A stretch of 64,000 bases of DNA from Candidatus Doudnabacteria bacterium (GTDB lineage Bacteria; Patescibacteriota; JAQUNI01). Shown piece after piece: positions 1 through 64,000 of this stretch. A model generated the notes under the pieces. That model searched no databases. It was not told where the DNA came from and saw only the letters and a list, made by a program, of their open reading frames with translations. Position 1 is the stretch's first letter. Every line of letters begins with the position of its first letter. A program made the position numbers and the translations under genes. The stretch is taken from contig JBAZQX010000001.1 of NCBI GenBank assembly GCA_041644975.1, forward strand, positions 39,274 to 103,273, in the 5' to 3' direction.

Positions 1-472
1 AATAGGCAATTAAATCACGCGGTGAGGAATGAAAATATTTTTGCATTGCTGAAACGGTTTTTACCCCAATCTCGCGACTCGTGCCTAGCCAGCCGGCATG
101 AGCGAGAGCAACCACTTTTTGTTTTGGGTCATAAAAAAATATACAGACACAATCCGCGGTTAATATAGAAAGGATTACATCAGGTTTGTCAGTAACGATG
201 GCATCGCAGTTTTGGAGGGCGCTTATAGGCTCTTTAGCTCCACGGCCTTTATCTTTTTTCGTGACTATTTTTACCCTGTCACCGTGGGTCTGAAAGCAAT
301 TAACAAGGTTTTCAATTTTAAACCCTAATTTTCGCGCAAAGGCTTTACGGTTAGATAAAATCTTTTTTCTGTCTTTATCAAGGTAAAAATTTAAAGGTCC
401 GCAGGATTTTGTGGAAGAACCGTGGATTAAATTTAGAAAAGAAGAAAGTTTTTGCGATGTAATGATTTTCAT
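1..472 (-). CDS. pgeF: PgeF/YfiH-family (DUF152) protein, N-terminal ~157 codons; the 3' end lies beyond the window start
   Basis: A minus-strand ATG at ~472-470 is not in the ORF track because the ORF is truncated. My translation MKIITSQKL..CFQTHGDRV..LTADCVCIFF..ALAHAGWLGT carries the YfiH hallmarks (Q-HG, ADC, HAGWRG-like). Confidence 0.6.
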   Translation of the reverse strand, partial: MKIITSQKLSSFLNLIHGSSTKSCGPLNFYLDKDRKKILSNRKAFARKLGFKIENLVNCFQTHGDRVKIVTKKDKGRGAKEPISALQNCDAIVTDKPDVILSILTADCVCIFFYDPKQKVVALAHAGWLGTSREIGVKTVSAMQKYFHSSPRDLIAY

Positions 473-525
473 TAAAGTTTATTCCTGATTTCCAATTCCT
501 AATATCTAATTCATTATTCCTGATT

Positions 526-1599
526 TTATTTCGGCGGCGTGCCCATGCCGATTAATCCCACAATCAGGCCAACCAAACATCCCAAAACCGCGATGATCCA
601 GAAGCGCATCACAACTTGAGGCTCGGACCATCCCTTGGCTTCAAAATGATGATGAATAGGGCTCGAGAGAAAAATTTTTTTCTTGAATGCCTTTTTGGCC
701 GTATATTGCAAAATCACGGACGCGGATTCAATCACTAGCACAATGCCAATCAGAGGAAGAACAAGCGCGGAATTGGTAAGCATCGCGATAATTCCTAAAG
801 TGGTCCCGAGGCTCATCGCGCCCGTATCGCCCATAAAAAAGCGCGCGGGATAGATATTAAACCATAAGAAGGCTAGAAGAGCGCCGGCAATGGTGCCGCA
901 AAAGGCGGCTAACTCAATTCTGCCTTTGGCAAAAGCGATGACACCGAAACTGGCAAAAGCGAAAAGGAGAACACCGCCGGCAAGACCGTCAAGACCGTCG
1001 GTTTCATTAGTGGAAAAAGAAGTCGCTACCATAATTAAAATAAAAAGCGGAATGTACCACCAGCCGATAGGAAAATCGCCAATGCCGGGAATGTGAATGA
1101 CGTCCCAGGCAAGTTTGTAATAAAACCACCAGGCGCCGAATATAGCCACAATCGTGTAAAGGATTAACCGATGCCGCATACGCAGTCCTCCTCCTTTGGG
1201 TCCTATCTTAAAAACATTTAAGAGATCATCCACGGCGCCGACCAAAGCCGTCGCGACTAATGCTCCGAGGGGGAGAAGCGTTTGCGGTCGGGTTAAGAAA
1301 TTCAGATAGTGAAAAAGGGGAATATGGGTTAATTTATCCAAGGCAAAGAACAGAATCGCCAGAAATAAAACCGTGATCCAAATCAGCATTCCTCCCATCG
1401 TAGGCGTGCCTTCTTTTTTTTGGTGAAGTTTTGTATAAAGAGGAGCGCCGTCGGTGCGGATGCTCTTGCCAATTTTGTACTTTTTTAAAACTTTGATCAA
1501 GAAAGGGGTCCATAAAATAGCGATCAAGAAAGAAAGTCCGGATAACACAAAAATCTTGGTGAGTCCCGGAAAATATTGCATACCTTGAGTCGTATCCAT
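526..1599 (-). CDS. mraY: phospho-N-acetylmuramoyl-pentapeptide transferase
   Basis: The 357-aa polytopic protein carries HQKKEGTPTMGG and VDDLLN motifs typical of MraY. Confidence 0.9.
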   Translation of the reverse strand: MDTTQGMQYFPGLTKIFVLSGLSFLIAILWTPFLIKVLKKYKIGKSIRTDGAPLYTKLHQKKEGTPTMGGMLIWITVLFLAILFFALDKLTHIPLFHYLNFLTRPQTLLPLGALVATALVGAVDDLLNVFKIGPKGGGLRMRHRLILYTIVAIFGAWWFYYKLAWDVIHIPGIGDFPIGWWYIPLFILIMVATSFSTNETDGLDGLAGGVLLFAFASFGVIAFAKGRIELAAFCGTIAGALLAFLWFNIYPARFFMGDTGAMSLGTTLGIIAMLTNSALVLPLIGIVLVIESASVILQYTAKKAFKKKIFLSSPIHHHFEAKGWSEPQVVMRFWIIAVLGCLVGLIVGLIGMGTPPK

Positions 1600-1700
1600 T
1601 GTTCAACTGTTCTATTGTTCAATTGTCGCATTGTTTTAAAGCCGTGTTCTTTTTCAGAAAAGATTAACAATGAAGCAATGAAGCAATGAAACATTTTCTA
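1600..1700. repeat. intergenic palindrome of tandem units (attgttcaactgttctattgttcaattgtcgcattgtt ... aacaatgaagcaatgaagcaatgaaac)
   Basis: Direct reading. Confidence 0.6.
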
Positions 1701-1743
1701 TATAAAAAGATTAGGATATAATTCTAAAATTTGGATGGCGCGC

Positions 1744-2649
1744 TTATTTCCATTGGTAAGCCCGGAAAGTCCAATTGATTAATCCCTTGGATTCCTGCCA
1801 TTCATTTTTGCTGTTCATTACAACCGTGATAATTTCATGGCCTCTTTTATCCGAAGCTACCTCAATAAGGCAATATCCGGCATTATCCGTGAATCCTGTT
1901 TTACCGCCAATAATATTGAGATAAGAGCTTTGCAATAATTTGTTGCTGTTTTTAAGGAAACGGTCGCGGATATTTGTTGTAAAACCAATAGTGGGAGTAT
2001 TAATGATTTCACGAAAAACTTTTTTCTCTAGAGCATAACGAGTAATCTCGGCCAGATCGTAAGCCGAGGAGTAATGCCCTTCGGCATCAATACCATGCGT
2101 ATTTTTAAAATGGGAATCCTTTAATCCAAGGATGCGCGCTTTTTGGTTCATTAAATCCACGAATTTTGTTTCACTTCCCGCAATGTATTCCCCCAAAGCT
2201 ACTCCCGCGTCATTAGCAGAAGACATTAGAAGACCGCGAAGCAGATTGTAAACCGAGATTTTTTCTCCAGGAGCAAGGCGCATATGCGCGCCTTGCGGCT
2301 GCACGTATGCCGGGCCTTTTCCTACGGTTACGATATCATCGGGTTGCGGGGAGTTATCCATGACTGTTACGGCGGTCATAATTTTAGTCAAGCTCGCTTG
2401 CGGCAGTTTTTGGTGGATGTTCTTCGCGAAGAGCACCTTGCCCGATTCCTTATCCAAAACAATGGCGGCTGTCGCAGTCATTTTTACTCCCAGCATCTTC
2501 GGATTTTTGATTGGTCCTTTTGATGTTTGCGCCGCCAGTATTTCTTGCTTCACGGGTTCTTTCGCTTGGAGCGGCAGACGCGCGCCTTGCGCCGGCATCA
2601 GATAATTAGAAGCGAGGAGAGTGATAAGACTGGTAAATTGAAGTAACAT
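1744..2649 (-). CDS. D-alanyl-D-alanine carboxypeptidase (peptidase S11, low-molecular-weight PBP)
   Basis: It has an N-terminal signal peptide and the SLTK (SxxK), SAND (SxN) and KTGFT (KTG) active-site triad. Confidence 0.8.
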   Translation of the reverse strand: MLLQFTSLITLLASNYLMPAQGARLPLQAKEPVKQEILAAQTSKGPIKNPKMLGVKMTATAAIVLDKESGKVLFAKNIHQKLPQASLTKIMTAVTVMDNSPQPDDIVTVGKGPAYVQPQGAHMRLAPGEKISVYNLLRGLLMSSANDAGVALGEYIAGSETKFVDLMNQKARILGLKDSHFKNTHGIDAEGHYSSAYDLAEITRYALEKKVFREIINTPTIGFTTNIRDRFLKNSNKLLQSSYLNIIGGKTGFTDNAGYCLIEVASDKRGHEIITVVMNSKNEWQESKGLINWTFRAYQWK

Positions 2650-2652
2650 TAT

Positions 2653-2690
2653 AATTAGGAATCAGGAATTAGGAATCAGGAATTATGAAA
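2653..2690. repeat. tandem aggaatcaggaatt repeats. The reverse-complement unit (attcctgatt) occurs at 481-525.
   Basis: Direct reading. Confidence 0.6.
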
Positions 2691-2713
2691 ATAAGTTTCT
2701 GCTTCCTTATTTA

Positions 2714-3232
2714 TTATTCCTCATTCCCTTTGTTAAATTCATTATATTTTGGTAATTTTATAGCCTCGCTTAAACCCAAATGGCGTAGAAAATCGGCAGT
2801 AATTTGGTATTCAACTTTTTTCCCTTTAATTTTTCTTTCCACCAATCCTCGGCGCAAGAGATTACGCAGGACAAAAATTGAATTGACGCCGCGGATTTCT
2901 TCGATTTGATAACGTGAGACAGGGCCTTTGTAGGCAATAATTGCCAGAGTTTCTAGGGCAAGCGTGGAAAGTTCCCCGCGTAAATCCTTTTGCTGATATT
3001 TTTGGATCCAAACAGCGTAATGGGGATTGCTGACCATCTGAATTTGACCATTGTGTTCCAAGATCATTATTCCTCTCCGGGAGCAATCTTTCTTCATCAC
3101 GGCAAGCGCTTCTTCTATATCCTGCGTTTTAACATTTAAAATTCGCGCCAGTTTTTCAATGCTTTCTTTTTGGGTGGACACAAAAAGCATTGCTTCTAAG
3201 ATCGCCGGCAGGTTATTTTGAAGACTATCCAT
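2714..3232 (-). CDS. scpB: segregation and condensation protein B
   Basis: The 172-aa protein has the N-terminal LEAMLFVS signature and the overall ScpB winged-helix pattern. Confidence 0.75.
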   Translation of the reverse strand: MDSLQNNLPAILEAMLFVSTQKESIEKLARILNVKTQDIEEALAVMKKDCSRRGIMILEHNGQIQMVSNPHYAVWIQKYQQKDLRGELSTLALETLAIIAYKGPVSRYQIEEIRGVNSIFVLRNLLRRGLVERKIKGKKVEYQITADFLRHLGLSEAIKLPKYNEFNKGNEE

Positions 3233-3261
3233 ACTATAGATCTTTTACAAAATAACCTTTT

Positions 3262-3310
3262 CTACCCACGCACCAGTCCGCTAAAGGCGGACGGCGCGGG
3301 GTTTCACTGC
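3262..3310. repeat. partial copy of the conserved hairpin + GGGGTTTCAC motif (cagtccgctaaaggcggacggcgcggggtttcac), ~65 nt upstream of the scpB start
   Basis: The hairpin gtccgc/gcggac plus ggggtttcac is similar to copy 1 at 39066-39161. Confidence 0.4.
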
Positions 3311-3409
3311 AATTGCCAGATTTCGTAGCGAAAAATTATTTCGCAAAAGGTCTTATATTTTTATTGTTGATATTAATTATTCTAGCAGAGAAAGAGAGGA
3401 AGATAAATA

Positions 3410-3440
3410 TTGACAAAATATGAATTATGTTGTTTAAAAT
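3410..3440 (+). promoter_or_regulatory. candidate sigma70-like promoter (TTGACA, 17-19 nt spacer, TAAAAT) inside the long divergent intergenic region
   Basis: TTGACA lies at ~3410-3415 and TAAAAT at ~3435-3440. This is the only long (490 nt) spacer at the strand switch between scpB (-) and the glycan operon (+). Confidence 0.25.
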
Positions 3441-3518
3441 GTTAATTTACCTCATTAGAGAAAGTTCATCTCGTTACGAATTCATTTGTAACGGGATGGT
3501 CATCACCACTTAAAGCGA

Positions 3519-3581
3519 GAGAACCGTTAGCCCCTGTTGGAAATAAATTTTTAAACGGGGTTAGAAAATGAGGTTCTCTAA
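3519..3581 (+). other. long imperfect stem-loop (agagaacc...ggttctct outer stem, cccctgtt/aacgggg inner stem); a possible structured RNA or regulatory element
   Basis: The inverted repeats are visible in the sequence. It sits ~100 nt downstream of the candidate promoter and is followed by a T-run at ~3595-3600. Confidence 0.3.
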
Positions 3582-3602
3582 TGGGGTTTATTTGCTTTTT
3601 TA

Positions 3603-3733
3603 GCTAATTTATGGCACAATGTGGAATCTCGTAGTTAGTAATTAGTAATCAGCAATAGAGGTCAATCCGCCGCGAAGCGGCGAAAGTTACTGAGATTACC
3701 GGTTGCTAGTTACCAATTACCAGTTACTATTTT
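3603..3733. repeat. AT-rich inverted tandem repeats (agtaattagtaatcag ... ctagttaccaattaccagttact) flanking a GC hairpin ccgccgcGAAgcggcg
   Basis: Direct reading. The same gtaatcagtaat unit recurs at 9953-9975. Confidence 0.6.
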
Positions 3734-5182
3734 ATGTTCTCCGAACTCAAAAAATTATTCAAGCATTCGGGTATTTATGCGGTTGGTGCGACTGCACAGG
3801 TCGCACTTTCTTTTTTGTTAATTCCTTTTTATACGCGATATTTGAGTCAAGCAGACTATGGACGTTTGGAAATTCTACAAACCCTTTTAAAAGTTTTGTT
3901 GTTTTTAATCCCTTTAGGATTGCCTTCGGCAATTTTAAAGTGTTATCACCGCGATGCCAAAAGCCAGACCGAGCGTAGAATTCTCACGAGCACGGCCTTC
4001 TTTTCCGTTCTTGTGGCGGGGTTGTTGCAGTCTTTGATCTTGCTTTTTTTTGTGCATCCTTTGGGGCAGTTTCTGATTAAAATAAATTTTGGTTTATTGA
4101 TTTATACCGTGCTTGCCACTTCCCTTTTTGCTGCTCTACTGGAATTAGAACTTTCTTTTTTGCGCGCAGAAGAGCGATCTCGCTCCTATACCGTGATTTT
4201 TTTATTACGTTTTATTCTAACTTTGGGAATCACCATATATCTCGTAGTGGGCCTCAAATGGGGTCTTTTTGGCGCTCTTTTGGGTAATTTAGTGGCCCAA
4301 ATTTTCACCTTCCTTACTTTCTTGCCATATCTCAAAAACTATGTTAAAATTAGCTATTCTAAGTTTGCCTTGACAAAATTGTTATCTTTTGGTCTAGCCA
4401 TTTTGCCTGCCTCAATTGCGATGTGGGTTATGGATCTGTCTGATCGTTATTTTTTAAGTCATTTCGGCACTTTGGAGATGGTGGGTGTTTATTCGGTGGG
4501 TTATCGTATTGGTTTTATTTTGGAGTTTGTTTTAGTCATCCCTTTTCAGCTTGCTTGGCCTTCTTTTTCCTTTCGGATTGCCAAACACAAAAATCATCAG
4601 CAGATTTACGCACGCACTTTAACCTATTTTTTCTTCATTGGTATATTTAGCTTTTTAGTTTTATCCTTCTTTGCCCCGGAAATCGTGAAGATTATTGTAC
4701 CAAAGAATTACGCGAGCGCCGCGTTAATTGTTCCCCTTGTCGCTTTGGCTTATGTGTTTTATGGGATGCATTTTGTGGTGGCGCCTGGTATTCATCTAAG
4801 AGGGAAAACAAAATATTATCCCCTGGTGATTGTTTTTCCCGCGGCTTTAAATATTTTTTTAAATTATTTGCTTATTCCTATTTATGGAATGTGGGGCGCT
4901 GCCGAAGCGACCTTGATTGCTTTTATTTTCGTTTTTATCCTGACCTATTTTGTTTCTAACCATTTTTATCCCGTGCGCTACGAATGGAAGAGATTATTGA
5001 AAATTGCGATAACAGGCTTAGCGGTTTTTGGTTTTTCCGTGCTTTATCCTATGTCCCATGCTACGATCGCAGCGATATTGATTAAAATTGGGTTATTAAT
5101 TTTATTTTTAATCTTGCTTTGGGGTGAAAGATTTTTTGAGAAAGAAGAGAGAGAAAAAATAAAAGAATTTCTCAAGCTGTAA
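3734..5182 (+). CDS. polysaccharide/oligosaccharide flippase (Wzx-like, MOP/PST superfamily)
   Basis: The 482-aa protein has ~12-14 predicted TM helices and sits as the first gene of a glycan operon. The composition is typical of Wzx. Confidence 0.55.
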   Translation: MFSELKKLFKHSGIYAVGATAQVALSFLLIPFYTRYLSQADYGRLEILQTLLKVLLFLIPLGLPSAILKCYHRDAKSQTERRILTSTAFFSVLVAGLLQSLILLFFVHPLGQFLIKINFGLLIYTVLATSLFAALLELELSFLRAEERSRSYTVIFLLRFILTLGITIYLVVGLKWGLFGALLGNLVAQIFTFLTFLPYLKNYVKISYSKFALTKLLSFGLAILPASIAMWVMDLSDRYFLSHFGTLEMVGVYSVGYRIGFILEFVLVIPFQLAWPSFSFRIAKHKNHQQIYARTLTYFFFIGIFSFLVLSFFAPEIVKIIVPKNYASAALIVPLVALAYVFYGMHFVVAPGIHLRGKTKYYPLVIVFPAALNIFLNYLLIPIYGMWGAAEATLIAFIFVFILTYFVSNHFYPVRYEWKRLLKIAITGLAVFGFSVLYPMSHATIAAILIKIGLLILFLILLWGERFFEKEEREKIKEFLKL

Positions 5183-5246
5183 TTCGCAACTTAAAAGATA
5201 ATTCACCTTGTGTTTATAAATTATACGTTATAAGTTATAAGAATTT

Positions 5247-6188
5247 ATGACCAAACTCATTGTTATTATTCCGGCTTACAATGAAGAAAGAACCATAGGT
5301 CGTGTGATTACTGAAATCCCGCGGCAGATTCAAGGTATCTCCGAGGTTTTAGTTTTAGTTTCTGATGATGGATCCACTGACCATACCGTAGAGGAAGCAA
5401 GGGCAAGTGGCGCTGATTTTGTGATCTCCCATCCTAACGCGGGTCTTGCTTTTAATTTCAAGATTGCCTTAGAAGAGGCGCTAAAATCAGATGCCGACAT
5501 TATTGTCAATATTGATGCCGATTCTCAGTATAATAGCCAAGAGATTCCGCGTCTCGTTCAGCCAATTCTTCAGAACAGAGCGGAAATTGTGTTGGGAGAT
5601 CGCCAGGTGGCGAAGCTCAAGCATATGCCCTTTGGCAACAAATATGGTAATATATTAGGTAGTTGGTTTATTCGCAGGCTTTTGAATTTAAATATCATTG
5701 ATGCCTCTACCGGCTTTCGGGCTTTCTCACGCGAAGCGGCTTTGCGTTTATCCGTAATGACTCGGCATACCTATACCCACGAAACTTTGATTCAGGCCGC
5801 GGATCAAGGTTTGAAGATGGTGCAGATTCCGATTGAGTTTAGAAGGCGAGCGGGTCATTCTCGTTTAATCTCCAATTTAAGGAGCCATATTGTGAAGACG
5901 GGTTTGACAATTATCCGCACTTTTACAGTCTACAAGCCTTTAAGGGTGATGTTGAGTCTGGGGTTAATTCTTTTCTTAGTTGGTTTTGTTTTTATTGTTC
6001 GGTTTTTTTATTTTTGGATCGTGGCGGAAGGTCAGGGTCATATTCAATCCTTAATTATTGCTTCCGTGTTTATGATGATTGGTTTTCAGACCATTGTCTT
6101 GGGTTTAGTAGCCTCGGCTATTGGTTGGTCGCGTAAAATGATGGAAGAAATTTTGTATCGGATCAAGAAGCAGGAATTTAAATCTTGA
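5247..6188 (+). CDS. GT2 polyprenyl-phosphate glycosyltransferase (GtrB/ArnC/DPM1-like) with C-terminal TM helices
   Basis: It has the N-terminal IVIIPAYNEE, the DDGSTD and DADSQY (DxD) motifs, and two C-terminal TM segments. Confidence 0.75.
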   Translation: MTKLIVIIPAYNEERTIGRVITEIPRQIQGISEVLVLVSDDGSTDHTVEEARASGADFVISHPNAGLAFNFKIALEEALKSDADIIVNIDADSQYNSQEIPRLVQPILQNRAEIVLGDRQVAKLKHMPFGNKYGNILGSWFIRRLLNLNIIDASTGFRAFSREAALRLSVMTRHTYTHETLIQAADQGLKMVQIPIEFRRRAGHSRLISNLRSHIVKTGLTIIRTFTVYKPLRVMLSLGLILFLVGFVFIVRFFYFWIVAEGQGHIQSLIIASVFMMIGFQTIVLGLVASAIGWSRKMMEEILYRIKKQEFKS

Positions 6189-6198
6189 TGTTATATTT

Positions 6199-6633
6199 AT
6201 GTTGCGCATACCAGCAATTATATTTTTGTTAATTATTATTATTGCTCTCGGCGCGTACGCCGCTTGGCAAGGTCCGCGCGGGGAGATTACTTCTTGGGAA
6301 GCCGTGGCCGCTCCCGAAAAGTATGAGGGTCGCGAGATTAAGGCTGGCTACAATCGCATTATCGGAGGGGGAGGCAGCTACTGGACTGTTGGCCCCTTCG
6401 GTCATTATGTTGTTTTAAAAATTGATCCTCGCCTTTCATTGGAGCCGGGGAATTTTATTAGCTACCAAGGTCAAGTCCGAAAAGATGGCTATATTGAAAC
6501 AAACGAAATTTATATTCACAAAGAGCGAGGTTTTAAATATTTAGTCTCGCTGATCCCTTTATTTGTGATTCTATTCTGGTTTGGGAGAGAATATAGGTTT
6601 AATCAGCGCAAGTTTTATTTTGAAGAAAAGTGA
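6199..6633 (+). CDS. hypothetical bitopic membrane protein (N- and C-terminal TM helices with a ~95-aa exported domain)
   Basis: The ORF has this hydrophobicity pattern. No family was recognised. Confidence 0.4.
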   Translation: MLRIPAIIFLLIIIIALGAYAAWQGPRGEITSWEAVAAPEKYEGREIKAGYNRIIGGGGSYWTVGPFGHYVVLKIDPRLSLEPGNFISYQGQVRKDGYIETNEIYIHKERGFKYLVSLIPLFVILFWFGREYRFNQRKFYFEEK

Positions 6634-6785
6634 AGCTCCACGGGTTCACGCTCGTAGTATTTTTTATAATGGGATTTTGTGGAGCGAAACCCCGCACCAG
6701 AAAGCCACCATTCATCCACTAATTTATGAAATACTCTCACTGTGGCACCCGTGGCTTTCTGGTGCGCCGGGTAAGTTTTAAAACT

Positions 6786-7259
6786 ACTATGCCTGATCTA
6801 ATTTCACATTGTTTGGTCAGCAGGATATTATTTTTTGGTAAGTTCAAAAAATATTTACTACTCTTTTTAATTGGCGCCATTCTTCCTGATGTTTTGACGC
6901 GGGCTCCCCTCTTTTTTTTCAGCGGGTGTTATCGTTGCGCTTGGTGGATTGGCGTTTTCCATTCCCCTCTTCCTCTTTTTTTTGTTGTTTTACTTTTTAG
7001 TTTATTTTTCAAAAGAGTGAAAGAGGCTTTTGGAGCTTTGTTTCTAGGCGTTCTCTTGCATTTATTTTTTGATTCTTTCCAGAGACATTTGGGCGGCGGC
7101 TATTACTGGCTGTTTCCTTTTTCTTTTCAGACCGCGGAATGGGGTCTCATCTGGCCGGAAACAAGTTTAAATTTTATTCCTCCACTGTTATTGCTTACTA
7201 TTTTAGTTTATGGCTTTGAATTATATTTTAAAGGGAGAAAGATAAGGCGGGAAAATTAA
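6786..7259 (+). CDS. hypothetical polytopic membrane protein (possibly DUF457-like membrane-bound hydrolase); start taken at the internal Met of the track ORF 6726..7259
   Basis: MPDLISHCLVS...GAILPDVLTR resembles the H...PD pattern of YdjM-like proteins. This is weak. Confidence 0.3.
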   Translation, partial: TMPDLISHCLVSRILFFGKFKKYLLLFLIGAILPDVLTRAPLFFFSGCYRCAWWIGVFHSPLPLFFVVLLFSLFFKRVKEAFGALFLGVLLHLFFDSFQRHLGGGYYWLFPFSFQTAEWGLIWPETSLNFIPPLLLLTILVYGFELYFKGRKIRREN

Positions 7260-7283
7260 TTTACAATTTACAATCAAGTTCCA

Positions 7284-7784
7284 ATGGAGAGCGAGAAAAT
7301 TAAGTCTCAAGCCGAACTTTTGAAGATAATAAATATATTAAGGAAAGAGGGCAAAAGAATTGTTTTCGCGCGCGGCTGTTTTGATTTATTCCACCCGGGC
7401 CATCTTTATTATTTAAAAGAAGCCAAGGCTTTAGGAGATATCCTGGTGGTTTGGGTCAATACTGATCAATCCGTGCGAGAATTAAAAGGGAAAAAGCGGC
7501 CGTTATTTTCCGAACAAGAACGAATGGATTTTTTGGCAAATTTAGAGGTGGTTGATTTCGTTTCCTCCTTTGGTCATCGGGAAGGACTAGATATTATTCA
7601 AAGATTTAAGCCTGAAATAGTGGCATTAAATAGAGTATCGCCAGAATATCAAAGAGCGGTTCAAGCTTGTAAGGGAAAGATTGCGATTATTCTCCTCTTT
7701 AAAAAATATTCTACAACTAAGATTATTAATCAAATCTCAAAAACACTATGGTTAAAAAACCAAAGAAGTCAGCCCCAAAAATGA
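7284..7784 (+). CDS. cytidylyltransferase-fold nucleotidyltransferase, HldE domain II-like (heptose 1-phosphate adenylyltransferase-like)
   Basis: GCFDLFHPGH..YL..A..LGD.L.V.VNTD.SV..LKG..RP...ER..FL..LEVVDFV..F...STT.II matches RfaE/HldE domain II. Confidence 0.6.
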   Translation: MESEKIKSQAELLKIINILRKEGKRIVFARGCFDLFHPGHLYYLKEAKALGDILVVWVNTDQSVRELKGKKRPLFSEQERMDFLANLEVVDFVSSFGHREGLDIIQRFKPEIVALNRVSPEYQRAVQACKGKIAIILLFKKYSTTKIINQISKTLWLKNQRSQPQK

Positions 7785-8743
7785 AAAAGAGCATTCTGAT
7801 TACCGGCAGCGAGGGTTTTGTCGGCTCGCATCTGGTGGACTGGATACTGAAAAATAAAAATGATTATGAGGTTCACGGTATCCGTCATTGGTATCCGCGC
7901 CACACACCCATTTTGCATTTGAATCCTCATGCCATCTATCATAGTTGCGATATTCGGAATATTGAAGAGTTATTTAAAATTTTAAAAAGGGTGAGGCCGG
8001 TTAAAGTTTTCCATTTAGCAGCCCAAAGTTTTGTCCCTCTCTCTTGGGTTTCTCCCGCTGAAACCTTGGAGACCAATATCGTTGGGGAAGCAAATTTATT
8101 TGAGGCAGTGCGTCGGGCGGGCATTGATCCTGTAATCCAGATTGCGGGATCCAGCGAGGAATATGGCTTAGTCAAGAAAAATGAGGTGCCGGTTTCGGAA
8201 ACAAACCCTCTGCGTCCCCTTTCTCCCTACGCCGTGAGCAAGATTGGTCAAGATTTTTTGGGTTATCAATATTTCAAATCCTACGGTCTGAAAATTATCC
8301 GCACCCGCGCCTTTAATCACACGGGTCCGCGCCGTGGCGAGGTCTTTGCGACCAGCGATTTTTCCAAACAAATTGCCGAGATTGAAAAAGGGAAAAAAGA
8401 AGCCGTGCTTCATGTTGGTAATCTAGATGCGGTGCGCGACTTTACGGATGTCAGAGATGTGGTCAACGCCTACTGGTTAGCCACTGAAAAATGCAAACCT
8501 GGCGAGGTATATAACATAGGCTCGGGCAAGGGTTGCAAGATTGGCGATATGTTAAACATCCTGCTTGGGATGAGCCGGAAGAAGATTAGAGTGGAACAGG
8601 AACCGGAAAGGATGCGGCCTTCGGATGTCCCGGTTTTAATCTGCGACGCCCGAAAATTCCGCCAAGCCACGGGTTGGCGCCCCACTATTCCTTTTGAAAA
8701 AACCTTAAGGGATCTATTGAATTATTGGCGAGAACGGGTTTAA
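7748..8743 (+). CDS. GDP-mannose 4,6-dehydratase family short-chain dehydrogenase (Gmd/Rmd-like). The start may be the internal Met at ~7781.
   Basis: It has the ILITGSEGFVGSHL Rossmann motif, PYAVSK (YxxxK), and AFNHTGPRRGEVF...NLDAVRDFTDVRDVV, which closely matches Gmd (FNHESPRRG...RDWG.A.DYV). Confidence 0.7.
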   Translation: MVKKPKKSAPKMKKSILITGSEGFVGSHLVDWILKNKNDYEVHGIRHWYPRHTPILHLNPHAIYHSCDIRNIEELFKILKRVRPVKVFHLAAQSFVPLSWVSPAETLETNIVGEANLFEAVRRAGIDPVIQIAGSSEEYGLVKKNEVPVSETNPLRPLSPYAVSKIGQDFLGYQYFKSYGLKIIRTRAFNHTGPRRGEVFATSDFSKQIAEIEKGKKEAVLHVGNLDAVRDFTDVRDVVNAYWLATEKCKPGEVYNIGSGKGCKIGDMLNILLGMSRKKIRVEQEPERMRPSDVPVLICDARKFRQATGWRPTIPFEKTLRDLLNYWRERV

Positions 8744-8755
8744 TCTATCGTTTGA

Positions 8756-9952
8756 TTGCTTAATTGTTCAATTATTAAATTACCTATGCGCATCCTTTTT
8801 ATTACGCGCAAGCATCCCCCTACTATTGGTGGTATGCAGAACCTGTCCTATAACCTTATTCAAAATTTTCTGAAGCAAGGCAGAGAAAGGGGCGACCAGA
8901 TAGAGACAATTATTCTTAACAAGAGTCAGTGGCATTTATTTTGGTGGTTTCCTTATGCTTTATTCTTAACTTTGGTTAAAGCAAGGACAGTGGATATTGT
9001 TCATTTAGGCGATCCTGTCATTTTTTTAATTGGTTTTTTAGCGCGCGTGTTTTACCATAAAGCCGTCGCGGTAACGATTCATGGTTTGGATGTAACCTTT
9101 AATCTCTTTTTATACCAGTGGTATTTAAAACTTTTTGGTCGAAAGTTTGATCGTTATATTTGCATTTCCAGCTATGCCCGGGAAGAAGCGCGAAAGGTAG
9201 GTTTTTCTCCTTGCGTGGTGATTCCTGTTGGCGTGGACAGCAAGAAGTGCAAAGTGCCTGCCCGCCATCGCTTCGCCCGCCCGCAACGCCTTGCGGCTAG
9301 CATGGCGGGCGCGGCTTCAGGCGAGGCGGGCGGGCAAAGTGCAAAGTGCAAAGTTTTGGAAAAACATTTTTTACAGAAACATTTTTTGCCAATTGCTAGT
9401 TTTAAGTTATTAACCGTAGGGCGGTTGGTAAAACGTAAAGGAGTATTTTGGTTTATTCAAGAAGTTATGCCATGTTTACCCAAAGAGATTACTTATTTAG
9501 TAGTGGGAGAAGGGCCGGAACGTGAGAGAATTAAAATCTTGATTCAAGAGAGAGGTTTAGAGGAAAGAGTTTATCTCTTAGGTAAAGTTTCCGAAGAGGA
9601 TTTAAAAACAGTTTATAGCCTCGCTGATTTGTTTATTATGCCTAATATTAAGGTCCAAGGGGATGTTGAAGGGTTTGGACTTGTGGCTGTGGAAGCGGCT
9701 CAAAATGGTCTACCTGTCATTGCCGCGGGTATTGAAGGCATCCGTGATGCGGTGGTTTCGGGACGTAATGGTATTTTGGTGGAGTCAGAAAACCCTGATG
9801 CTTTTCGGAAGCAGATCTTGGAGTTCTTAAGGAACCAGGAATACAGAAAGAGTTTTGGTTATCAAGCCGCGCAATTCACGATGGAAACCTATGATTGGCA
9901 AATAATCGCCAAGCGGTATTACGAGGAATTTTTAAGGGTAATTAGTAGTTAG
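8756..9952 (+). CDS. GT4-family (GT-B) glycosyltransferase carrying an in-frame GC-rich insertion. The likely start is the Met at ~8786.
   Basis: It has VIPVGVD ... VGRLVKRKG ... EGFGLVAVEAAQNGLPVIA (EX7E). There is a ~30-aa GC-encoded insert between the GVD and VGRL motifs. Confidence 0.75.
   Translation: MLNCSIIKLPMRILFITRKHPPTIGGMQNLSYNLIQNFLKQGRERGDQIETIILNKSQWHLFWWFPYALFLTLVKARTVDIVHLGDPVIFLIGFLARVFYHKAVAVTIHGLDVTFNLFLYQWYLKLFGRKFDRYICISSYAREEARKVGFSPCVVIPVGVDSKKCKVPARHRFARPQRLAASMAGAASGEAGGQSAKCKVLEKHFLQKHFLPIASFKLLTVGRLVKRKGVFWFIQEVMPCLPKEITYLVVGEGPERERIKILIQERGLEERVYLLGKVSEEDLKTVYSLADLFIMPNIKVQGDVEGFGLVAVEAAQNGLPVIAAGIEGIRDAVVSGRNGILVESENPDAFRKQILEFLRNQEYRKSFGYQAAQFTMETYDWQIIAKRYYEEFLRVISS
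9258..9334. repeat. GC-rich palindromic mini-element, family A (core CCTGCCCGCCATCGCTTCGC...CTTCAGGCGAGGCGGGCGGG), lying inside a coding sequence
   Basis: It is >75% GC in an AT-rich gene. It is flanked by the direct repeat caaagtgc (~9250-9257 and ~9335-9342). The core reappears at ~62324-62363. Confidence 0.7.
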
Positions 9953-9971
9953 TAATCAGTAATCAGTAACT

Positions 9972-11006
9972 ATGAAAATTGCCATTATCTTCCCACGGCT
10001 TTCTGGTCCTTATGGTGGGGAAAAAATATTGATTAAGGTGACTGACGAATTAGTTAGATTAGGGCACACAGTCACCCTTTATGTTTATGAATATAATGCG
10101 CTCTGCGCGTCCCATCTTAATCCACACATTACGGTAGTCCATTCACGAGCATTCAAATTCGGACGACATAACCTAGATACCTTTTTTGCTTATTTAGCGA
10201 TGCCCTGGCTGGCCAATAAGATCCTGTGTGATTATGAGCTTATTTTGGGAATGACTTGGCAGGCGGCTTTCGCGCTGTGGTGGCTTCGCAAGGTGCGTAG
10301 ATGTTTTCGTCAAACCCCTTTGGTTTACCATTGTTTTGAGCCGCCGCGTTTTATTTATGATCTTCAAACCGTGACAGGCAACTCTTTACTTGCCCGTTTA
10401 ACCGCTTTTTTTATAAAACGGATTGACCGCACAAGCGTGCGAGCGGCGGATGTGATTATCAGTATTTCTGACTATATCCAAAAACAAGTGAAAAAAGTTT
10501 ATAACCGCGATTCAGTGAAGATTTATCCGGGCGTGGAAATTGAACGTTTTCAAAAATACACGCGGAGAGAGGCCAGGGAGATTTTAAATATTCCTTTGGA
10601 TCGGGAAGTTTTTTTGTCAATCTCAAAGTTACATAAAAGAAAGAGGTTGGATCGAGCCTTGGAAATTTTTCAAAAAAGAAGGAAGGACCAAAACTCGGTA
10701 TTTTATATCGCGGGTCAAGGTCCTGAAGAGGGTAATCTAAAATATTTAGTCAAACAAATGCATTTGGAAAAAGTGGTTAAGTTTATTGGCGTGGTTTTAG
10801 GGGAAAAGACGGTTCAATATATGGCGGCGTGCGATTATTTTATCTTTACTGCCTTAAATGAACCTTTTGGTATCGCCCCCTTGGAAGCCAAAGTGGCGGG
10901 CGCGAAAGTGATTCCCCGAGAGCGTCCTTATCCTATTCTGAATTGGCAAGAATCGGCGGGAAAGATGCACAGAGTATTTTTAAAATTAGTAACTAGTCGT
11001 TCGTAA
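9972..11006 (+). CDS. GT4-family glycosyltransferase
   Basis: It has the C-terminal EPFGIAPLEAKVAGAKVI (EX7E) motif and a GT-B layout. Confidence 0.7.
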   Translation: MKIAIIFPRLSGPYGGEKILIKVTDELVRLGHTVTLYVYEYNALCASHLNPHITVVHSRAFKFGRHNLDTFFAYLAMPWLANKILCDYELILGMTWQAAFALWWLRKVRRCFRQTPLVYHCFEPPRFIYDLQTVTGNSLLARLTAFFIKRIDRTSVRAADVIISISDYIQKQVKKVYNRDSVKIYPGVEIERFQKYTRREAREILNIPLDREVFLSISKLHKRKRLDRALEIFQKRRKDQNSVFYIAGQGPEEGNLKYLVKQMHLEKVVKFIGVVLGEKTVQYMAACDYFIFTALNEPFGIAPLEAKVAGAKVIPRERPYPILNWQESAGKMHRVFLKLVTSRS

Positions 11007-11078
11007 CTGCCTTACTCCTTGAATAAAAGCTGGCGAGGTGAAAAGTGATAGTTCATAAATTCACTATCTACGAGGGAG

Positions 11079-13133
11079 TTGCTTATGAATATGAATTCCT
11101 TAAATCGTCCTAAAAATTTAGAAGATACCATTCAGGAATTTTTTCTGATATTTATTATTTTTTTCTTTATTCTTTTAAGTTTTGCCATTTTAGGGATCTT
11201 TTTCAGATGGTTGGTTTTTTTGGCATTCTTTTTGTTGTTGATGGTGATAGGAGTGAGAATTTGGTATTTGAGGTCCTTCCGTCATATTTTTATTTCGCGG
11301 TGGCACAAGGGAATCTTGTTGCTTTTAATCATTGTAACTTTGTTTAATGCCTTTTATCACCACAGTATTCCTTCTTCGCGGGATAATATCGGGTATTTAA
11401 CCGCCGGCGTGATGCTGGCTCGCCAAGGTAAGTTGCATTTTCAGGATATAATTTCTCGTCCTTATCACCCTTATCGCGAAGTTAATTTAGGTCAAGACGT
11501 GGTGACCTCGCAGTTTTTGCCGGGTTATAACGCCTTTTTAGGATTTTGGTATCACTTGGGGGGTTTAAACTTAGTCTTTTGGGGCAACGCCGTTTTATTT
11601 TTTCTTTTTTTGGTATGCCTTTATGCCGTGGCTTGCAAAATTACAAGACAAAGAAAAATAGCCTTATTATCTTTATTTTTCACGATTACATTTTTCGCTT
11701 TTTTATGGTTTCCGCGGCGGACAAATTCCGAGAATTTATTTATGGTTTTGATTTGGTTTGCAATCTGGCTTTTTTTAAGGGGCATAGAGACTAAAAGTTT
11801 ACGGCGGCTTATTTGGGGTTTCTTGCCGGTTTCTCTCACGATTTTAGTGCGGGGTGAGGGTTTACTTTATCTGGCGACTTTCACTTTAGCTTTTTTATTC
11901 GCGCTTTGGAAACTAAAAAGGCAGATTAAAAAAGAAAGGTTATCCTTTTTAAATTTTCTTTTTCCATTAGCTACTATAATTCTCTTTCTCCGTTATGTTG
12001 TTCTCTATAATGGGAGTTATATCTGGGGTCACGCCGTGTCTATTTTGTACAATTTGGGTGATTTTATTGTCCTCTGGATTCCGGTTAATCTTTTAACTCT
12101 CACTCGTTATGTTGTTCTTTATAAAGTTTTTGTTTTTTTGGGTTTGATTTTAGCCGCGGGAATAATTTACGCGGTCTATTGTTTTAGAATGCGCATCCCA
12201 GTATTCGTCCGGAAATTTTCCGGAGGATTGAATAAGGGACAATTTTTGGCTGCCATAGTTTTAACTTTTCTACTCGCTTTTAACCTTATTCTAATCTCTC
12301 ATTATCATTGGCAGGAATTCGTGAATTGGCAGACCTATCGGATTCAGTATGTTTTTATTATTTTAGGAAAATACTTTTTGCTTCCTTATTTTCTTGTTTT
12401 TTTAATAAGACTTTGGGAGCCACGGTTTTTAGGGAAAGAGGTCTATTATGTCGCTTTAATTTTGCTGCCCATTATCATTTTTATTCTTGACCCTTTCGTG
12501 GGATTGGATCAGCCTTGGTTTTTAAGGCGTTTTTACCCCACCCTGATTCCGTTCCTTTTTGTTTTGGCCGCCTGGGGATTATTTAATTTAAGACTGGGAA
12601 AGAAGGTCAGAGCGACTATCATTGTTTTGCTTTTAGCGATGAACCTTTGGGTTGCGTCACCGGTGCTGTTTTTCCGAGAATATCAAGGAGTGCAAAAGGA
12701 ATTGGAAAATTTAGCTTCCCGTTTTGAAAAGGATAGTTTAATTTTGATGGATCCGGGTTGGCAGTGGCAGCAGTGGGGTTACGCTTTGCATTATATTTAT
12801 GGTCGTGACGTTTTGCCCGAGTATGATCGGTTTTCGGCAGAAGAGATGGAAAAACTCATCCAAGATTATGGGCAAGTTTATGTCATCAGCAAAAAAGGGC
12901 CAGAGGAGGAGAATATCATTGATTATCCTGGTTTTCCTCGGGAGAAACTGCGGTACCTTGATGAAGTCAGGCTTTTTTATCCTGTGCTATTAAGCACGAC
13001 CAATCTTACTGATTATATTCAAGACAAGGAAACCGCGGTCAGCACAGTGATTCTTCTGCAAAAGTATCAAGAGGCTTTGCCGCGAGAAAAGGATATTGAG
13101 GATGTTACACTTTATATATATCGGTACAAGTAA
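11079..13133 (+). CDS. polytopic membrane protein, GT-C-like (PMT_2/ArnT-like) with a ~180-aa C-terminal soluble domain
   Basis: It has ~12 TM helices, a first extracytoplasmic loop with SSRDN and a C-terminal globular domain. The family call is tentative. Confidence 0.4.
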   Translation: MLMNMNSLNRPKNLEDTIQEFFLIFIIFFFILLSFAILGIFFRWLVFLAFFLLLMVIGVRIWYLRSFRHIFISRWHKGILLLLIIVTLFNAFYHHSIPSSRDNIGYLTAGVMLARQGKLHFQDIISRPYHPYREVNLGQDVVTSQFLPGYNAFLGFWYHLGGLNLVFWGNAVLFFLFLVCLYAVACKITRQRKIALLSLFFTITFFAFLWFPRRTNSENLFMVLIWFAIWLFLRGIETKSLRRLIWGFLPVSLTILVRGEGLLYLATFTLAFLFALWKLKRQIKKERLSFLNFLFPLATIILFLRYVVLYNGSYIWGHAVSILYNLGDFIVLWIPVNLLTLTRYVVLYKVFVFLGLILAAGIIYAVYCFRMRIPVFVRKFSGGLNKGQFLAAIVLTFLLAFNLILISHYHWQEFVNWQTYRIQYVFIILGKYFLLPYFLVFLIRLWEPRFLGKEVYYVALILLPIIIFILDPFVGLDQPWFLRRFYPTLIPFLFVLAAWGLFNLRLGKKVRATIIVLLLAMNLWVASPVLFFREYQGVQKELENLASRFEKDSLILMDPGWQWQQWGYALHYIYGRDVLPEYDRFSAEEMEKLIQDYGQVYVISKKGPEEENIIDYPGFPREKLRYLDEVRLFYPVLLSTTNLTDYIQDKETAVSTVILLQKYQEALPREKDIEDVTLYIYRYK

Positions 13134-13446
13134 GTTTAAAATGTAAAATGCAAAATGTAAAATGATAGTGTAAAATTTCAAAATGGGAATTTACCATTTA
13201 AGATTTTATTTAAAATTATTCTAATTAACCTAATTGTTCCTCAGTTAGAACACTTCGTTTCTAACGGGGCAAGCTAATTATTCTAAACCCCGTTAGAAAT
13301 TTTCAATTTCTAAACGGGGTAAATAAGCCCCAATACCCAATACCCAATAACCAATATCTAAAATTAATCTTTGTTATTCCTATTTGGTCATTGGTCATTT
13401 CTTAGGTTAATTAGGTCAATTAGAACAATTAGAATAATTTTTAGAT
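13134..13446. repeat. long AT-rich intergenic region organised as an imperfect palindrome of short tandem units (aaatgtaaaatg x3; aattattctaattaacctaattgttc mirrored by gaacaattagaataatt; ccaataccc x3 mirrored by ggtcattggtcatt)
   Basis: Direct reading. The exact 13-mer ctaattaacctaa pairs with ttaggttaattag. Confidence 0.7.
13257..13320 (+). terminator. candidate rho-independent terminator (stem ttctaacgggg / ccccgttagaa with a ~27-nt loop, then a T-rich tract)
   Basis: It is an 11-bp perfect inverted repeat downstream of the 11079..13133 stop and is followed by attttcaatttc. Confidence 0.35.
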
Positions 13447-14631
13447 ATGTTTTCCCATAATTTAAAAATAGCTATCTTTTCTAACACCTTCGGTCCGCGG
13501 GATGCGATGGGTCAGCATGTGCATTTGATTAAAAAAGTTTTTCCGGAAGCAGAAATCTTTTTAGAACGCGGGAATGAGGATCCGCAAATCGCAGCCCATA
13601 CTTATTATTTCATTAAGCGTTATCCTTGGATGAGTTTGTATATGTTGGAGTGGAGATTGGGGCTGCGGTTGAAGGCGCTGGAATGGGTTTTCAGGCCTTT
13701 TGAAAAGTTAGCTTTCCGGCACGAAGCGAGAAAGCTCGTTAATTATGACATTGTCTTAGTGGAATGGGGTCTTTACCACAAAGCCATTCATCTTTTGCCA
13801 TTCTTGGCGCGTTTAGAAAAAAGGCCGCGTTTGATTTTTGACTATCACGGTGTGACACCGCCAGAACAGATTTTATCGCGAGGGAAAAGACTAATTGCCC
13901 AAAAAACGATTGAGGTCGCGAGAGAGGGCGCGGATTATGCGGATATCTGTTTGGTGCGGTCACAGTTTATGGCCGAGGAGTTAAAAGGTTTTGGTCATCC
14001 CCAAAAAATAGTGTTAAATCCCCTGCCATTTTTAGGGGCTGAATGTTCAGACGCGCATCCCGCGCAATTGCGCCGAAAATATGGACTAGAAAAGAAGAAA
14101 ATTTTGCTTTATATTGGTCGCATCTCCACTCATAAAAATTTGGAAGTGGTGGTTAGAAGTTTAGGGAGCCTTTCGCGGGACGATGTTTATTTTATTGTGG
14201 TAGGCAACAATCGTCACCGTTCTCTAGCCGCGGAAAAAGAAAGATTATTCGCTTTGGCGCGGGATTTGGGAATACCGCATCGGATTATTTTTACGGGTGA
14301 GGTATCGCAAGAAGAGTTAGTGAGTTGGTACCGTGCTTGCGATGTTTTTGTGATGCCAAGTTTCCATGAAGGTTTTTGCTGGCCATTGGTTGACGCAATG
14401 GCTTATGGAAAACCAGTTTTGGCTTCGCATTATGGAGCAATTCCAGAAACTTTGGGTGAAGCCGGTCTTTATTTTGACGCGAAGAATCCTAAGGATTTGG
14501 CGGAAAAGATAAACCAAATATTGGAAGATCAGGACTTGCAAAACAGACTAGCGCAGATGGGTAGGGAGAAGGTAAAGGAGTATAGCTTCAGGCGGTATCA
14601 GAGGGAACTAAAACAGGCCGTGGCGGATTAG
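13447..14631 (+). CDS. GT4-family glycosyltransferase
   Basis: It has EGFCWPLVDAMAYGKPVLAS (EX7E) and a GT-B fold pattern. Confidence 0.75.
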   Translation: MFSHNLKIAIFSNTFGPRDAMGQHVHLIKKVFPEAEIFLERGNEDPQIAAHTYYFIKRYPWMSLYMLEWRLGLRLKALEWVFRPFEKLAFRHEARKLVNYDIVLVEWGLYHKAIHLLPFLARLEKRPRLIFDYHGVTPPEQILSRGKRLIAQKTIEVAREGADYADICLVRSQFMAEELKGFGHPQKIVLNPLPFLGAECSDAHPAQLRRKYGLEKKKILLYIGRISTHKNLEVVVRSLGSLSRDDVYFIVVGNNRHRSLAAEKERLFALARDLGIPHRIIFTGEVSQEELVSWYRACDVFVMPSFHEGFCWPLVDAMAYGKPVLASHYGAIPETLGEAGLYFDAKNPKDLAEKINQILEDQDLQNRLAQMGREKVKEYSFRRYQRELKQAVAD

Positions 14632-14667
14632 TCGTTAATCTACCCATACCCTAGAGTATTAAATCAT

Positions 14668-14705
14668 TGTTCAATTGTTCCATTGTTTCATTGTTATGCT
14701 AGTTG
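14668..14705. repeat. tandem cattgtt(c/t)a repeats (cattgttcaattgttccattgtttcattgtt); the same unit occurs at 1600-1640
   Basis: Direct reading. Confidence 0.6.
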
Positions 14706-14725
14706 CAATAACCAAGCAATAGAAT

Positions 14726-15961
14726 ATGAATATTATTTTTTTAACCAAATACTTCCCTCCTGATTCTATCGGGGGCGGTGAAATCTCGGCTTATTACCTG
14801 GCGTTAGGTCTAGTAGGCAAAGGACATCAAATTACGGTGATCAAGAGAGGCAAGAAGGACCGAGATTATAATGAGAGCAAAAATTTAAAGATTTTAGAGC
14901 GAAAAAAACTTTTCACCACAGAGGTGCCAAATTTTGAAAGACGTTGGGCGAAAAAACAGGCGCAGATTCTAATTCAGGACATCCCGCGGGATACACAAAT
15001 AATTCATAGTCATGACTTCCATTCAGTATTGATTGGCGCGGAGTTAAAAAAGATTATCCCGGACCACCCGTTTTTTATCGCTACTGTGCGGGATTACTGG
15101 CCTGTTTGCGGTTATGGCAAAGTCAAAATAAACGGCGAGGTTTGTCCGGGGTGTAAAAGCCTTCGTGATTTTAAGGATTGTCCAAAGGTTGCTCGGGGCA
15201 ATTTGATCCATAAATATTTAAGAATGTGGCGGTATCATTATAATATTCCCCAAAGACAGGAGAGTCTAAAAAATTTTGATACGGTGGTTTATATTAGTCG
15301 GGCTCTCCGCGATGAGATTAAAAAGTCCCGCAATATTTTTTTTCCTTTTTCTACAGGAAGAGTAATATATAATTCTATTCCCCTAGAAACAGAAGATTAC
15401 ACGTCGAGTTTTAATGGGGAGGGCAAAACAATTTTATTTGCCGGTCTTTTGGATCTTCACAAGGGCGTAGAATTTTTATTAAAAGCTCTAGGCAAGATTG
15501 CTTTAAAGGCTGACTTTCAATGTATTCTAGCTGGCACTGGTCCTCTTTTTGAGCAGTATAAAAAAATGGCAAAATATTTGCGCATTGAAAATAAAGTGAA
15601 TTTTCTAGGCGCTATCCCCTATCGTTTAATGCCGGATTTGTACCGTAAGACGGATCTTGTGGTGATGCCCTCCCTTTGGCCCGAACCCTTTGGTCGCACG
15701 GCTTTGGAAGGTATGGCTTATGGAAAGGCGGTCGTTGCCACGCGCCACGGCGCTCCGCAAGAATTTATACAAAATAACGAAACTGGAATCCTTATTGAGT
15801 CTGGTAATGTTCTGGAGTTAGCCGAGCGCATTATTTTCCTTTTGCAAAGTCCTGATGAGCGGCGCAGAATTGGCGAGAACGCAAGAAAATATGTTTTAGA
15901 AAATTTTCATCCTGCGAAAATCGTGGAAGAATATGAGAGAATTTATTTTAAAAATAATTAA
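14726..15961 (+). CDS. GT4-family glycosyltransferase with a Cys4-containing insertion
   Basis: It has EPFGRTALEGMAYGKAVVAT (EX7E). The insert WPVCGYGKVKINGEVCPGCKSLRDFKDC contains four Cys. Confidence 0.75.
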   Translation: MNIIFLTKYFPPDSIGGGEISAYYLALGLVGKGHQITVIKRGKKDRDYNESKNLKILERKKLFTTEVPNFERRWAKKQAQILIQDIPRDTQIIHSHDFHSVLIGAELKKIIPDHPFFIATVRDYWPVCGYGKVKINGEVCPGCKSLRDFKDCPKVARGNLIHKYLRMWRYHYNIPQRQESLKNFDTVVYISRALRDEIKKSRNIFFPFSTGRVIYNSIPLETEDYTSSFNGEGKTILFAGLLDLHKGVEFLLKALGKIALKADFQCILAGTGPLFEQYKKMAKYLRIENKVNFLGAIPYRLMPDLYRKTDLVVMPSLWPEPFGRTALEGMAYGKAVVATRHGAPQEFIQNNETGILIESGNVLELAERIIFLLQSPDERRRIGENARKYVLENFHPAKIVEEYERIYFKNN

Positions 15962-16030
15962 CGAATTAGATAATTGCGAATTGCGAATTATTTAAAATAA
16001 AATTCGAAATTCACAATTCACAATTAAAAA
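15962..16030. repeat. intergenic palindrome of tandem units (aattgcgaattgcgaatt ... aattcgaaattcacaattcacaatt)
   Basis: Direct reading. aattcgaaattcac resembles aattacgaaattcac at 62254. Confidence 0.65.
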
Positions 16031-16041
16031 TAAATAATTGT

Positions 16042-17205
16042 ATGCTGATCGGCATTGATGCCTCGCGTGGTTTCTTAAAAAAACGCACGGGAGTGGAAGA
16101 ATATTCTTATCAAATCGTGCAGGCGTTAACAAAAGTTGATTCTCAAAATCAATATATTTTGTATTTAAACGGCCAAGAGAACAAGGAAGTGGCGCGAGGG
16201 ATTGCGTGGCCTTCAAATTTTAAATTTAAAAATATCCCTTTTCCAAGGCTTTGGGTGCATCTAGCTTTGTGTTTAATGGCTTGGCGGGATAAGCTTGATG
16301 TTTTGTTTATCCCGGCGCAGGCAATGCCAATTTTTTACCCGCGGAAAACTGTTGTTACTTTGCATGGTTTGGAATATGAGCATTACCCAGAAAGTTATTC
16401 TGTTTTTCGGCGTTTTTACCTCCGTTTTACAACGAAATTTAGCTTAAAGCATGCGGCGAAGATTATTGCTGTTTCGGAGAACACAGAAAAGGATTTGATT
16501 AAAATGTATGGTGGAGATGCGGAGAGAATTAAAGTGGTCTATCATGGTTTTAATATTATATTTCCCTCCCCCTCCATCTCCCCCTCGGGCAGGGGGAGTG
16601 ATAGCCCTCCCCTTTCCAAGGGGAGGTTGGGAGGGGTTCTGGAAATTAAAGACGGGGAAAATGATCAGTTATTTATTTTAACCATTGGCCGTTTGGAAGC
16701 GCGCAAGAATATTGTTAATTTAATTCGCGCTTTTGAACTGATAAAAAGAGAAGGCTGGACCGGGAAGTTGGTTTTAGTCGGTCAGCAGGGTTATGGTTAC
16801 ACAGAGATTAAGAGAGCGATACAAGATTCAGCCTATCAAGAAGATATTATTGAGAAAGGCTTTGTGAGTGAAGAAGAAAAATGGCAGATTTTGCAATCCG
16901 CCACGGCATTTGTTTTTCCTTCTTTTTATGAGGGTTTTGGCATGCCGCTTTTAGAAGCGTTCGCCGCGGATGTGCCGGTTGCGGTATCCAACACTTCTTC
17001 TTTGCCTGAAATTGGAGGAGACGCTTGCGTTTATTTTAATCCCGATAATGTTGACGATATAACGCGAAAGATAAGAGAGGTTTTAGAGAATAAAAACCTG
17101 CGTCAAAATTTGATCCAAAAGGGTCAAATGCGTTTAGCTAATTTTGGCTGGCAAAAGTGCGCTCTAGAGACCTTATTAATATTAGAAATAAGTCACCACA
17201 CTTAG
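16042..17205 (+). CDS. GT4-family glycosyltransferase carrying an in-frame GC-rich insertion
   Basis: It has VVYHGFN ... ILTIGRLEARKN ... EGFGMPLLEAFAADVPV (EX7E). An extra ~25 aa (FPSPSISPSGRGSDSPPLSKGRLGGV) is encoded by a GC-rich palindromic element. Confidence 0.75.
   Translation: MLIGIDASRGFLKKRTGVEEYSYQIVQALTKVDSQNQYILYLNGQENKEVARGIAWPSNFKFKNIPFPRLWVHLALCLMAWRDKLDVLFIPAQAMPIFYPRKTVVTLHGLEYEHYPESYSVFRRFYLRFTTKFSLKHAAKIIAVSENTEKDLIKMYGGDAERIKVVYHGFNIIFPSPSISPSGRGSDSPPLSKGRLGGVLEIKDGENDQLFILTIGRLEARKNIVNLIRAFELIKREGWTGKLVLVGQQGYGYTEIKRAIQDSAYQEDIIEKGFVSEEEKWQILQSATAFVFPSFYEGFGMPLLEAFAADVPVAVSNTSSLPEIGGDACVYFNPDNVDDITRKIREVLENKNLRQNLIQKGQMRLANFGWQKCALETLLILEISHHT
16563..16638. repeat. GC-rich palindromic mini-element, family B (CTCCCCC-N-GGGGGAG hairpins; contains gggcagggggagtg), lying inside a coding sequence
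   Basis: The hairpins are ctccccctcgggcagggggag and cctcccctttccaaggggagg. A 14-mer is shared with ~62414-62427. Confidence 0.7.
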
Positions 17206-17227
17206 CATAAAGTTTTTTTACTTTATA

Positions 17228-18382
17228 CTATTGAATAGTTTCCTGAAACAGAGTTTCTAGCTGCCCAACCATTTTATTCCAATCATACTTCGCCGCTTCT
17301 TTTTTGCCCCTCTCACCCATTTTTTGGCGCAAGGCGGGATCGCTAAGCAGTTTATTGATGTAATAGGCTGTTTTTTTGTAATCACCTACAGGGGTTAAAA
17401 ATCCCGCCTCATTATTCGGCACTAGATATGGAACTGCGGAGTGATTAGTGGACACAATTGGTAGTCCCGCGGCCATCGCTTCGGCAAGGACAATACCAAA
17501 AGCCTCATATTTGGTTGGCAGGCAGAAGAGAGTGGCGTTTTGATAAGCGGAGTGTAGATCTTCCCTTTTTAATTTTCCGAGCCAAAGAAGTTTATCTTGG
17601 ACATTATATTTGATGGCTAGATGAACGAATGTTTCTTTATCGGCAAAGTCAGTGCCGGCAATGGCGACAATGGTATTGGGATGTTTTTTTAAGACTTCAG
17701 GCAGGGCTTTGATTAAAATATCAACCCCCTTGCCATAGCAGATGCGCCCGGCAAAAAAGATAATATTTTCATCTTGTATATTATATTGCTCAAAAACGTT
17801 GTAAGGAATTTTTTGCTTCAGTGCTGATTCAATGCCTGGCGGGATAATGATAATCTTTTTGGGTTTGTAATCTTTTAAGATTAACGCCTTTTCAAATTCT
17901 GAAATTGCGATGACGCAGTCCGCAGCCATAGTTAAGCTGCCGAAAATCTTGCGATAGCAAAACCATTTTTTTGCCTCGCGGCTCTCTAGGTAAAAATAAG
18001 GGTGCAAGATAAATGGCACTCTTTTTATTTTGGAAAGAAGCCAGGCAATATCCGCGGAATAGTAATAAAAATTGTGGGTGTAGATTAAATCTAGGTTTTT
18101 TGTCTGAAGCGCCGCTTTCAGCATACCCTGAAAATAGGGGTAAGGAAACTTGCCCTGGTATTTTGCTCTAAAGCGGCGGACATAGGGAGGGTCATTTTGA
18201 TATTCTTCCGCGGTTAAATACACAGGCGGAATACTATGGCTTCTAAGATTAGAGGTCAAAACTTGGACATTGTGGCCTTTTTTGCTCAAACCTTCAGTGG
18301 ATTGATAAATCATCTCTTCCGCGCCGCCTGGAGCGGGAGGATAGCGGAGACAAGTGGTTAAGATATTGAGTTTCCTTGACAT
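17228..18382 (-). CDS. GT4-family glycosyltransferase
   Basis: It has EAFGIVLAEAMAAGLPIVST (EX7E) and a GT-B layout. Confidence 0.75.
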   Translation of the reverse strand: MSRKLNILTTCLRYPPAPGGAEEMIYQSTEGLSKKGHNVQVLTSNLRSHSIPPVYLTAEEYQNDPPYVRRFRAKYQGKFPYPYFQGMLKAALQTKNLDLIYTHNFYYYSADIAWLLSKIKRVPFILHPYFYLESREAKKWFCYRKIFGSLTMAADCVIAISEFEKALILKDYKPKKIIIIPPGIESALKQKIPYNVFEQYNIQDENIIFFAGRICYGKGVDILIKALPEVLKKHPNTIVAIAGTDFADKETFVHLAIKYNVQDKLLWLGKLKREDLHSAYQNATLFCLPTKYEAFGIVLAEAMAAGLPIVSTNHSAVPYLVPNNEAGFLTPVGDYKKTAYYINKLLSDPALRQKMGERGKKEAAKYDWNKMVGQLETLFQETIQ

Positions 18383-18540
18383 AGATAATGAGATCGTCGT
18401 TGCGAGGAGGAAGGCGAAGCCGAAGCCTGACGACGAAGCAATCTCCTAAAAGAGTAAAGGTTTGTCATCCAAAATTATTTAATTTTATGAGATTGCCGCG
18501 TCGCTCTTTGGGGTCGCTCCTCGCTAATAGACGAGAAGAA
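18383..18540. repeat. GC-rich patch: hairpin cgtcgt-tgcgaggaggaaggcgaagccgaagcctga-cgacg plus a CTCCTCGCTAATAGACGAGAAG copy of the cysN-upstream arm
   Basis: Direct reading. The second part lies within the 3' end of the 18465..19340 CDS and encodes LLARSD. Confidence 0.55.
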
Positions 18541-19340
18541 TTTTGCCAATATTTGATACGGGTAACTGATTCATAAAAAGTTCCAAACAGCGCATAGACG
18601 AAGCCGTGGATGCCATCTTTATATCCTTGATGCCGAAAATAGCGCGAGATAAAAAAGCGCAAAGGGCGGTAAATGAAAAACCAAGCTAAAGACCAAGGAT
18701 TATGCAAAGTCATTTTAATCTCGCGGCCATAACGGTCTTTTTTTGTTTTTACCATTTCCTTTGCGTCAATTTCCGTGTAGCGGATAAATTTTTCAAAATA
18801 GTGATTAACAGTATCAAAAGAATAATGCAAATAGTGATTTTTTAAAAATCCTGAATCTCGATCTTCACGCTTAACAATTCTTCCCTCTTTGTCCGCCACT
18901 TGTTCGTGAACATCACGCACCCAATGGCTGCCATTATTACGGAATAGTCTTAGGTGTGGGCAGGGATACCAAGCTCCATGGCGCAAAGGGTGTCCTAAAA
19001 AATAGGTTTGAAAAGGAATCCAATAGAAATTTTGGGCAGGGTTTTTCAAGATTGCTAAGATTTCAGTTTTAAGCTTTGGGGTTATCCTTTCATCAGGATC
19101 AATCTGTAAAATCCAGTCGCCCGTTGTGTATTGCAAGCCAAAATTCCTTTGTTTGGCGTAAGAATTGTCCCAGCGGCGCGTATAGATTTTATCTGTATAC
19201 GCTTTGACGATTTTTTGTGTCCCATCATCGCTTTCCGCGTCCACAATTATAATTTCATCCGTCCATTGGACGGATTTTAAGCATTCTTTCAGCTTATCGG
19301 CATTATTATAAGTGATGATGAGAGCGGAAATTTTAGGCAT
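18465..19340 (-). CDS. GT2-family glycosyltransferase
   Basis: It has ISALIITYNNADKLKECL, IIIVDAESDDGT and QIDPDE motifs. Confidence 0.7.
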   Translation of the reverse strand: MPKISALIITYNNADKLKECLKSVQWTDEIIIVDAESDDGTQKIVKAYTDKIYTRRWDNSYAKQRNFGLQYTTGDWILQIDPDERITPKLKTEILAILKNPAQNFYWIPFQTYFLGHPLRHGAWYPCPHLRLFRNNGSHWVRDVHEQVADKEGRIVKREDRDSGFLKNHYLHYSFDTVNHYFEKFIRYTEIDAKEMVKTKKDRYGREIKMTLHNPWSLAWFFIYRPLRFFISRYFRHQGYKDGIHGFVYALFGTFYESVTRIKYWQNSSRLLARSDPKERRGNLIKLNNFG

Positions 19341-19425
19341 AGTTGACTCCTCCCCTGATAAGGGGAGGACGGGAGGGGTTATTCGGAAGAGATAACCCCC
19401 TCTAACTCCCCCTTATCAGGGGGAG
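19341..19425. repeat. GC-rich palindromic mini-element, family B, at a gene junction (ctcccctgataaggggag ... gggaggggttattcggaagagataaccccctc ... ctcccccttatcagggggag)
   Basis: It is nested inverted repeats. It supplies the GGAGGAG Shine-Dalgarno sequence 7 nt upstream of the 18465..19340 start and encodes the last ~15 codons and the stop of 19379..20122. Confidence 0.7.
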
Positions 19426-20122
19426 AACTCAATCTTTTTAAAATATACTCCCCTATCACCACTAGGGGCGCAATCCAGAGGTTAAGTTCAGTCAGCTTTT
19501 GTAAGTGTTCCTCAAACGCCTTTGGAGTCACGGTGAAGCGATAATCCGTTTGGCGGCTCGCGACTAAATGATAGGATTCAATCAGCCAGAGATTTTTCCT
19601 AGCCGCTCTCTTTGCCTCTTTATTTAAATCGTTCCAATCCGTTTTTTGATTAGGCACAAAGGATTTGAGGTTGAAAAAGTCAATCGGCGGGATATGATTT
19701 AATTCTTCTTCCACGCCTCTGCCAGCAAAATAATATTTTTTAGCCGTTTCAATTACTCTTTTATCAAAAGCGCCTCCTGGGTAAACAATGGTTTTAGCTT
19801 TCAGAATTTCCTGGGATTCCTTGAGCTCTTTTTCTAGATCCGCATCGGAAGCGTTTTTTAAATTCACGTGGTTAATGCTGTGGCTGGCGATTTCGTGGCC
19901 GAGGGCTTTAATCTTCTTGGCAATTTCCAAGGAAGCCGCGGGTATTTTTTCAGTTTTTTCAATTGCTCGCGGATTAGTCGCGAAAGCAAAAGTGGCTTTG
20001 ATGTTATATTTTTTTAGGATAGGCAGAACATTCACCAATGTCTCTTTATAACCGTCATCAAAAACAAGGGAGCACGCCCCCCGTTTTTGAGAATTTGATT
20101 TTTGAGAAAAGATTTTAAACAT
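19379..20122 (-). CDS. polysaccharide deacetylase (CE4 / NodB homology domain)
   Basis: It has LVFDDGYKETL, HSINHVNL and the NodB motif pattern. The C-terminal tail PPDKGELEGVISSE is encoded by the GC repeat. Confidence 0.7.
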   Translation of the reverse strand: MFKIFSQKSNSQKRGACSLVFDDGYKETLVNVLPILKKYNIKATFAFATNPRAIEKTEKIPAASLEIAKKIKALGHEIASHSINHVNLKNASDADLEKELKESQEILKAKTIVYPGGAFDKRVIETAKKYYFAGRGVEEELNHIPPIDFFNLKSFVPNQKTDWNDLNKEAKRAARKNLWLIESYHLVASRQTDYRFTVTPKAFEEHLQKLTELNLWIAPLVVIGEYILKRLSSPPDKGELEGVISSE

Positions 20123-21165
20123 TATACTAGTTTTAATTTACGGAAGAGTTCTTTATTGCGGCTTACCCAATCCGCAAGTTTTTTTACGCCTTGGCTCGTT
20201 GAGATTTGCGGCTCCCAGCCGAATTCTTTTTTCGCCTTGCGGATGTCGGAAACGTACACCGGCTGATCGCCGGGCCGCCAGGGCGCGAAGCTATATTGGA
20301 TGTCTTTATCAAGCATTTTTTTGAGATAGCTAATAAGCTCTAAAAGGGACATCGTATTTTCTGGTCCGCCGCCTATATTGTAGATTTTACCCGCGGTTTT
20401 ATCAATCATCTTGGTCGCCATCACAAAGGCTTGAATCAAATCTTCCACATACAAAACATCGCGAATCTGCTTGCCGTCGCCGTAAATCGTAATGGGACAC
20501 CCCAAGCTTGCCGCGATCGTAAACCAAGCCACCCACCCTTGATCTTCAATGCCGAACTGCCTTTTGCCGTAGATGCAACTTTGGCGGAAGACTACGGCGC
20601 GCAAGCCATAGATGCGGCTGTAATCACGGACATATTGATCAGCTGCTCCCTTGGAGCAGCCATAAGGAGAATGAAAATCCAAAAGGCGATTTTCAGGGAT
20701 CCCTAAAGGCAGATTTTTATATTCATGGCGATCGCCTTTGTCGGCAATTTCAATATCTTCCATACCGCCGTAAACCTTGTTCGTAGAGGCAAAGATGAGG
20801 ATGGGATTATTCTTGGCGTGGCGGACTGCCTCTAGGACGTTAAAAGTCCCCATGGCGTTAATCATAAAGTCCTCATAAGGGTTATTGACCGAACAGGTGA
20901 CCGCCACTTGCGCGGCGAGATGGTAAACTGTGTCCACTTTTTGAATGAGTTCCAAAAGTTTACTCTTGTCTATGCGGATATCCCCGACAACCATCTCCAA
21001 TTTCTTTCCTTTGTGTTTTTTCTCCAGCCACTTTAGATTTTCAATAGTGCCTTTGCGTGAGAGATTATCAAAAATAATTACCTCCGCATTATTTTGCAAG
21101 AGATAGTCCGCGATATTCGCACCAATAAATCCGGCGCCGCCGATGACTAAAAATTTATTTAACAT
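20122..21165 (-). CDS. NAD-dependent sugar-nucleotide epimerase/dehydratase (SDR; CDP-paratose 2-epimerase-like)
   Basis: It has VIGGAGFIGANIADYL (Rossmann) and YGCSKGAADQY (YxxxK). Confidence 0.65.
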   Translation of the reverse strand: MLNKFLVIGGAGFIGANIADYLLQNNAEVIIFDNLSRKGTIENLKWLEKKHKGKKLEMVVGDIRIDKSKLLELIQKVDTVYHLAAQVAVTCSVNNPYEDFMINAMGTFNVLEAVRHAKNNPILIFASTNKVYGGMEDIEIADKGDRHEYKNLPLGIPENRLLDFHSPYGCSKGAADQYVRDYSRIYGLRAVVFRQSCIYGKRQFGIEDQGWVAWFTIAASLGCPITIYGDGKQIRDVLYVEDLIQAFVMATKMIDKTAGKIYNIGGGPENTMSLLELISYLKKMLDKDIQYSFAPWRPGDQPVYVSDIRKAKKEFGWEPQISTSQGVKKLADWVSRNKELFRKLKLV

Positions 21166-21239
21166 TGATTTCCCCCCTCCACTAAATAATTATTTCTTGT
21201 AACTTATAACTTGTTACAGATTTCAAATTGCAGGAATTG

Positions 21240-23147
21240 CTATTTAAAATATTTGGTCAGCTTTTCTAGGGCGATAAAGAAACCCCGCCCTTCGCGTTGA
21301 TGACCCCGCCAAATTTCCGGAATCCAACCGTATTGATAGTCTTTAAATATTTTTTGGATTTTAGTCCAATCTATGTCCCCTTCCCCGATTTGCAATCCTT
21401 CCTCATCGGTGCCGTAGGCGTCAGAGATGTGCAGTTCGCGGACATAGGGTTTAATCCTTTGGAGTGCAGAATAAAAATCCTCCCCGATGAGATTGTAATA
21501 TAATTTTGCATGTGAAAGATCAAGAGTGCAATTAATGCGAGTCCGTTTGCAGAATTCCCGAATTTCATCCAGATCCACGAAGATGTTGTCTACCCATTGG
21601 CCGCCAAAATACCAAGGCCGGGGCGGCAGATTTTCAGGTAATAATTCCACGCCGCGACTATCTATTTTTTTTAGCGAATTTTCAAGGTTTTTCCAAAGCG
21701 TCCTTCGGCTTTTAATAGGGTCAATACTCATTCCGCCGGGATGAAAAACGATTTTGGGCTTAACAGGGACAAAATATTTTTTCATTTCCCTTGCTCGCTC
21801 TACGGTTTTTCGCATTATGGCAATGGCTTCGTCGCGTAATTCTTTTTCCGGGGAGCAAAGATCATTGATGGAGCGGAAATGATATTCGGGAGCGTGGATA
21901 TAAAGCGCGGCAGGATATTTTTGATTGGGTTTAAATTTGTATTCTAAATCTTTATCCGTAAAATGAAATTCTACCATTTTGGGATTCAAGGCCATCATTT
22001 GATCTAAATTGTGAAAACGTACTTTTAGCCCCCAGAAGGATTGAAAGTTTTTACTGAAATTAGATTGTTTCACTTTATGGATGTCGTTTTCTAAAAAGAG
22101 ATCATCTTTTTTGAAGTTTTTTTGCGCTCGTTTGCCAATTAGTGTATCCAGCAGTTGAGGCGACAAACCTTTGCCTGGGCTCTTAACGGCAATCATTTTG
22201 CGATGGATTATTTCCCCTTTTTTTATTTCTTCCGCGGCGACTAGGCTTTTTCCCAGAACCTCGCGGTTTAAGATTTCACCACGGCTCATATATTTTTTCC
22301 CGTCGCCCAAAGCTTGTTCCGTATAGCGGATATCGCGCACGAGGCGCTTAAAATCTTGGGCTTCTAGACTAGCGGCGTGATCTGGACCTTTCATAGAACG
22401 ATCCAGGGTTAAATGGCGTTCAATAATACTGGCCCCTAGTGTTGCGGCAACAATAGACATTGAAATACCCAGCTCATGACCGGAATAACCGACCGGGACA
22501 TTAAATTTTTGACGTAGGGTTTCTATAAAGCGCAGGTTTAATTTATCCCAGGGCGCAGGGTAAGTGGAAGAGCAATGCAGAAGCGCGAATTGGACCTTTT
22601 TCTTTTCCAAGAATCCTACTGTCTTTTCAATTTCATCTAAATAAGCCATTCCCGTTGCCACAATCATCGGTTTTTTGGTTGCCGCCACTTTTTCCAGAAG
22701 CGCAAAATTAGTAAGATCAGGGGACCCGATTTTGTATGCTGGGACCCGTAACTTTTCTAAAAATTCAGCGCTCTTAAGATCAAATGGCGTGCATAAAAAA
22801 GTAATTCCTTTCCGATCACAATATTTCTTTAAGAAAAAGAAATCTTCCTCCGTGAGTTCAAATTCGCGCAGCAAAGGAATCATGTATTGGAAATTTTGCT
22901 CGCCTAGGTTGGGGTTATCAAGTATTTCCTCGGTATAAATATGTTTCAGGTTTCTTTTTTGAAATTTAACCGCATCGGCCCCCGCACTAATCGCGACATC
23001 AACAAGTTGTTTGGCGATTTGCACCGAGCCATTATGATTGACCCCAATTTCGGCGACGATATAGCAAGGGTGTAGAGTGCCGATTTTTTTATTATCTATG
23101 GTAATCTCTTTGATCATAATATACTTCAAATCATAAATTCTAAGCAC
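21240..23147 (-). CDS. NeuB-family nonulosonic acid (sialic/legionaminic/pseudaminic) synthase fused to a SAF domain and a C-terminal xylose-isomerase-like TIM-barrel domain
   Basis: The N-terminus GTLHPCYIVAEIGVNHNGSVQIAKQLVDVAISAGADAVKFQKR is a NeuB signature. The SAF-like LVAAEEIKKGEII follows. The C-terminal ~280 aa has VEFHF / ELLPEN / LDLSHA / LHISD patterns of AP-endonuclease-2-type TIM barrels. The track start is a GTG; an internal ATG lies at ~23117. Confidence 0.7.
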   Translation of the reverse strand: MLRIYDLKYIMIKEITIDNKKIGTLHPCYIVAEIGVNHNGSVQIAKQLVDVAISAGADAVKFQKRNLKHIYTEEILDNPNLGEQNFQYMIPLLREFELTEEDFFFLKKYCDRKGITFLCTPFDLKSAEFLEKLRVPAYKIGSPDLTNFALLEKVAATKKPMIVATGMAYLDEIEKTVGFLEKKKVQFALLHCSSTYPAPWDKLNLRFIETLRQKFNVPVGYSGHELGISMSIVAATLGASIIERHLTLDRSMKGPDHAASLEAQDFKRLVRDIRYTEQALGDGKKYMSRGEILNREVLGKSLVAAEEIKKGEIIHRKMIAVKSPGKGLSPQLLDTLIGKRAQKNFKKDDLFLENDIHKVKQSNFSKNFQSFWGLKVRFHNLDQMMALNPKMVEFHFTDKDLEYKFKPNQKYPAALYIHAPEYHFRSINDLCSPEKELRDEAIAIMRKTVERAREMKKYFVPVKPKIVFHPGGMSIDPIKSRRTLWKNLENSLKKIDSRGVELLPENLPPRPWYFGGQWVDNIFVDLDEIREFCKRTRINCTLDLSHAKLYYNLIGEDFYSALQRIKPYVRELHISDAYGTDEEGLQIGEGDIDWTKIQKIFKDYQYGWIPEIWRGHQREGRGFFIALEKLTKYFK

Positions 23148-23149
23148 TA

Positions 23150-23260
23150 AATCCTAAACAATATCTAAATTCAGAATCTAAAATTCAAAACTATTTTGAA
23201 TTTAGAGCTTTAGATTTTGAATTTGTTTAGAATTTAGGATTTAGAATTTAGGGTTTCTTT
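23150..23260. repeat. intergenic palindrome of tandem ctaaat/tctaaa units (aatcctaaacaatatctaaattcagaatctaaaattcaaa ... tttgaatttagagctttagattttgaatttgtttagaatttaggattt)
   Basis: Direct reading. Confidence 0.65.
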
Positions 23261-23976
23261 CTTCTTTCCCTCATAATTTGCGTTGTGATTTTGAAATCCA
23301 AGATTGAATCTAAATCTACAGAGTCTTCAAGGCTCATTATCATAGTAACGAGTTTATTCCCGAAAACGCGGTTCTCTTGGAGAATAAATTTCGGTCTGGT
23401 GATATCAATGACCGCGTTTTGCCAATAAATTGGCTCTAATTTTTGCCTCGGCACATCCGGACCATATTTTAAACGAAATGATGTTTTGAGGTATGGTTCT
23501 AAAAATACTCCCTTTTTAATCCGCCACATTTTGTGAGGGTGTTTATCGCTTTGCGCTACGGTTTTTAAGCCATCAGCATTATAATCAATGACTATTTTAA
23601 TTGCTTGGTCTATTTGTTTCGCGGTGCGCAAGGGAGCGGTCGGTCTTAAATTAACAACCAAATCCGGTGCGTAATTTTCCTTATTTTTAAGCCACACTAA
23701 AGCATGGCGGTACCATTCAATGTCTTGGCTTGTGTCGCGGCTAAAACGGCTTGGACGCAGAAAAGGCACTTCGCAGCCATACTTTTTCGCCACAGCCGCG
23801 ATTTCCTTACTATCCGTGGAGCAAATCAAGCGGTCAATATATTTTGACCTTTTTGCTTCTTTGATGGCGTAATAAATAAGCGGTTTGCCGAGAAGGGAGT
23901 GGATATTCTTCTTGGGTACGGATTTAGACCCGCCGCGCGCTGGAATAATAGCTAAGATGTTCTCTTTTTTGTACAT
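23248..23976 (-). CDS. neuA: acylneuraminate (nonulosonic acid) cytidylyltransferase, CMP-sugar synthetase
   Basis: AIIPARGGSKSVPKKNI...GKPLIYYAI is the classic CMP-NeuAc/CMP-Kdo synthetase N-terminus. Confidence 0.75.
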   Translation of the reverse strand: MYKKENILAIIPARGGSKSVPKKNIHSLLGKPLIYYAIKEAKRSKYIDRLICSTDSKEIAAVAKKYGCEVPFLRPSRFSRDTSQDIEWYRHALVWLKNKENYAPDLVVNLRPTAPLRTAKQIDQAIKIVIDYNADGLKTVAQSDKHPHKMWRIKKGVFLEPYLKTSFRLKYGPDVPRQKLEPIYWQNAVIDITRPKFILQENRVFGNKLVTMIMSLEDSVDLDSILDFKITTQIMRERRKKP

Positions 23977-24167
23977 TAAGGATTTTTTTAGCTTAGATTT
24001 TTACAAAAAATTAAGGTAAGGGATTGACTCAATATTAAAACAATGGTCTAATATAAGTTTTTCTTAAAAAGACCAGTGTAGTTTATTTTAATACATTTTA
24101 GTCATTTTAGCAAGGGTTCTAGATAATAAGGACAGTGTGATTAAAGTGTATTATTGGAGAAAATGTC

Positions 24168-26645
24168 TCACTGGTTTTTCCTCTTCATTTTTCCAATAAG
24201 TAAAACACAAAGAATTAGGATGAGACTTGTAGCACTAATTAAAAGTCCCCCTTTAAACCAATTTTGAGGTTCATATTCCAGAGTAAGTTCATTATTTGTT
24301 AATCCTGCGGGGTCAATATAAAAGCCGTTAATTACGGAATATAAAGGAAAACTTTTAATTTCATTTTGGGGGTGAAGAAATATTTTTCGGAAATATTCTT
24401 TTAATCCATTTTGCTTTAAGTCTGTTTTGGGGGTTATGTGCCACCGCTGGTCATAACTTTCAGCAAAAGCAACTACAAAAGGATGATTGGGTTTATTCTG
24501 AAGATCTATTTTAATTTTAGTAGGGTTAATTTTTTGATATTGCAGATGAGGCAGGGAAGGAGTTTCTTTCTCTTCTATTTTTTCCTGTTTTTCTTCCAAG
24601 AATAAAGCATCAATAATATTGATGTCGCTTTCACGGAAGAGTTTAGAATTACTAATTTCAAACCAGGAGTCCTTTTCAGGGTTTGTTTTTGCTTTAAATT
24701 CTATTTTTATATAGTAGGTATTATCAGGAGTGCCAAAAAAGTGGGAAATCTTTTGTGGTTCTAGGTTGTTCTTTCGGTTTTCCATAAAATATTCCACTTT
24801 AAAGGCAGTACGTTGGGTTTGGAGGTCATAGTCTTTGCCATAGAATAAGACACGGGCATCTAAATTTGCTAAATTTTGACCACATAGTTGATACTCTAGA
24901 TAAAAACCCTGATTTTCTTCTACTTGAATTGCATTGGTAATCAGTCTACCTTCTCTATTTGGATTCAGACCATTTTTGGGAATATCAACCATGATACTTT
25001 GAGGTATAGAGCTTTGTTTAGAGGTATTTGATCCCTTGGGGGATTCCTCATTATTACTAAATTTTAGATTTTCAGGATCCAAAATAAAAAAGTTCTTTGT
25101 GGTTAGAAAATTACGCTCTTCTACATTTGCGAGGAGAGAAATCTGATTGTCTGCGGTAAAATATTCTTCACCAATTTGATACCATTTGATTAAGTCCAAG
25201 AAGTAATGCTCAAGGCTATATTGTTTTTTGCCGAAGGTTAGATTTAAAATCCGTGGATTTTCTTTAGCCAGATTTTCATAAGAGATTATTTCTTCTTTTT
25301 GATTTTGGAGTTTATTGATTTGATCGGGATCATTTTTAAATCTGATGAGAACAGTGTATTCATCCCCTTTGGGCAGCTTTAAATTTAAGGGTTCTGTCAT
25401 TTCTGTGGGGTTAATTTTTTGGAGATAAGTTACCGGGGTTTGGGTGATGATTTCTTGAGCTTGCTTTTTGTAACTTTGATATTTTTCCTCTGGCACTAGT
25501 GCTAAAAGATTAACCGCATTAAAACCCACTAGGTTTTGAATAATCAAAAAATGTTTACCTTTTGCGACTTTGCCTAAAGGTATTGTGTTAGTTGTAAATT
25601 TATTGTTAAGATCTAAAGTTTGAATTATTTTTTCCTTATTGCCTTTTTTGATTTTTAATTTGCCCCCATGATTGTTCTGGAAATAACGTACTGTGAGAAT
25701 ATAATCTGTATCTTCAGAGATATAAAATGGGACTTTAATTTCCATATCTTTATCCTCGGAATAAACTAAGCCTTTCCCATAATCGAAATCCCAGTTTGAA
25801 ACTTTGAGTTGGTCAATTACGCGATGCCATTCACCATGCAGAGGTTCTTCTGTGGAAGCTTTTTGCCATTCCCCTATTTTTTCATTGGTTGAGGGAGCGA
25901 TTTCAACAAGATATTGGTTCTCAATCAAGGAAAATATTAAATCTTCAAAGTTTGCATTGTTAAAAATGATATTTTGGAATGTTTGGTTTTTAAAACTATG
26001 CATCAAACCTGGTTCCTGATTTAGGAAAATTAAGCCATTTTGGACAGGGTCAAAATCAGTTTTGGAATTGAGAAGATCAAGAGTTTCCATCCCTCCGATG
26101 ACAGGGATGACTTTTTTTGGTATCCAGACAAGGGGTGCATAATTTTTATTCTCAAAGACTTCTAAATATTCTTCCTGTTTAATTTTTTTTAATCCCGGAT
26201 CTCGTTGCAGGCTTGCTAATAAGCTTGGGCTGTATTCACCCGGTAAATCCTTGCGCAAGATAAGGTATTTGGTATTTAAGATGTCAAAAAATTTGTTGAT
26301 GTTAGGAAAATAGCCAGTGATGCTTTGGAGGAAGAGAAAGTGTAACTTTGAATAAACTGTCTCTGGTCTGATGTTTGGTTTAGCCGAAGAGAGAGTAATA
26401 AAGTCATTTACCTCATGGTCGCGCGCCCAGTCCAAGATTGCAGCGTTATATTGCGCCGGCAGCCAGATAACCTTAAATTCTTCTTCTTGATGAGCCAGCC
26501 AAGTATTTAATCGGAAGAAATCCAATGGAATTTCTATAGGCACGAGATTATGGAAGAGAATTCTATCAGCGGCGCCAAAGAAGTAAATCCAGAAGAACAA
26601 AAGAAATAAACTAAGAATAAGATATAGAGAATATTTTTTAAACAT
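24168..26645 (-). CDS. YfhO-family protein, extracytoplasmic C-terminal part (N-terminal signal anchor, ~770-aa exported region, C-terminal TM plus lysine-rich tail)
   Basis: The C-terminal block FAESYDQRW..VINGFYID..LTLEYEPQ..GLLIS..TM..KKK parallels the C-termini of the 826-aa and 877-aa YfhO-like paralogs in this window. Confidence 0.5.
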   Translation of the reverse strand: MFKKYSLYLILSLFLLFFWIYFFGAADRILFHNLVPIEIPLDFFRLNTWLAHQEEEFKVIWLPAQYNAAILDWARDHEVNDFITLSSAKPNIRPETVYSKLHFLFLQSITGYFPNINKFFDILNTKYLILRKDLPGEYSPSLLASLQRDPGLKKIKQEEYLEVFENKNYAPLVWIPKKVIPVIGGMETLDLLNSKTDFDPVQNGLIFLNQEPGLMHSFKNQTFQNIIFNNANFEDLIFSLIENQYLVEIAPSTNEKIGEWQKASTEEPLHGEWHRVIDQLKVSNWDFDYGKGLVYSEDKDMEIKVPFYISEDTDYILTVRYFQNNHGGKLKIKKGNKEKIIQTLDLNNKFTTNTIPLGKVAKGKHFLIIQNLVGFNAVNLLALVPEEKYQSYKKQAQEIITQTPVTYLQKINPTEMTEPLNLKLPKGDEYTVLIRFKNDPDQINKLQNQKEEIISYENLAKENPRILNLTFGKKQYSLEHYFLDLIKWYQIGEEYFTADNQISLLANVEERNFLTTKNFFILDPENLKFSNNEESPKGSNTSKQSSIPQSIMVDIPKNGLNPNREGRLITNAIQVEENQGFYLEYQLCGQNLANLDARVLFYGKDYDLQTQRTAFKVEYFMENRKNNLEPQKISHFFGTPDNTYYIKIEFKAKTNPEKDSWFEISNSKLFRESDINIIDALFLEEKQEKIEEKETPSLPHLQYQKINPTKIKIDLQNKPNHPFVVAFAESYDQRWHITPKTDLKQNGLKEYFRKIFLHPQNEIKSFPLYSVINGFYIDPAGLTNNELTLEYEPQNWFKGGLLISATSLILILCVLLIGKMKRKNQ

Positions 26646-28326
26646 ATGTGTTATTTTTAACTTTTTGCAACTTCTTTTTCATTTTTCTAATCTTGGAATT
26701 TAATTTTTCAATTTTGAGCTTTTTTTTCTGTGCTTTTTTAGATAAAAAAAGATCAATTTTTTGCCTAAATTCATCTTTAAAGGCCACTCTTGAAAATAAA
26801 AAAGCCAATAAAAAACTATAAGAAAAAGCAAGCAAGCCGTTTATTCGGGAGGATTCCCGAAAGAGCCAGCCAAAATTTTTAAAATAGGGAATGTCAAAAA
26901 GAATTTTTTGATATAAAGTGTAATGCCAAATCGGCATCGTAGACAGAATTGTTGCGAAGACCCCCAAGAGAGAGAAAAAGACTGTGTATTTGTTTCGGAA
27001 AGATGGAAAGAGAGGCAGGAAGAGGAGCAAAGGAAGGATAAAAATTAATTTTCGGAAAATAAAATTTATAATCAAACTGTTTGTCTCTTCACCATTTAGA
27101 GAGAGGGTGAAAAATAAAGTTTTCAGGGGTTCTTGGGGTTTTTCAAAATAGTCTGATGTAAGCATATAATCAGGTGCGTTAGGTTTATTTTCCGAGAGGC
27201 TAATTTGCAAGTAGGGATACAGCCAGTACGCTCCTAGAGTTAAAAAAAATAAAACAAAGATTAAAAGGTAACCCAAATTTCGCGCTAACATTTTGAAGAT
27301 CAGCTTGCAATTTTGTTTTAGGAAAGATTTTTGCACCCAGATCGCGCTTTCTATTAAGATGAAAATTCCCAGCATAATAAAGTTATAAACTAAATAATGT
27401 GGAGAGAAGGAGATAAAATTGAAAAGGAGCGCTAAAATCAGTAGTAGTAGTATTTTTTTTTGCCTTTTAAATTTTAAAAAGACAAGTAGAACCAAGGGTG
27501 TGAGAGTATAACCAATGAAATGGTAGAAGTGGAAGATCCGATTCAGGGCGTAAGGGTTAAATAAATAGAAGGCAGTGGCTAGCAGAGAGGCTAAGTTAAT
27601 ATGTTGCTTTTCTCTTATGACGGCTTGAAAAATCGTTTGCATTAAGAAATAACTAGAGAAGGCGCCACAGAGTAAGATTTCTAAGAGAATAAGTTTAATG
27701 GTTAAATCGCTGGGTAGATTTAGAAGCTGGGTAAATATAGTATTAAACAGACTGATGGGAAAAATATTAGGAGCCAAGGGCCGGTTAAAACTGCCATAAT
27801 CGTTCCATAAAAACCAGACATTCCCCAAAACAGTTTGATTATTTATTGGGAAGTTGAGGTCTCCTGCTTCAATGTATCCTTTTGTAACTAGGACTTTATG
27901 AAAAGGGATCAAGATTAGAAAAATGAGGATGAAAATAGTTATACTGCGTTTATCATCTATTTTTTTAAAGATATTTATAGGCAGACGTTTTTTTTTGCTT
28001 AAGAATATCTTTAATTGAGTAAATATAGTGACGAATAAAAAGAGTAAAGCATAGGCGGCAGCTATATTTGCTAAGTATTCATCTTTTAAGATTGAAAAGA
28101 TTGCTGTGAACACGAGAAGTATCAGTCCGCAGATCAGAGGAATTTTATCCGAAATATTTAGAATTAAGAAGGTTAGAAGGGTACCCCAAAAAAGAAAAGC
28201 ATATAAAGAAGCATTTAAAAGAAAGAGAACAAGAAAGGTTAAAAAAAGCCAGGCTAAATAATAAATTTGAGGCTGGTTTTTTTTGAAGTTGACAATTCCA
28301 TTTTTCAATCTTGAAATAACACCCAT
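26638..28326 (-). CDS. YfhO-family protein, N-terminal polytopic membrane part; 8-nt overlap in a different frame with 24168..26645 (a split or frameshifted gene is possible)
   Basis: It has ~12 TM helices and an overall YfhO-like layout. ATG and TAA are arranged as ATGTTTAA at the junction. Confidence 0.5.
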   Translation of the reverse strand: MGVISRLKNGIVNFKKNQPQIYYLAWLFLTFLVLFLLNASLYAFLFWGTLLTFLILNISDKIPLICGLILLVFTAIFSILKDEYLANIAAAYALLFLFVTIFTQLKIFLSKKKRLPINIFKKIDDKRSITIFILIFLILIPFHKVLVTKGYIEAGDLNFPINNQTVLGNVWFLWNDYGSFNRPLAPNIFPISLFNTIFTQLLNLPSDLTIKLILLEILLCGAFSSYFLMQTIFQAVIREKQHINLASLLATAFYLFNPYALNRIFHFYHFIGYTLTPLVLLVFLKFKRQKKILLLLILALLFNFISFSPHYLVYNFIMLGIFILIESAIWVQKSFLKQNCKLIFKMLARNLGYLLIFVLFFLTLGAYWLYPYLQISLSENKPNAPDYMLTSDYFEKPQEPLKTLFFTLSLNGEETNSLIINFIFRKLIFILPLLLFLPLFPSFRNKYTVFFSLLGVFATILSTMPIWHYTLYQKILFDIPYFKNFGWLFRESSRINGLLAFSYSFLLAFLFSRVAFKDEFRQKIDLFLSKKAQKKKLKIEKLNSKIRKMKKKLQKVKNNTYV

Positions 28327-28343
28327 ACTTTTTAAAGGGATGC

Positions 28344-29801
28344 TTAAGAAAAAATTTCTTTTAAAATGCGGCCGTCTAAATCTTTGGGTAATGGGATGTC
28401 TAAGAGGTGAAGAATTGTTGGTGCAAGATCAAGAATATTTACTTTTTCCAAGACTCTGGAAGTAGAATTGATGTGAGGGCCGGTGATAAGGAAGATGCCA
28501 TTCCTTTTGTGAGTAGCTGACCAACCTTCTTGCGAGTCGCTTAAGATTTGGCCTTGACCTGTTAATCCTGAAATTTCGTATCCTTCTTCCGGCCAGAGAA
28601 TGAAATCAGGAGAATTTTGACAAGGCCCATTATAAATTTGATTTGCCTCCATTATTCTATGTAGAATGACTTTTCCGTGAAATTTCACTTTTTGAAGTTT
28701 GGAAGACAGTTCTTTCTTTAAAGATTGAATTTCTTCGGATGAAAGAATGTTTTGGTTAAAGTAAAGGGGCCCTTCGCTGGTAGCGACAGCTTTGGTTTTT
28801 TCCCAATCCACAATTTGTTCATTTAAACTTTTTCCTGCCTTCATTGAGATTACCTTTAGATTTTTATTTTTCATTCTTTTTTTTGCAAATTCCAGAAGAC
28901 CTAAAAATTTGACCATTTTGCCGATTCTTTCTGCTGAAATTCCCAATTTAAGCAATAAATGGGATAATTTGTCATTTCTTAAGCTAAGATACCCGTTTTT
29001 GCGAAGCCATTCATTGATGAAAAATGTGGCTTTGAGGCTGGTAAAGCCATGATCAGAAAAGAGAATTGTGTAGGTTTGTTGGGGTTCAGGCACTAGTTTA
29101 AGAAGCTCCCCGATTTTTTGGTCAATAAACTGCCAAAAGTTTTGGATTGTGTTTTGAAGGGGATGGTGCGGTTTATCTTGATATTTCCAGAAAAAATGTT
29201 GCAGATCATCAATCATAAAAAAAGTGAACTGAAAGAAATCCCAATCAGAGCGGGTGATGAATTTTTTAGCCGCAGCCACTTTTTTTTCTGTAATAGTATA
29301 TATTTCTTGAATTAATTTTTCTTTTTCCAGTCGGAAATTGGCTTCAGGAAAGAATTGATAATCAGGAAAAAGTGATTGCAACTCTGGAGGGTAGAAGGCT
29401 TTTTCAGGAAAGGCCACTATTGGTCCTGAGATCATAGCACCATTAATTTTTTTCGCTGGGTAAGTGAGGGGCATATTGAGAACATAAGATCGCTTGCCGT
29501 TTTCTGATAATAAATCCCAAATTTCTTTCTCTTTGACGGTTAGGCTTGTATTTAAAACAAATTTTTTGTTTTTAATGTCAACATTTTGCCACCAGTACAT
29601 TCCTAGTTTTCCTGGGTTTTTGCCTGTGGAATAGCATTTCCAAGCTGGTGCTGTGACACTGGGAAGGCAACTTTCTAAATTTGCCCTTACTCCTTGTCGT
29701 AACAGTTTATTTAAGTTTTCCAGCCCCCCTTTTTTGATTAAGGGGTTAATGACGTTCCAACTCCCCCCATCTATGCCGATGACTAAAACTTTTTTTTGCA
29801 T
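28344..29801 (-). CDS. alkaline-phosphatase-superfamily enzyme (type I phosphodiesterase / nucleotide pyrophosphatase family), cytoplasmic
   Basis: VLVIGIDGGSW and CLPSVTAPAW (Thr nucleophile context) are typical of PF01663-type enzymes. There is no signal peptide and no CxPxR formylglycine sulfatase motif. Confidence 0.6.
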   Translation of the reverse strand: MQKKVLVIGIDGGSWNVINPLIKKGGLENLNKLLRQGVRANLESCLPSVTAPAWKCYSTGKNPGKLGMYWWQNVDIKNKKFVLNTSLTVKEKEIWDLLSENGKRSYVLNMPLTYPAKKINGAMISGPIVAFPEKAFYPPELQSLFPDYQFFPEANFRLEKEKLIQEIYTITEKKVAAAKKFITRSDWDFFQFTFFMIDDLQHFFWKYQDKPHHPLQNTIQNFWQFIDQKIGELLKLVPEPQQTYTILFSDHGFTSLKATFFINEWLRKNGYLSLRNDKLSHLLLKLGISAERIGKMVKFLGLLEFAKKRMKNKNLKVISMKAGKSLNEQIVDWEKTKAVATSEGPLYFNQNILSSEEIQSLKKELSSKLQKVKFHGKVILHRIMEANQIYNGPCQNSPDFILWPEEGYEISGLTGQGQILSDSQEGWSATHKRNGIFLITGPHINSTSRVLEKVNILDLAPTILHLLDIPLPKDLDGRILKEIFS

Positions 29802-29811
29802 AAACAGAAAA

Positions 29812-29850
29812 AATGTTGCATGGGTTAAAGCAACAAAAAATTAAGAGGTT
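29812..29850 (-). terminator. candidate rho-independent terminator after cysN (minus-strand stem tgttgc/gcaaca followed by TTTTTTCTG)
   Basis: The hairpin plus U-run read on the minus strand directly after the cysN stop. Confidence 0.35.
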
Positions 29851-29915
29851 TTATTATATTAAAATTTTCAAAAAAATCAACTAAAATTTTGTTCGTTTCA
29901 CCTTTCCTCAACTTT

Positions 29916-31205
29916 TTAGTTGGAAATTATTCCTCCTGCCACCACATCACAGTTACGGACTAAAACAAAGCGACCTAATTCAGGTAAGATGTTGAATTTT
30001 TCAATCACCAATGGATTATTTGCTTGGATTATTACCTCTCCGATTTCTGTCTCCATAAGATGCAGAGCCTCTTCTTCAATGATTTTTAAAGTAGAGGAGT
30101 CTATTCTTTTAATAATTTTCACAATTTTCGCTTTCACTTCCTGGGTAGCGCAATGCAAGATTATTGTTTCATCTCTTTTTAGTTTTTCTTTAGACATCCA
30201 TAAAATACTGGCCTTAAATTCTTGGACGATTTGCGGTTTATTTAGGGGCCCAGAGATTACTTCTCCTCTTTCAATAAATAATGGATCGGTGATAGTAATA
30301 CCAATATTCTGACCTGCGGAGGCTTGTTGTAAATCCTTTTGTAGGAAAATTTCAATAGTTTTTACAGTACTTTCTTTATTGGAAAGAAGGAAAGTAATTT
30401 TATCTCCTATTTGAATTTTTCCTGCTTCTACGCGGCCCGCAATGATTCTTTTATCCCCTACCTTATAAACATCCTGCACAAGATAACGCAATGACTTTTT
30501 TATGGGTAAGGCGCTAGCCTTGAGGTTACCTAAAGCCTCTACAACAGTTGGTCCTTGGTACCAGTGCATTTTGGGGGATAAGGAAACAATATTATCACCC
30601 TCCTTTGCGGAAATAGGGATAATGTAATTAAGATTGAGATTGATTTTTCTTAAAAACGTCTTAAAGCTTTTTTTAATTTCTTTGAATCTTTCAGAGCTAT
30701 AATTCACCATATCCATTTTGTTAATAAGGAGAATAATTTGCTTCAAACCCAGAAGACTTAAGATATAGGCATGCCTTTGGGTTTGTTCTTGAATTCCTTC
30801 TTTAGCGTCAATAATAATCATCGCCGCCTCGGCTTGGGAGGCTCCAGTGACCATATTCTTAATAAATTCTTTGTGACCGGGCGCATCAATAATAACATAA
30901 TTTCTTTTTTTAGTTTTGAAAAAGAATTGAGTGGTGTCAATGGTAATCCCTTGCTCCCGCTCTTCTTGAAGGTGATCAAGAATGAAAGCTAGTTCCAGTG
31001 GTTTTCCAAGTTTGTCACAAGTTTTTTTTATTTCCTCAAGATATCCTTCCGAAAGGGAATTTGTGTCATATAAAAGTCTGCCTATTAAGGTAGATTTGCC
31101 ATGATCCACATGTCCTACGATGATAATTTTTAAATTTTCTCGCTCCATAAATAAAGTTAACCTTAAATTACGAAGCACATCGTCTGTGAGCGAGGGATCC
31201 GCCAT
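29916..31205 (-). CDS. cysN: sulfate adenylyltransferase subunit 1 (GTPase)
   Basis: [37 protein letters not shown] and INKMD match CysN specifically. There is no fused APS-kinase domain (429 aa). Confidence 0.8.
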
Positions 31206-31230
31206 GGGCAGACTCCTCGCTAATAGACGA
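31180..31230 (-). promoter_or_regulatory. 14/16-bp inverted repeat (tcgtctgtgagcgagg / cctcgctaatagacga) bracketing the cysN start codon and Shine-Dalgarno GAGGAG; a possible translational control hairpin
   Basis: Direct reading. The 19-nt loop contains the ATG (31203-31205). The SD lies partly in the 5' stem arm. Confidence 0.4.
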
Positions 31231-31348
31231 AAAGGGAGTTTCGTAATTCATAGAAGTTAATTATTTTTTGTTTTTTGCATTCAATATATGAGCGCCTTAA
31301 ACCACCTTTTTTTTCCTTGTAAAAAAGCATTTTAAAAAGTGGGCGGTT

Positions 31349-32149
31349 TCACATATAGCCAAGGGAGCGCAATTTTTGCATCATATAAGCAGTTTCTTTA
31401 TCTTGAGCTCTACCTGATCGTTCGGCGATTTTAGTAGTTTCTAGCTCCGCCACAATCTCTGCGAGCGTAGAGGCATTGGAATCAATAGGCATACAACAAG
31501 GCTCACAGCCAATACTGCGGTAACGTTTTCCTTCTTTTGCAAAATATAATTTGACGATTGGGATATTTTCTCTTTTTATATAAGCCCAAATGTCTTTTTC
31601 TGTCCAATGTAAGAGAGGGTGCACCCGTATATGTTCCGATTCCTCTTTTTTGTTCTTATATTGATCCCAAAGTTCAGGGGGTTGATTTTTGTAATCCCAG
31701 GTGAATTCCTGATCGCGAGGGGAAAAATATCTTTCTTTGGCTCGGATTCCATGTTCGTCGCGTCGGATTCCCAAAAGAAGAGCGTTCAATTTATGTTCTG
31801 CCATTATTTGCTTTAGCGCATTGGTTTTAAGTTCAGTGCAGCATTCTAGTTTGCCCTTTCCCGGGCAGACACCGCGCCCTAATGCTTCTTTATTTTGGCT
31901 AATAATTAAGCGCAGGTTCCACTCCAGAGCATAATGATCTCGGAATTCATAGATTTCTTTAAATTTAAAGCTGGTATCAATATGAATTACAGGAAAAGGA
32001 ACCTCGCCATAAAAAGCCTTACGGCAAAGCCAAATTAAGGTAGTGGAATCTTTTCCGATTGACCAAAGAGCGGCAATATCATGAAATTGTTTGTAAGCCT
32101 CACGGATGATATAAATACTCTTAGATTCTAATTCATCAAGATGTTGCAT
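31349..32149 (-). CDS. cysD: sulfate adenylyltransferase subunit 2
   Basis: The PAPS-reductase-fold SIGKDSTTLIWL P-loop and its overall length and pattern match CysD. Confidence 0.85.
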   Translation of the reverse strand: MQHLDELESKSIYIIREAYKQFHDIAALWSIGKDSTTLIWLCRKAFYGEVPFPVIHIDTSFKFKEIYEFRDHYALEWNLRLIISQNKEALGRGVCPGKGKLECCTELKTNALKQIMAEHKLNALLLGIRRDEHGIRAKERYFSPRDQEFTWDYKNQPPELWDQYKNKKEESEHIRVHPLLHWTEKDIWAYIKRENIPIVKLYFAKEGKRYRSIGCEPCCMPIDSNASTLAEIVAELETTKIAERSGRAQDKETAYMMQKLRSLGYM

Positions 32150-32197
32150 ATGTTTTGTTTTATAAGTTAAAAACTAAAATGACTGGATCTAGAGACT

Positions 32198-34831
32198 TTA
32201 TGGTTTTATTATATCATTTTTTACTTTTTTGGCTAGGATCCAGACAAGATAGCCGCAGGAGATGATAAAGAAGATACTAGATATAGTAAGACCAAGGTAG
32301 AATAATCTTTGGGGCCAGAATTCTACAGTTAGTGCAAAGTCATAACTACCATCCTGATTTTTAATGCAATTGCTTGGCTGCTCGCAGATTTTTTGAACGT
32401 CAAGCCACCAGGAATTAGCATAACCATTAACAATAAAATGTTGATCTTGAGCGAGGGGCTTCCTTCCCCAAGTTTCCCAGAAGGGTCCCCCTTTCAAATT
32501 TTCGTTTTGGATTGTATCTTGATAATTTTTAGAGATAAAAGCAATCTTATATTTTTCTAAATGATCTAGTTCCTTTTTTTCACTATTCAAAAATTGATAA
32601 TATTTGATCTTTTTTTCCCGACCGTCACCAAGGGTGGAAACCCAACCTTTTTCAATAAAGTGTGAGACTTCTTCTTTTTGCGCTTGATTTTCCTCGTTAC
32701 CCTCTAGAATTTTATAATCTTGAAGCAGTGAATCAAAGGAGTTGTTGTTAGAATAAGACAAATCTATATTTCTTTTGATTTGATATATTTTCCAATCTTT
32801 AGAAAAAGTTTCACTTAAAATGAGGGGAAAATTCTCTCTCGCTTTATGAATAAAAACAATATATTTGGTGGGATTTATCTTTTTGAATTCCAGGATTGGT
32901 TTTTCATTAATTCGCGTGGGTAAAGAACTGGTTTTTTGAGATTGTTCTTTGCTATCCGCAAGATAAATCGCGGTTGGTTTCAGGAGGTTTTGGGAGGATA
33001 GAACTTCGGGCAGATCTTTGGTGAATTGTGACGAAACCTTAATCTCTTCAGGAACATATAAATGAGGTAGAAAATAAACAGAGGAAACTTCATAGAGCTC
33101 AAGGGGGCCAAAAGATTGTACCAGATTAATGTCTTTTTCTTTTTCAAGATTTTCCTTAATTTCGCGCGGAGAATCCGAATTTTCATAAAATTGATCATCA
33201 ACATCATTTTCCAGAATTATGTATTGCATGTTAAAAAAGCCTGCAAGTTTCAATAAGGTATTGAAAAAGTCTTTCTGTTGTCTAATGCTGTAGAGCATTT
33301 GGTAAATAGGGTCAGAGATGCTTTTTTGGTAGGTGGCAAAGAATTTTTCTCCTAGATAGTAATATAAAGGATCTACTCCCTGATAATTCCATTTATAGGG
33401 AGTGAAATAGGTCCATTGCATAGGTAAGGCATAGGCGCGGAAAGCCATCTGTTTTTTATTTAAATAGGTGCTAATTTCGCGATAATAGAGAGGAATTGAT
33501 GTTTTGTTCGTGGCCAGGATGCCACTTTTATAATCTGGCAAGACTTGACCTTGCCAGAAAGGAAGAGCACACAGATGGATTACAAAAAGAGTTAGGAGAG
33601 CAAAAGCAAAGGCGTACTTCAATTTTATTTTTTCCATAATCCTATGGATTGCAATCCCTAGCAAGAGGCTAAAGGCAAAAATAAAGATCATGCCGATTTT
33701 ATCCAGAGGATTACGGAACATTGAAAAGGTCTCAAAGTGACTGAATAAAAATTTATAGATTGATCCTAAAGGTGGGTTGGGGCCATAGAGTAGGGCAAAA
33801 CTGACTAGACTAAGAATGCCGAAGATGAGCGTATATTTTTTATATTTATTCTTAGCGAAAGCAGAATAAGCCAAAATCGGGATTATGAATCCTAAAAGGA
33901 TGAAGAATGGCTGTTCATAAAGTGAACCGTAGGGATAGTAGAGATATCCTTTAAACTTTCCCCAAAATCCCCAGTGTCCCAAAAAGCGAAGACCATCGGC
34001 CATTTTGTAAAAAGAGTTAACCACGGCGATATGTTTGAGATTAGTGTCCGCCATTTGCGCAATCTCTTCTTGTTCATTAAAGAAAGCAGCGGTGTAGGGC
34101 AAGATAATGAGGGACCAGGTAAGAAATAAGGAGCCGCTTAAGAGAAGGAAATGCTGTATTTGTTTTTTTAGATCAACCTTCTTCCTTTGCTTGGATAGCA
34201 AAAGATTCATTAAAAAATAATAGACTACGATGCCAAAGATTAGGAATAAATAAACTGGATTATCTGCCGCGGGTGAGGCGAGAAAAGCGGTCAGCACTAG
34301 GAGGGCGCAGTCTTTTTTGGTAGGACGTTTTAAGATGCGGATGCAGAAGAGCAGAATGAGAGGCAAAAAGCCATAAGCGAAGAGCACCATTGCGCGTGGC
34401 CAAAGGAACAAAAAAGAAAAAACATTAAACATATAAAGATTTGCCGCCAAGAAGGCAGCCAATTCCCTTAATCGTCCTTTCAAAATATGCCTCATCAAAA
34501 TAAAGAAGGCAAAACCCGCGGTTAAAAGCCAGTAGGAAAAAAGTAACCGTTCAATTTCTAGAAGCGGTAGATTGATTTTATGGAGAAGATAAATCGGTAA
34601 TTGGTAAGCGGGCAGTAGAGCTGTACCTCGATCTTGAGCATAGCCCAGATAGACAGGATTCCAGGTAAAGATTCTGGTGCGCAGGGCATCCTCTGGAGAA
34701 AAAGTAAAAGCAAAATCTCCGATAGAAAGCCATAGTGTGTTTAACCAAAAAAAAGGCGCTAGTGCCTCCAAGAAGATTAAAATGAGGAATATTTTAGTTT
34801 GGTGTTTTTGAAGATATTGGTGAATGATCAT
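32198..34831 (-). CDS. YfhO-family GT-C-like membrane protein (N-terminal ~560-aa polytopic domain, extracytoplasmic domain, C-terminal TM)
   Basis: The architecture and the C-terminal block LSETFSKDW..IVNGYANSWWLD..LTVEFWPQ..TM are shared with the other YfhO-like paralogs. Confidence 0.6.
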   Translation of the reverse strand: MIIHQYLQKHQTKIFLILIFLEALAPFFWLNTLWLSIGDFAFTFSPEDALRTRIFTWNPVYLGYAQDRGTALLPAYQLPIYLLHKINLPLLEIERLLFSYWLLTAGFAFFILMRHILKGRLRELAAFLAANLYMFNVFSFLFLWPRAMVLFAYGFLPLILLFCIRILKRPTKKDCALLVLTAFLASPAADNPVYLFLIFGIVVYYFLMNLLLSKQRKKVDLKKQIQHFLLLSGSLFLTWSLIILPYTAAFFNEQEEIAQMADTNLKHIAVVNSFYKMADGLRFLGHWGFWGKFKGYLYYPYGSLYEQPFFILLGFIIPILAYSAFAKNKYKKYTLIFGILSLVSFALLYGPNPPLGSIYKFLFSHFETFSMFRNPLDKIGMIFIFAFSLLLGIAIHRIMEKIKLKYAFAFALLTLFVIHLCALPFWQGQVLPDYKSGILATNKTSIPLYYREISTYLNKKQMAFRAYALPMQWTYFTPYKWNYQGVDPLYYYLGEKFFATYQKSISDPIYQMLYSIRQQKDFFNTLLKLAGFFNMQYIILENDVDDQFYENSDSPREIKENLEKEKDINLVQSFGPLELYEVSSVYFLPHLYVPEEIKVSSQFTKDLPEVLSSQNLLKPTAIYLADSKEQSQKTSSLPTRINEKPILEFKKINPTKYIVFIHKARENFPLILSETFSKDWKIYQIKRNIDLSYSNNNSFDSLLQDYKILEGNEENQAQKEEVSHFIEKGWVSTLGDGREKKIKYYQFLNSEKKELDHLEKYKIAFISKNYQDTIQNENLKGGPFWETWGRKPLAQDQHFIVNGYANSWWLDVQKICEQPSNCIKNQDGSYDFALTVEFWPQRLFYLGLTISSIFFIISCGYLVWILAKKVKNDIIKP

Positions 34832-34837
34832 AGGTAC

Positions 34838-34865
34838 CTTGAATTACGAAATGACCTTAAAATCC
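34838..34865 (-). promoter_or_regulatory. conserved 28-nt element cttgaattacgaaatgaccttaaaatcc located 6 nt upstream of the start codon; a second copy is at 55691-55718
   Basis: 24 of 28 nt are identical between the two copies. The offset from the ATG is identical. It contains the near-palindrome GAATTACGAAAT. Confidence 0.45.
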
Positions 34866-34914
34866 ACTTTTAAAAAGAAAACTTTCCATTTTAATAAGGA
34901 GTAAAAGATGAATT

Positions 34915-36855
34915 TTATAATTCACCGTAGGTAGTAAAGGAGTGCAATTTTTTTGCAATCCCTAAAGAGATTCGGGATATAAAATAAGCGCTAAAGATGG
35001 TAAATAAAGGTATTAAGGGATAGCGGAAACGAGCGTCACCAAAACCTAAAATGATGATGGTGGCGAGGTATAGTAAAATTAAATTTAGGGAAAAGATGGC
35101 AAAAAGATTGTTTTTTGCAAAGAGATTAAAGACAAGACCTAAACTGCCAGTGACAAGGACAAAAAGATAGAGCTTTTGGGCGAGGTAAATAATATAACGG
35201 AAGTATTCTTCAGAGAGTTTGCCTAGATCAGAACGTGTCGGAATATCTACGCTTGGCTTAAAAAGAATCTCTATTTTTTTAATCCCTACTTCAATAAATT
35301 GTTGAGGGTGATTGAAGATATGTTTTATGCCGAGTTTTAAATAAATTTTGTCTGACAAAGCTTCTGCTTGGGGAGAGGTAGGATAACGTAACTCTTTTGT
35401 AATTCCCGCCTCTTGAAGATATTCTTCCGTAGGCCAGTTCCCGATTCCCTGTGACCAAGGGTTATTGCCTAATATTACATTAATCCCTGAAGTGGACACT
35501 AAAACTATTTGGCCGCTCACCAAATAATTGCGTATGGTCCAGGGGGCAATAAGGAGAAGACCAAATAAAGAAACAAAAAAGGTAATCTTTAAACTCCTTA
35601 CAAGATGTTTTTGGTAAAAGAGATAGCTAAAAAATATCACCAAGGGCAGAAAGAAAAAAGCCGGCCTAATCAGAGTGGCTATCCCCCAGAAGAAACCAGC
35701 GGGAATGATGTAGCGCCAATATATTTTTCCGCTTCGCCAGAAACCATGGGTTGCGGCGGGTTTTTTAATTTGATACAGTAAAAATAGAATAAAGAATAAA
35801 AGGAAAAAAACAAAAAGCACCTCGGTCAATAGTGTGGAGATATAAAAGATATTTTCTAAATAAATAGCGTAAATAAGAGAGCCAGCCAAGGCTACTTTTT
35901 GTTTAAAGTACTGCTTGGCAATCAAGTAGACAAGCAAAACATTGATAGCCCCCACAATAATTTGAAGAACGCGGACAAGCTGGTAATTGTCGCGCGAGAA
36001 CATAAAGACTGACGCCAAGAAAAGAGGGTAACCTACAGGGCGGTACATTGAGTGGATTACGCCATAACCACTGTAAGTATGATCGTATGCTATACTGCGC
36101 GCATAATTAACATAAGAAGCAGCATCACTAATTGGTTTCATGGGCAGGATAAAGACCCAGAGGGTATTGATAGTGAGAGCTATACCTAGGATTATACACA
36201 AGTATCCTCGCATTTGCTTTTGAGGAACAAGGTAGATCGTAACTAGAATGAAAATGAAAAGGAGAGGGAGGAAGAGCTTTAATAAGCGGCTAAGCAGTAT
36301 AGATATTGTTCCCCACGGCGAGGTAGCTTCGTAAATATATATTTCGTTGATTTGTTGTAATTTGTCGCTGCTTTCTGTTTTCTGGATCCACAAGCGTATT
36401 TTGTCAGTCTGAATGGGATGGAGAGCAAAAAGGTGTACTTTGTAGTCACTTTTATTATTTTTGACCTCCAGATTATTTTTCCACTGATCGCCGTCCGCTG
36501 CCTGAATTTTATAATTTTGAGCCACGCGCGTTTTAGTAAAAGAAAGGTCTATCTTACTGATTTTGTGAGCCACGGGCCAGTTAATTTCGATCAGGTTGGG
36601 TTCATCGGGCGTCACCTTGCCATACCACCAAGTTTCAGGTGAGCCGTCAATCACACTTTTCACCGCTCCTCCTGTTTCCGGATTATTGCTATCTTGGGTT
36701 TGTTTTGCTCTGATCAGAGAGGATTGTGAAACAATATTTTGAATATCGGGAGTTCCTTTGAAAGTGAGGGTTAAAGTCAGTAAAATGATAACTACTAATG
36801 AAATAAGGAGAATATTCCAGATTTTTTTAAAATTTAAGTTCATGATTCTTTTCAA
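34915..36855 (-). CDS. GT-C family glycosyltransferase (PMT/ArnT-like, PMT_2) with an N-terminal extracytoplasmic discoidin (F5/8 type C) domain
   Basis: It has an N-terminal TM. SVIDGSPETWWYG...NLIEINW is an F5/8-C signature. DAASYVNYARSIAYDHTYSGYG...RPVGYPLFLA is a GT39/GT83-like first loop. It has ~11 TM helices. Confidence 0.55.
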   Translation of the reverse strand: MKRIMNLNFKKIWNILLISLVVIILLTLTLTFKGTPDIQNIVSQSSLIRAKQTQDSNNPETGGAVKSVIDGSPETWWYGKVTPDEPNLIEINWPVAHKISKIDLSFTKTRVAQNYKIQAADGDQWKNNLEVKNNKSDYKVHLFALHPIQTDKIRLWIQKTESSDKLQQINEIYIYEATSPWGTISILLSRLLKLFLPLLFIFILVTIYLVPQKQMRGYLCIILGIALTINTLWVFILPMKPISDAASYVNYARSIAYDHTYSGYGVIHSMYRPVGYPLFLASVFMFSRDNYQLVRVLQIIVGAINVLLVYLIAKQYFKQKVALAGSLIYAIYLENIFYISTLLTEVLFVFFLLFFILFLLYQIKKPAATHGFWRSGKIYWRYIIPAGFFWGIATLIRPAFFFLPLVIFFSYLFYQKHLVRSLKITFFVSLFGLLLIAPWTIRNYLVSGQIVLVSTSGINVILGNNPWSQGIGNWPTEEYLQEAGITKELRYPTSPQAEALSDKIYLKLGIKHIFNHPQQFIEVGIKKIEILFKPSVDIPTRSDLGKLSEEYFRYIIYLAQKLYLFVLVTGSLGLVFNLFAKNNLFAIFSLNLILLYLATIIILGFGDARFRYPLIPLFTIFSAYFISRISLGIAKKLHSFTTYGEL

Positions 36856-36948
36856 ACCTTGGATTAAGAAACGGCATTAAAATACTGTTTTTAGGAAAAA
36901 AATATTTTTTTCTTTATAGCAGATTAGCAAAATAAGACATGTAAAAAA

Positions 36949-37902
36949 TTAAAAGTAGAGTTTTTTCCGACGCATTAGACCGCCACTTTGCAAGAGCAAA
37001 ATAGTGTTGCCTAAGAGAACACCGAACCAAAAGGTACATAGACGGATGATCAGAATAGAACAGCCGGCTTGCGCTTTATTAATTCCGATGGAGGAAAGCA
37101 GGAATAACATAGTTCCTTCCATGGTACCTATTCCTCCAGGGAGAAAAGTAAGTGCTCCGATAATAGTAGAGAGAGAATAAATAAATGTACTCTCTAGGAG
37201 GCTTATGGGGGCCCTTAAACCCTGAAAGATCAAATAGAAGGCACAACTTTCTAAGAACCAGGCGATGACACTGCTACCCAATGCCAAAGAGGTTGATTTT
37301 GGGTTTAGTAATTGATAGGTGCTGAAGTATATTTTTTTGAGTTTTATAGCAATACCAGCTGTAATTTTCTTTTTTGCGAAGAAGCCAATAACACGAAGCA
37401 TTAATTTCCGCCAGCGGATCAAGATCAGGCAAAGGGTGAGAAATAAAAAAAGAAAGAAAGGAAGGACTAAACTGTAATGAAAGGCTAGGGATCCGATGAA
37501 GACGAGGATTACCATTGCTAGTAGGTCGGTTAAACGTTCCACAATGACTATAGGAGCAGACAGACTTATTGGTACCTCATTTTTTTTCTTTAAGAAATAA
37601 GATTTACTGAAATCTCCTAATTTTGCGGGGATAATACCGAGCCCGAAAGAAGCCAGAAAGATGATCAAGCTATCTTTTAAATTAACCTTGATTTTGATAA
37701 CGTGGCAATAATAATGCCAACGTCCAAAGCGGATCAAAGTTCCTGCAGTTATGGCACTTAAAATAAGGAATAAATAGGGCCAAGAGAAATTGTGTAGGGC
37801 TTCTAAAATTTGTTCAAGACCAGCATAAATCATCAAGATCAGATAAATCAAAATTGAGAAGGCTATTACAAACAAAATATTTCTACTGATATTTTTTTTC
37901 AC
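36949..37902 (-). CDS. flippase-like domain membrane protein (UPF0104 / lysylphosphatidylglycerol-synthase TM-region family)
   Basis: The 317-aa protein has 8 TM helices, an N-terminal MKKNISRNILFV... start and a C-terminal basic tail. The family assignment is by pattern only. Confidence 0.45.
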   Translation of the reverse strand: MKKNISRNILFVIAFSILIYLILMIYAGLEQILEALHNFSWPYLFLILSAITAGTLIRFGRWHYYCHVIKIKVNLKDSLIIFLASFGLGIIPAKLGDFSKSYFLKKKNEVPISLSAPIVIVERLTDLLAMVILVFIGSLAFHYSLVLPFFLFLFLTLCLILIRWRKLMLRVIGFFAKKKITAGIAIKLKKIYFSTYQLLNPKSTSLALGSSVIAWFLESCAFYLIFQGLRAPISLLESTFIYSLSTIIGALTFLPGGIGTMEGTMLFLLSSIGINKAQAGCSILIIRLCTFWFGVLLGNTILLLQSGGLMRRKKLYF

Positions 37903-37907
37903 TATTT

Positions 37908-39017
37908 TTATTTATTGATAATTTCAAAGGTTTCGGACCAGATTTCTAAACCTTCCCTGAATTTTTGTAAAAATGTGATCTCTTCGGGACCGAATAACTT
38001 ATCATTACTGAACTCTTGATTAAGATCTCTGACAATTTCTTTGAAGCAACCATGATAGTCTTGTTGGGTGAGTCTAATTTTGCGTAAAATATCCGTAAAG
38101 CGATCCGTAAGTTTGCTTCCCTCTCGTTCTTTATCTAAGTCTTTCCAAATATCATGAGGATTCCTTATTTGACGTACCAGAGGATAACCACAGGTAACAA
38201 AATGTCCTAGATGATCAGCAACTTTTTTCACAATATAGCTTGCCCAGATATCGTCATATCTTCCTATATAAGGACTTAAGAAATAAGCAGGTAATACTTC
38301 GCGGGAGAGTGCTGTATTTTGGGAGTTAAATGGAGACCAAGTTCCTTTGCCCAAAGCAGCCGTAGGCGCGTATTCTGCTTTCATCCATGTGGCTCGTACG
38401 GGATAATTTAGGCGGCTTACTGCATCCACATCAGGATCGTCTAGCCATAAACCAGCATTTACTACTACCTTACCTTTAATTTTTTCCTTAATGAAGTTAG
38501 ATTCCCCTGCCCTACCTTTTTGAGATGAGGGATAACCGCGATGATAGAAACAATTATTGTTAGCTTCTTGAAGGAACTCACAAATGTTGAGCCAGCCTGT
38601 TTTTGAACTATAAGATATGAGTTCTCTTTCCATTCCTATAATACTATGGCTACCCACAAAATCTTGTTCAGAGATTACAAGGTTATCATCATCAATGGTA
38701 ATAATAATATCTGCCCCGCGTTCATAGGCAAAGAGCAGACCTATATTACGTCTTTGGATAGAGTTAAAAGGTAAGTGCTCCCAGAGTTTAGGAAAGCGCT
38801 CAAGATAATTAAATTGGATATCAATGTCTTGATAATAGACGGGATAGTTAAATTTGGTTTGTAGCATAGAACAAAATTTGTGGGTATCCGGTGGACTTTT
38901 TTTATCGCCAATAACTACAAAGAATAGATCTTGATGTCCGTAGTCTTGAGCGTTTTTTGCATAGTCTTTGAGTAAGGTGGGAATATTGATGGTTGTGGTA
39001 ATAATTGCAGTTTTCAT
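37908..39017 (-). CDS. putative GT-A nucleotide-diphospho-sugar transferase, RGP/GT75-like
   Basis: It has the N-terminal IITTTINIP and IIITIDDDN (a DDD motif as in reversibly glycosylated polypeptides). The call is weak. Confidence 0.3.
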   Translation of the reverse strand: MKTAIITTTINIPTLLKDYAKNAQDYGHQDLFFVVIGDKKSPPDTHKFCSMLQTKFNYPVYYQDIDIQFNYLERFPKLWEHLPFNSIQRRNIGLLFAYERGADIIITIDDDNLVISEQDFVGSHSIIGMERELISYSSKTGWLNICEFLQEANNNCFYHRGYPSSQKGRAGESNFIKEKIKGKVVVNAGLWLDDPDVDAVSRLNYPVRATWMKAEYAPTAALGKGTWSPFNSQNTALSREVLPAYFLSPYIGRYDDIWASYIVKKVADHLGHFVTCGYPLVRQIRNPHDIWKDLDKEREGSKLTDRFTDILRKIRLTQQDYHGCFKEIVRDLNQEFSNDKLFGPEEITFLQKFREGLEIWSETFEIINK

Positions 39018-39065
39018 AATGGTATGAATTTATTGATAGGTCGTTGTTGATCTTATGTCTGTTTA

Positions 39066-39170
39066 TGTCCGCTTGAGGCGGATGACACAGGATTTCGCTT
39101 TTCTTAAAAAATCCCTCTTGGAGCCGATGCTTATGAACCGTAAGTCTATGGAGGGTTTCACTTCATAGAG
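39066..39170. repeat. conserved intergenic two-hairpin motif, copy 1 (tccgcttgaggcgga; ggatttcgcttttcttaaaaaatccc; gatgcttatgaaccgtaagtctatggagggtttcac)
   Basis: Related copies are at 51757-51830, 55746-55815 and a partial copy at 3262-3310. The first stem shows compensatory changes between copies (ggattt/aaatcc versus gggtttc/gaaaccc). Confidence 0.6.
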
Positions 39171-39268
39171 CACAATCTTTTTAAAAAAGGATACTTGGAG
39201 GAGTTGCTTTAAAAGAACCCTTTTCAAAATTTTTAGAGGGGAGAATTTGCAAAAATAGAAGCCTCGTT

Positions 39269-40372
39269 TTAACTTAAGTCCCTACCTAATTTTTTTTGAG
39301 CCATCATTAGAACCCGAGTTAAACCTTCTTGGAGAGAAATTTTGGGAACCCAATTTAATTTTTTTCGCATATAATTTATATCCGCATAACGCGAATATAC
39401 TCCAGTGGGTTTATCCACTAGGGGTTTAATTTGGGGTTTATAACCTGCGATTTCAGCATACATCTGTGCCACCTCTTTAAAGGTGGTAATTTTGCCCGAT
39501 CCTATATTAATACCACTACCATCTGTTATCTTTTGAATAGCTAAGAGCATAGCATCAATACAATCTTCAATATGGACAAAATCACGACCCTGGTCGCCTG
39601 ATCCCCAAATTACTACTGGATCGTCGCGCCGGGCTACCCTTTCAGCAATAGCGGGAATGGGATAAGTTAAATCTTGATCTTCTCCATAACCGGAAAAGGG
39701 GCGCACGCATGCTACCTTCAGGCCGTATTTTTCTACCGCAATTTGACTTAAGTATTCCCCTGTTAATTTACTCCAACCATAGGTCATATCTGGTTGGCCA
39801 AGGTTTATATTGAATTGGATATATTTTTCTTTTAGGGCTAGAGCGCGCTTTTTTGCTTGGAGATTGATAGGATAGGCTGCACTGGAGCTAGCATAAAGAA
39901 CGCGATCAATTTTTTGTTTATTTTGTGTAGCCCATAAGAAGAAAGAAGCGTCAATTGCTAAATCAATGGCTACAGCCATAGGATTGCCTTCGATTTTTGC
40001 TCGACCGCCGACGACCGAGGCAAGGTGAAAGACATTACTAAAATTAGGTAGATGATGTGCACGCGTAAAATTGCCCAAGCCCAGTTGTTGACTGAAGAAT
40101 CTTATGGCATCATCTTTAACAAAAGTAATTTTTTGTTTTTTGTTTTGATAAATATAAACATTAGCTTGATGTTTGATGAGGCGGAACTTCTCGGGAAGCC
40201 ATTTGGTGGGGTGCAGACCAGTACTTAAGTCATCAATAATCCAGATTGATTTACCTTGTTTAATTAAACGGTTCACTAAATGGCGTCCGACAAAGCCGCA
40301 ACCACCAGTGACTAGATGAGATTTTGTTTGGGATTGAGCCATAAATTTTGTTAGTTTAATTGTAAAAATCAC
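39269..40372 (-). CDS. NAD-dependent sugar-nucleotide epimerase/dehydratase (SDR)
   Basis: It has VTGGCGFVGRHLVNRL (Rossmann) and YGWSKLTGEY (YxxxK). Confidence 0.65.
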   Translation of the reverse strand: MIFTIKLTKFMAQSQTKSHLVTGGCGFVGRHLVNRLIKQGKSIWIIDDLSTGLHPTKWLPEKFRLIKHQANVYIYQNKKQKITFVKDDAIRFFSQQLGLGNFTRAHHLPNFSNVFHLASVVGGRAKIEGNPMAVAIDLAIDASFFLWATQNKQKIDRVLYASSSAAYPINLQAKKRALALKEKYIQFNINLGQPDMTYGWSKLTGEYLSQIAVEKYGLKVACVRPFSGYGEDQDLTYPIPAIAERVARRDDPVVIWGSGDQGRDFVHIEDCIDAMLLAIQKITDGSGINIGSGKITTFKEVAQMYAEIAGYKPQIKPLVDKPTGVYSRYADINYMRKKLNWVPKISLQEGLTRVLMMAQKKLGRDLS

Positions 40373-40509
40373 AAGTGTTATTTTGATTTTCTTATTAAGG
40401 GAATTGAGAAAAAATCCTCATTATTTTGTGCGTTAATATCAAGCTCAATGGTTTTTTCTAAGAGAAGAGTCACTTTTTGGCTGTAAATAACGCGAGGATT
40501 GCTCACAGT

Positions 40510-41247
40510 TTAATTATTATTTTTTAAAATTTGTTTGCGTTTATATCCCCACACCCGGAAAGCAATAGGGAAGTATTGAAAATTGCGCCAAAAAGAATTA
40601 GAGGATTGACCTTCAGCTCTTGACTGCCAGCGCGAGGGGACCTCTTTGATCCGGCAACCTAGCTTGATGGGTTTGAGCAATGTTTCCAGGAGAAAGGGAT
40701 GTTTTAATTCTTCCCATCGGATGTTTTGGATAAGAGAGGTTTTAAAAAGACGGAAACCATAAGTCATGTCAGTAAAATTTACACCATAGAGCAGGGAAAA
40801 GAACTTTTGAAAAATCCAGTTGGCTATGTATTTAGCCGGGTTGTACCCTTTGAAACCTCCACCTTGGATCCAGCGTGATGCCGTGACTATATCCCAATTT
40901 CCCTTTTTGATCTCCTTGATCATTATAGGAACAGTATCTGGATTTGTTTCCAAGTCACTCGCCATCATCAGGGCATAGTCACCACGTACTATTTGAAAGG
41001 CATCGCGCATCGCTCCTCCTAGGTAGGGCAGCTTCTGTTTATGTATTTTGATTAGTTGGGGAAATTTACTTTTGATCTTTTGGCAAAGGTCTACACTTTC
41101 AGGAATACTCTTGGGCGAGATCATAATGATGATTTCGTAAATGTCTTGAGAATTTGTTTTGAATAATCGCCTTAAGGTTTCTATGAGCGACTTGCGTTCA
41201 TTCATTACCGGTAGGATTATAGAAACTTTAGTTTTCATTTTTTTCAT
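40510..41247 (-). CDS. GT2 polyprenyl-phosphate glycosyltransferase (DPM1-like, soluble type)
   Basis: It has VSIILPVMNERKSL and MASDLE (DxD-type). It is 245 aa without TM helices. Confidence 0.7.
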   Translation of the reverse strand: MKKMKTKVSIILPVMNERKSLIETLRRLFKTNSQDIYEIIIMISPKSIPESVDLCQKIKSKFPQLIKIHKQKLPYLGGAMRDAFQIVRGDYALMMASDLETNPDTVPIMIKEIKKGNWDIVTASRWIQGGGFKGYNPAKYIANWIFQKFFSLLYGVNFTDMTYGFRLFKTSLIQNIRWEELKHPFLLETLLKPIKLGCRIKEVPSRWQSRAEGQSSNSFWRNFQYFPIAFRVWGYKRKQILKNNN

Positions 41248-41411
41248 TTATTTTAGTCATTTTGTAATTTAATCATATTAATGTAAAATATAATTTTATT
41301 TTAATTATGTCAAGGTTTTTATTTTGCCAACGAAAGGGACATTTTATTTTAACCAATTTAACCAAAACATTCTTTTACTCAAGATTCAATCTTTATAAGT
41401 AGTTATAATGT

Positions 41412-43178
41412 CTAAAAATTTATTTTAAGGTTTGCTTTCGGAGTTAATTTTTTCCACTCGCGGAAGGTTAGAAATGTAATAATCAAAAATATGAGGAAGA
41501 ATAAAAATAAACCGCTCCCTATTTGCAAGGCTAAGTGTTTGGAAATAGCTTTTTGGATATATTCGCTAGCAGCATATTTACCAGTAAAAGTAAGGGTATT
41601 GGTTAAAAAATAAAGAGTGAGAATAATTCCAGATAAAACCTTGCACTGGGAAAGCAAGAAATCAAGGGCTAAAAATAAGATCATCAAAGCAGTAAAGTAC
41701 AGATACGCCAGAGGCCCGTGGTAATGATAATAGCCAATCAAGCAAAGGTAAAAGATGAGAGGAAAGATTAAAAAAGCAATAGTGTATTTTTTGTATTTTT
41801 GCCAAGAGGATATAGCGCCATAAATAGTAAATGGAAATAAGAAAACACCTACTGCTCCCCAGAGACAGAATTCAGAAATTAGTTCCATAATTTTCCCTAA
41901 ATTATAGCCGGGAGGTAACATACGCAATTGTGCCAAGGGATTGGGGACAAAGAAAGTCATAAAATTGTAAAATTTATTGGCAATAATTGTTTGTGGAGAT
42001 GTGTGGGTTAAGCTTGAAAATATATTGCGAGGATCTGTCACAAGTTGATCGCTGTTTTGAGCTACAGGATATAAATATATTGAAAGAGCATTATTTTTCA
42101 ATCCTTCATGGAGAAGTATCCAATAGAACCAAGGGAGGAAGAAGATAACGGAAATCAGTAATAAATACTTCAAAGAGAGGAGTATCTTTTTTAGTTCTCT
42201 TGTTTTCAAATAAACAAAAAGATAAATTGCCAAAATGCCAATGATTGAGCAGGTGTGGGTAAAAAGAGATAAAGTAGCGATTGTGCCGATCAAGAAATAG
42301 TCAGCAGCCTTTTTGTTATCCTTTAAGAAAAGATAAAGTAAAGTAAATAAAAAATAGAGCGTTAAAATTTTCTGTGGCGAATAAATAGTCCAACGCAGCA
42401 TAAAAGGGGCGGATAAGGCGAAGAGGCAGCCAATTTTTGCTGTTTTGGGACTGAAGAGTTTAATGAGCAAAAAATAAGCAGGAATAATATAGGTTATATC
42501 AATGGCGAAGCAAAGCATCTGGTAAATAAAAGGATCGTTGCCAAAGATTTTTAAAAAAGGAATAGAGATGATTGCTAAATAAGGCGTGCGAGTTCCAAGC
42601 TGCCAACCACCGACCAGAAAAGACACAGCTTCCCCAGAATAGAGTTTATGGATTAAGGCTTGGGCCACGCCATACATCATATAATAATCAATCTGACCGC
42701 GATAGTGTTTGATACTATTTAGATAAGATGGAAGACCCGGAAAAAACATCTCGGGAACAATGCTGATTATTACCATCATCGTTCCGATGAGTAAAAAGAT
42801 CAGAGCGAGATAAACCCAAACAGGATGGTCAATTTGTTGGTAAAGCTTAAGGAACCATTTATTTTTTAGAAAGAAGAATAGACTAATAAGGCTCAAAACA
42901 AAATAAAGTATACTCCACAGAACAATTTGACCAGAGATGAGACCCAAAAGTGAAAAGATAAAAACGATTAATGTGCCGCACGCAAAACTTAGAATAACTT
43001 TGTCCTGTTCTTTAAAATTTTTGCAAAGTAGATTTAATATTGTATAGCCTGGTAAAAATATAGCAAGAAGAAAAGCTAAAGCAGGCACAAAATATTTCCA
43101 AGCGCCGCTTAAAATACTGGTTAATAGGATTATTAAGACACAGAGACTTAAAGCTGATTTCTTTAATATTATCTTCAT
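41412..43178 (-). CDS. polytopic membrane protein (GT-C-like glycosyltransferase or polymerase candidate)
   Basis: The 588-aa protein has ~14 TM helices. It lies next to the DPM1-like GT2 and the flippase-like protein. Confidence 0.3.
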   Translation of the reverse strand: MKIILKKSALSLCVLIILLTSILSGAWKYFVPALAFLLAIFLPGYTILNLLCKNFKEQDKVILSFACGTLIVFIFSLLGLISGQIVLWSILYFVLSLISLFFFLKNKWFLKLYQQIDHPVWVYLALIFLLIGTMMVIISIVPEMFFPGLPSYLNSIKHYRGQIDYYMMYGVAQALIHKLYSGEAVSFLVGGWQLGTRTPYLAIISIPFLKIFGNDPFIYQMLCFAIDITYIIPAYFLLIKLFSPKTAKIGCLFALSAPFMLRWTIYSPQKILTLYFLFTLLYLFLKDNKKAADYFLIGTIATLSLFTHTCSIIGILAIYLFVYLKTRELKKILLSLKYLLLISVIFFLPWFYWILLHEGLKNNALSIYLYPVAQNSDQLVTDPRNIFSSLTHTSPQTIIANKFYNFMTFFVPNPLAQLRMLPPGYNLGKIMELISEFCLWGAVGVFLFPFTIYGAISSWQKYKKYTIAFLIFPLIFYLCLIGYYHYHGPLAYLYFTALMILFLALDFLLSQCKVLSGIILTLYFLTNTLTFTGKYAASEYIQKAISKHLALQIGSGLFLFFLIFLIITFLTFREWKKLTPKANLKINF

Positions 43179-43215
43179 TTCAATCTTAGGAGGTGTTATG
43201 ATGTATATTTAAATT

Positions 43216-44301
43216 TCATCTTTTGTTTAATAAAATATCCAGAATTCTTTGTCCCGCGTGTCCATCTCCAAAAGGATTACGCCATTTTTTTTCTTTCCGC
43301 CATGCCATCTTTAAAGCGCAATTCAGAATCTTTTGGGGCTCGGTGCCGCTTAAAATATTTGCCCCTATTTCCAGGGTCTCGGGTCGTTCTGTGTTATCAC
43401 GTAGGGTAACGCAGGGCACTTTTAAGATACAAGCTTCTTCTTGGATGCCGCCGGAATCAGTTAAAATGAGTCTGGCGTTTTTTTCTAACAATAAAAAATT
43501 CAGATATCCTAAAGGCGGGATCAACTTTATTTTAGGTGTGATTTTGAGCCCGAAAAACTTGATCATTTTTTGGGTGCGCGGATGAATAGGGTAAACAATA
43601 GGTAAATGAAACTGATGATAAATTAGCTGCAAACCTTGCAGAATGTTTTTTAATCTTAGTGGTTTATCTGTGTTTTCTTGGCGGTGCACTGTGACGAGAA
43701 TGTATTGGCCTTTTTTTATTTTTAAACTTTTGAGGATTTCAGTTTTCCCTTGTTTGATTTTAAGATTTTGTTTTAGGGCATCAACAATGGTATTGCCTGT
43801 CAGAAAAATTTTTTCTTTGGGGATTCCCTCAGATTTTAGGGTTTTAACAGCATTCCTCGTAGGGGCAAAAAGATAATCCGAGCAATGATCAGCAAGGATG
43901 CGGTTAATTTCTTCCGGCATCTGACGGTAATAGCTGCGCAACCCTGCTTCTATATGGCCAAGTTGGATACCATTGAGTTTTGAGACGGCAAGCGCTGCCG
44001 CAAGGACGGTGTTGGTGTCCCCTTCGGTTAAAATAATACTAGGTTTTTCTTTGAGGAGCACCTTTTCAATTCTAATCAACATTTTTCCAGTCGTTTCGGC
44101 ATGTGTTCCTGATCCCACTTTTAAGTTATATTTTGCTTTGGGTAATTTGAGCTCCTGAAAAAAGACCTCACCTAGGTTCTTTGCGTAATGTTGATTGGTG
44201 TGCAGGAGGAAGAACTTAATTTTACGTTTTTGGCACTCTCTGATTATGGGTGACATTTTAATGATTTCCGGTCTTGTGCCTAAGATGATGCCGATTTTCA
44301 T
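43216..44301 (-). CDS. wecB: UDP-N-acetylglucosamine 2-epimerase
   Basis: KIGIILGTRPEIIKMSPI, DTNTVLAAALAVSKLNGIQLGHIEAGLRSY and the epimerase_2 pattern are present. It could alternatively be the NeuC-type hydrolysing enzyme given neuB/neuA nearby. Confidence 0.8.
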   Translation of the reverse strand: MKIGIILGTRPEIIKMSPIIRECQKRKIKFFLLHTNQHYAKNLGEVFFQELKLPKAKYNLKVGSGTHAETTGKMLIRIEKVLLKEKPSIILTEGDTNTVLAAALAVSKLNGIQLGHIEAGLRSYYRQMPEEINRILADHCSDYLFAPTRNAVKTLKSEGIPKEKIFLTGNTIVDALKQNLKIKQGKTEILKSLKIKKGQYILVTVHRQENTDKPLRLKNILQGLQLIYHQFHLPIVYPIHPRTQKMIKFFGLKITPKIKLIPPLGYLNFLLLEKNARLILTDSGGIQEEACILKVPCVTLRDNTERPETLEIGANILSGTEPQKILNCALKMAWRKEKKWRNPFGDGHAGQRILDILLNKR

Positions 44302-44346
44302 GGAAGATTAATGTTTATATACGCCTTCTATAAGGGAGGAATGAAT

Positions 44347-45522
44347 TTATAATTTTTTTAATAAATTGATTTCTGTTTGGGCAATTTTGTTCCAGTCGAA
44401 TTGTTGGACATATTGATAACCAGCCTCTGCCTGTTTCTTTCTTAAAAGATCATTTTTCAGATAATGATTAATCTTCATTGCAAATTCATCTTTTTTGCCC
44501 ACGGGAACAGATATAAAATTATCCTGCCAAACCATTGTTAGCGCCGGCAGAGCATAGGCGATTACAGGAAGCCGGCACGCCATTGCTTCGCCTATGACAA
44601 TTGCCCAATTTTCTTCATAGCTGGGGAGAATAAACAAACGGGCTTGGCTTAAAGTTTTGATCTTACATTCAAAGTCCAGAATCGGTCCTAAAAAGAGAAT
44701 ATTTTTTTCCAATTTTTGTTCTTTGATGCGAGTGCGGAGTGCCTTTTCATCTTCTCCTCCGCCAATAATAATTAATTGAGCATTGGGATTTTTTTGCATC
44801 ACTTGTTGCCAGATAGGAATTAAATCAAATACACCCTTTACTGCTTGGATTCTTTTCATAAACACAGCGGTATATTTTTTTTCGTGAATCTGTGAAGCTA
44901 GATGATTAATTTTTTGCAAATGGATACCGCATTTTACAGGAAAAATTTTTCTATGTGTAATTTTGAGCTTGTAAAGCTGTTCAGCTGTGGTTTCACTTAC
45001 TGCAAATATGGTTTGAGCAAAGTACTTGATTAACAGGACGCTTATTCTTTCGGCAATTAAGAAAAGGAGAGAATAAATAAGTTTTGATTCTTGACGTCGC
45101 CAGAATTTTAAACCGGGAACCCAATGTACGACTGCCGCCCATTTAATTTTTTTGCTCATACATTTAAGCTTTAAGGCAGGAATGATATCCCAAAGCAGTT
45201 CATTGGCGGAGTAAATGACGCCTTCCCGGAATTTTTTAAGTTGTTTTGGTATCCAGAACAATAGCTTTAAACTTAAGAAAACATAATCTAATTTTCCGGC
45301 ATAATTTCTTTTTTGAAATAAATTATAAGTGATTACATTCTTTAGGTTAAAGATACGGCAGAATGTTTCTCCCCCGCTAGAAACCAAAAGATGGGTTTCC
45401 CAATTATTTTTGAGCGCTCCCCTTATTATTTCAGCTAACCGCACTTCTCCCCCGGAAAATCCTCCCTTTGATAATTCTTTAGAAATGCCCGTACAGATAA
45501 AAAGAATTTTATTTTTCATCAT
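44347..45522 (-). CDS. GT-B fold glycosyltransferase (GT4/GT1-like)
   Basis: It has the C-terminal ENWAIVIGEAMACRLPVIA (EX7E-like) motif. Confidence 0.55.
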   Translation of the reverse strand: MMKNKILFICTGISKELSKGGFSGGEVRLAEIIRGALKNNWETHLLVSSGGETFCRIFNLKNVITYNLFQKRNYAGKLDYVFLSLKLLFWIPKQLKKFREGVIYSANELLWDIIPALKLKCMSKKIKWAAVVHWVPGLKFWRRQESKLIYSLLFLIAERISVLLIKYFAQTIFAVSETTAEQLYKLKITHRKIFPVKCGIHLQKINHLASQIHEKKYTAVFMKRIQAVKGVFDLIPIWQQVMQKNPNAQLIIIGGGEDEKALRTRIKEQKLEKNILFLGPILDFECKIKTLSQARLFILPSYEENWAIVIGEAMACRLPVIAYALPALTMVWQDNFISVPVGKKDEFAMKINHYLKNDLLRKKQAEAGYQYVQQFDWNKIAQTEINLLKKL

Positions 45523-45599
45523 TTTTTATTTAACTGTCTCCTTTTGAGTCTTAAGCTCTGGCCTTTCAGCATAGAACAGTAGAGTTTAATGAGAAAGAT

Positions 45600-46709
45600 T
45601 TAGTGGAAATAACTTTTTATTGCGTTCGTGATGTAAATAATTTCTTTTTCTTTTAGTTCGGGAAATAGAGGCAGAGAGAGAATTGTGGTGGCACATTCTT
45701 CCGTGATGGGTAGATCACCCTTTTTGTATTCTAACTCTTTGTAGGCTTTTTGGAGATGGATAGGAACGGGGTAATGAATTAAAGTTTGGATTCCTTTACT
45801 CTCCAGATGTTTTTTAAAGCCATCCCTATCATTTTGGCAACGAATTACATAGAGATGATAAATATGATATCCATATTTTGGTTTTTGAGGCAAGGATATT
45901 TGGGGAACATTTCTAAGCAGCTTTGAATAGAGATTAGCGTGTTTCATCCTTTGTTGATTAAAGGAATCTAAATGTTTTAATTTAAATCTTAAGATCGCAG
46001 CTTGCAGTTCATCTAGACGGCTGTTAGTGCCTTTCATAGTGTAAATATCCCTTTCTTTGCGGCCATAAAAGCGAAGCATTTTAAGCCTTTCGGCGATTTT
46101 TTTCTGATTAGTAACAATCATTCCCCCATCGCCGTAAGCACCGAGATTTTTTGTGGGGTAGAAGCTAAAACAACCAGTGATTCCAAACCCACCTACCTTT
46201 TTGCCTTTGTATTTTGCGCCGTGAGCTTGACAGGCATCTTCAATCACAGCAAGTTTATATTTCTTGGCAACTTTCAGAATGGGTGCCAAGTTACAACTTT
46301 GCCCATACAGATGGACAGGGATAATTGCCCTGGTTTTGGGAGTAATATGTTTTTTTAAAAGATCTGGATTGAGAGTGTAGAATGTCGGGTCAATATCTAC
46401 AAACACAGGTTTGGCATTGATTTGAGAGATTGCTGCCGCTGTTGCTTGGGCTGTATTCGCTACGGTGATTACTTCATCATCCTTGCCGATTCCCAAAACT
46501 TTCAAGGAGAGAGTTAAGGCATCAGTGCCCGAGGCTACGCCGATGGCAAACTTTACACCTATATATCGGGCGAATTCTTCTTCAAATTGTTCTACTTCTG
46601 GTCCTAAAATAAAGCAGTCTTTTTGGAAGACCCTTCGGAGAATACTATTAATTTCTTTACGGAAAATCCGGTATTGTCTTTTTAAAGTGAAGAAAGGAAT
46701 TTGCATCAA
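45600..46709 (-). CDS. DegT/DnrJ/EryC1/StrS-family PLP-dependent sugar aminotransferase (or dehydrase)
   Basis: It has ILGPEVEQFEEEFARYIG, GVASGTDALTLSL and the overall pattern of sugar aminotransferases. Confidence 0.8.
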   Translation of the reverse strand: MMQIPFFTLKRQYRIFRKEINSILRRVFQKDCFILGPEVEQFEEEFARYIGVKFAIGVASGTDALTLSLKVLGIGKDDEVITVANTAQATAAAISQINAKPVFVDIDPTFYTLNPDLLKKHITPKTRAIIPVHLYGQSCNLAPILKVAKKYKLAVIEDACQAHGAKYKGKKVGGFGITGCFSFYPTKNLGAYGDGGMIVTNQKKIAERLKMLRFYGRKERDIYTMKGTNSRLDELQAAILRFKLKHLDSFNQQRMKHANLYSKLLRNVPQISLPQKPKYGYHIYHLYVIRCQNDRDGFKKHLESKGIQTLIHYPVPIHLQKAYKELEYKKGDLPITEECATTILSLPLFPELKEKEIIYITNAIKSYFH

Positions 46710-47719
46710 GATAAATAATATTTTTGATAACGTCGGTAATAGTTAAATGTTTTTCTTAAACCCTCTTTTAGACTGATCCGAGGTTGCCAGTCTAAAGCTT
46801 TTTTGATCTTTTGAAAACTGCAATAGCAGTCGCCAATATCAATTTTTTTCTTTTCGGGTGGAAAGGGTGTTAATTTGTAATTGCCACGGCCATAAATTTT
46901 AATCATCAATTTTGCAATATTTTTGAGGGTAATAGGTTTGGGATGTCCTAGGTTGAAAATCTCACCATTAGTTTTCGGGGAAGCTGCAGCTTTTAAAAAT
47001 GCTTCCACGACATCATCTACATAATTTAAGTCCCGACGTTGCATTCCGTCACCAAAGATATTAATTTCTCCATTGGTCAAAATCTGATGGATAAACCAGC
47101 CGATGAAACCTTGCCGGTTATGTCTGATCAGTTGTCTGGGACCGTAAGTATTCGTTAAGCGGAGAGCAGTGGTGGGCAGGCCGTAAATTTTATTGTAGAG
47201 GATATGATACCATTCCCCTGCCATTTTATTGATGCCATTTATATCTGCAGGCCGCAGAATGTGTTTTTCATCCACAGGAAGATAGTCGGGGTGGCCATAA
47301 ATCTGGCGAGTAGATGCAAAAATAATTTTTACACCAGGATTATATTTGCGACAGGCTTCAAGGAGGGAAAGCTGACTGGCACAATTTATTTCTAGATCTT
47401 TTTGGGGATTTTCCATACTGTCAATATGACTCACTTGTCCGGCAAGATTAAAAATATAGTCACATTTTCGAACCAGGTATGTCATACTATGCTTATCGCG
47501 CATATCCGAAATATTAACTTTGACTTTGCGGCGAATGTCTTTAATATTAAAAATATTGCCTCCATGGTCCGGAACTAGAGAATCTATAATTAAAATTTTA
47601 GCATTAAGTTTTACTAGCCTTTGCGCTAGATTACTGCCAATAAAACCCAATCCTCCTGTAATCATTATTTTTTTGTGGGTAAAGGTATTTTTTAAATTAA
47701 ATTTAGATTTAGGTTCCAT
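46706..47719 (-). CDS. NAD-dependent sugar-nucleotide epimerase/dehydratase (SDR)
   Basis: It has ITGGLGFIGSNLAQRL (Rossmann) and WYHILYNKIYG/YxxxK context. Confidence 0.65.
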   Translation of the reverse strand: MEPKSKFNLKNTFTHKKIMITGGLGFIGSNLAQRLVKLNAKILIIDSLVPDHGGNIFNIKDIRRKVKVNISDMRDKHSMTYLVRKCDYIFNLAGQVSHIDSMENPQKDLEINCASQLSLLEACRKYNPGVKIIFASTRQIYGHPDYLPVDEKHILRPADINGINKMAGEWYHILYNKIYGLPTTALRLTNTYGPRQLIRHNRQGFIGWFIHQILTNGEINIFGDGMQRRDLNYVDDVVEAFLKAAASPKTNGEIFNLGHPKPITLKNIAKLMIKIYGRGNYKLTPFPPEKKKIDIGDCYCSFQKIKKALDWQPRISLKEGLRKTFNYYRRYQKYYLS

Positions 47720-47751
47720 ACTACTGAGTTTTTTTTCTTAATATACAATAT

Positions 47752-48927
47752 TTAAGATATATTGTGATATAGGTTTTGATAAGCCTTCAGAATAAGGCGT
47801 GCAGAGGCATCACTTAATTTGTTAACATGTTTTAGTCCTTTTTGCGCCATTTGTTGAAGCAAGAGAGGATTTTTATAGGCAAGATTAATTTTGTCAGCTA
47901 GAGCTTTTTCTTTTGTTTTGACAATAAAAGCAAAATTCTTGTTTAATGTATAAGGTTTTGCCCCGCGATTGGTGACAATTATTGGTGTGCCACACGCTAA
48001 GGCCTCATTTATGGCACGTGACATATCTTCATGATAGCGTGCCGGATAACAAAAGATATCTGCTGCATTATAATACCATGATAACTGATTGTAAGGGATA
48101 TTGCAGACAAAATTAAAATTCTTCAGTTTTTTCTTAGCATTTTTAATTTGGGGCAGAAGCGGACCCTCATCACCTACTATGAAAAAATTAATTTTCTGCA
48201 ATCTCTTTGCAAGTTTAATAATTAAATCCGCTCCTTTTAAATAGATTAAGCGTCCAATAAAAATGACAGTGAATTTATGGAGGGGCCAGTTTAATTTTTG
48301 ACGCGCCGCATTTTGATTAAGGGGCTGAAAACGTTTTAAGTTAACCCAATGCACAAAGATTTGAATTTTAGAAGGATTAACGCCGATCGTCTCTAATTCT
48401 TTTTTGGAATCCTGCGATTGGGCTAAAATAAGATTATGAGCCGCAAATACTTTTTGTAATAGTCGGGCAAAAAAGGAGCGGGGGCTGAAATTATATATGG
48501 AGTGGGTGCTGGTAATGAGCTTTTTATCCTTAAAAATTTTTTTGAGAATATAACCAATAAAGGCAGCGTTTAAACCATGGCTGTGGATTATATCAATTCG
48601 TTTCCTATTTTTCAACATAAATAAAAAAGAGCGTAAAAGAAGATAGGGGGTGATATATAAGAAGAGTAAGATTTTATGGTTTTCTAAAAGGTGAAAAAGA
48701 TTAAAACCAGGCCAACGGAAGCGATAAATTTCCACTTCACCTCTTTTTTCGTGGGGAGGTCCGGTAGTCCGATTAGTCAGTGGTTGATAGGTCAGAACGT
48801 ACACTTTAAAACTATTTGCATCTAGATAATCACATAAATCATCCAAATGTGTTTCCACCCCGCCCACATTGGGACTAAAACAAGGAGTAAGAATGAGAAT
48901 ATTTTTGCCTCCGTTTTGACATCGCAT
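47752..48927 (-). CDS. GT4-family glycosyltransferase
   Basis: It has the GT-B layout, FIGRLIYLKGADLI and the C-terminal INEALACGTPIIVT. Confidence 0.65.
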   Translation of the reverse strand: MRCQNGGKNILILTPCFSPNVGGVETHLDDLCDYLDANSFKVYVLTYQPLTNRTTGPPHEKRGEVEIYRFRWPGFNLFHLLENHKILLFLYITPYLLLRSFLFMLKNRKRIDIIHSHGLNAAFIGYILKKIFKDKKLITSTHSIYNFSPRSFFARLLQKVFAAHNLILAQSQDSKKELETIGVNPSKIQIFVHWVNLKRFQPLNQNAARQKLNWPLHKFTVIFIGRLIYLKGADLIIKLAKRLQKINFFIVGDEGPLLPQIKNAKKKLKNFNFVCNIPYNQLSWYYNAADIFCYPARYHEDMSRAINEALACGTPIIVTNRGAKPYTLNKNFAFIVKTKEKALADKINLAYKNPLLLQQMAQKGLKHVNKLSDASARLILKAYQNLYHNIS

Positions 48928-48937
48928 AATAATGAGA

Positions 48938-49798
48938 CTAATTGTACTGTTGATCTTTTCGGATAATGGAAATCATTGGCGAATAAAAGCCCATTTTACC
49001 TATTATTTTGAGTAAACCGCGTAATTGGAAGAAATCTAAAAATTTAATTACTTTTACTAAAGCTGGGCTGCGGCTACAGAAATCATTTTGATTTATTAGT
49101 GCCAGCCATTCCTCTAAAGATTTATTGGTACAGATTAATCCTTGTTTTTTCACTTCTTTTTTCAAAGAATGAGGGGTAATAAAGTTTAGAGTATGAAAGA
49201 AGTTCGGGTTTCTTCTTCGTAATTTTAAATACCACCTATTAATTATTCTTGGCAACCAAGGGATGAAAAAAAGATAATAGATATTGCAATACATCACCAT
49301 ATAGTTAATATTGATACAGTAGATTGCACCATTATCCTTGAGTACCCGTTTAAGCTCTTTCCAAAACAAATCTCGGTCTTGCACATAGTCAGCCACATAA
49401 TGCACATTGATAAGGTCAAAAAAGGAGTCTGGGAAAGGCAGATAACCCTTGTTTACTTTCTGAATTTTTTGCTCGTCTTGATTATTATGTCTTAATAAAT
49501 TTTGGGAAATGCCAATAAGTTCATCATCCGTTTCATAGCCATAGCAGTCAAGCCCTCTTTTAAGACAATAAGATATAAAATATCCAAAGCCGCTCCCCGC
49601 ATCAAGGATTTTGTCTTCTTTTTGACGCGGTAAATATCGCGCCATTTGCTGGTATTGTTTTTTCGCTTCTTCAAAATTGTAACCAGTGTCTAATAGCTTT
49701 TGGATGTTTAAATGGGGTGGTAATACTCCTTCATACATTCTCTTAAGATAATGGTACATTCTTTTTCTTAACTTTTGCTCCTGTCTTTTTCTTTCCAT
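48938..49798 (-). CDS. class I SAM-dependent methyltransferase
   Basis: It has ILDAGSGFGYF (GxGxG motif I) and VLKDNGAIY (motif III-like). Confidence 0.6.
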   Translation of the reverse strand: MERKRQEQKLRKRMYHYLKRMYEGVLPPHLNIQKLLDTGYNFEEAKKQYQQMARYLPRQKEDKILDAGSGFGYFISYCLKRGLDCYGYETDDELIGISQNLLRHNNQDEQKIQKVNKGYLPFPDSFFDLINVHYVADYVQDRDLFWKELKRVLKDNGAIYCININYMVMYCNIYYLFFIPWLPRIINRWYLKLRRRNPNFFHTLNFITPHSLKKEVKKQGLICTNKSLEEWLALINQNDFCSRSPALVKVIKFLDFFQLRGLLKIIGKMGFYSPMISIIRKDQQYN

Positions 49799-49968
49799 AT
49801 TTATTTTTTACCTTCCTCCGTTGAAAACTACAGGCGTAAGGTAAGTGGAGCTTACGCGTCTTCTATTTTTGGTTAATATGAAATAAAAACTCGTGTTTTT
49901 TAGAAGAGGAAATAGGTATAGCTATATGCTCTGTTTTAAGCAATTTTCTATTTTTATAAGTAAGGGGG

Positions 49969-51546
49969 TTATCCTGCGTAAGTTCTATTTTTTAAAAGAG
50001 ATTTAAGTTTATATTTAATTAGTTGTTGGGACCAATACAATTCTCCTCGTAAAATTTGAAATGGTAAAAAACCGTGACCTAGGCGCCAATTAAGCCAGAT
50101 TTTGATAATGGGAATAAGGAATAATGGAAGACGTGAAAAAAGGCGAAGCAGCTTTGGGTTTCTGCTTATTTTTTTTGCCGTCTGTATGGGCAAGAGAGGA
50201 AGTGAAGTGAGAAAAAGAGCAAAATTTTTGTAATAGTCGCGAGCCTCTTCACTCTTTTTGGAGAAAATGCCAGTTTCATAAACAATTGATTCCCCTCGCT
50301 CTATTTCAGGTATGTCTTCAAGCCTTAGGTTGCCAGCTTGAAGTGCATAATCAATGATTTTTGCCTTGGGAAAATAAAGAAGATTAAAACAATTAATCAT
50401 ATCAGGACGAATTTCACTATATAAGTTGATTGATTTTTGAATATCAAAATCAAAGGGGATATCAAAGATATGATCAATCATAAATTTTAAATGATACTTT
50501 TTACAGATGTAAGCCGCTCTTTTTATTTCTTTATTGCTTTCATACCGGTGGAGAATTTCTCGTCTGATTTTTTCATCCCCTGATTGAATTCCAAAAGCGG
50601 CCAAGCGGCAACCACTGGCCTTTAGAAGGAAGGCAGTTTTTTCGTCTAATAGTCGTGCGTGGACAAAACAGGTGTAGGGTAAGCGCACCTTTTGACGATA
50701 TAATTTACTAAAATTAGCGAACCAAGCTTTATCCATTGTTAAAACATCATCCACAAAAATTATTTCTTTGATCCGATAATTCTTTTTTAAGAAGAGTAAC
50801 TCATTAATAACAGAGGATACACTTCTTTGTCGAAGATATCGTCCTTTTCCTTGATAAACCTTTCTTTTCTGTTCGTTGCCGCAGTAGGTACAGTTAAAAG
50901 GACAACCGCGGCTTGTTAAAGAGTTAACATTTTGGGTCAAAAATTTTGGAAATTGATTCCAAAAAAGATTACGGTCTAAGAAGGGATATTGATCCAAATC
51001 TTCTTGAAGGGGTCGAGGCATATTCTTTATTATATTTCCTTTGCTCTTAAACCAAATATTAGGGATATCAGTGCGGCCATCCTTTTTTTGAAGACTATTT
51101 ACAAGTTCCAGGAAAGCCTCTTCACCTTCACCGACGCAGACCATATCCACGCAGGGATTCTGGATAACAAGGTCCGGGACTAGAGTGGGATGGACTCCTC
51201 CAAAGATTATGGGGGTATCCAGAACCTTTTTAATTTCTTGCGCAAAGGATAAAGCCCATTGATAAGTGGCGGTAACGCAAGAAAAAGCAATGAGGTCTGG
51301 TTGGAGGGCTTGAATCTTTTCTAAATTTATTCTTTTCCAATCAAAAAACCTCGCTAAGAAAGAGTTGCGGAGATAGGAGCGATCAAACTGTTTAGGGTCA
51401 TAGATTAGGTAAACTGTGTGACCATTCTGTTTAAGGTAGGAAGAAATATATTCCACCCCCAAATTTTCGTCCTCACTAACTGCGAAAACAATCTTCATAT
51501 TCTTTTCCTCGGTTGAATAATCTATTGCAACAGAGGGGAATGCCAA
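49969..51546 (-). CDS. B12-binding-domain-containing radical SAM enzyme (class B radical SAM; possible methyltransferase)
   Basis: It has an N-terminal B12-binding-like fold (KIVFAVSEDE...), SRGCPFNCTYCGN (CxxxCxxC) and is 525 aa. Confidence 0.7.
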   Translation of the reverse strand: MAFPSVAIDYSTEEKNMKIVFAVSEDENLGVEYISSYLKQNGHTVYLIYDPKQFDRSYLRNSFLARFFDWKRINLEKIQALQPDLIAFSCVTATYQWALSFAQEIKKVLDTPIIFGGVHPTLVPDLVIQNPCVDMVCVGEGEEAFLELVNSLQKKDGRTDIPNIWFKSKGNIIKNMPRPLQEDLDQYPFLDRNLFWNQFPKFLTQNVNSLTSRGCPFNCTYCGNEQKRKVYQGKGRYLRQRSVSSVINELLFLKKNYRIKEIIFVDDVLTMDKAWFANFSKLYRQKVRLPYTCFVHARLLDEKTAFLLKASGCRLAAFGIQSGDEKIRREILHRYESNKEIKRAAYICKKYHLKFMIDHIFDIPFDFDIQKSINLYSEIRPDMINCFNLLYFPKAKIIDYALQAGNLRLEDIPEIERGESIVYETGIFSKKSEEARDYYKNFALFLTSLPLLPIQTAKKISRNPKLLRLFSRLPLFLIPIIKIWLNWRLGHGFLPFQILRGELYWSQQLIKYKLKSLLKNRTYAG

Positions 51547-51756
51547 TACCTTTTTCTAAAATAATCTTCTTTTAAGAGGAGATAAAGAAAAATGGATATT
51601 GAATTGCGCTTATACTTTTATTAGGTCTGTCCCCCTTTTTCCTTAATATTTTTTTTCACCCGTGCGTTGCAACAGAAATTTGAAGCTACCATCATAAAAC
51701 TATCCCCAAATCTGTCTTATCCTACACCAGCCTGTCTCTAAGTGCGTATGGTGCAT

Positions 51757-51830
51757 AGTTTCGCCTTCTAAAATTCCGTCTGGACCTGATGCTCATGAGC
51801 TGTCAGGCCGGGGAGGGTTTCACTCTGAGT
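51757..51830. repeat. conserved intergenic two-hairpin motif, copy 2 (agtttcgccttctaaaatt ... gatgctcatgagctgtcaggccggggagggtttcac)
   Basis: See copy 1. It lies ~260 nt upstream of the radical SAM gene start. Confidence 0.55.
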
Positions 51831-51842
51831 TTAAAACTATGA

Positions 51843-52697
51843 TTAAGTAAAGTTTTTGAAGTCCACATCTTCGGGTTTGTATTTTGGTTTCCATCCTTTC
51901 AGTTTTTTGATATTGGCGCGGGAAAACATTTGTTCATTTTGTCTGTATGGTACTGCCCCATAGATAATCCGAGAGTGAGAATGGAGGTTATTTTTAATTA
52001 TTTTGACCAAATTTTTGAGAAACATAGTTTTCCCGGTGCCGATTTGAAATTCTTCAAAAATTTTCTTAAATTTTTGACAGTTTTGGATTAAATGCAAAAT
52101 CGCATCTACACAATCTTTGATATAAATAAAGTCTAAATTTTGTTTTCCCTGCGTCATCTTGATGACTTTATTGCTTCTAAGTTTATCTATGGCAAAAGGG
52201 ATAAATTTTTTTGGGTCATCATTTTTACCGTAAACATATTGCAATTCCAAATTAAATATTTTAATCGGACATAAAGAATATTTTTTTAAAAGAGAGTATA
52301 GAACGTGTTTAGAATAAGCATAGAGATTTATATTATCATTAAGTGCGGAATCAAAATTAAAATAGTATTTAATCTTGAATGCACAGCATTTTTCAATGAG
52401 ACGAAGGGCAAAGACAATATTAGTATCCATAATTTGGCTGGGCAGTGAGTTTTTATTTTTCCCCTGATCTACAGCTAGATTTATTACTAGGTCAATTTTG
52501 TTTTTCTGGAATGGTAGAGCTAGATTGCATTCATCAATATCATAGATTTTAATTTGAGGAATAAATTTTTTAATCCGGGTGAGATCCGAAAACTTTCTTT
52601 TCACTACAATCACCTTATAACGATTTGTAAGAAGGGAGGGCAGAAGGTGACTACCGATAAAACCTGTGCCCCCGGGTATGAGGATCGTCTTAATCAT
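51843..52697 (-). CDS. NAD(P)-dependent sugar-nucleotide reductase/epimerase (SDR)
   Basis: It has ILIPGGTGFIGSHLLPSL (Rossmann) and YAYSKHVLY (YxxxK). Confidence 0.6.
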   Translation of the reverse strand: MIKTILIPGGTGFIGSHLLPSLLTNRYKVIVVKRKFSDLTRIKKFIPQIKIYDIDECNLALPFQKNKIDLVINLAVDQGKNKNSLPSQIMDTNIVFALRLIEKCCAFKIKYYFNFDSALNDNINLYAYSKHVLYSLLKKYSLCPIKIFNLELQYVYGKNDDPKKFIPFAIDKLRSNKVIKMTQGKQNLDFIYIKDCVDAILHLIQNCQKFKKIFEEFQIGTGKTMFLKNLVKIIKNNLHSHSRIIYGAVPYRQNEQMFSRANIKKLKGWKPKYKPEDVDFKNFT

Positions 52698-53815
52698 AGA
52701 GTTTTGGATTTCTGGAAGAAATATTGAATCTGTTGATTTGTGAATTTAGTAATCTCTGCTAGCCTTTTCGGCTTTTGATAGTAATTTTTATACCAATCCA
52801 AAGTAAATTGCAGGCACTCTAGAAAGGTGAGGCGGGGTTGCCATCCTAAAATTGTCTTTGCCTTGGTTGTATCTAACTTCAGTAGCTGCGCTTCATGCTT
52901 CTTTTGATCTCTTTGAATTTTTAATTTACCTTTTCGGATTATTTTCAGGCTGGTTTTTACTAAGTCTTGGACATAAACAAAACTTGCGTCATCGGGTCCA
53001 AAATTCCAAGCTCCTACTAACTGAGTTTGTTTTTCCCATAGTCCTTTAGCTAACATTAGATATCCTTCCAAAGGTTCTAGAACATGTTGCCAGGGCCTGA
53101 TTGCCCTGGGATTACGTATGATAATGGTTTTTTCTTTAATATATATTGCTCGTATGATATCTGGGATGAGGCGATCCGGAGCCCAATCGCCGCCCCCAAT
53201 AACATTTCCCGCGCGAGCAACAGCGATGAGGGTGTTATGCTTTTTATTAAACTCTTTGGGATTAAAAAAAGATTGAATATAGGATTGAGTTGCAATGTCC
53301 GCCGCTGCCTTGCTGGCACTGTAAGGATCGTAACCTCCTAAAGCATCTATCTCGCGATAGGGGTAAATATATTCCTTATTTTCATAAACTTTATCCGTAG
53401 TAATAATGACCGCGGATTTCACTGTATTAATATTGTTTATAGCTTGAAGGAGGTTCACTGTACCTAGAACGTTTGTAGAATAGGTTTTTAGGGGATCATT
53501 ATAACCCTCACGGACCAAGGATTGGGCTGCAAGATGAAAAACAATCTCGGGTTTTTCTTTTTGTAGAATATTTTTTATTTTGGGAAAATCACGGATATCC
53601 ACGAAATGATTTTTGATCTTACCTTTTAATTTCAGAATACTAAATAAGTTCGGATTTTCTATAGATGCCAAAGAAAGGCCAACTATTTTAGCCTTCCAAT
53701 TTAATAGGATTTGAGTAAGCCAGGATCCTTTAAAGCCTGTATGTCCGGTGATTAAAATTTTTTTATTTTGAAAAAAATTCTGCATTTTATTCCTTCCAAA
53801 TTTTCCACATAGCAT
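52694..53815 (-). CDS. rfbG: CDP-glucose 4,6-dehydratase. The likely true start is the Met at ~53785.
   Basis: ILITGHTGFKGSWL is diagnostic of CDP-glucose 4,6-dehydratase. YSASKAAAD (YxxxK) is also present. Confidence 0.8.
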   Translation of the reverse strand: MLCGKFGRNKMQNFFQNKKILITGHTGFKGSWLTQILLNWKAKIVGLSLASIENPNLFSILKLKGKIKNHFVDIRDFPKIKNILQKEKPEIVFHLAAQSLVREGYNDPLKTYSTNVLGTVNLLQAINNINTVKSAVIITTDKVYENKEYIYPYREIDALGGYDPYSASKAAADIATQSYIQSFFNPKEFNKKHNTLIAVARAGNVIGGGDWAPDRLIPDIIRAIYIKEKTIIIRNPRAIRPWQHVLEPLEGYLMLAKGLWEKQTQLVGAWNFGPDDASFVYVQDLVKTSLKIIRKGKLKIQRDQKKHEAQLLKLDTTKAKTILGWQPRLTFLECLQFTLDWYKNYYQKPKRLAEITKFTNQQIQYFFQKSKTL

Positions 53816-54560
53816 TGCCCGTTTGCCAAAGAGTTTCTAATTTATTTTTATCATTTAGAGTGTCCATCGCTTTCCAAAAACCATTGTGATAATAAGCATA
53901 CAAGTTGCCGCTTTTTGCTAAGTTTTCTAAAGGTTCTTTTTCAAAGATTGTTTCATCTCCTTGGATATAATTAAAAACCGCTGGTTCCAGTACAAAAAAT
54001 CCTCCATTAATATAAGATTGGTTATCGGTTTTTTCACTAAAGCAAGTGATACGCGCTCTGTGATTTATATTTAGAACACCAAAACGGCCTTCTGGAATTA
54101 CAGCGGTCAAAGTAGCAATTTTTCCATGTTTCTTATGAAAAGTAAGGAGCTTTTTGATATCAATATTTGCTACTCCGTCGCCGTAAGTCGCCATAAAGGT
54201 TTGCTTGCCGATATATTTTTTAATTCTCTTGAAGCGCCCTCCAGTCATCGTATTATCTCCGGTATCAATTAATGTCACCTTCCATCCCTCTGTCTGGTTA
54301 TTATGAAATTTCACCTGATTATTTTTTAAATCAAACGTGATGTCACTGTGATGAAGATAGTAGTCATTAAACCATTCTTTAATACAATCTCCTTTATAAC
54401 CTAGGCAGATAATAAAATCATTGAAGCCGTAAGAGGAGTAGATTTTCATAATATGCCATAAGATTGGTTTCCCCCCAATTTCAATCATAGGCTTGGGCTT
54501 AATTACCGTTTCTTCACTTAAGCGTGTGCCTAAACCACCTGCTAGAATTACTACTTTCAT
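53787..54560 (-). CDS. rfbF: glucose-1-phosphate cytidylyltransferase
   Basis: MKVVILAGGLGTRLSEETVIKPKPMIEIGGKPILWHIM matches RfbF closely. Confidence 0.85.
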   Translation of the reverse strand: MKVVILAGGLGTRLSEETVIKPKPMIEIGGKPILWHIMKIYSSYGFNDFIICLGYKGDCIKEWFNDYYLHHSDITFDLKNNQVKFHNNQTEGWKVTLIDTGDNTMTGGRFKRIKKYIGKQTFMATYGDGVANIDIKKLLTFHKKHGKIATLTAVIPEGRFGVLNINHRARITCFSEKTDNQSYINGGFFVLEPAVFNYIQGDETIFEKEPLENLAKSGNLYAYYHNGFWKAMDTLNDKNKLETLWQTGNAMWKIWKE

Positions 54561-54610
54561 AAAAATAAGATTATTTTAAGTCAAATTCTATTCCCCCCTT
54601 CTTTAAGATA

Positions 54611-55684
54611 CTATTTGGCAGTGAAGGATTTAAAAATCTTTTTCTTATTTTTTTTCAAGATAAATTTTTGGATTACTACATATCCGTAGGCATATAGAAA
54701 CATCAAACAAACTAAAGGATGCATAAACCAGGCTGCATCTTTTTTTTTCCGAAATCCGCGGCAGGCATCTAAAAAGGGTTTCAATATTGTGAGGGTAAAA
54801 AATATATATTCTACTAATAAAAGATTATCCTTGATATTCTTACTATCGTATATTTTATATCTTCTTCTGTCAACAAGTTTGATGCTATGTTTTTGGAAAT
54901 AATCAATTCTTTTTTTGATAAGCCTGCGGAACGAATCACCCGTTTCATGAATAATGGTATTTTTAACGAAAGCGATATTTTGGTAGCCCAATTTAACTAA
55001 ATCAAAGATAATATCAATATGGAAAAGGTCTTCGGGAATAGTTAAAACTTTTTCTAGCAGCTTTCTTCTCACAAGGAAACCATTGCTTCCAACAGTAGGT
55101 AGATCTTGATCAAATTTTACTTTGTAATATATGCCTTGATCGTGAGCACAGCCCTTTAATTTCCAAGATGAATAATAGTAGGGCAAACGGTCCTGCTTTT
55201 TCAAATAGAGAGCCACTGGATCGTTAGCGCCAAATAGCGCACAATAGCGGTTGAATAGAGTATCATTTTTGCGATAAGCGTAACGTAAGGTTTGGGAAGC
55301 AAAAATTTCAGAATCATTGAGGAAGGGTGTCACCATATCTTTAAACCAAGTTTGATAAGGCAAGAGATTGTCTGTATCAATAATTGCTACGATTTCATTG
55401 CGTGCCTTTTTAATTCCCCAAAAGCGACGTGCTTCTTGATTGTCCTGATATCCTCCCTCAATAAATTCAGCTTTATATTTGCGGGCTATTTCTTGACTTG
55501 TATCAGTTGAACCGCCATCAGTAACTAAAATTTCTATCTTCTCTTGGGAGTAGTCTTGGCTACGAATACTCTGGAGGCATTTCTCTAGTTTAGGTGCGTT
55601 ATTGAAGTTGGCGATAACTACAGATAAAGAAAGCCAGCAAGGCTCTGAGATTCGGTGTTTTATTGGAGATGAATTAATTTCCAT
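54611..55684 (-). CDS. GT2-family glycosyltransferase with C-terminal TM helices
   Basis: It has LSVVIANFNNAPKLEKCL, LVTDGGSTD and a DxD region, plus two C-terminal TM helices. Confidence 0.7.
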   Translation of the reverse strand: MEINSSPIKHRISEPCWLSLSVVIANFNNAPKLEKCLQSIRSQDYSQEKIEILVTDGGSTDTSQEIARKYKAEFIEGGYQDNQEARRFWGIKKARNEIVAIIDTDNLLPYQTWFKDMVTPFLNDSEIFASQTLRYAYRKNDTLFNRYCALFGANDPVALYLKKQDRLPYYYSSWKLKGCAHDQGIYYKVKFDQDLPTVGSNGFLVRRKLLEKVLTIPEDLFHIDIIFDLVKLGYQNIAFVKNTIIHETGDSFRRLIKKRIDYFQKHSIKLVDRRRYKIYDSKNIKDNLLLVEYIFFTLTILKPFLDACRGFRKKKDAAWFMHPLVCLMFLYAYGYVVIQKFILKKNKKKIFKSFTAK

Positions 55685-55690
55685 TATAAA

Positions 55691-55718
55691 CTTGAATTAT
55701 GAAATGTCCTTCAAAAAT
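55691..55718 (-). promoter_or_regulatory. second copy of the 28-nt start-proximal element (cttgaattatgaaatgtccttcaaaaat), 6 nt upstream of the 54611..55684 start
   Basis: See the copy at 34838-34865. Confidence 0.45.
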
Positions 55719-55745
55719 TTACCCCCACCAAAGGTTTTCAGTGCA

Positions 55746-55815
55746 GGGTTTCGCCCTTACTGAAACCCCATTCGGAGTAGATGCTTATGAGCCGTGAAGT
55801 CGTGGAGGGCTTCAC
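55746..55815. repeat. conserved two-hairpin motif, copy 3 (gggtttcgcccttactgaaaccc ... gatgcttatgagccgtgaagtcgtggagggcttcac), overlapping the 3' end of the 55757..56968 CDS
   Basis: The last ~18 codons (EALHDFTAHKHLLRMGFQ) and the stop of the upstream gene are encoded by the motif. Confidence 0.55.
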
Positions 55816-56968
55816 ATTTTTGGATAATAAGGTTAAAGACCCGTTCACTTGACCGACCATCTAAAAAGGTAAGCATTTTTTGACAGGTTTTGCGCCGTCC
55901 TCCCTGGTTCAAATCTGGACGGACTAGATATTGATTAATTGCCGCGAGGAATTGTTTTTTATTTTTAACCACTGTGGTTCCCTGCTCCGTAATGATGTCT
56001 TGATAATGTTCTTTAAAATCGCGGTACACCGCGCTTTTGCGCCAGCGCCAAAAGTCAAATGGTTTACTAAACATTACATTGATGGTCGGCGTGTCGCCGA
56101 GCATTGATTCTATGGCCGCTGTGGAAGAGAAATTGACCATAAGATCGCTATTAATCCAAAGGCTCACGAGCATATACATATCTTGATCCGTAGGATTATA
56201 TTTGAACAAAGGGTGCGGAGTAGAATCCTTTCTGCCAAAGCTATAACGCAGTTTGACTTTATATTTATTCGCATACCGTTCATGTTTAATAATGTTTCCT
56301 CCGGGATGAACCGAACAATAAATTTCCACAGGCATTTTGATTTTTCCTTGATCGCGCGCTTCGGCAATGATTTTGACTACATAGGAGATATCATAAAGTT
56401 CAACCGTCGCAATGTGAATTAACTTTTTTTTGGGGTTAACATTAAGGTAATGGCATAATTCTTCGCGCGAAGGGATTTTATCTTTATGCCAAAAGTAATC
56501 AAGGCGCGGCGAACCAACTATGTGAATTTGGTTGTCTTTGTAGCCAAAGATTCTTTGCGCATGTTCCTTCATCATTTCGTTCCAAACCAAGAGGGTATTC
56601 ACTTTGACCATTTCATTTTGGCGGCGTTCCATTTTCCAGATATTATCCCAGCTTTCTATATAAGTGAGCGTGGGAATTTTGCGTTTTTTTGCTTCCTTTA
56701 GAATAGGGATATCACATTCGTCAAGACCAGTGGTTGTGGAAACAACAAGCGTGGGTTGGTATTGTTTAAAGATAGAAGGTTTCCAGGCAACAAAAATAAA
56801 ACCCGAGCCTTGAAATTCGCGAGTGAGGTCCGGATATCTACTCATCGGGCTGACAATAATTAATTTTATTTTTTGCTCCCGAATTGCTTGTTCAAAAAAA
56901 GGTCGCAACGGTTTAAGAAGCGCGCGGGAGTGAGAGCCCGAGGGAACGGATAAAAAAATGGTCTTCAT
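55757..56968 (-). CDS. GT-B-like protein, possibly CDP-glycerol/CDP-alcohol glycerophosphotransferase (TagF-like) or capsule biosynthesis protein
   Basis: The ~400 aa have a two-Rossmann-like layout. CSVHPGG is an HP motif reminiscent of TagF. The call is weak. Confidence 0.3.
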   Translation of the reverse strand: MKTIFLSVPSGSHSRALLKPLRPFFEQAIREQKIKLIIVSPMSRYPDLTREFQGSGFIFVAWKPSIFKQYQPTLVVSTTTGLDECDIPILKEAKKRKIPTLTYIESWDNIWKMERRQNEMVKVNTLLVWNEMMKEHAQRIFGYKDNQIHIVGSPRLDYFWHKDKIPSREELCHYLNVNPKKKLIHIATVELYDISYVVKIIAEARDQGKIKMPVEIYCSVHPGGNIIKHERYANKYKVKLRYSFGRKDSTPHPLFKYNPTDQDMYMLVSLWINSDLMVNFSSTAAIESMLGDTPTINVMFSKPFDFWRWRKSAVYRDFKEHYQDIITEQGTTVVKNKKQFLAAINQYLVRPDLNQGGRRKTCQKMLTFLDGRSSERVFNLIIQKCEALHDFTAHKHLLRMGFQ

Positions 56969-57093
56969 AGAATATTTTTATCTTTTCAAGAGGGTAAGCT
57001 TTTTCAGCATAGCATAAATTTGGCACTTTTTACAATTAAAAGTTTGACCATTAAAACCGAAATAAAAAGATATTTTAATCAACGTCTTTGTAT

Positions 57094-59574
57094 TTATTTT
57101 TTCTTTTTCCGTAGAGATATTATTCCTATTGTGATGAGGAGCAAAAATGTGGTCGCGGAAATGTAGGCTCCTATTTTGACATTTTTAGGTTCAAACTTGA
57201 AAATCACATTATGTTTTCCTTGGGTCAGGGCCACGCCGCGAGCAAGGTAATTGGCTCGGTAAATTTTATCTTTTTTCCCATCTATATAAACTTGCCAACC
57301 AGGATAATAAAGGTCACTGAAGATTAAAAAGCCATTGTGAGTTAAATTGGTTTTAATACTAATTTGGTTTGGCGTGTATTGAGTGATCATAGCGTAGGAA
57401 TCTTGGAGATCCTGACTTCCTTGTAAATGCGGTGTTTCTTCAAATACGGCAGTTTTCAAAGGGTTAAAAGCGGAATTATTCAAGCGCTCCAATATTTTAA
57501 TATCCTCGGTAATTACTTCTGCTTGAGGAACGAGAAAAACACGGGGCAGGGCTTTTTGATTTTCATAAATTTTAATCTCCTGATTGTAGACTAATTTAAA
57601 GCCTTCATCTTTAATTTTTTGTTCGGGCGGGGTAAGGATATATTTCACGTTAAAAAGATCAAGAAGAGGAGAATTATAGCGGGTGAGCCAAAGATTGGTA
57701 TGAAATTGGTTTGTGAGATTGGCGCGGTCATTGTTTTCAATAAAGCTCATATATTCATCATAGCGCAAGAGGTAGATATTGTATTCCACACCAATGTCGC
57801 TAACATTGTAGTTAGCTAGAGCGTTCGGAAAGATGACATTCCAGCCATCGGTTGAGCTCACGCGGTACAGGCTGTGATCTTGTTTTAAAAAGGCAACCGG
57901 CGGGATCTCCGGGAAGACATCCCCTCGCTTGGTGGGCATAGGGTTATAAAACCAACCAATATAGAAAAGATCCGCGAGGGTAAGAAGTAAAAAAAGAACT
58001 TTAAGAGAGCAAATTTTTACCTTACGCTGGTAGAACAAAATTAAAAGTACAGAAGTGGCAGCAAGGAGCGCTAACGGCGTATAAACACTGGCGTCAAAGA
58101 GACTAAAGTGGTCTTTTAAAATTTGGTACCAATCCAGTAATTCATTCTGGTAATAATTTATTCCTTGCTCTGGATTTGTTTCCAAAAAATACTTCACGGA
58201 AATTTTTTCCCCTGTCTGGAGAAATAAATTTTTGACCCATGGAAGTCTTAGAAAGAGACAAAATGCAAGTAAAATTACCAAGACCGCGCTAAAGCCCTTT
58301 AAAATATTGAAAACTCTTTTTTTGCTTGCCCGAGGCTTTTGGAAAAAATAATTTAAACCATAAGCGACGAGGACAGAAGAGGCGAAGACGTAGATAATAT
58401 TGGCGCGATAGGTATTCCACATCTTACTCACTAAGGGGAGGTGGAGCGCTCCCTTTGCCCAGAGAGGCGTTAAAAGTTGGAGAAGAATTAAAAGAAGAGA
58501 AGCCCAGAAGAAAAATTTGATTTCCAGTTTTTGTCGCATCTTTTTTCCGCAAGCCAAGAGAGCAAAGAGAAGAGGTAAAAAGCCGATATACGGAAGAGAG
58601 ATGGGAGAAAAATCTAGATGGAGAAGATGGAGGGCGTTTCTTTCTATTTTGGCGAAGGTCTGGAAGTTGGTTTGGGTATCACCGAACATCTGCGGCGCTA
58701 AGGCGGTAAGAAGGTGCCAGGGCGTAATCCATTGCGCAAGTTCATTAGGGCTGCGGTGGCCTAAATTTTGGAGCTCAAGCATTGGCAGGAGTTGGACCGC
58801 TGCTAAAGCAGACATTAAGATGAAAGGGAAAATAGCATAAACCAAGAGCCTTTTGAGATTTTTAGCGGCTTTGGATAATCCCGCAAGTTTCATTAAAACA
58901 TACAAGAAAGCAAAGCCGGTGACATAAAATCCCGTCTGAGGGTGGGCGGCAATAAATTGGAGGCTTAAGAAGATAGTCGCCAGAGCGCTGTAGAAAAACT
59001 TGCGGGTTTGGAAGACCTTTTCTAAACAAAAGAAAATAAAAGGAATACTCCAAAGCGTTTGGGTCATCCAAGGGATTTCAAGCTTCAGCATCACAAGTGT
59101 GTTCAGTATATAAGCCAGAGTGCCGAAGATCCCTGCCCAAGCCTTAATTTTGAGGAGTCGCAAATATAGAAAAAAACCTATACCCGCAAGAAAAATCTTG
59201 ATGATAATTGACCATGAATAAGCAATTTCCGGGGCAAAAAAGATGAATAACGGGCTTGTAAAACTAAGCATTAAGCTCGTGCTATTGGCGAAGATAGGAT
59301 AGCCTCCTGTAAGATACGGCCACCAAAGCGGAAAATGACCCTTTTGAAACTCCGCGCCGTAGAATTTAAAAGTGGGAAAATAGACGGTTGAGGAGTCACT
59401 GCTGGTATAGGGCGGACGCTCCCCTTGGAAAAAGGTGGGCAGATAAGCGCTCCAAGGGAGTTTATCGGATAGCGCTGACATATCCACCAGCACGTGGTTT
59501 TCAAAAATCACCTTATAAAAGAAGCCTAGCACTACGAGAAGAATGAAGAAAAATGGTAGAATTTTTTTGAGCAT
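57094..59574 (-). CDS. YfhO-family GT-C-like membrane glycosyltransferase
   Basis: The 826-aa protein has an N-terminal ~500-aa polytopic domain, an extracytoplasmic domain ending FSDLYYPGWQVYIDGKK, and a C-terminal TM plus KKKK. Confidence 0.65.
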   Translation of the reverse strand: MLKKILPFFFILLVVLGFFYKVIFENHVLVDMSALSDKLPWSAYLPTFFQGERPPYTSSDSSTVYFPTFKFYGAEFQKGHFPLWWPYLTGGYPIFANSTSLMLSFTSPLFIFFAPEIAYSWSIIIKIFLAGIGFFLYLRLLKIKAWAGIFGTLAYILNTLVMLKLEIPWMTQTLWSIPFIFFCLEKVFQTRKFFYSALATIFLSLQFIAAHPQTGFYVTGFAFLYVLMKLAGLSKAAKNLKRLLVYAIFPFILMSALAAVQLLPMLELQNLGHRSPNELAQWITPWHLLTALAPQMFGDTQTNFQTFAKIERNALHLLHLDFSPISLPYIGFLPLLFALLACGKKMRQKLEIKFFFWASLLLILLQLLTPLWAKGALHLPLVSKMWNTYRANIIYVFASSVLVAYGLNYFFQKPRASKKRVFNILKGFSAVLVILLAFCLFLRLPWVKNLFLQTGEKISVKYFLETNPEQGINYYQNELLDWYQILKDHFSLFDASVYTPLALLAATSVLLILFYQRKVKICSLKVLFLLLTLADLFYIGWFYNPMPTKRGDVFPEIPPVAFLKQDHSLYRVSSTDGWNVIFPNALANYNVSDIGVEYNIYLLRYDEYMSFIENNDRANLTNQFHTNLWLTRYNSPLLDLFNVKYILTPPEQKIKDEGFKLVYNQEIKIYENQKALPRVFLVPQAEVITEDIKILERLNNSAFNPLKTAVFEETPHLQGSQDLQDSYAMITQYTPNQISIKTNLTHNGFLIFSDLYYPGWQVYIDGKKDKIYRANYLARGVALTQGKHNVIFKFEPKNVKIGAYISATTFLLLITIGIISLRKKKK

Positions 59575-59657
59575 ATTTTAGTATATATTCATTATATTAG
59601 TTTAAGATAAATAAGGGGGGAAATCAAGGTTTTAGATATTTCATTTTCTGTTAGTTT

Positions 59658-60560
59658 GTGCTACCATATGCTTATATTTCAAACAAGCGAAAGAAAGATT
59701 TTATGAAAAAATTGATTATTAACGCGGATGATTTTGGCTTATCGCGAAGCGTCAATCGCGGCATTATAGAGTGTTTCCAAAGGGGTGTTGTCAGGAGCGC
59801 TACTTTAATGCCGAATATGCCGGGATTTGCAGATGCTGTGCGGCTCGCTAGAGAGAATACAGGTTTGGGCATTGGCGCGCATTTGAATATTTATCGGGGT
59901 AGGCCTGTCTTGCCGCGGGATAAAGTTCCCTCTTTGGTGAATAGAGAAGGGATGTTTTTGGCTTCTTTTGCTCTGGTGCGGCGGATTTATTTGGGTCAGG
60001 TGCATCCTCAAGAGGTGGAGGCGGAGTTTAAAGCGCAGATTGCGAAAATCAAAGAAGCGGGCGTGGCCATCACTCACCTGGACAGTGAAAAGCATTTTCA
60101 CGCTCTGCCGAACATTGCGCCGGTGGTGGCTCGTCTCGCGGCTTATTTTAATATTCCGAGGGTGCGTCTGCCGCGGGAAAAGTGGTCGCCCAAACATTTA
60201 TCTGACCTTCTCTCTTCCCAATTCTATAAAATGCAATATTTAGCTTTCCGCTCTCATTTTTTGGCCGCGGAATTTAAAAAACATAAAATCAAATTTGTTG
60301 ACAATTTCTACGGAATATTATATAGTGGAAAGATTAATTTGCAAGGGTTTCTGAAATTATTGGAACAGTTAGGCCTTAATAATTCAGAATTAATGGTCCA
60401 TCCCGGCTATGTGGACGAGGAATTAGAGGATCTTGCTCGCGAACTCAATAATCATCTTGTGGAAACGCGCGAAGAGGAGCTTAAAATTTTGACCCATCCT
60501 TTGGTGCAAGCCAAAATCCAGGAACGAGGGATCGAACTCATAAATTATCGAGATATCTAG
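59658..60560 (+). CDS. ChbG/HpnK (YdjC) family carbohydrate deacetylase. The likely start is the Met at ~59703 (MKKLIINADDFG).
   Basis: LIINADDFGLSRSVNRGIIECFQRGVV..SATLMPNMPGF...GAHLN is the YdjC-family N-terminal signature. Confidence 0.75.
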   Translation: MLPYAYISNKRKKDFMKKLIINADDFGLSRSVNRGIIECFQRGVVRSATLMPNMPGFADAVRLARENTGLGIGAHLNIYRGRPVLPRDKVPSLVNREGMFLASFALVRRIYLGQVHPQEVEAEFKAQIAKIKEAGVAITHLDSEKHFHALPNIAPVVARLAAYFNIPRVRLPREKWSPKHLSDLLSSQFYKMQYLAFRSHFLAAEFKKHKIKFVDNFYGILYSGKINLQGFLKLLEQLGLNNSELMVHPGYVDEELEDLARELNNHLVETREEELKILTHPLVQAKIQERGIELINYRDI

Positions 60561-60578
60561 AATTTTGATTATTAATTT

Positions 60579-61529
60579 ATGTCGTCTCTTAATCTTTCTA
60601 TTATTGTTCCGGTATTGAATGAAGAGAAAAATATTCCCCTGCTCTATAAGCAATTAAAGCAGGTTTTATTTAATTTGCAGAAAAATTGGGAAGTGATCTT
60701 TATTGATGATGGAAGTTATGATAGAACCTTTAAAGTTTTACAAGAATTACACCTTTTAGATCAAGGGGTGAAGGTTATTAAATTTACTCGCAATTTTGGC
60801 AAAGCCGCGGCTTACAGCGCGGGCTTCCGGATGGCGCGAGGCCAGATTATTATCACTATGGATGGCGATTTACAGGATGATCCGCGTGATATTCCTCGTC
60901 TTTTAGAAGCCTTGAGCCAGGGCTATGACTTAGTCACGGGCTGGAAAAATACAGGTAAAAGTTCACCCGCTCAATTTTTAGCCTCTCGTTTTTTTAACCG
61001 TCTTATTACCTTTTTTATGGGTCTTAAGGTTCACGACTTGAATTGTCCTTTAAAAGCTTACCGCGCCGTCGTAGCCAAGCAATTAAATCTTTACGGCGGT
61101 CTTTATCGCTATATTCCGATTTTGGCGCATGATGCGGGTTATCGGGTGGGCGAGATTTCGGTGCAAAATCACCCTCGTAAGTTCGGCAGAAGCAAATACA
61201 AAAGCGGAAAATATTTCAAAAGCCTTTTGGATTTTATCACGATTTATTTCCTTGTTCGCTATTCCCGCAAGCCCTTGCATTTCTTCGGTGTAGCCGGAAT
61301 AGGTTTTGGTTTTTTAGGGACAATAATCGGCTTTTATTTATTGGCAAGAAAATTTATTTATCATATTGAAATTATGAAAGAACACGGGCCCTTGCTCGTG
61401 TTTGCGGTTCTTTTAATAATTGTTGGTTTTCAAATGGTGAGCTTCGGGCTTTTAGCCGAAATGCTGACAAGGATTTATCAGAAAGAAAATCAACAGGAAG
61501 TGTGTTCAGTGGAGAAGGTTTTAGGGTAG
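60579..61529 (+). CDS. GT2 polyprenyl-phosphate glycosyltransferase (GtrB/ArnC-like) with C-terminal TM helices
   Basis: It has LSIIVPVLNEEKNI, FIDDGSYDRT, TMDGDLQDDP (DxD) and two C-terminal TM helices. Confidence 0.75.
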   Translation: MSSLNLSIIVPVLNEEKNIPLLYKQLKQVLFNLQKNWEVIFIDDGSYDRTFKVLQELHLLDQGVKVIKFTRNFGKAAAYSAGFRMARGQIIITMDGDLQDDPRDIPRLLEALSQGYDLVTGWKNTGKSSPAQFLASRFFNRLITFFMGLKVHDLNCPLKAYRAVVAKQLNLYGGLYRYIPILAHDAGYRVGEISVQNHPRKFGRSKYKSGKYFKSLLDFITIYFLVRYSRKPLHFFGVAGIGFGFLGTIIGFYLLARKFIYHIEIMKEHGPLLVFAVLLIIVGFQMVSFGLLAEMLTRIYQKENQQEVCSVEKVLG

Positions 61530-61533
61530 TATT

Positions 61534-62082
61534 TTGCACTTATGGGGAATACAGCATCTTGCATTTTGTTTGTATTGGAAAAGGAGAATTATAATGGAAA
61601 ATAGTGAAGGACGAATTCAGGTGTGGGGCGACACAGCTATTCTTGTCAATCTGGACGCGCCGCCAGAATTGCCTTTTGACAAAGCGATTATTGAACCAAA
61701 GATAGGTAGAGGTAGTGGTTGGGTTAAAGTTGAAAAGTGCGAGGATGGATTGTATATAAATGACCATAGGGTTATTCTGTATCTATCCGAACAGCAGAAG
61801 GGCGGGAAAGTGATTAGCGGCTTCAAGCTGAACGAGGAGCTTTTAGGAAAGCCCGTGCTTCATCCAAATATTTTAGATGCTCTTCTTGAGCATTTAGACC
61901 TCATTCCGGAGGATTGGAAAAAGCGTTACCTCTATATATTTTTTTGGGCAGTCATTTTCCGCGACTCCGATGGCCGTTTCTTTGTCCGTTTCCTATATTT
62001 CGACGGCGAGCGGTGGCAATGGGGCTACAGCGGGATCTACGTTGGCTGGGATAACGACGACCCCGCGGCGTTGCTCGTCTGA
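61534..62082 (+). CDS. hypothetical soluble protein. The likely start is at ~61594, preceded by AAGGAG.
   Basis: It is an ORF with a good Shine-Dalgarno (aaaggagaattataATG). No family was recognised. The 3' half is noticeably GC-richer than its neighbours. Confidence 0.4.
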   Translation: MHLWGIQHLAFCLYWKRRIIMENSEGRIQVWGDTAILVNLDAPPELPFDKAIIEPKIGRGSGWVKVEKCEDGLYINDHRVILYLSEQQKGGKVISGFKLNEELLGKPVLHPNILDALLEHLDLIPEDWKKRYLYIFFWAVIFRDSDGRFFVRFLYFDGERWQWGYSGIYVGWDNDDPAALLV

Positions 62083-62210
62083 AGATCTGGCGTAGCCATG
62101 ACAAGCTGAAAGTCCTGACGGAGGAAGGGTTAGTGCTTTAAGACTTTGTTTCTTGGGTCTTTTGTTTCTTGGAACTAAAGTCCTTGGAATATTGTGCGCT
62201 TACAATTCCA

Positions 62211-62245
62211 GGCCTCACGCAGAAATGCATGAAGCCTTTTTTATT
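62211..62245 (+). terminator. candidate rho-independent terminator (ggcctcacg / catgaagcc stem, then TTTTTTATT)
   Basis: It is an imperfect 9-bp stem followed by a T-run downstream of the 61534..62082 stop. Confidence 0.35.
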
Positions 62246-62247
62246 AT

Positions 62248-62475
62248 CTTAACCTTAAATTACGAAATTCACTTTGTCTATTAGCGAGCGATTTTTTCCT
62301 CCCCTTGACCTGCGGGAGGTTAGCCTGCCCGCCATCGCTTCGCTTCAGGCGAGGCGGGCGGGGAAGGGTCTAATAAATGACTATTCTCCCTCCCCCTCTT
62401 ATCTCCCCGCTCAGGGCAGGGGGAGTGTAATCAAGTTTTTCGCAATGACGACATATTTCGTAATTCATAGTATCT
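62248..62475. repeat. composite repeat region: a copy of the cysN 5' flank (cttaaccttaaattacgaaattcactttgtctattagcgagcg ... tttcgtaattcatag) whose interior is occupied by GC-rich elements (a hairpin at ~62298-62319, the family A core at ~62324-62363 and a family B segment at ~62386-62427)
   Basis: Direct comparison with 31155-31255. The terminal inverted motifs are ATTACGAAA and TTTCGTAAT. Confidence 0.6.
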
Positions 62476-63601
62476 TTAATAATTTTTCTTTTGATTTTGC
62501 GTAATTGTTTTCAGAGAGTTTTTGAGAGGCGAGTTGTTGGATGTTTTGATAAAATGTGGAATCAGAAATTAATTTTTCCGCAAGCTCTATCCCCTGCCCT
62601 GTCCCCGCAATATCGGGAATGGACAGTTCGGGGAAGAATTCTAATTGGTTATTGGCGTTTATGCCGATACTAGGCGTGCCTACGGCGGCGCAATCAGCCT
62701 GTAAGCGACCCAAGGTCCAAGTCTGGTCCGTATTAATTACCAGGAAAAAGCATGCGAGTCTTTTTAAGTTTTCCTGCCACTTTAAGAAAGGAATAATCTC
62801 AAAGCGGGCATGCGCCGTTTTTAGTGGGGCAATATTTGAATGGGGGTAATCTATTACCTGGATCAAAAACTCTGGATATTTTTTTTGGATTTGAACTGCG
62901 GCGAATTGGCCAGCGAGATTATCTGTTCGCTCGGTTTCTCCGGCCACGAGAATAATTTTTTCTTTTTTTTCTCTTTTTTTAAAAAACCGGTCGGCATATT
63001 CAAAGGGATAGAATTGCGGAAAATAAGCTACTTTGGTGTGAAGAAAGGATTGGAGATAATCCTGCGCGTCGCGATTCACATTAATAAAAATATCACAATT
63101 ATTAGCAAAGGTTTTAAAAGCGCGAAATTCATTTTCCTTTTTCCAGACCTCGCGCAACGTTCCTAGAGGACTGACAATGGAACCTAAATAGATCGCGTCA
63201 GGATTGATTTTTTTTGTTTTTCTGATTAAATCTGCCATTAGAGGCATAGAGAAGCTGTGCACCAAGAACAAAATAAGATTAAATTTTTTAAGATAATCCA
63301 AATTGCGATAGATTGGTTTTTTTTGAATCTTTTCCAGGGACAGATCTAGTTTGCGGCCGAGTTTATAGGAAAGAGTATGTGGATTTTGATGGCGGCGCAA
63401 AAAGTTGACTGGGATATGCTCGCCAGAGAGCGCCGATGTCCAACAGCCAAAAGAAGTGGGGTCAATTTCCGTTTCAGGATCGCAGAGATAATTAGGTTTT
63501 TCCGGGGTTGGCCGCCAAATCCTCCCTGTTTTGGTGGAATATTCAATACAGGCAAATCTCATTTTTTCTATAGATTTTTGGAAAATTTTATTCTTGGACA
63601 T
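62465..63601 (-). CDS. hypothetical protein, possibly a GT-B-fold glycosyltransferase
   Basis: It is 378 aa. The C-terminal region TDQTWTLGRLQADCAAVGTPSIG resembles a GT-B donor-binding region. The call is weak. Confidence 0.3.
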   Translation of the reverse strand: MSKNKIFQKSIEKMRFACIEYSTKTGRIWRPTPEKPNYLCDPETEIDPTSFGCWTSALSGEHIPVNFLRRHQNPHTLSYKLGRKLDLSLEKIQKKPIYRNLDYLKKFNLILFLVHSFSMPLMADLIRKTKKINPDAIYLGSIVSPLGTLREVWKKENEFRAFKTFANNCDIFINVNRDAQDYLQSFLHTKVAYFPQFYPFEYADRFFKKREKKEKIILVAGETERTDNLAGQFAAVQIQKKYPEFLIQVIDYPHSNIAPLKTAHARFEIIPFLKWQENLKRLACFFLVINTDQTWTLGRLQADCAAVGTPSIGINANNQLEFFPELSIPDIAGTGQGIELAEKLISDSTFYQNIQQLASQKLSENNYAKSKEKLLKIL

Positions 63602-64000
63602 TGGTTTGGAAGAATTTTTGGTTAATTTTTGCCCGTACCAGTTCTAAAATAAGCTTCATCTCTTTAAGCTTCACCAAATAAGCGCAGAGGAGATAGAGGA
63701 AAGCACTAGAAATAACGACGGCAAGGAGGGCTAAACTTTGATCCCAAAGACGGGAGCGATTAATATGGCTATAAATAAGGGGCTTACTTAAAAAAAGAAA
63801 GATTCCCATCAACAGGCTTGGTAACAAAATTTTAAGATAATATTTATCCCAGAGCACCGATTTTATCTGCGGCAAATAGCGAGTTAAAAAATAAGAATGG
63901 AGGAGGAGAGAAAGAATATTGGTCAGGGAGGTAGCGAGCGCCAACCCTCCGTGAGCCAAGGGTCGGACCAAAAGGAAATTTAAGGCAATGTTAAAAGCAA
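63588..64000 (-). CDS. C-terminal part of a polytopic membrane protein, possibly a MOP-superfamily flippase (MurJ/Wzx-like); the gene start lies beyond the window end
   Basis: It has hydrophobic helices, GGLALATSLTNILSLLL. The track ORF begins at an internal Met; the frame probably continues upstream past 64000. Confidence 0.35.
   Translation of the reverse strand, partial: AFNIALNFLLVRPLAHGGLALATSLTNILSLLLHSYFLTRYLPQIKSVLWDKYYLKILLPSLLMGIFLFLSKPLIYSHINRSRLWDQSLALLAVVISSAFLYLLCAYLVKLKEMKLILELVRAKINQKFFQTNVQE

Follow-up and report, generated by a model that had tools for sequence, protein, structure and literature searches.

The window, a stretch of 64,000 nt from a Candidatus Doudnabacteria genome, carries a glycosylation gene cluster, and a tRNA search of it returned none. 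One of the cluster's genes encodes a GT4 glycosyltransferase that is interrupted in its interdomain linker by a GC-rich palindromic insert. The features on which the analysis rests are the following:

8786..9952, + strand: GT4 (GT-B fold) glycosyltransferase of 388 aa, P0001 (open reading frame, Pfam, 100% identical database protein)
9243..9256, + strand: upstream heptamer units (GAAGTGC AAAGTG), part of the pre-existing linker array
9257..9334, + strand: composite GC-rich insertion, an inner hairpin nested in an outer one; 78 nt, 26 codons, residues 158-183
9257..9275, + strand: 5' half of the outer 39-nt element, CCTGCCCGCCATCGCTTCG; exact match to 62324-62342, with a boundary to the inner element that is ambiguous by one C
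9276..9314, + strand: inner 39-nt hairpin, CCCGCCCGCAACGCCTTGCGGCTAGCATGGCGGGCGCGG, at the stem/loop junction of the outer hairpin and with the family termini
9315..9334, + strand: 3' half of the outer 39-nt element, CTTCAGGCGAGGCGGGCGGG; exact match to 62343-62362
9335..9354, + strand: downstream heptamer units (CAAAGTG CAAAGTG CAAAGT); TRF reports period 7, 3.0 copies, 100% matches
16563..16640, + strand: second GC-rich hairpin family (TCCCCCTCGGGCAGGGGGAG; CCCTCCCCTTTCCAAGGGGAGG); lies in frame between the two domains of another GT4 gene (16042-17205), in the linker
62324..62362, + strand: isolated 39-nt copy of the outer element, located between the convergent genes 61594-62082 (+) and 62465-63601 (-), adjoining C-run/G-run hairpins

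The GC-rich segment that the initial annotation had described inside the GT4 gene has the sequence quoted there and amounts to 78 nt at 78.2% GC, against 40.1% GC in the gene outside the insert. Its extent had been given as 9247-9353, but that range also takes in heptamer units, and the element proper is 9257-9334. The proposed in-frame reading is borne out over 26 codons (...KV PARHRFARPQRLAASMAGAASGEAGG QSAKCKV...), and so is the position in the interdomain linker, with the insert lying between the Pfam domains Glyco_transf_4 (residues 49-153) and Glycos_transf_1 (residues 205-364). In the AlphaFold2 model of P0001 (mean pLDDT 86.9) the residues around the insert, 158-184, fall below a pLDDT of 50; modelling agrees with a surface loop and predicts that the insert forms a disordered loop in the linker between two Rossmann-like domains. 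Judging from the preserved frame, this 26-residue disordered loop would be translated. The nucleic acid is predicted to be stable in both forms, with the 78-mer folding at -54.9 kcal/mol as RNA (z = -4.1) and at -29.3 as DNA, and the 39-mer alone reaches -29.8 as RNA (z = -5.7).

The palindromic core had been reported to recur at about 62324 without a 36-nt middle. Its 20-nt arms do recur exactly, at 62324-62343 and 62343-62362, where none is expected by chance (100 shuffles), but the middle measures 39 nt and is itself a hairpin of the same family nested in the outer one, rather than a spacer. This inner 39-nt hairpin is homologous to a stand-alone 45-nt insert in a related genome fragment (L001), from which it differs by a 6-nt indel and one mismatch. 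Members of the family measure 30-45 nt and conserve 9-bp inverted termini (CCYGCCCGC...GCGGGCRGG) around an apical stem-loop that varies. In spite of these differences in the interior, every variant folds by itself. The basal stem never varies; it therefore offers no covariation support and points instead to sequence-specific recognition. Five of the six reading frames of the 39-mer are open.

Comparison with orthologs supports a lineage-specific, frame-preserving insertion in the GT4 gene, as the initial annotation had suggested from this gene's sequence. In the L004 ortholog (81% identical) the site is empty, and the L001 ortholog (83% identical) has the inner hairpin alone, 45 nt long and shifted by one heptamer unit. 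From anchor to anchor, the DNA that belongs to no element is 33 nt long in the window, L001 and L004 alleles alike, so that the insertions add exactly 45 or 78 nt. Because the window composite sits one heptamer unit from the inner-only site, it most likely arrived independently of the sister genome's copy; the nested outer and inner composite was seen at no other locus examined. Similar polymorphism is found elsewhere. The L001 copy at 6323-6358 has no counterpart at about 5214 in the window, and the one at 9929-9969 is missing from both the window and L004. The 39-mer also interrupts an otherwise perfect palindrome, GACGAAGCAATCTCA...TGAGATTG|CTTCGTC, as well as an AT-rich element whose intact form lies at 8281-8379 of L001. 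Presence and absence of copies vary between genomes that are 85-93% identical over aligned DNA blocks. In all five filled/empty comparisons the insertion is exact, with zero duplicated bases.

The 8-bp caaagtgc had been noted on both sides of the insert and taken for a target-site duplication (TSD). The flanking repeats are real, but they are units of a heptamer array that already exists at the empty site, and the insertions duplicate no bases. The array, (CAAAGTG)n, has 2 units before the insert and about 2.6 after it, and the same array at the empty L004 site reads AAGTT AAGAGTT AAAAGTG AAAAGTT AAAAGTT. Copies are enriched beside heptamer arrays or nested inside other hairpins: the period-7 score of the flanks reaches at least the 95th percentile of background in 11 of 20 copies (binomial p ~5e-7), and the enrichment holds after collapsing related loci (p ~1e-5). 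Of the 20 copies listed, not all of which are independent, 12 have TG immediately 5' of the element; in the others this dinucleotide is TA, GG, AG or TC.

The family extends well beyond the GT4 gene, with the intergenic copy in the window and many loci elsewhere, and it is not restricted to one genome: other CPR lineages, a Desulfobacterales MAG and viral contigs also carry exact or near-exact copies. The 5' outer half is identical in L005, L009, L015, L020-L023, L026 and L027. Exact or near-exact 39-mers were found in about 15 other low-GC metagenome contigs, in a census biased towards copies that share the one exact 20-mer used to find them. Copies lie in both orientations, and the non-Doudnabacteria hosts include a Saccharibacteria MAG besides the Desulfobacterales one. 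Among viral contigs, the outer 20-mer gave no match, and the seven matches to the inner 18-mer were rejected as chance coding matches in GC-richer contigs. The gapped pattern of the termini gave at least 120 matches there, mostly generic GC hairpins in contigs of 50-70% GC, with a subset that are true family variants.

Searched by BLAST in GenBank phages and PLSDB plasmids, the 39-mer gave only partial matches at chance level (E ~0.5), and a protein-database query of the five open-frame peptides, concatenated, gave no candidates. No Rfam family reached its gathering score in the window; intron and ribozyme families were not detected, and in L005, L009 and L015 the element had no match at E<=1. 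We rejected readings as a CRISPR repeat (there is no array), as an integron attC site (no R'/R'' motifs on inspection) and as an intein or intron. A third match in the window, at 44572 with 3 mismatches, encodes the GEAMAC motif of another GT4 gene and is not a copy. The 5' arm, when reverse-complemented, reads EAMAGR; we take this as a coincidence.

Further copies lie in frame within genes. Besides the copies in this GT4 gene (39+39 nt in the window, 45 nt in L001), they comprise 39 nt in MurC, 30 and 33 nt in IleRS, the latter two hosts being essential genes, and a variant in another GT4 linker; MurG and Lon possibly carry in-frame copies as well. All coding copies examined are multiples of 3 nt and free of stops, and a 41-nt variant (variant B) is known from four loci only, all of them intergenic. 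The second GT4 gene of the window follows a similar pattern, with its homolog P0128 (L036) lacking the hairpin insert and its homolog P0127 (L035) carrying a CCYGCCCGC-family variant at the same place in the linker. We consider it probable that the 78-nt segment consists of one member of a family of very small, non-autonomous palindromic repeats nested in another, and that such repeats are copied without creating a TSD and persist in genes only where they keep the frame and lie in a loop that tolerates them.

The initial annotation had likened the insert to the Rickettsia palindromic elements (RPEs). The analogy holds for behaviour, because the family likewise occupies other coding sequences in frame (MurC, IleRS, another GT4), but size and range differ, and apparently sequence as well. 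RPEs are found in intergenic regions and in frame in unrelated housekeeping genes, where they add peptide segments compatible with the fold (PMC10969869). Both are palindromic repeats that do not encode their own mobility and have no known transposase, and the present family shares the RPE habit of lying in frame in unrelated protein genes (GT4, MurC, IleRS, the second GT4 linker) alongside many intergenic copies. RPEs, however, are about 100-150 bp long, form defined sequence families and are confined to Rickettsia, whereas the hairpins described here measure 30-45 nt, are GC-rich in genomes of about 40% GC, nest in one another and are tied to heptamer arrays. Their unit length (39, 39-45 nt) and their Doudnabacteria (CPR) host set them apart from any RPE family, and they occur in CPR bacteria with exact or variant copies in a Desulfobacterales MAG and in viral contigs.

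Other small repeats offer closer parallels in single traits. The cyanobacterial SDR4-6 elements reportedly measure 21-27 nt, occur in Nostoc and its relatives and often lie within tandem heptamer arrays or nested in other small elements; to our knowledge, no transposase has been assigned to them. Compared by description only, SDRs and the present family are alike as very small, hairpin-forming mobile repeats and in their context of heptamer arrays and nesting. Yeast mitochondrial GC clusters are likewise short GC-rich palindromes in an AT-rich genome, one of them in frame in var1; they are organellar, and short duplications of their AT-rich flanks have been reported. Tolerance of in-frame copies is common to both, but the sequences are unrelated. 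REP/REPIN sequences resemble the family as imperfect palindromes of 20-40 nt with many dispersed copies and no TSD (PMC3116915), and the short, highly repeated imperfect palindrome of REPs is found here too. REPs, by contrast, are extragenic, have a GTAG-type head and usually form inverted doublets beside a RAYT gene, while in our family the head is CCTG or CCCG, the units are single or nested, and several copies lie in ORFs. MITEs (Correia/NEMIS, ERIC, Nezha) share terminal inverted repeats and non-autonomy with the family and are now and then fused in frame to host ORFs (PMC10969869). They are typically 50-500 bp long, with the TSD of a DDE transposase, whereas the hairpins, despite their terminal inverted repeats (9-bp CCYGCCCGC/GCGGGCRGG), are 30-45 nt long with a 0-bp TSD. 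Elements of the IS200/IS605 type (PATE) insert free of a TSD and 3' of a fixed tetra- or pentanucleotide; in the present family the TSD is likewise absent, and the 5' flanks are mixed as described above.

Insertion, dispersal, presence/absence polymorphism, nesting, the absence of a TSD, frame preservation, the association with heptamers and the modelled disordered loop are the established observations, and a course of events may be sketched from them. The elements would be copied precisely into new sites without duplicating the target, with a preference for tandem heptamer arrays and their borders or for the interior of other hairpin elements. In a coding sequence, a copy would survive only if its length were a multiple of three, if the frame used held no stop and if the site tolerated the added residues, and the GT4 element would then be transcribed and translated as a 26-residue disordered loop. 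We infer that an enzyme acting on hairpins in single-stranded DNA would mobilise the elements in trans. As our best guess for its identity, and a tentative one, we suggest an HUH/Y1 'peel-and-paste' transposase of the IS200/IS605-RAYT type. Hairpin recognition of the REP/IS200 type on single-stranded DNA would account both for the exact junctions and for insertion into other hairpins. No obvious mobile-element gene was found in the window, which counts against this explanation; a Y1/HUH motif search by regular expression (crude, not an HMM) over six-frame ORFs of all loci examined, which are genome fragments, gave no match, and no parent insertion sequence with the same termini was seen in the window or in these loci.

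Next after this guess comes recombination or template switching at heptamer arrays, by which the hairpins would have spread without any transposase, through homologous or microhomology recombination, gene conversion or template switching between arrays, as passengers of mobile arrays. The strong enrichment of copies at heptamer arrays and the insertions without a TSD agree with such a process, as does the fact that the outer element has AAAGTG-type heptamers to its left and right at two separate places, the window GT4 gene and the L001 spacer upstream of GT4. So does the homogenisation of the window array to CAAAGTG, which suggests conversion or slippage. However, the same 39-mer lies between unrelated heptamers (AAAGTG, TTTTACA/AAATTTG, AAAAATT) and also inside GC-rich palindromes without any heptamers, and its base-exact junctions at conserved termini fit end recognition better than homology-driven exchange. 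We consider spread by recombination rather unlikely. It appears improbable that the hairpin is a functional cis-element recruited by the host and kept under selection, whether to end or pause transcription, to govern RNA stability or RNase cleavage, to signal DNA uptake or to bind a protein. The identity of the 39-mer across distant lineages, its very stable hairpin and the stand-alone copy between convergent genes, a place for a bidirectional terminator, would suit such a role, but no U/T tract follows the hairpin, there is no Rfam match, and copies are found in either orientation, within essential ORFs and as nested units of other repeats. A terminator within MurC, IleRS or GT4 would be harmful, and presence or absence of copies differs among genomes that are 85-93% identical.

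Two further explanations concern the GT4 insert itself. If it were excised from the mRNA or bypassed by the ribosome, its frame would be irrelevant; a GC-rich stable hairpin in an AT-rich coding sequence does recall the GC-rich 'byp' hairpins of Magnusiomyces mitochondria, which the ribosome is said to bypass. Against this stand the lengths in multiples of 3 nt and the lack of stop codons in every coding copy examined, the occurrence of the 41-nt variant outside genes only and the lack of a detected intron or ribozyme family, which together make an untranslated insert very improbable. The possibility that the insert is an ancestral or locally generated linker, or an assembly artefact, is largely refuted, and we regard it as the least likely of all. 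The window allele is known from one assembly only, and the P0001 linker is of low complexity, with heptamer repeats and an EKHFLQKHFL repeat. On the other hand, the site is empty in the 81%-identical ortholog, the inner-only allele is identical in three independent assemblies (L001-L003), exact copies exist elsewhere, and both flanks belong to the same gene in the correct order and frame.

Returning to a mobile hairpin family, our literature search for palindromic or in-frame repeats in CPR/Patescibacteria found no prior description. We put forward, as a serious possibility though not yet the likelier one, that CPR bacteria, together with a Desulfobacterales MAG and several viral contigs by their exact or variant copies, carry ultra-small (30-45 nt) hairpin mobile elements that form a superfamily not described so far. 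Its members would have fixed 9-bp termini, insert base-exactly and without a TSD into heptamer arrays and one another, repeatedly supply essential proteins (glycosyltransferase linkers, MurC, IleRS) with disordered inserts specific to a lineage, and be moved by an unrecognised transposase acting on single-stranded DNA hairpins or by a mechanism without a transposase.

If this were true, some of the odd 'extra loops' in CPR proteins would be selfish DNA and not adaptations, which would matter when these streamlined genomes are annotated, their protein structures predicted and their sequences aligned for phylogeny, and the colonisation of genes by in-frame palindromic repeats would reach the CPR, well beyond Rickettsia, its best-known case. 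The tie between hairpins and heptamers, reported for the cyanobacterial SDRs and met again here in unrelated bacteria, hints at a shared mechanism. With its exact junctions and many filled/empty pairs, the 39-nt element may serve as a model for the minimal size of a mobile element and for the enzyme behind it, and the polymorphic insertions offer ready-made strain markers for the population genomics of uncultivated bacteria.

The GC-rich segment lies in a glycosyltransferase gene of a cell-envelope glycosylation region (39% GC) that takes up the whole window:

8786-9952, + strand: GT4 glycosyltransferase gene, 388 aa

The encoded protein carries the Pfam domains Glyco_transf_4 (residues 49-153) and Glycos_transf_1 (residues 205-364), and an identical protein is present in public databases, labelled as Candidatus Doudnabacteria MAG (180-kb contig). 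We found that positions 9257-9334, 78 nt of 78% GC in a gene otherwise at 40% GC, make up 26 in-frame codons (residues 158-183; peptide PARHRFARPQRLAASMAGAASGEAGG). When folded, as the initial annotation had proposed, they give a long and stable hairpin, both as RNA (-54.9 kcal/mol, z = -4.1) and as DNA (-29.3 kcal/mol). Both 20-nt arms are repeated exactly at 62324-62362, in a spacer between two convergent genes, where chance would yield 0 matches. The segment had thus been described correctly save for small details, such as its middle part, which measures 39 nt and not 36.

Alignment of the 18 best homologs, followed by DNA alignment of the two nearest orthologous loci, revealed three alleles of the same linker. 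The allele of the L004 ortholog (81% protein identity) is empty, reading ...AAGTT AAGAGTT AAAAGTG/AAAAGTT AAAAGTTTT, and that of the L001 ortholog (83% identity) contains a 45-nt hairpin only, CCCGCCCGCAACGCCTTGCAAGCTCGGCTTGCATGGCGGGCGCGG, identical in three independent assemblies (L001-L003). The window allele consists of a 39-nt outer hairpin, CCTGCCCGCCATCGCTTCG/CTTCAGGCGAGGCGGGCGGG, of the same sequence as the stand-alone copy at 62324 (the 39-mer). The stem/loop junction of this outer hairpin is occupied by an inserted form of the L001 hairpin that measures 39 nt. Without the element DNA, the distance between two conserved anchors (GGCGTGGACA and AAGTTTT) is 33 nt in every allele, so that the filled alleles are longer by exactly 45 and 78 nt, with zero duplication. 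The 78-nt segment is a nested insertion, and the empty site that the initial annotation had suggested looking for does exist. On the other hand, the 8-bp repeat caaagtgc, initially said to resemble a target-site duplication (TSD), is not one: it belongs to a tandem heptamer array, (AAAGTKN)5, which flanks the element and is already there in the empty allele. This array codes for a K.K.KS.K.KV motif found in homologs down to ~55% identity. Because the insertion points lie 17 nt (window) and 24 nt (L001) into the array, one unit apart, the window composite was probably acquired independently of the one in L001, unless the array underwent slippage on both sides.

An AlphaFold2 model of the host protein, built from the 18-sequence alignment, has high overall confidence (mean pLDDT 86.9, pTM 0.83) except for pLDDT <50 at residues 158-162 and 164-184, between the last N-domain strand and helix 186-198, which leads into the C-domain. 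Solved GT4 structures can be aligned to this protein solely outside the insert stretch. The model thus predicts that the insert is a disordered loop at the protein surface, within the interdomain linker, in line with what had been guessed from the sequence.

The 39-mer belongs to a family of dispersed elements. All true members have the termini CCYGCCCGC...GCGGGCRGG in common, while the interior is different in each and folds by itself. Among the members compared, the basal stem is invariant and there is hence no covariation, a pattern more suggestive of sequence-specific recognition of the ends than of selection for an RNA structure. A comparison of the syntenic L001 with a 20-kb part of the window revealed further presence/absence differences. 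A 36-nt relative, CCTGCCCGCTAACGCCTGCATGGCGTGGCGGGCGGG, at L001 6323-6358 is missing at the matching window site (~5214), which borders an array of TTATAAG heptamers, and a 41-nt variant of the outer element (variant B, CCTGCCCGCTCACAAGCTTCGCTTCAGGCGAGGCGGGCGGG) lies between AAAGTG-type heptamers in the spacer upstream of the L001 GT4 gene, where the window and L004 have none. The exact 39-mer was also found in a Saccharibacteria MAG in a scan of species-representative genomes. The same scan yielded a copy with a single substitution near the 3' end in a Desulfobacterales MAG contig of 54% GC (L006 6415-6453), upstream of an ORF of 387 aa that we took, on visual inspection, for sucC. One metagenome scan placed it in ~15 low-GC contigs, many from sample Ga0265296, a biased and incomplete count, as copies were collected via one exact 20-mer; the other matches, in GC-rich contigs, were discarded as chance coding matches. 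In viral contigs, a gapped pattern of the termini recovers close variants, e.g. CCTGCCCGCCATCGCTCTCGCTCAGGCGAGGCGGGCGGG, some with heptamer flanks, and one variant (L152 ~8860-8900) occupies the beginning of a gene for phage terminase gpA (8804-10945). Between the ATPase and nuclease domains of this gene there is also an in-frame stretch of high GC content. The element had no match in Rfam families, phage records or plasmid records.

Copies also occur in other coding sequences, where the length of every member is divisible by three; variant B (41 nt), seen at four loci only, is intergenic in 4/4. Read in all six frames, the 39-mer is free of stop codons in five. In contig L015 the 39-mer lies in frame within MurC, again read as PARHRFASGEAGG, in a larger composite of nested palindromes (residues 233-300) not alignable to solved MurC structures, and a second copy is probably in murG, at the contig end. 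Another copy (L021) falls within the N-terminal extension or leader of lon. An IleRS-type synthetase in L022 has two members, one of 30 nt flanked by AAAATCA heptamers (peptide RLRRGFGGQ) and one of 33 nt, and several further GC-rich inserts. This Patescibacteria (CPR) protein (L022 846-4664, 1272 aa) is swollen by many in-frame repeat-derived segments, including LLNGDCRVVPRGLGTPRND twice, K.KSEK heptamer-coded runs and PL..PLVRGG hairpins.

The same kind of interdomain linker is occupied by another hairpin family, distinct from the CCYGCCCGC family, in the second GT4 gene of the window:

16563-16640, in frame in the second GT4 gene (16042-17205): C-run/G-run GC-rich hairpins, TCCCCCTCGGGCAGGGGGAG and CCCTCCCCTTTCCAAGGGGAGG

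Homologs 65-84% identical bear different inserts at this site; one (P0128/L036) has none, and another (P0127/L035) has a CCYGCCCGC-family variant. C-run/G-run hairpins were also seen at window 62390-62440 and 19398-19415 and at L001 17815-17950, intergenic DNA included.

Other repeats differ between the two genomes. A MITE-like element of 125-181 nt, with TIRs GACCTTTTACAAAATAA.../...TTATTTCGCAAAAGGTC, occurs at window 3233-3357, where it holds a nested GC hairpin, and at L001 11152-11332, each copy being absent from the matching place in the other genome. Hairpin repeats CCCCGTTAGAAA...TTTCTAACGGGG (window 13239-13330 and 3446-3586) are both absent in L001, and a similar hairpin adjoins the 39-mer in the Saccharibacteria contig (L005 ~500-540). 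A 141-nt segment of 50% GC (window 6630-6770; inverted repeat CACCAGAAAGCCAC...GTGGCTTTCTGGTG), also absent from L001, overlaps the start of ORF 6726-7259. The window further contains a family of 60-nt direct repeats in three copies of 67-73% identity, CTTAAAAAATCCCTCTTGGAGCCGATGCTTATGA...GGAGGGTTTCACT (39103-39162, 51765-51824, 55757-55816).

Five filled/empty comparisons revealed exact insertion without duplication:

Site 1: GT4 linker
Site 2: loop of the outer element
Site 3: L001 6323 versus window 5214
Site 4: perfect palindrome GACGAAGCAATCTCA...TGAGATTG/CTTCGTC, split by the 39-mer in L009, L015 and L026 (slightly diverged)
Site 5: AT-rich element, whole at L001 8281-8379, split in L020, L022 and L027

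Period-7 self-similarity of a flank was at least at the 95th percentile of background in 11 of 20 copies, against ~2 expected (binomial p ~5e-7; ~1e-5 with related loci collapsed), and the 5' flank ended in TG in 12/20, a weak preference. Heptamer and octamer arrays occupy many intergenic spacers of the window. These 7-8-nt tandem arrays have their own unit each (e.g. 2653-2689, 5214-5241, 9938-9969, 13137-13185, 13329-13399 and 23128-23256, the last being two arrays in inverted orientation), and spacer-filling short arrays are also seen in other element-bearing contigs.

Considering these results, the elements disperse by copy-and-paste, are polymorphic between genomes 85-93% identical across aligned DNA blocks, nest within one another, keep their termini and the reading frame, and leave no TSD. 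HUH/Y1 enzymes of the IS200/IS605-RAYT type insert hairpins exactly and TSD-free. We tentatively propose such an enzyme as the mobilising activity: its targets would be other hairpins and the repeat arrays, the latter being likely single-stranded or slipped. However, no HUH/Y1 gene was found in the window, nor by a crude motif search of the element-bearing loci examined. The main rival, recombination or template switching at the heptamer arrays, we regard as unlikely. A recruited function, such as that of a terminator, fits poorly, as does removal of the insert from the mRNA; we infer that the 78-nt insert is translated.

Yeast mitochondrial GC clusters are among the closest systems in behaviour. 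Nostoc SDR elements, which Elhai et al. in 2008 reportedly described as 21-27 nt long, set in heptamer arrays and nested one in another, are similarly close, with the same array embedding and nesting. The Rickettsia palindromic elements (RPEs) also rank among the closest (PMC10969869). The GTAG head and extragenic doublets that mark REPs are lacking, and on the features tested the family belongs to neither the RPE, the MITE nor the REP families. In the literature searched, of which coverage was incomplete, no description of such elements came up for CPR/Patescibacteria. What sets this family apart is its very small, nested, heptamer-linked elements, GC-rich in low-GC genomes and free of TSDs. 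Further distinguishing traits are that members recur in frame in essential genes and that distant lineages share identical copies.

Follow-up and report, generated by a model that had tools for sequence, protein, structure and literature searches.

The gene at 16042..17205 of the window, by which we mean the whole 64,000-nt stretch analysed here, encodes a glycosyltransferase of 387 aa. Public data contain the exact protein under Candidatus Doudnabacteria, as a glycosyltransferase with the Pfam domains Glycos_transf_1 and Glyco_transf_4. The host is a candidate-phyla-radiation bacterium from groundwater with a tiny genome of 39% GC. A PDB sequence search with the protein gave generic GT-B matches to the C-terminal domain only, and an AF2 model (pLDDT 88) served for mapping. 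The model has the fold of two Rossmann domains, and residues 175-207 are its sole segment with pLDDT <50. This segment, predicted to be disordered, falls between strands E163-165 and E211-215 and is the interdomain linker. A 76-nt insert that encodes FPSPSISPSGRGSDSPPLSKGRLGGV, flanked by YHGFN and ILTIGRLEARKN, lies at this linker within the ORF. Its parts are as follows.

16042..17205, plus strand: GT4 / GT-B glycosyltransferase gene hosting the insert (ORF, 387 aa)
16563..16638, plus strand: the insert, an inverted "tails-outward" dimer of two potential intrastrand-triplex units, coding residues ~174-199
16567..16598, minus strand: potential triplex unit 1 (hairpin-plus-mirror-tail finder, 0 mismatches)
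16599..16605, plus strand: 7-nt spacer TGATAGC separating units 1 and 2
16606..16638, plus strand: potential triplex unit 2

On the plus strand, unit 1 reads as the tail complement TCCCCCTC (16567-16574), a linker (16575-16577), the arm CTCCCCCT (16578-16585), the loop CGGGC (16586-16590) and the arm AGGGGGAG (16591-16598); on the minus strand, the arm AGGGGGAG is mirrored exactly by the tail GAGGGGGA. Unit 2 consists of a pyrimidine arm CCTCCCCTT (16606-16614), the loop TCC, a purine arm AAGGGGAGG (16618-16626), the linker TTG and a tail GGAGGGGTT (16630-16638) that mirrors the purine arm, an arrangement that would give 7 G*G-C/A*A-T triads and 2 T*A-T. Both stems are perfect, with 8 bp (16578-16598) and 9 bp (16606-16626), respectively; a unit measures 32 nt and the dimer in the insert 72 nt. 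An earlier note on this DNA had described a GC-rich, doubly hairpinned, in-frame element at 16563-16638, which both the sequence and the ORF bear out. Its account of the element, there called family B, as two hairpins needs amending: the hairpins are present, but they belong to an inverted dimer of hairpin-plus-mirror-tail units.

The GC content of the insert is 0.65, compared with 0.40 for the remainder of the gene, and the codon-position analysis proposed in the earlier note gives 0.50/0.73/0.73 for the insert versus 0.48/0.33/0.38. The element is open in two of its three forward frames. The exact inter-unit junction GGGGGAGTGATAGCCCTCCCC had 0 matches in a metagenome scan, which therefore revealed no additional copy or strain variant of this exact dimer, and a literature search for the exact element strings and peptides gave 0 matches as well.

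Related copies within the window, compared by blastn-short, had been claimed before and are indeed found at 19349-19425 and 62387-62427. Together with the members of a second palindrome family (family A), the further features are these.

9256..9334, plus strand: family A palindrome within the paralogous GT4 gene 8756..9952, in-frame at the interdomain linker
19349..19380, plus strand: second-locus unit of the CCTCCCC type, between a GT2 gene and a deacetylase gene
19394..19425, minus strand: its inverted partner unit of the CTCCCCC type, tails inward
62297..62318, plus strand: degenerate hairpin of the family B kind (CCTCCCC…GGGAGG), with a family A hairpin immediately after
62323..62362, plus strand: that family A hairpin, a short form between two family B pieces
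62387..62427, minus strand: variant unit in a spacer flanked by convergent genes; its arms CTCCCC/GGGGAG have 6 bp, its loop has 11 nt, and its tail complement is CCCCCTC

The insert shares the 14-mer GGGCAGGGGGAGTG with 62414-62427, and 19 of 21 positions agree between its right half and 19360-19380. The short family A hairpin at 62323-62362 likewise has two exact 21-nt matches, to 9256-9276 and 9314-9334. Hairpins of the form CTCCCC-N3-14-GGGGAG occur five times in the window (16578, 16607, 19350, 19406 and 62403), against 0.01 expected from shuffles. Perfect GC-rich hairpins with a stem of at least 7 bp number seven, four of them family B, against 0.12 in shuffles, and the hairpin-plus-mirror-tail finder returns four units with 0-1 mismatch in the window against zero in 100 shuffled versions. 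Two further copies, at 19349-19380 and 62387-62427, lie between genes, whereas 19394-19425 overlaps the 3' end of ORF 19379..20122, the deacetylase, and makes up its final 15 codons and stop (ending in SPPDKGELEGVISSE). This protein has 247 aa here and 233 aa at the syntenic locus L002, where the 19349-19425 element is absent from the corresponding spacer.

Repeats whose single strand folds back into a triplex have already been described in E. coli and cyanobacteria. Judged by its sequence design, family B belongs to this BoxC/PIT/TMECO class (Hoyne et al. 2000; PMC4666352), as two potential intrastrand-triplex units in inverted orientation. As in the class definition used by ITxF (PMC4666352), a pyrimidine block is followed by a first loop, a complementary purine block with a stem of at least 6-8 nt, a second loop of 1-6 nt and a mirroring purine block with at most one mismatch. 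The E. coli design is CCCTCNCCC-N3-6-GGGNGAGGG-N3-GGGNGAGGG (Holder et al. 2015, PMC4666352), and the likeness extends to its details: a C-rich arm, a 3-6-nt loop, a complementary G-rich arm, then a 3-nt second loop and a second G-rich block suited to G*G-C and A*A-T triads. Both kinds occur singly or in close inverted pairs of two types, form G/C-rich islands at loci that are hypervariable between relatives (for TMECO, between strains; PMC4666352), and are not tied to transposon genes. Inverted pairs in E. coli always combine two types, A and B (PMC4666352), and the dimers in the window also join unlike types, CTCCCCC with CCTCCCC. The differences lie in the arms (CCTCCCCTT and CTCCCCCT here, CCCTCNCCC in E. 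coli), with 0 matches to the strict TMECO pattern in the window; in the host, a candidate-phyla-radiation bacterium of 39% GC; and in the position, since E. coli copies are reported to be always intergenic, as TMECO sensu stricto requires, while the 16563-16638 copy sits in-frame in an intact ORF. A member from E. coli does adopt the triplex in vitro when single-stranded, as seen by CD and NMR, yet the triplex was undetected in duplex DNA and by in-vivo DMS footprinting (PMC4666352). By analogy, the sequence studied here may form such a triplex when single-stranded.

Two other known structures resemble the element in part. As in H-DNA, the purine arm and tail constitute a homopurine mirror repeat; unlike in H-DNA, the complementary pyrimidine arm lies on the same strand, so the structure could form from one strand rather than from supercoiled duplex. 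The Rickettsia palindromic elements (RPEs; Ogata et al. 2000), in the summary given by PMC10969869, are also palindromic repeats placed in-frame in protein-coding genes at fold-compatible positions, where they are translated, and in-frame insertion at a structurally permissive site is what our element shares with them, as an analogy of behaviour only. According to the same summary, RPEs are ~100-150 bp long, restricted to Rickettsia and marked by a conserved peptide, with no mirror-tail or triplex design. The element here has a different sequence in a Doudnabacteria host and no such conserved RPE peptide, and its unit of ~32 nt is spread across phyla.

The class is indeed widespread. At least 120 stretches carrying it, from many phyla, came up in a genome scan; the matches listed include Gallionellaceae, Omnitrophota, Cyanobacteria, Nitrospirota, Planctomycetota, Bacteroidota, Patescibacteria and others, and near-identical 32-mers occur in unrelated phyla, with Doudnabacteria, Gallionellaceae and Omnitrophota among their hosts. 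Among the matches listed, 137 of 141 units show covariation between the paired positions of the hairpin, and the tail is the mirror of the purine arm in 135 of 141 (shuffled mean 38, maximum 57). This three-way covariation comprises about five arm types, each paired with a matching tail and each perhaps one spreading lineage, so the independent covariation events may be few. For asymmetric hairpins, an exact mirror tail is present in 149 cases, compared with 30 for a direct-repeat control. Dimers in other genomes favour the tails-outward arrangement by 67 to 13, with a median gap of 13 nt in the tails-outward ones, and their commonest pairing is that of the window, CCTCCCC with a CTCCCCC-type arm (12 TCCCCCT and 2 CTCCCCC). 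Copies stand in both orientations relative to genes, and in other phyla units were found inside Pol I, LigA, GlyS, AcrB, a Mur ligase and a protein kinase. A scan of viral contigs found only 28 stretches and thus no sign of a phage vector. A DUF559 endonuclease was considered as a partner and set aside as too weak, being present by tblastn in 6 of 148 loci and beside the unit in 3.

These data also bear on whether the element could be an ordinary transposase-mobilised palindrome, either a REP/REPIN moved by RAYT or a MITE, with the mirror tail as incidental low-complexity sequence. REP, BIME and REPIN sequences (PMC3116915, PMC3733652) are likewise short GC-rich palindromes that occur in many copies, mostly between genes and often as inverted doublets, and the presence/absence polymorphism at 19349-19425 and the nesting of other palindromes inside the element (below) would suit this origin. 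We nevertheless regard it as unlikely. The GTAG or CGTC tag of REP/REPIN lies beside no copy in the window, and a Pfam scan of the 40 window ORFs found no transposase, Y1 included, no linked RAYT and no mobilising gene. In the 141 listed units, the flanks are not conserved, and neither the terminal inverted repeats nor the target duplications that mark MITEs are present; the upstream consensus only extends the pyrimidine arm. Moreover, REPs are lineage-specific, in contrast to near-identical 32-mers in unrelated phyla, and the mirror tail covaries with the arm far above shuffles.

We then consider the linker site itself. In the comparison with homologs that the earlier note had called for, distant homologs lack the insert and, at 40-48% identity, have a linker of ~20 aa. 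The 10 close orthologs have linkers of 19-82 aa with intact, decayed, enlarged, nested or replaced versions of the element, and one is without it. Six of the ten carry the family B element in-frame, and element-bearing linkers have a GC content of 0.51-0.67 versus 0.37-0.40 in the remainder of the gene. A decayed copy of the same element occupies the same site in L001, an independent assembly whose protein is 84% identical, and in L009 a family A hairpin is nested within the family B element. The right-unit arms and tail are identical in L007, L009 and L011, whose proteins are 71-78% identical; L002 keeps identical arms with a damaged tail, and the loops and linkers of the right unit vary among all four. 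L006 carries a clearly different palindrome with a 10-bp stem (z = -4.1). The linkers of L008 and L012, tried as a third palindrome family, fold no better than shuffles (z about 0) and were rejected. From the ortholog tree we used only the clade of L005, L011 and L012 (bootstrap 100%), the values at deep nodes being unusable because of a rooting effect.

In the paralogous gene 8756..9952, the family A insert aligns to the same linker, immediately ahead of the (I/V)GRL strand, as had been proposed, and the different versions among orthologs, including the nested family A hairpin, support the suggestion that the site is recurrently tolerant. Families A and B share the site in paralogs. Among the B-bearing orthologs, the right junction GGTTCT is common to all six, with G as the next base in five and T in L011, and the left junction CTCCCAC to four of the six. 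These common junctions favour one old insertion with later remodelling rather than many independent insertions.

An assembly or binning artefact, in which a low-complexity GC-rich repeat would have given rise to a chimera, is barely credible. Short GC-rich repeats are able to mis-join contigs, and a single public contig carries exactly the 16042..17205 protein. However, the frame is intact, both flanks belong to one well-modelled protein, and independent assemblies from other samples contain homologous inserts at the same site, among them the decayed copy in L001.

The insert might alternatively be a selected protein feature, a Pro/Ser/Gly-rich linker tuning domain closure, localisation or antigenic variation. 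Its in-frame state in 6 of 10 orthologs and the insert at the same site in a second GT4 of the cluster speak for such a role, and the earlier note had raised selection for linker variation in surface-glycan enzymes. Yet no linker indels were found in three neighbouring GT4 genes of the cluster among the syntenic loci, and the same class of DNA lies in intergenic spacers and inside unrelated proteins, including housekeeping ones, of other phyla; the proposed selection therefore finds no support. The peptide is not kept as such, being SPPLSKGRLGGV here and PLLSKEGLGEV in orthologs, a difference that follows from shifted arm sequences preserving the fold, so that the DNA arms remain complementary while the peptide varies. 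Given also that the segment is predicted to be disordered and is missing in one ortholog and in all distant homologs, we consider a selected protein feature highly unlikely, and the insert peptide would have no function of its own.

A role at the mRNA level, in which the hairpins pause ribosomes for co-translational domain folding or modulate mRNA stability or termination, is very improbable in our view. The position precisely between two domains would suit it, as would the stable single-strand fold: by ordinary pairing, the dimer also adopts a three-way structure with the tails paired together (-25 kcal/mol with DNA parameters, z = -3.1). But hairpin function leaves the mirror tail unexplained, copies occur in either orientation relative to genes, and there is no Rfam match (best score for the element with Rfam 15 of 24 bits versus a gathering threshold of 87; 0 matches for the whole window). 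Work cited in PMC4666352 is described there as finding that E. coli PIT elements act neither as promoters nor as terminators and leave RNA polymerase unaffected, and purine-motif triplexes are reported there not to form in RNA. The three-way fold does mean that a plain cruciform or hairpin role may apply to the dimer.

Taken together, we conclude that the insert is probably an inverted pair of PIT/BoxC/TM-type units carried as a passenger in an unstable linker site; the best reading of the sequences is a tolerated repeat that is read as linker. In the mechanism we propose, the single strand of each unit could fold back twice: the pyrimidine and purine arms would pair as a hairpin, and the purine tail, mirroring the purine arm, would add a third strand to it in antiparallel orientation, in the purine (class II) motif with G*G-C and A*A-T triads. 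One dimer of this widespread, structure-defined and apparently non-coding repeat lies in DNA coding a disordered linker between the Rossmann domains of a GT-B enzyme. Such a linker would accept extra Pro/Ser/Gly-rich residues, and the repeat is predicted to be translated as ~25 added ones; together with the two open forward frames of the element, this tolerance would explain why the gene has stayed intact. The repeat may then destabilise its site in several ways: folded single strands could cause stalling or slippage, other copies could act as donors for conversion, and other palindromes could nest in it. This instability would produce the hypervariability in length and sequence seen among orthologs. 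The observed pattern fits tolerance combined with repeat-driven instability.

A broader proposal, possible but doubtful at present, is that fold-back triplex units all belong to one class of small DNA, mobile or self-propagating, that spans phyla. The three-way covariation would then reflect in-vivo selection for the single-strand triplex, the near-identical 32-mers would reflect horizontal spread among groundwater organisms, and the units would routinely enter coding sequence in-frame, in contrast to the always intergenic copies of E. coli, making unstable "nests" for other palindromes such as the GT-B linker studied here.

Two things are new for the BoxC/PIT/TMECO class here: its occurrence in a candidate-phyla-radiation host and its in-frame location. 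A puzzling GC-rich in-frame insert can thus be tied to a biophysically characterised repeat class, which provides it with a concrete structure that can be tested as an oligonucleotide triplex. The assignment would bring Patescibacteria and protein-coding sequence into the range of the class; in coding sequence, the repeat would lengthen and diversify protein linkers. The ortholog series, with its intact, decayed, enlarged, nested, replaced and absent versions, may be viewed as a natural time-course of site destabilisation. For annotation, recurrent PPLxKGxxGGV-like peptides in predicted proteins would be explained as repeat-derived linkers rather than motifs.

The GC-rich element at 16563-16638, a copy of the repeat called family B, lies where the earlier note had placed it, in-frame within the intact ORF 16042..17205 (387 aa), which encodes a GT4/GT-B glycosyltransferase in a Candidatus Doudnabacteria (Patescibacteria) MAG. 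It translates to FPSPSISPSGRGSDSPPLSKGRLGGV, flanked by YHGFN and ILTIGRLEARKN, and read from the sequence, forward frames 0 and +1 stay open through it, while +2 meets a TGA. The insert has a GC content of 65% against 38.6% for the window, and the codon-position analysis suggested earlier sets it apart (0.50/0.73/0.73 versus 0.48/0.33/0.38 in the remainder of the gene). An AlphaFold2 model built on 26 homologs (mean pLDDT 88) predicts two Rossmann-like domains. Only one segment has pLDDT below 50: residues 175-207, which lie after the final strand of the N-domain (163-165) and before the opening strand of the C-domain (211-215); the insert spans codons ~174-199. In the homolog comparison proposed earlier, relatives at 40-48% identity have ~20 linker residues against 41 in the window protein. 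The in-frame copy of the second palindrome family, family A (9256-9334, in the paralogous GT4 gene 8756..9952), aligns onto the same interdomain linker, as had been claimed. That copy is flanked by direct caaagtg heptamer runs (9245-9257 and 9337-9354, translated KCKV…SAKCKV), which resemble a target duplication or a tract of slippage.

Hairpins of the form CTCCCC-N3-14-GGGGAG number five in the window against 0.01 expected, and there are seven perfect GC-rich hairpins whose stems reach 7 bp or more (shuffles: 0.12), four of the seven belonging to family B. The description of the insert as a palindromic element stands, but not as simply two hairpins: each half is a hairpin plus mirror-tail unit of the form 5'-CYYCYCCT, 3-5-nt loop, AGGRGRRG, NN, RGRRGRGGTT. 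The purine tail of each unit repeats its purine arm in mirror order, reversed but not complemented, and the units are inverted, tails outward, with a 7-nt spacer. A finder with just three requirements (pyrimidine arm, complementary arm, mirror tail) returned exactly four units in the window (the first four below) and none in 100 shuffles. The 14-mer common to the insert and 62414-62427 is real, and so is the likeness to 19341-19425.

Family B units and adjoining elements in the window
16567-16598, minus strand: unit 1, CTCCCCCT/GCCCG/AGGGGGAG/ATG/GAGGGGGA
16606-16638, plus strand: unit 2, same design, CCTCCCCTT/TCC/AAGGGGAGG/TTG/GGAGGGGTT
19349-19380: unit
19394-19425: unit
62387-62427: variant unit, arms of 6 bp, in a spacer flanked by convergent genes
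62297-62318: degenerate hairpin beside the variant unit
62323-62362: family A hairpin beside the variant unit

A family A hairpin sits at the hairpin/tail junction of a family B unit in two places (window 62319-62362 and 771-808 of the ortholog locus L009), which suggests that family A enters family B units at a preferred point.

A pattern search for the unit, with each species represented by one genome, yielded at least 120 stretches, and hosts among the matches listed include Gallionellaceae, Sideroxydans, Omnitrophota, Cyanobacteria, Nitrospirota, Planctomycetota, Poribacteria, Bacteroidota, Methylococcaceae and Patescibacteria; in viral contigs, only 28 stretches carry a unit. Among the 141 units in the matches listed, 137 are complementary at the three variable hairpin positions and 135 have a tail that mirrors the purine arm (shuffles: mean 38, maximum 57), with five arm types, each with its matching tail. 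Asymmetric hairpins are followed by an exact mirror tail in 149 cases, and by the direct-repeat control in 30. Dimers among these matches are mostly tails-outward (67 versus 13; median gap 13 nt), and their commonest pairing, CCTCCCC with a CTCCCCC-type arm, is that of the window. The window unit 19349-19380 is identical to Gallionella units save for the 2-nt linker. Both the cross-phylum distribution and the covariation of mirror tail with arm disfavour a REP/MITE-like transposable repeat, for which there are no tags, terminal repeats, target duplications or linked enzyme; no transposase or RAYT gene is encoded in the window, one large surface-glycan cluster. A DUF559 (Vsr-like endonuclease) domain adjoins a triplex unit at three other loci (L031 1780-2149, L141 14106-14545, L156 179-618); in L031 the unit is fused to the DUF559 C-terminus, and in two viral contigs it lies ~110 nt downstream. 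Since DUF559 is present in 6 of 148 loci only, it is a weak lead as a candidate partner nuclease.

Exactly this design was described as intrastrand triplex motifs by Holder et al. 2015 (PMC4666352), who found such motifs abundant in Enterobacteria and Cyanobacteria. The E. coli member, BoxC/PIT/TMECO (CCCTCNCCC-N3-6-GGGNGAGGG-N3-GGGNGAGGG), forms a class II purine-motif triplex on an isolated single strand by CD and NMR, and neither duplex DNA nor DMS footprinting in vivo showed a triplex (PMC4666352). It is exclusively intergenic, its inverted pairs always join type A to type B, and its loci are far more variable between strains than control spacers (PMC4666352). No window unit matches the strict TMECO consensus, though the units have the general features of the class. 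The insert sequence itself may form a triplex. A pause or stability signal in the mRNA is possible, but it would leave the mirror tail unexplained and the E. coli data give it no support: earlier work found neither promoter nor terminator activity, and RNA is stated not to form purine-motif triplexes (PMC4666352).

We compared the linker DNA of nine close orthologs (64-84% identity).

Linker content of the orthologs
L001: the window dimer in decayed form; compensatory changes have made one hairpin CCCCCCCT/AGGGGGGG, and the other is partly broken
L002: arms of the right unit shifted (CCCCTCC/GGAGGGG) and its tail damaged (GGGAGG), peptide PLLSKEG(S/L)(R/G)EV; left unit of CTCCCCC type; also the remnant of one more hairpin
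L007: like L002 with intact tail (GGGGAGG) and an additional ~110-nt insert
L011: right unit with the shifted arms of L002/L007, tail GGGGAGG
L009: family A hairpin nested between tail and hairpin of a B unit
L006: different palindrome, 10-bp stem, z = -4.1
L008, L012: unrelated, unstructured sequence
L005: element-free linker, 19 residues

The extra insert of L007 (1450-1570) lies inside the left family B hairpin, has short palindromes of its own (cttcgagtctgaagactc…) and brings that linker to 82 residues. Element-bearing linkers have a GC content of 0.51-0.67 versus 0.37-0.40 elsewhere in each gene. A tree computed without the linker has two clades, with 100% support for {L005, L011, L012}, and B-type inserts are present in both clades. 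The right junction GGTTCT, which is outside the element consensus, is common to all six B-bearing genes (next base G in five, T in L011), and the left junction CTCCCAC to four of the six. Because of these common junctions, one old insertion that would later have been remodelled, lost and replaced is favoured; repeated insertion at the same site is a possible alternative. Right-unit arms and tail are identical in L007, L009 and L011 (proteins 71-78% identical), L002 has the same arms with its tail damaged, and loops and linkers differ among all four, a pattern suggesting that the fold is constrained or that other copies have served as conversion donors. The syntenic genome of L002 lacks the 19349-19425 copy; its deacetylase has 233 aa, and that of the window, whose C-terminus is encoded by the element, has 247 aa. 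Independent assemblies argue against misassembly, and a chimera is excluded in practice.

Selection for linker variation in surface-glycan enzymes, raised in the earlier note, fares poorly. A selected protein linker is disfavoured because copies of this DNA elsewhere are intergenic, the segment has predicted disorder and a variable peptide, and some orthologs are without the element; neighbouring GT4 genes have no linker indels. Of the 141 units among the matches listed, 39 lie in frames open for at least 60 codons to either side. Nine of these checked against Pfam are all real proteins with domains flanking the unit on both sides: two MmeI-type methyltransferases, an N6/N4 DNA methylase, glycyl-tRNA synthetase beta, DNA polymerase I of a Patescibacteria genome (unit between the 5'-3' exonuclease and polymerase domains), NAD-dependent DNA ligase (adenylation domain split by the unit), AcrB, a Ser/Thr kinase and a Mur ligase. 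The encoded peptides are of the PPLSKGGxGGV type or, from the other strand, TSPSPSLEGGG. Given such varied hosts, in-frame residence is general for the repeat class and no peculiarity of glycosyltransferases.

The window is almost entirely one surface-glycan biosynthesis cluster, with many GT4 and GT2 genes, NeuB, DegT, epimerases, a flippase and PMT_2- and YfhO-like membrane proteins; the few other genes include ScpB, a D-Ala-D-Ala carboxypeptidase and an EF-Tu-like GTPase. Pfam gave no match for the large ORFs 11079..13130, 24171..26645, 26641..28326, 32201..34831 and 41415..43178. A conserved ~85-nt intergenic motif without an Rfam match occurs at 39085-39170, 51742-51830 and 55734-55820, each copy just upstream, on the minus strand, of a glycan-cluster gene (37911..39017, 49972..51546, 54614..55684), and may be a shared leader or regulatory element. 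Spacers before several genes carry 7-8-nt tandem periodic repeats of the CATTGTTCAA and GTAGTTAGTAATCAG types (1594-1634, 8743-8781, 14662-14694; 2658-2682, 3631-3655, 9945-9969; 15963-16027), and in the spacer preceding the GT4 gene, runs of aattgcg and aattcac form an inverted pair. The carboxypeptidase ORF 1747..2649(-) contains a perfect 9-bp GC palindrome, GCAAGGCGC-ATATGC-GCGCCTTGC (2273-2296), which may be another in-frame palindrome; GC-rich stretches also lie at 2270-2318 and 2561-2603.

Of the readings considered, the best supported makes the dimer a passenger in the GT4 gene. A structure-defined repeat would have lodged in the DNA for a disordered interdomain linker, and the gene would survive because the linker tolerates the extra Pro/Ser/Gly-rich residues, a presumably neutral peptide. 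Local instability, an association known for triplex repeats, would account for the ortholog series.

The repeat class itself is already known, and in-frame palindromic repeats are known as the Rickettsia palindromic elements (RPEs; PMC10969869), with which the insert shares this residence. E. coli TMECO, in contrast, is always intergenic, and our incomplete literature search found no published account of triplex-type repeats residing in-frame. Three aspects are new: a candidate-phyla-radiation genome as a member of the triplex-repeat class, a triplex-type repeat resident in-frame, and an ortholog series that shows, at a single linker site, turnover and nesting with another repeat family.

Follow-up and report, generated by a model that had tools for sequence, protein, structure and literature searches.

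Inverted triplex-motif repeats at a gene junction of a Candidatus Doudnabacteria genome and their association with a subfamily of DUF559 nucleases

What kind of element occupies the junction between two co-oriented genes in a Candidatus Doudnabacteria genome, how did it come to lie there, and does it serve the genes that it joins? The stretch of DNA analyzed here (64,000 nucleotides in full, referred to as the window) carries on its minus strand a CE4 deacetylase gene and a GT2 gene, both part of a long cluster of sugar-modifying genes, and a first-pass annotation had placed a G+C-rich nested palindrome between them. The explanation that best accounts for the locus as a whole, and that is considered probable, combines four parts: the palindrome is a pair of triplex motifs, the pair replaced the former junction, the GGAGG ahead of the GT2 start is a by-product of the repeat, and the repeat belongs to a family associated with DUF559 genes. 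The features from which the argument starts are the two genes and the outer edge of the palindrome.

19379-20122, minus strand: CE4 deacetylase gene (Polysacc_deac_1)
18465-19340, minus strand: GT2 gene (Glycos_transf_2)
19426-19432: outer, imperfect extension of the palindrome, 6-7 nt, TTGAGTT on the gene strand, pairing with AGTCAAC at 19341-19347 (from fold and sequence)

The palindrome was found where it had been described and with the sequence described, as a nested G+C palindrome that occupies the CE4/GT2 junction from 19341 to 19432. On the gene strand (minus), the order of parts is CTCCCCCTgataAGGGGGAG (19425-19406), TTA, GAGGGGGTT (19402-19394), a centre of 13-14 nt, AACCCCTCC, CGT, CCTCCCCTtatcAGGGGAGG (19368-19349), AGTCAACT, and the ATG at 19340. 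Written out on the same strand from 19432 to 19341, the element reads TTGAGTT, CTCCCCCTgataAGGGGGAG, TTA, GAGGGGGTTAT, ctcttccg, AATAACCCCTCC, CGT, CCTCCCCTtatcAGGGGAGG, AGTCAACT, followed by the GT2 ATG. The RNA fold of the palindrome reaches -52.9 kcal/mol, compared with -34 +/- 3.7 kcal/mol for dinucleotide shuffles (z = -5.1; none of 200 shuffles was equal), and the DNA fold consists of three hairpins (z = -4.4).

The two halves of the palindrome each match the published pattern of an intrastrand-triplex motif (C-stem, N3-6, G-stem, N3, and mirror G-stem) and are inverted relative to each other, and are thus identified as triplex motifs. As judged from its sequence, the junction element comprises two BoxC/PIT/TM intrastrand-triplex motifs that face each other as an inverted, convergent pair, with the following parts.

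19394-19425, minus strand: triplex-motif unit A, with stem CTCCCCCT, loop GATA, purine stem AAGGGGGAG, loop TTA, and mirror stem GAGGGGGTT
19349-19379, plus strand, inverted relative to unit A: triplex-motif unit B, CCTCCCCT-GATA-AGGGGAGG-ACG-GGAGGGGT
19380-19393: central slot of 13-14 nt between the two third strands, filled by a DUF559 ORF in full-length relatives

Unit A contains the exact 21-mer core (AAGGGGGAGTTAGAGGGGGTT), an 8-bp stem (19425-19406) closed by a 4-nt loop, and a third strand that mirrors the purine stem at 8 of 8 positions across a 3-nt spacer. Unit B contains the 21-mer core with two mismatches and a 9-bp stem (19348-19369), also with a 4-nt loop, and its third strand mirrors the stem at 8 of 9 positions by script, or at 8 of 8 by eye when ACG is taken as the second loop. 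The unit B hairpin corresponds to what had been called the terminal hairpin adjoining the GT2 start, and the "nested palindrome" is this convergent pair, in which the two third strands together with TTAT/ATAA form the central hairpin. The first-pass annotation was therefore correct in seeing a real palindromic repeat, but missed that each half is a known BoxC/PIT/triplex motif.

Earlier work has documented repeats of this kind in E. coli and other Proteobacteria and in cyanobacteria; here they occur in a genome of the Patescibacteria (CPR), a phylum without an earlier description of them. The BoxC/PIT/TM motifs have reportedly also been treated by Hoyne and Maher in 2000. In E. coli, the triplex motif has the form CCCTCNCCC-N3-6-GGGNGAGGG-N3-GGGNGAGGG, with a second loop of TTA (type A) or CCG (type B), and five loci contain inverted pairs, each composed of one type A and one type B unit (PMC4666352). 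The same study counted 3610 TMECO copies across 262 genomes of Proteobacteria, noted that G+C-rich motifs are numerous in cyanobacteria and Neisseria, found TM loci to be hypervariable among strains, and reported that the triplex forms in vitro, with none detected in vivo (PMC4666352).

The likeness of the window units to these motifs extends to the predicted order of pyrimidine stem, 3-6 nt loop, purine stem, 3-nt loop, and mirror purine stem, to the TTA second loop in one junction unit (unit A, as in the E. coli "type A"), to the inverted "palindromic" pairs, which seem to combine two unit types, and to a multi-copy, G+C-rich repeat in a lower-GC genome whose loci are hypervariable between close relatives. 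The differences lie in the stem, which is CTCCCCCT/AGGGGGAG in the window and CCCTCNCCC/GGGNGAGGG in E. coli, in the second loop of unit B, which is ACG and not the CCG that type B brings to an A + B pair, and in the CPR host. Further, the window copies are translated and extend into coding sequence or are contained in it, whereas the copies of E. coli K-12 are reported to be always intergenic.

It should be noted that the junction element is not a one-off. Its core occurs in at least 119 genomic stretches from many phyla, and a second pair is present in the window itself.

16567-16638: second locus, a divergent pair of complete triplex motifs, with units at 16598-16567 (minus strand) and 16606-16638 (plus strand), found by fuzzy search

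This second pair is translated in frame, as the inter-domain linker of a GT4 gene (16042-17205), and the third strands of its units mirror their stems at 8 of 8 and 9 of 9 positions. Four complete triplex-motif units are thus found in 64 kb, compared with a chance expectation of 0.03 matches to the terminal hairpin motif in a window of this size. Orthologous GT4 genes carry differing arrays at the equivalent linker position, and related units were also found in the syntenic loci of three relatives (L001, L005, and L006).

The history of the junction can be read from the end of the CE4 gene, for which two further features are needed.

19382-19432, minus strand: repeat-encoded C-terminal extension of CE4, LSSPPDKGELEGVISSE, absent from orthologs
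19379-19381, minus strand: CE4 stop codon TAA, at the edge of the unit B third strand

The CE4 reading frame enters the palindrome and continues for 16-17 codons before it ends at the TAA (19381-19379), and because this codon lies at the edge of the unit B third strand, the stop of CE4 is supplied by the element. Unit A encodes the tail residues PPDKGELEGV, within which KGELEGV is the translation of the canonical 21-mer core. The window protein accordingly ends in "...EYILKR-LSSPPDKGELEGVISSE", a tail found in none of the 17 aligned homologs. The closest of these, P0001 (90% identity, 233 aa) and P0004 (79% identity, 232 aa), end in "...EYILEKTGK" or "...EYILKKTEK" and terminate 14-15 residues before the window protein, and the tail of P0002 (86% identity) comes from another array. 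The suggestion that the CE4 tail is repeat-derived is supported by each of these comparisons.

The spacer between the two genes has a corresponding history. In the syntenic loci L001 (encoding P0001; GCA_028717685.1) and L006 (encoding P0004), CE4 and GT2 are separated by an AT-rich spacer of ~135 nt that contains no G+C palindrome and no Shine-Dalgarno sequence. In L005 (encoding P0002), the spacer has been replaced by a different G+C palindrome array, with its own repeat-encoded tail, LPPPFQGGDGGGSEN. When the four loci are aligned, homology ends three codons before the ancestral stop and returns 8-13 nt ahead of the conserved ATGCCTAAAATTTC start, from which it follows that the element replaced the stop and the whole spacer. 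The earlier description of an element at a gene junction thus stands insofar as the element fills the junction, but the event was not a simple insertion. As these alignments are read, the repeat array replaced the last three codons of CE4, the stop, and an AT-rich spacer of ~135 nt present in a recent ancestor, a replacement that entails the deletion of ~145 nt.

DNA identity of the flanking genes is 89-95% among the window, L001, and L005 and ~76-80% to L006, and these values across four lineages indicate that the AT-rich state is ancestral and the event recent, apparently postdating the split from lineages that are 5-10% divergent in DNA. The window, L001, and L005 have similar flanking genes and junctions that are unrelated or rearranged; as the three are nearly equidistant and the signals of individual genes conflict, one insertion is indistinguishable from two. 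Rapid turnover at both the CE4-GT2 junction and the GT4 linker fits the reported instability of triplex-motif loci.

The junction offers a clear natural case in which a stop codon and an intergenic spacer were overwritten by a dispersed repeat that also made a new protein tail; the addition of peptide segments by small repeats is already known from the RPEs and other MITEs. The Rickettsia palindromic elements (RPE) and intragenic MITEs (PMC10969869) are alike in that in-frame palindromic repeats are tolerated and give rise to new peptide segments and C-termini. The RPEs differ in being unrelated in sequence and host, and in having neither a triplex architecture nor a known associated endonuclease.

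The distribution of the repeat outside of the window was assessed with a 21-base pattern derived from it (AAGGGGGAG, NNN, GAGGGGGTT) that was searched in a species-representative genome collection. At least 119 genome stretches contain the pattern, compared with ~17 expected by chance according to our own estimate. The matches listed span more than 10 phyla, with hosts among the Patescibacteria, Omnitrophota, Gallionellaceae, Planctomycetota, Cyanobacteria, Chloroflexi, Nitrospirota, Bacteroidota, and others. Nearly all of these matches possess the complementary arm, which was outside of the query, and the NNN positions are mostly TTA, TTG, CTG, CTA, or CCG. Among the 27 convergent pairs in the pattern-selected loci, the window slot of 13 nt is the shortest spacer; the centre measures 13-79 nt in 23 cases, and precisely the pairs that hold a DUF559 ORF have a centre of 369 or 380 nt. 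Convergent pairs with a centre of 1.3 kb (L047 and L051) were rejected as cargo carriers, as they enclose ordinary genes.

The proteins encoded near the repeats were surveyed by clustering, all-against-all, every ORF that is 90 aa or longer in the 119 loci selected by the pattern (2652 ORFs). The only recurrent families are ABC transporters, histidine kinases, LeuRS, and DUF559, and DUF559 is the only one of these that is not a housekeeping family and the only one that is repeat-flanked. It is present in 5 of the 119 loci, and in all five, units stand on both sides of the ~115-aa ORF; at one of them, L035, DUF559 and its units are inserted in frame in a DNA methyltransferase gene. For the reverse test, 80 metagenome loci were fetched by DUF559 protein similarity alone. 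A perfect pyrimidine/purine hairpin lies within 130 nt of DUF559 in 64 of 76 loci upstream (84%, a value that holds for a subfamily and not for all DUF559, as the 80 loci are the closest relatives of queries from unit-bearing loci), in 51 of 74 downstream, and on both sides in 40 of 70. The background, taken from the distal flanks of the same DUF559 contigs, is 0.025 hairpins per 150 nt.

These flanks have a polarity with respect to the ORF. On the ORF side, G predominates in the upstream hairpin (0.37 G, 0.12 C) and C in the downstream hairpin (0.36 C, 0.14 G), and a mirror third strand occurs on the ORF side in 52-62% of cases, compared with 21-23% on the outer side. The two flanks of the same locus are mutual inverted repeats at a score of at least 30 in 48% of cases, as opposed to 11% for flanks drawn from different loci, and the window 21-mer, when up to 3 substitutions are allowed, shows a 15-25-fold enrichment near DUF559. 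In genome sequence, a strong, polarized association of this DUF559 subfamily with inverted triplex motifs is thereby shown.

The association extends to cultured organisms, with units around DUF559 in Pseudanabaena, Picosynechococcus PCC 7002, Synechocystis, Deinococcus, Azospirillum, N. gonorrhoeae, and Sinorhizobium. The E. coli gene ycjD has triplex motifs downstream only, together with an upstream hairpin of another kind, and its last codons and stop lie inside a triplex motif. A TMECO between fabI and ycjD is listed without comment in the supplementary table of Holder et al. (PMC4666352), and an independent survey found "DUF559 domain-containing protein" to be 14-fold enriched among genes between inverted repeats (PMC9881135). 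No paper linking DUF559 with the BoxC/PIT/TM repeats was found in open-access text. The DUF559 profile matches PDB 3HRL (E = 9e-29) and, more weakly, the homing endonuclease I-Bth0305I (3R3P; E = 2e-5), and the context of DUF559 is that of the Vsr-fold and Vsr-like nucleases (PMC3424549, PMC2677866). A site with both an empty and an occupied allele was not found; at E. coli sapF-fabI the alternative allele is an unrelated 7.5-kb efflux island. A DUF559 gene is present neither in the 64-kb window nor in the 20-kb loci of its relatives.

A mechanism that would join these observations begins with a full-length cassette in which a hairpin, a G-tail, a ~115-aa DUF559 ORF (Vsr-fold PD-(D/E)XK), a C-tail, and a second hairpin follow one another, and of which the inverted unit pairs would represent an ORF-less form. 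Based on its centre of 13-14 nt and the lack of a DUF559 ORF in the window, the junction element is classed with the ORF-less form and not with the full cassette. DUF559 would nick or cleave the units, driving their copying, their turnover, and the instability of nearby DNA, and would stand to the triplex motifs as RAYT stands to REP/REPINs, or as a homing endonuclease stands to its empty site. ORF-less pairs such as 19341-19432 may derive from DUF559 cassettes or be serviced by them. It is tentatively proposed, then, that DUF559 (YcjD-type, Vsr-fold) endonucleases may have the triplex-motif repeats as their non-autonomous partners, the two together constituting a second REPIN-RAYT-like or homing-type system that is mechanistically distinct and present in more than 10 phyla. 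Should this be true, the rewriting of gene ends, linkers, and junctions, of which 19341-19432 is an example, would be the work of the ORF-less copies. To our knowledge, a nuclease of 115 aa corresponds to no known type of transposase.

The Vsr-like (EDxHD) homing endonucleases, for example I-Bth0305I (Dassa 2009, PMC2677866; Taylor 2011, PMC3239194), provide one point of comparison. The likeness consists of the DUF559 profile finding 3R3P by sequence, of small free-standing nuclease genes placed after hairpins, and of genes interrupted or extended by insertion. The DUF559 loci differ in that no intron or intein context was seen, their flanks are inverted repeats of triplex motifs, and the target and activity of DUF559 are putative.

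Alternatively, although this is thought to be somewhat unlikely, there may be no dedicated enzyme, such that the units spread by replication slippage, gene conversion, and recombination at non-B DNA. The DUF559 genes would then merely attract or tolerate units, which could, for example, act as the terminator and leader hairpins of the gene itself, or DUF559 would be a host repair nuclease inserting nearby by chance. Holder et al. ascribe TM-linked variability to replication and repair problems, tied no transposase or integrase to TMs, and reported no mobility genes near the TMs of E. coli (PMC4666352). An enzyme-free origin is also compatible with the lack of DUF559 in the 64-kb window, with the 114 of 119 pattern-selected loci in which the units are far from any DUF559, and with the ordinary genes that are also unit-flanked (L047, L051). 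However, the finding of near-identical 33-nt units in more than 10 phyla is hard to account for unless a defined element has spread horizontally, and the 30-fold enrichment with fixed polarity for one protein family only, the locus-specific matching of flanks, and the presence of DUF559 and units in frame inside a DNA methylase gene (L035) are each difficult to reconcile with passive accumulation.

The partnership of triplex motifs with DUF559 would, if borne out, supply a function for DUF559. Triplex-motif repeats (E. coli, Neisseria, cyanobacteria) have been linked to genome instability with no enzyme or mode of spread known, and we know of no origin or mobilizing activity put forward for the BoxC/PIT/triplex-motif repeats since the 1990s. 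The DUF559 link thus offers a new lead, open to testing, on a long-known orphan repeat and a possible clue to how it spreads, and the inclusion of E. coli ycjD in the association makes the question of spread directly testable in model organisms.

The remaining part of the argument concerns the effect of the element on GT2, the start of which is preceded by one further feature.

19349-19353, minus strand: GGAGG, 8 nt upstream of the GT2 ATG, in the purine arm of the unit B hairpin

The first-pass annotation regarded the element as a mobile or expanding repeat that carries a working Shine-Dalgarno sequence for GT2 in its terminal hairpin; on such a reading, the arrangement would be selected for expression of the operon. 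The spacing of 8 nt between GGAGG and the ATG is ideal for such a role, and the neighboring epimerase gene has GGAGG before its start both in the window and in L001, which suggests that the anti-SD is probably intact (the 16S anti-SD sequence itself is absent from the 64-kb window). In the full-length cassettes, the G-tail also lies where a DUF559 ribosome-binding site would be, and an SD-like motif (-22 to -4) precedes 42 of 70 DUF559 starts, compared with 10% of random ATGs. Even so, selection for a Shine-Dalgarno function at GT2 is unlikely. GGAGG or GAGG occurs upstream of only 3 of the 31 called genes in L001 and L006, and the orthologous GT2 genes have no such motif and an AT-rich leader instead. 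In both predicted folds, GGAGG is paired within the 9-bp G+C stem, and in the relative L005 it stands 15 nt from the ATG. Further, the motif is intrinsic to the purine arm of every unit whatever the context, coding regions included, so that any gene just downstream of a unit gains one. The pairing, the orthologs without the motif, the low usage, and the purine run common to every unit together weaken the proposed function, and lead us to infer that GGAGG is a by-product of the purine arm and not a selected Shine-Dalgarno sequence.

The replacement may have affected GT2 in a different manner. GT2 would have lost its AT-rich leader, along with any promoter located there, and would start 8 nt past a structure of -53 kcal/mol. 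Ribosomes that complete CE4 would open both the 5' hairpin and the central part of the structure and advance as far as the foot of the 3' hairpin, resulting in coupling by unfolding. With the leader lost and the start placed behind a stable structure, we infer that GT2 is most likely co-transcribed with CE4 and dependent on CE4 translation for its own. The junction element thus probably forces CE4 and GT2 into translational dependence.

It is very unlikely that the element is instead a dedicated cis-regulatory RNA of the operon, whether an attenuator, an RNase processing site, or an intercistronic stabilizer. A very stable fold between co-oriented genes would suit such a function, but the element is missing in the two closest syntenic lineages and is different in the third. 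In E. coli, PIT elements are reported to act neither as promoters nor as terminators (literature summarized in PMC4666352). On the gene strand within 19341-19432, there is no U-tract, no T-run after either hairpin, and no terminator prediction, and a promoter and terminator scan of the junction element returned nothing inside; an intrinsic terminator is ruled out, as no U-tract follows the hairpins. Membership in an Rfam family was likewise rejected: searches of the whole window at the gathering threshold and of 16-20.5 kb under permissive settings returned only sub-threshold hairpin look-alikes, among them miRNA precursors and RAGATH-31 at 18 bits, where 71.8 are required.

The REP/REPIN-RAYT systems, said to have been described by Nunvar (2010), Bertels and Rainey (2011), and Ton-Hoang (2012), are similar to the repeats described here in their short palindromic units, often arranged as inverted doublets, and in a small nuclease-type gene that is repeat-flanked, with many ORF-less copies for each gene-bearing copy. 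They differ in the enzyme, an HUH Y1 transposase as opposed to the Vsr-fold PD-(D/E)XK nuclease here, while the window units lack a GTAG or CGTC tag, possess a third mirror strand, and have a sequence common to several phyla. That the units are themselves REP/REPINs mobilized by a RAYT (IS200/IS605-type Y1), or a MITE derived from a DDE insertion sequence, is highly improbable despite inverted doublets that fold into long hairpins and are dispersed, mostly intergenic, and at gene ends: the units begin and end with CTCC/GGAG and have neither of the tags that define REPs (PMC3733652), the mirror-repeat third strand is lacking in REPs, the sequence is conserved across phyla where REPINs are lineage-specific, no recurrent transposase family was found in the 119 + 80 loci and no repeat-flanked Y1 (HUH) transposase family among the 2652 ORFs of the 119 loci, and a classical MITE is rejected as the borders show no visible target-site duplication and no direct repeat, ~145 nt were deleted at insertion, and no IS was found.

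The pattern search also returned matches of other kinds. Those in Vibrio (e.g., L024) have no complementary arm, lie in three tandem repeats of ~310 bp, and were treated as a separate or chance resemblance. The 21-mer pattern was also found in 23 viral contigs.

Triplex units (a pyrimidine stem, a loop, a purine stem, 3 nt and a mirror purine stem) accompany DUF559, a family of small Vsr-fold endonucleases, at two loci outside the window.

L035, all 1973 nt of a Paludibacter MAG contig: DNA methylase with a DUF559 domain, one open frame
L063, Nomurabacteria MAG (CPR contig), 726-800, 2857-2920 and 6035/6443: triplex units

The N6_N4 DNA methylase of L035 holds a complete DUF559 domain with the triplex-unit peptides PPDKGELEGV and PPLSGGL… on both sides, and domain and peptides together form an in-frame insertion that is intein-like, but without a splicing domain. 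The units of L063 lie within ftsK and at the recA 3' end, and they also bracket a DUF559 gene; because all of these are found on one contig, gene-bearing and ORF-less copies share one genome.

The E. coli member of DUF559 is ycjD, for which the BL21 locus provides the gene context.

L240, E. coli BL21, 1300-1530: sapF-ycjD-fabI; also L242

In L240, ycjD ends within a triplex motif, its TGA lying in the hairpin loop. Next come a partial tandem copy of the gene's own 3' end with a degenerate motif, and then copy no. 9 of TMECO, the E. coli form of the repeat. Among complete E. coli genomes, about 38% carry a 7.5-kb efflux-pump island in place of the whole ycjD segment, and the boundary of this island is just beyond the triplex motif.

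Matches to the 21-mer core, the search pattern taken from the window, also occur in Vibrio and in viruses.

L024, Vibrio owensii, 3400-4260: tandem array of three ~310-bp repeats, possible relatives of the triplex-motif family

The long hairpin present in every Vibrio repeat has arms that match the core, but the small hairpin is absent. The core is also present in 23 viral contigs from IMG/VR (L209-L231), which could be a vehicle for inter-phylum spread.

Repeats also occur within two glycosyltransferase (GT4) genes of the window.

16567-16638, within GT4 gene 16042..17205, + strand: divergent pair of complete triplex motifs
9254-9343, within GT4 gene 8756..9952, + strand: G+C palindrome GCCTGCCCGCCATCGCTTCG…CAGGCGAGGCGGGCGGGC, distinct from the triplex-motif pair

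The pair is read in frame as …SPSISPSGRGSDSPPLSKGRLGGVLE…, within the linker joining the two GT-B domains. Orthologs in the syntenic relatives L001 and L006, 76-80% identical outside the linker repeat, have other repeat arrays at the same point. The palindrome, with AAAGTGC repeats on either side, is likewise in frame in an inter-domain linker (peptide …KVPARHRFARPQRLAASMAGAASGEAGGQSAKCKV…). It is probably the 'family A' GC-palindrome of the first-pass annotation, and copies or fragments occur at window 62325-62365, at the L005 junction of a further relative and in the L006 GT4 insert.

Across the whole 64-kb window, Rfam gave zero matches at the gathering threshold. The remaining repeats are intergenic or lie upstream of genes.

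62299-62430, between two convergent genes: composite of G+C palindromes
23128-23256, directly upstream of a NeuB-like gene: AT-rich inverted repeat, 63 nt, 73% complementary, 3-nt centre
1594-1632, 8743-8781, 14662-14692, also 2658-2682, 3631-3655, 9945-9969, several intergenic regions: short AT-rich periodic repeats

The composite combines a CCTCCCCTTGACCTGCGGGAGG hairpin with a copy of family A and with a degenerate unit of triplex type, the latter ~80% similar to window 16562-16604. The periodic repeats are of the ATTGTTCAATTGTTC… (8-nt period) and GTAATCAG/GGAATTAG types. A GGAGG/GAGG motif precedes 3 of 31 called genes in L001 and L006, and AT-rich leaders without a Shine-Dalgarno motif characterize the majority of this lineage's genes (L001, L006 and window genes 16042-23117).
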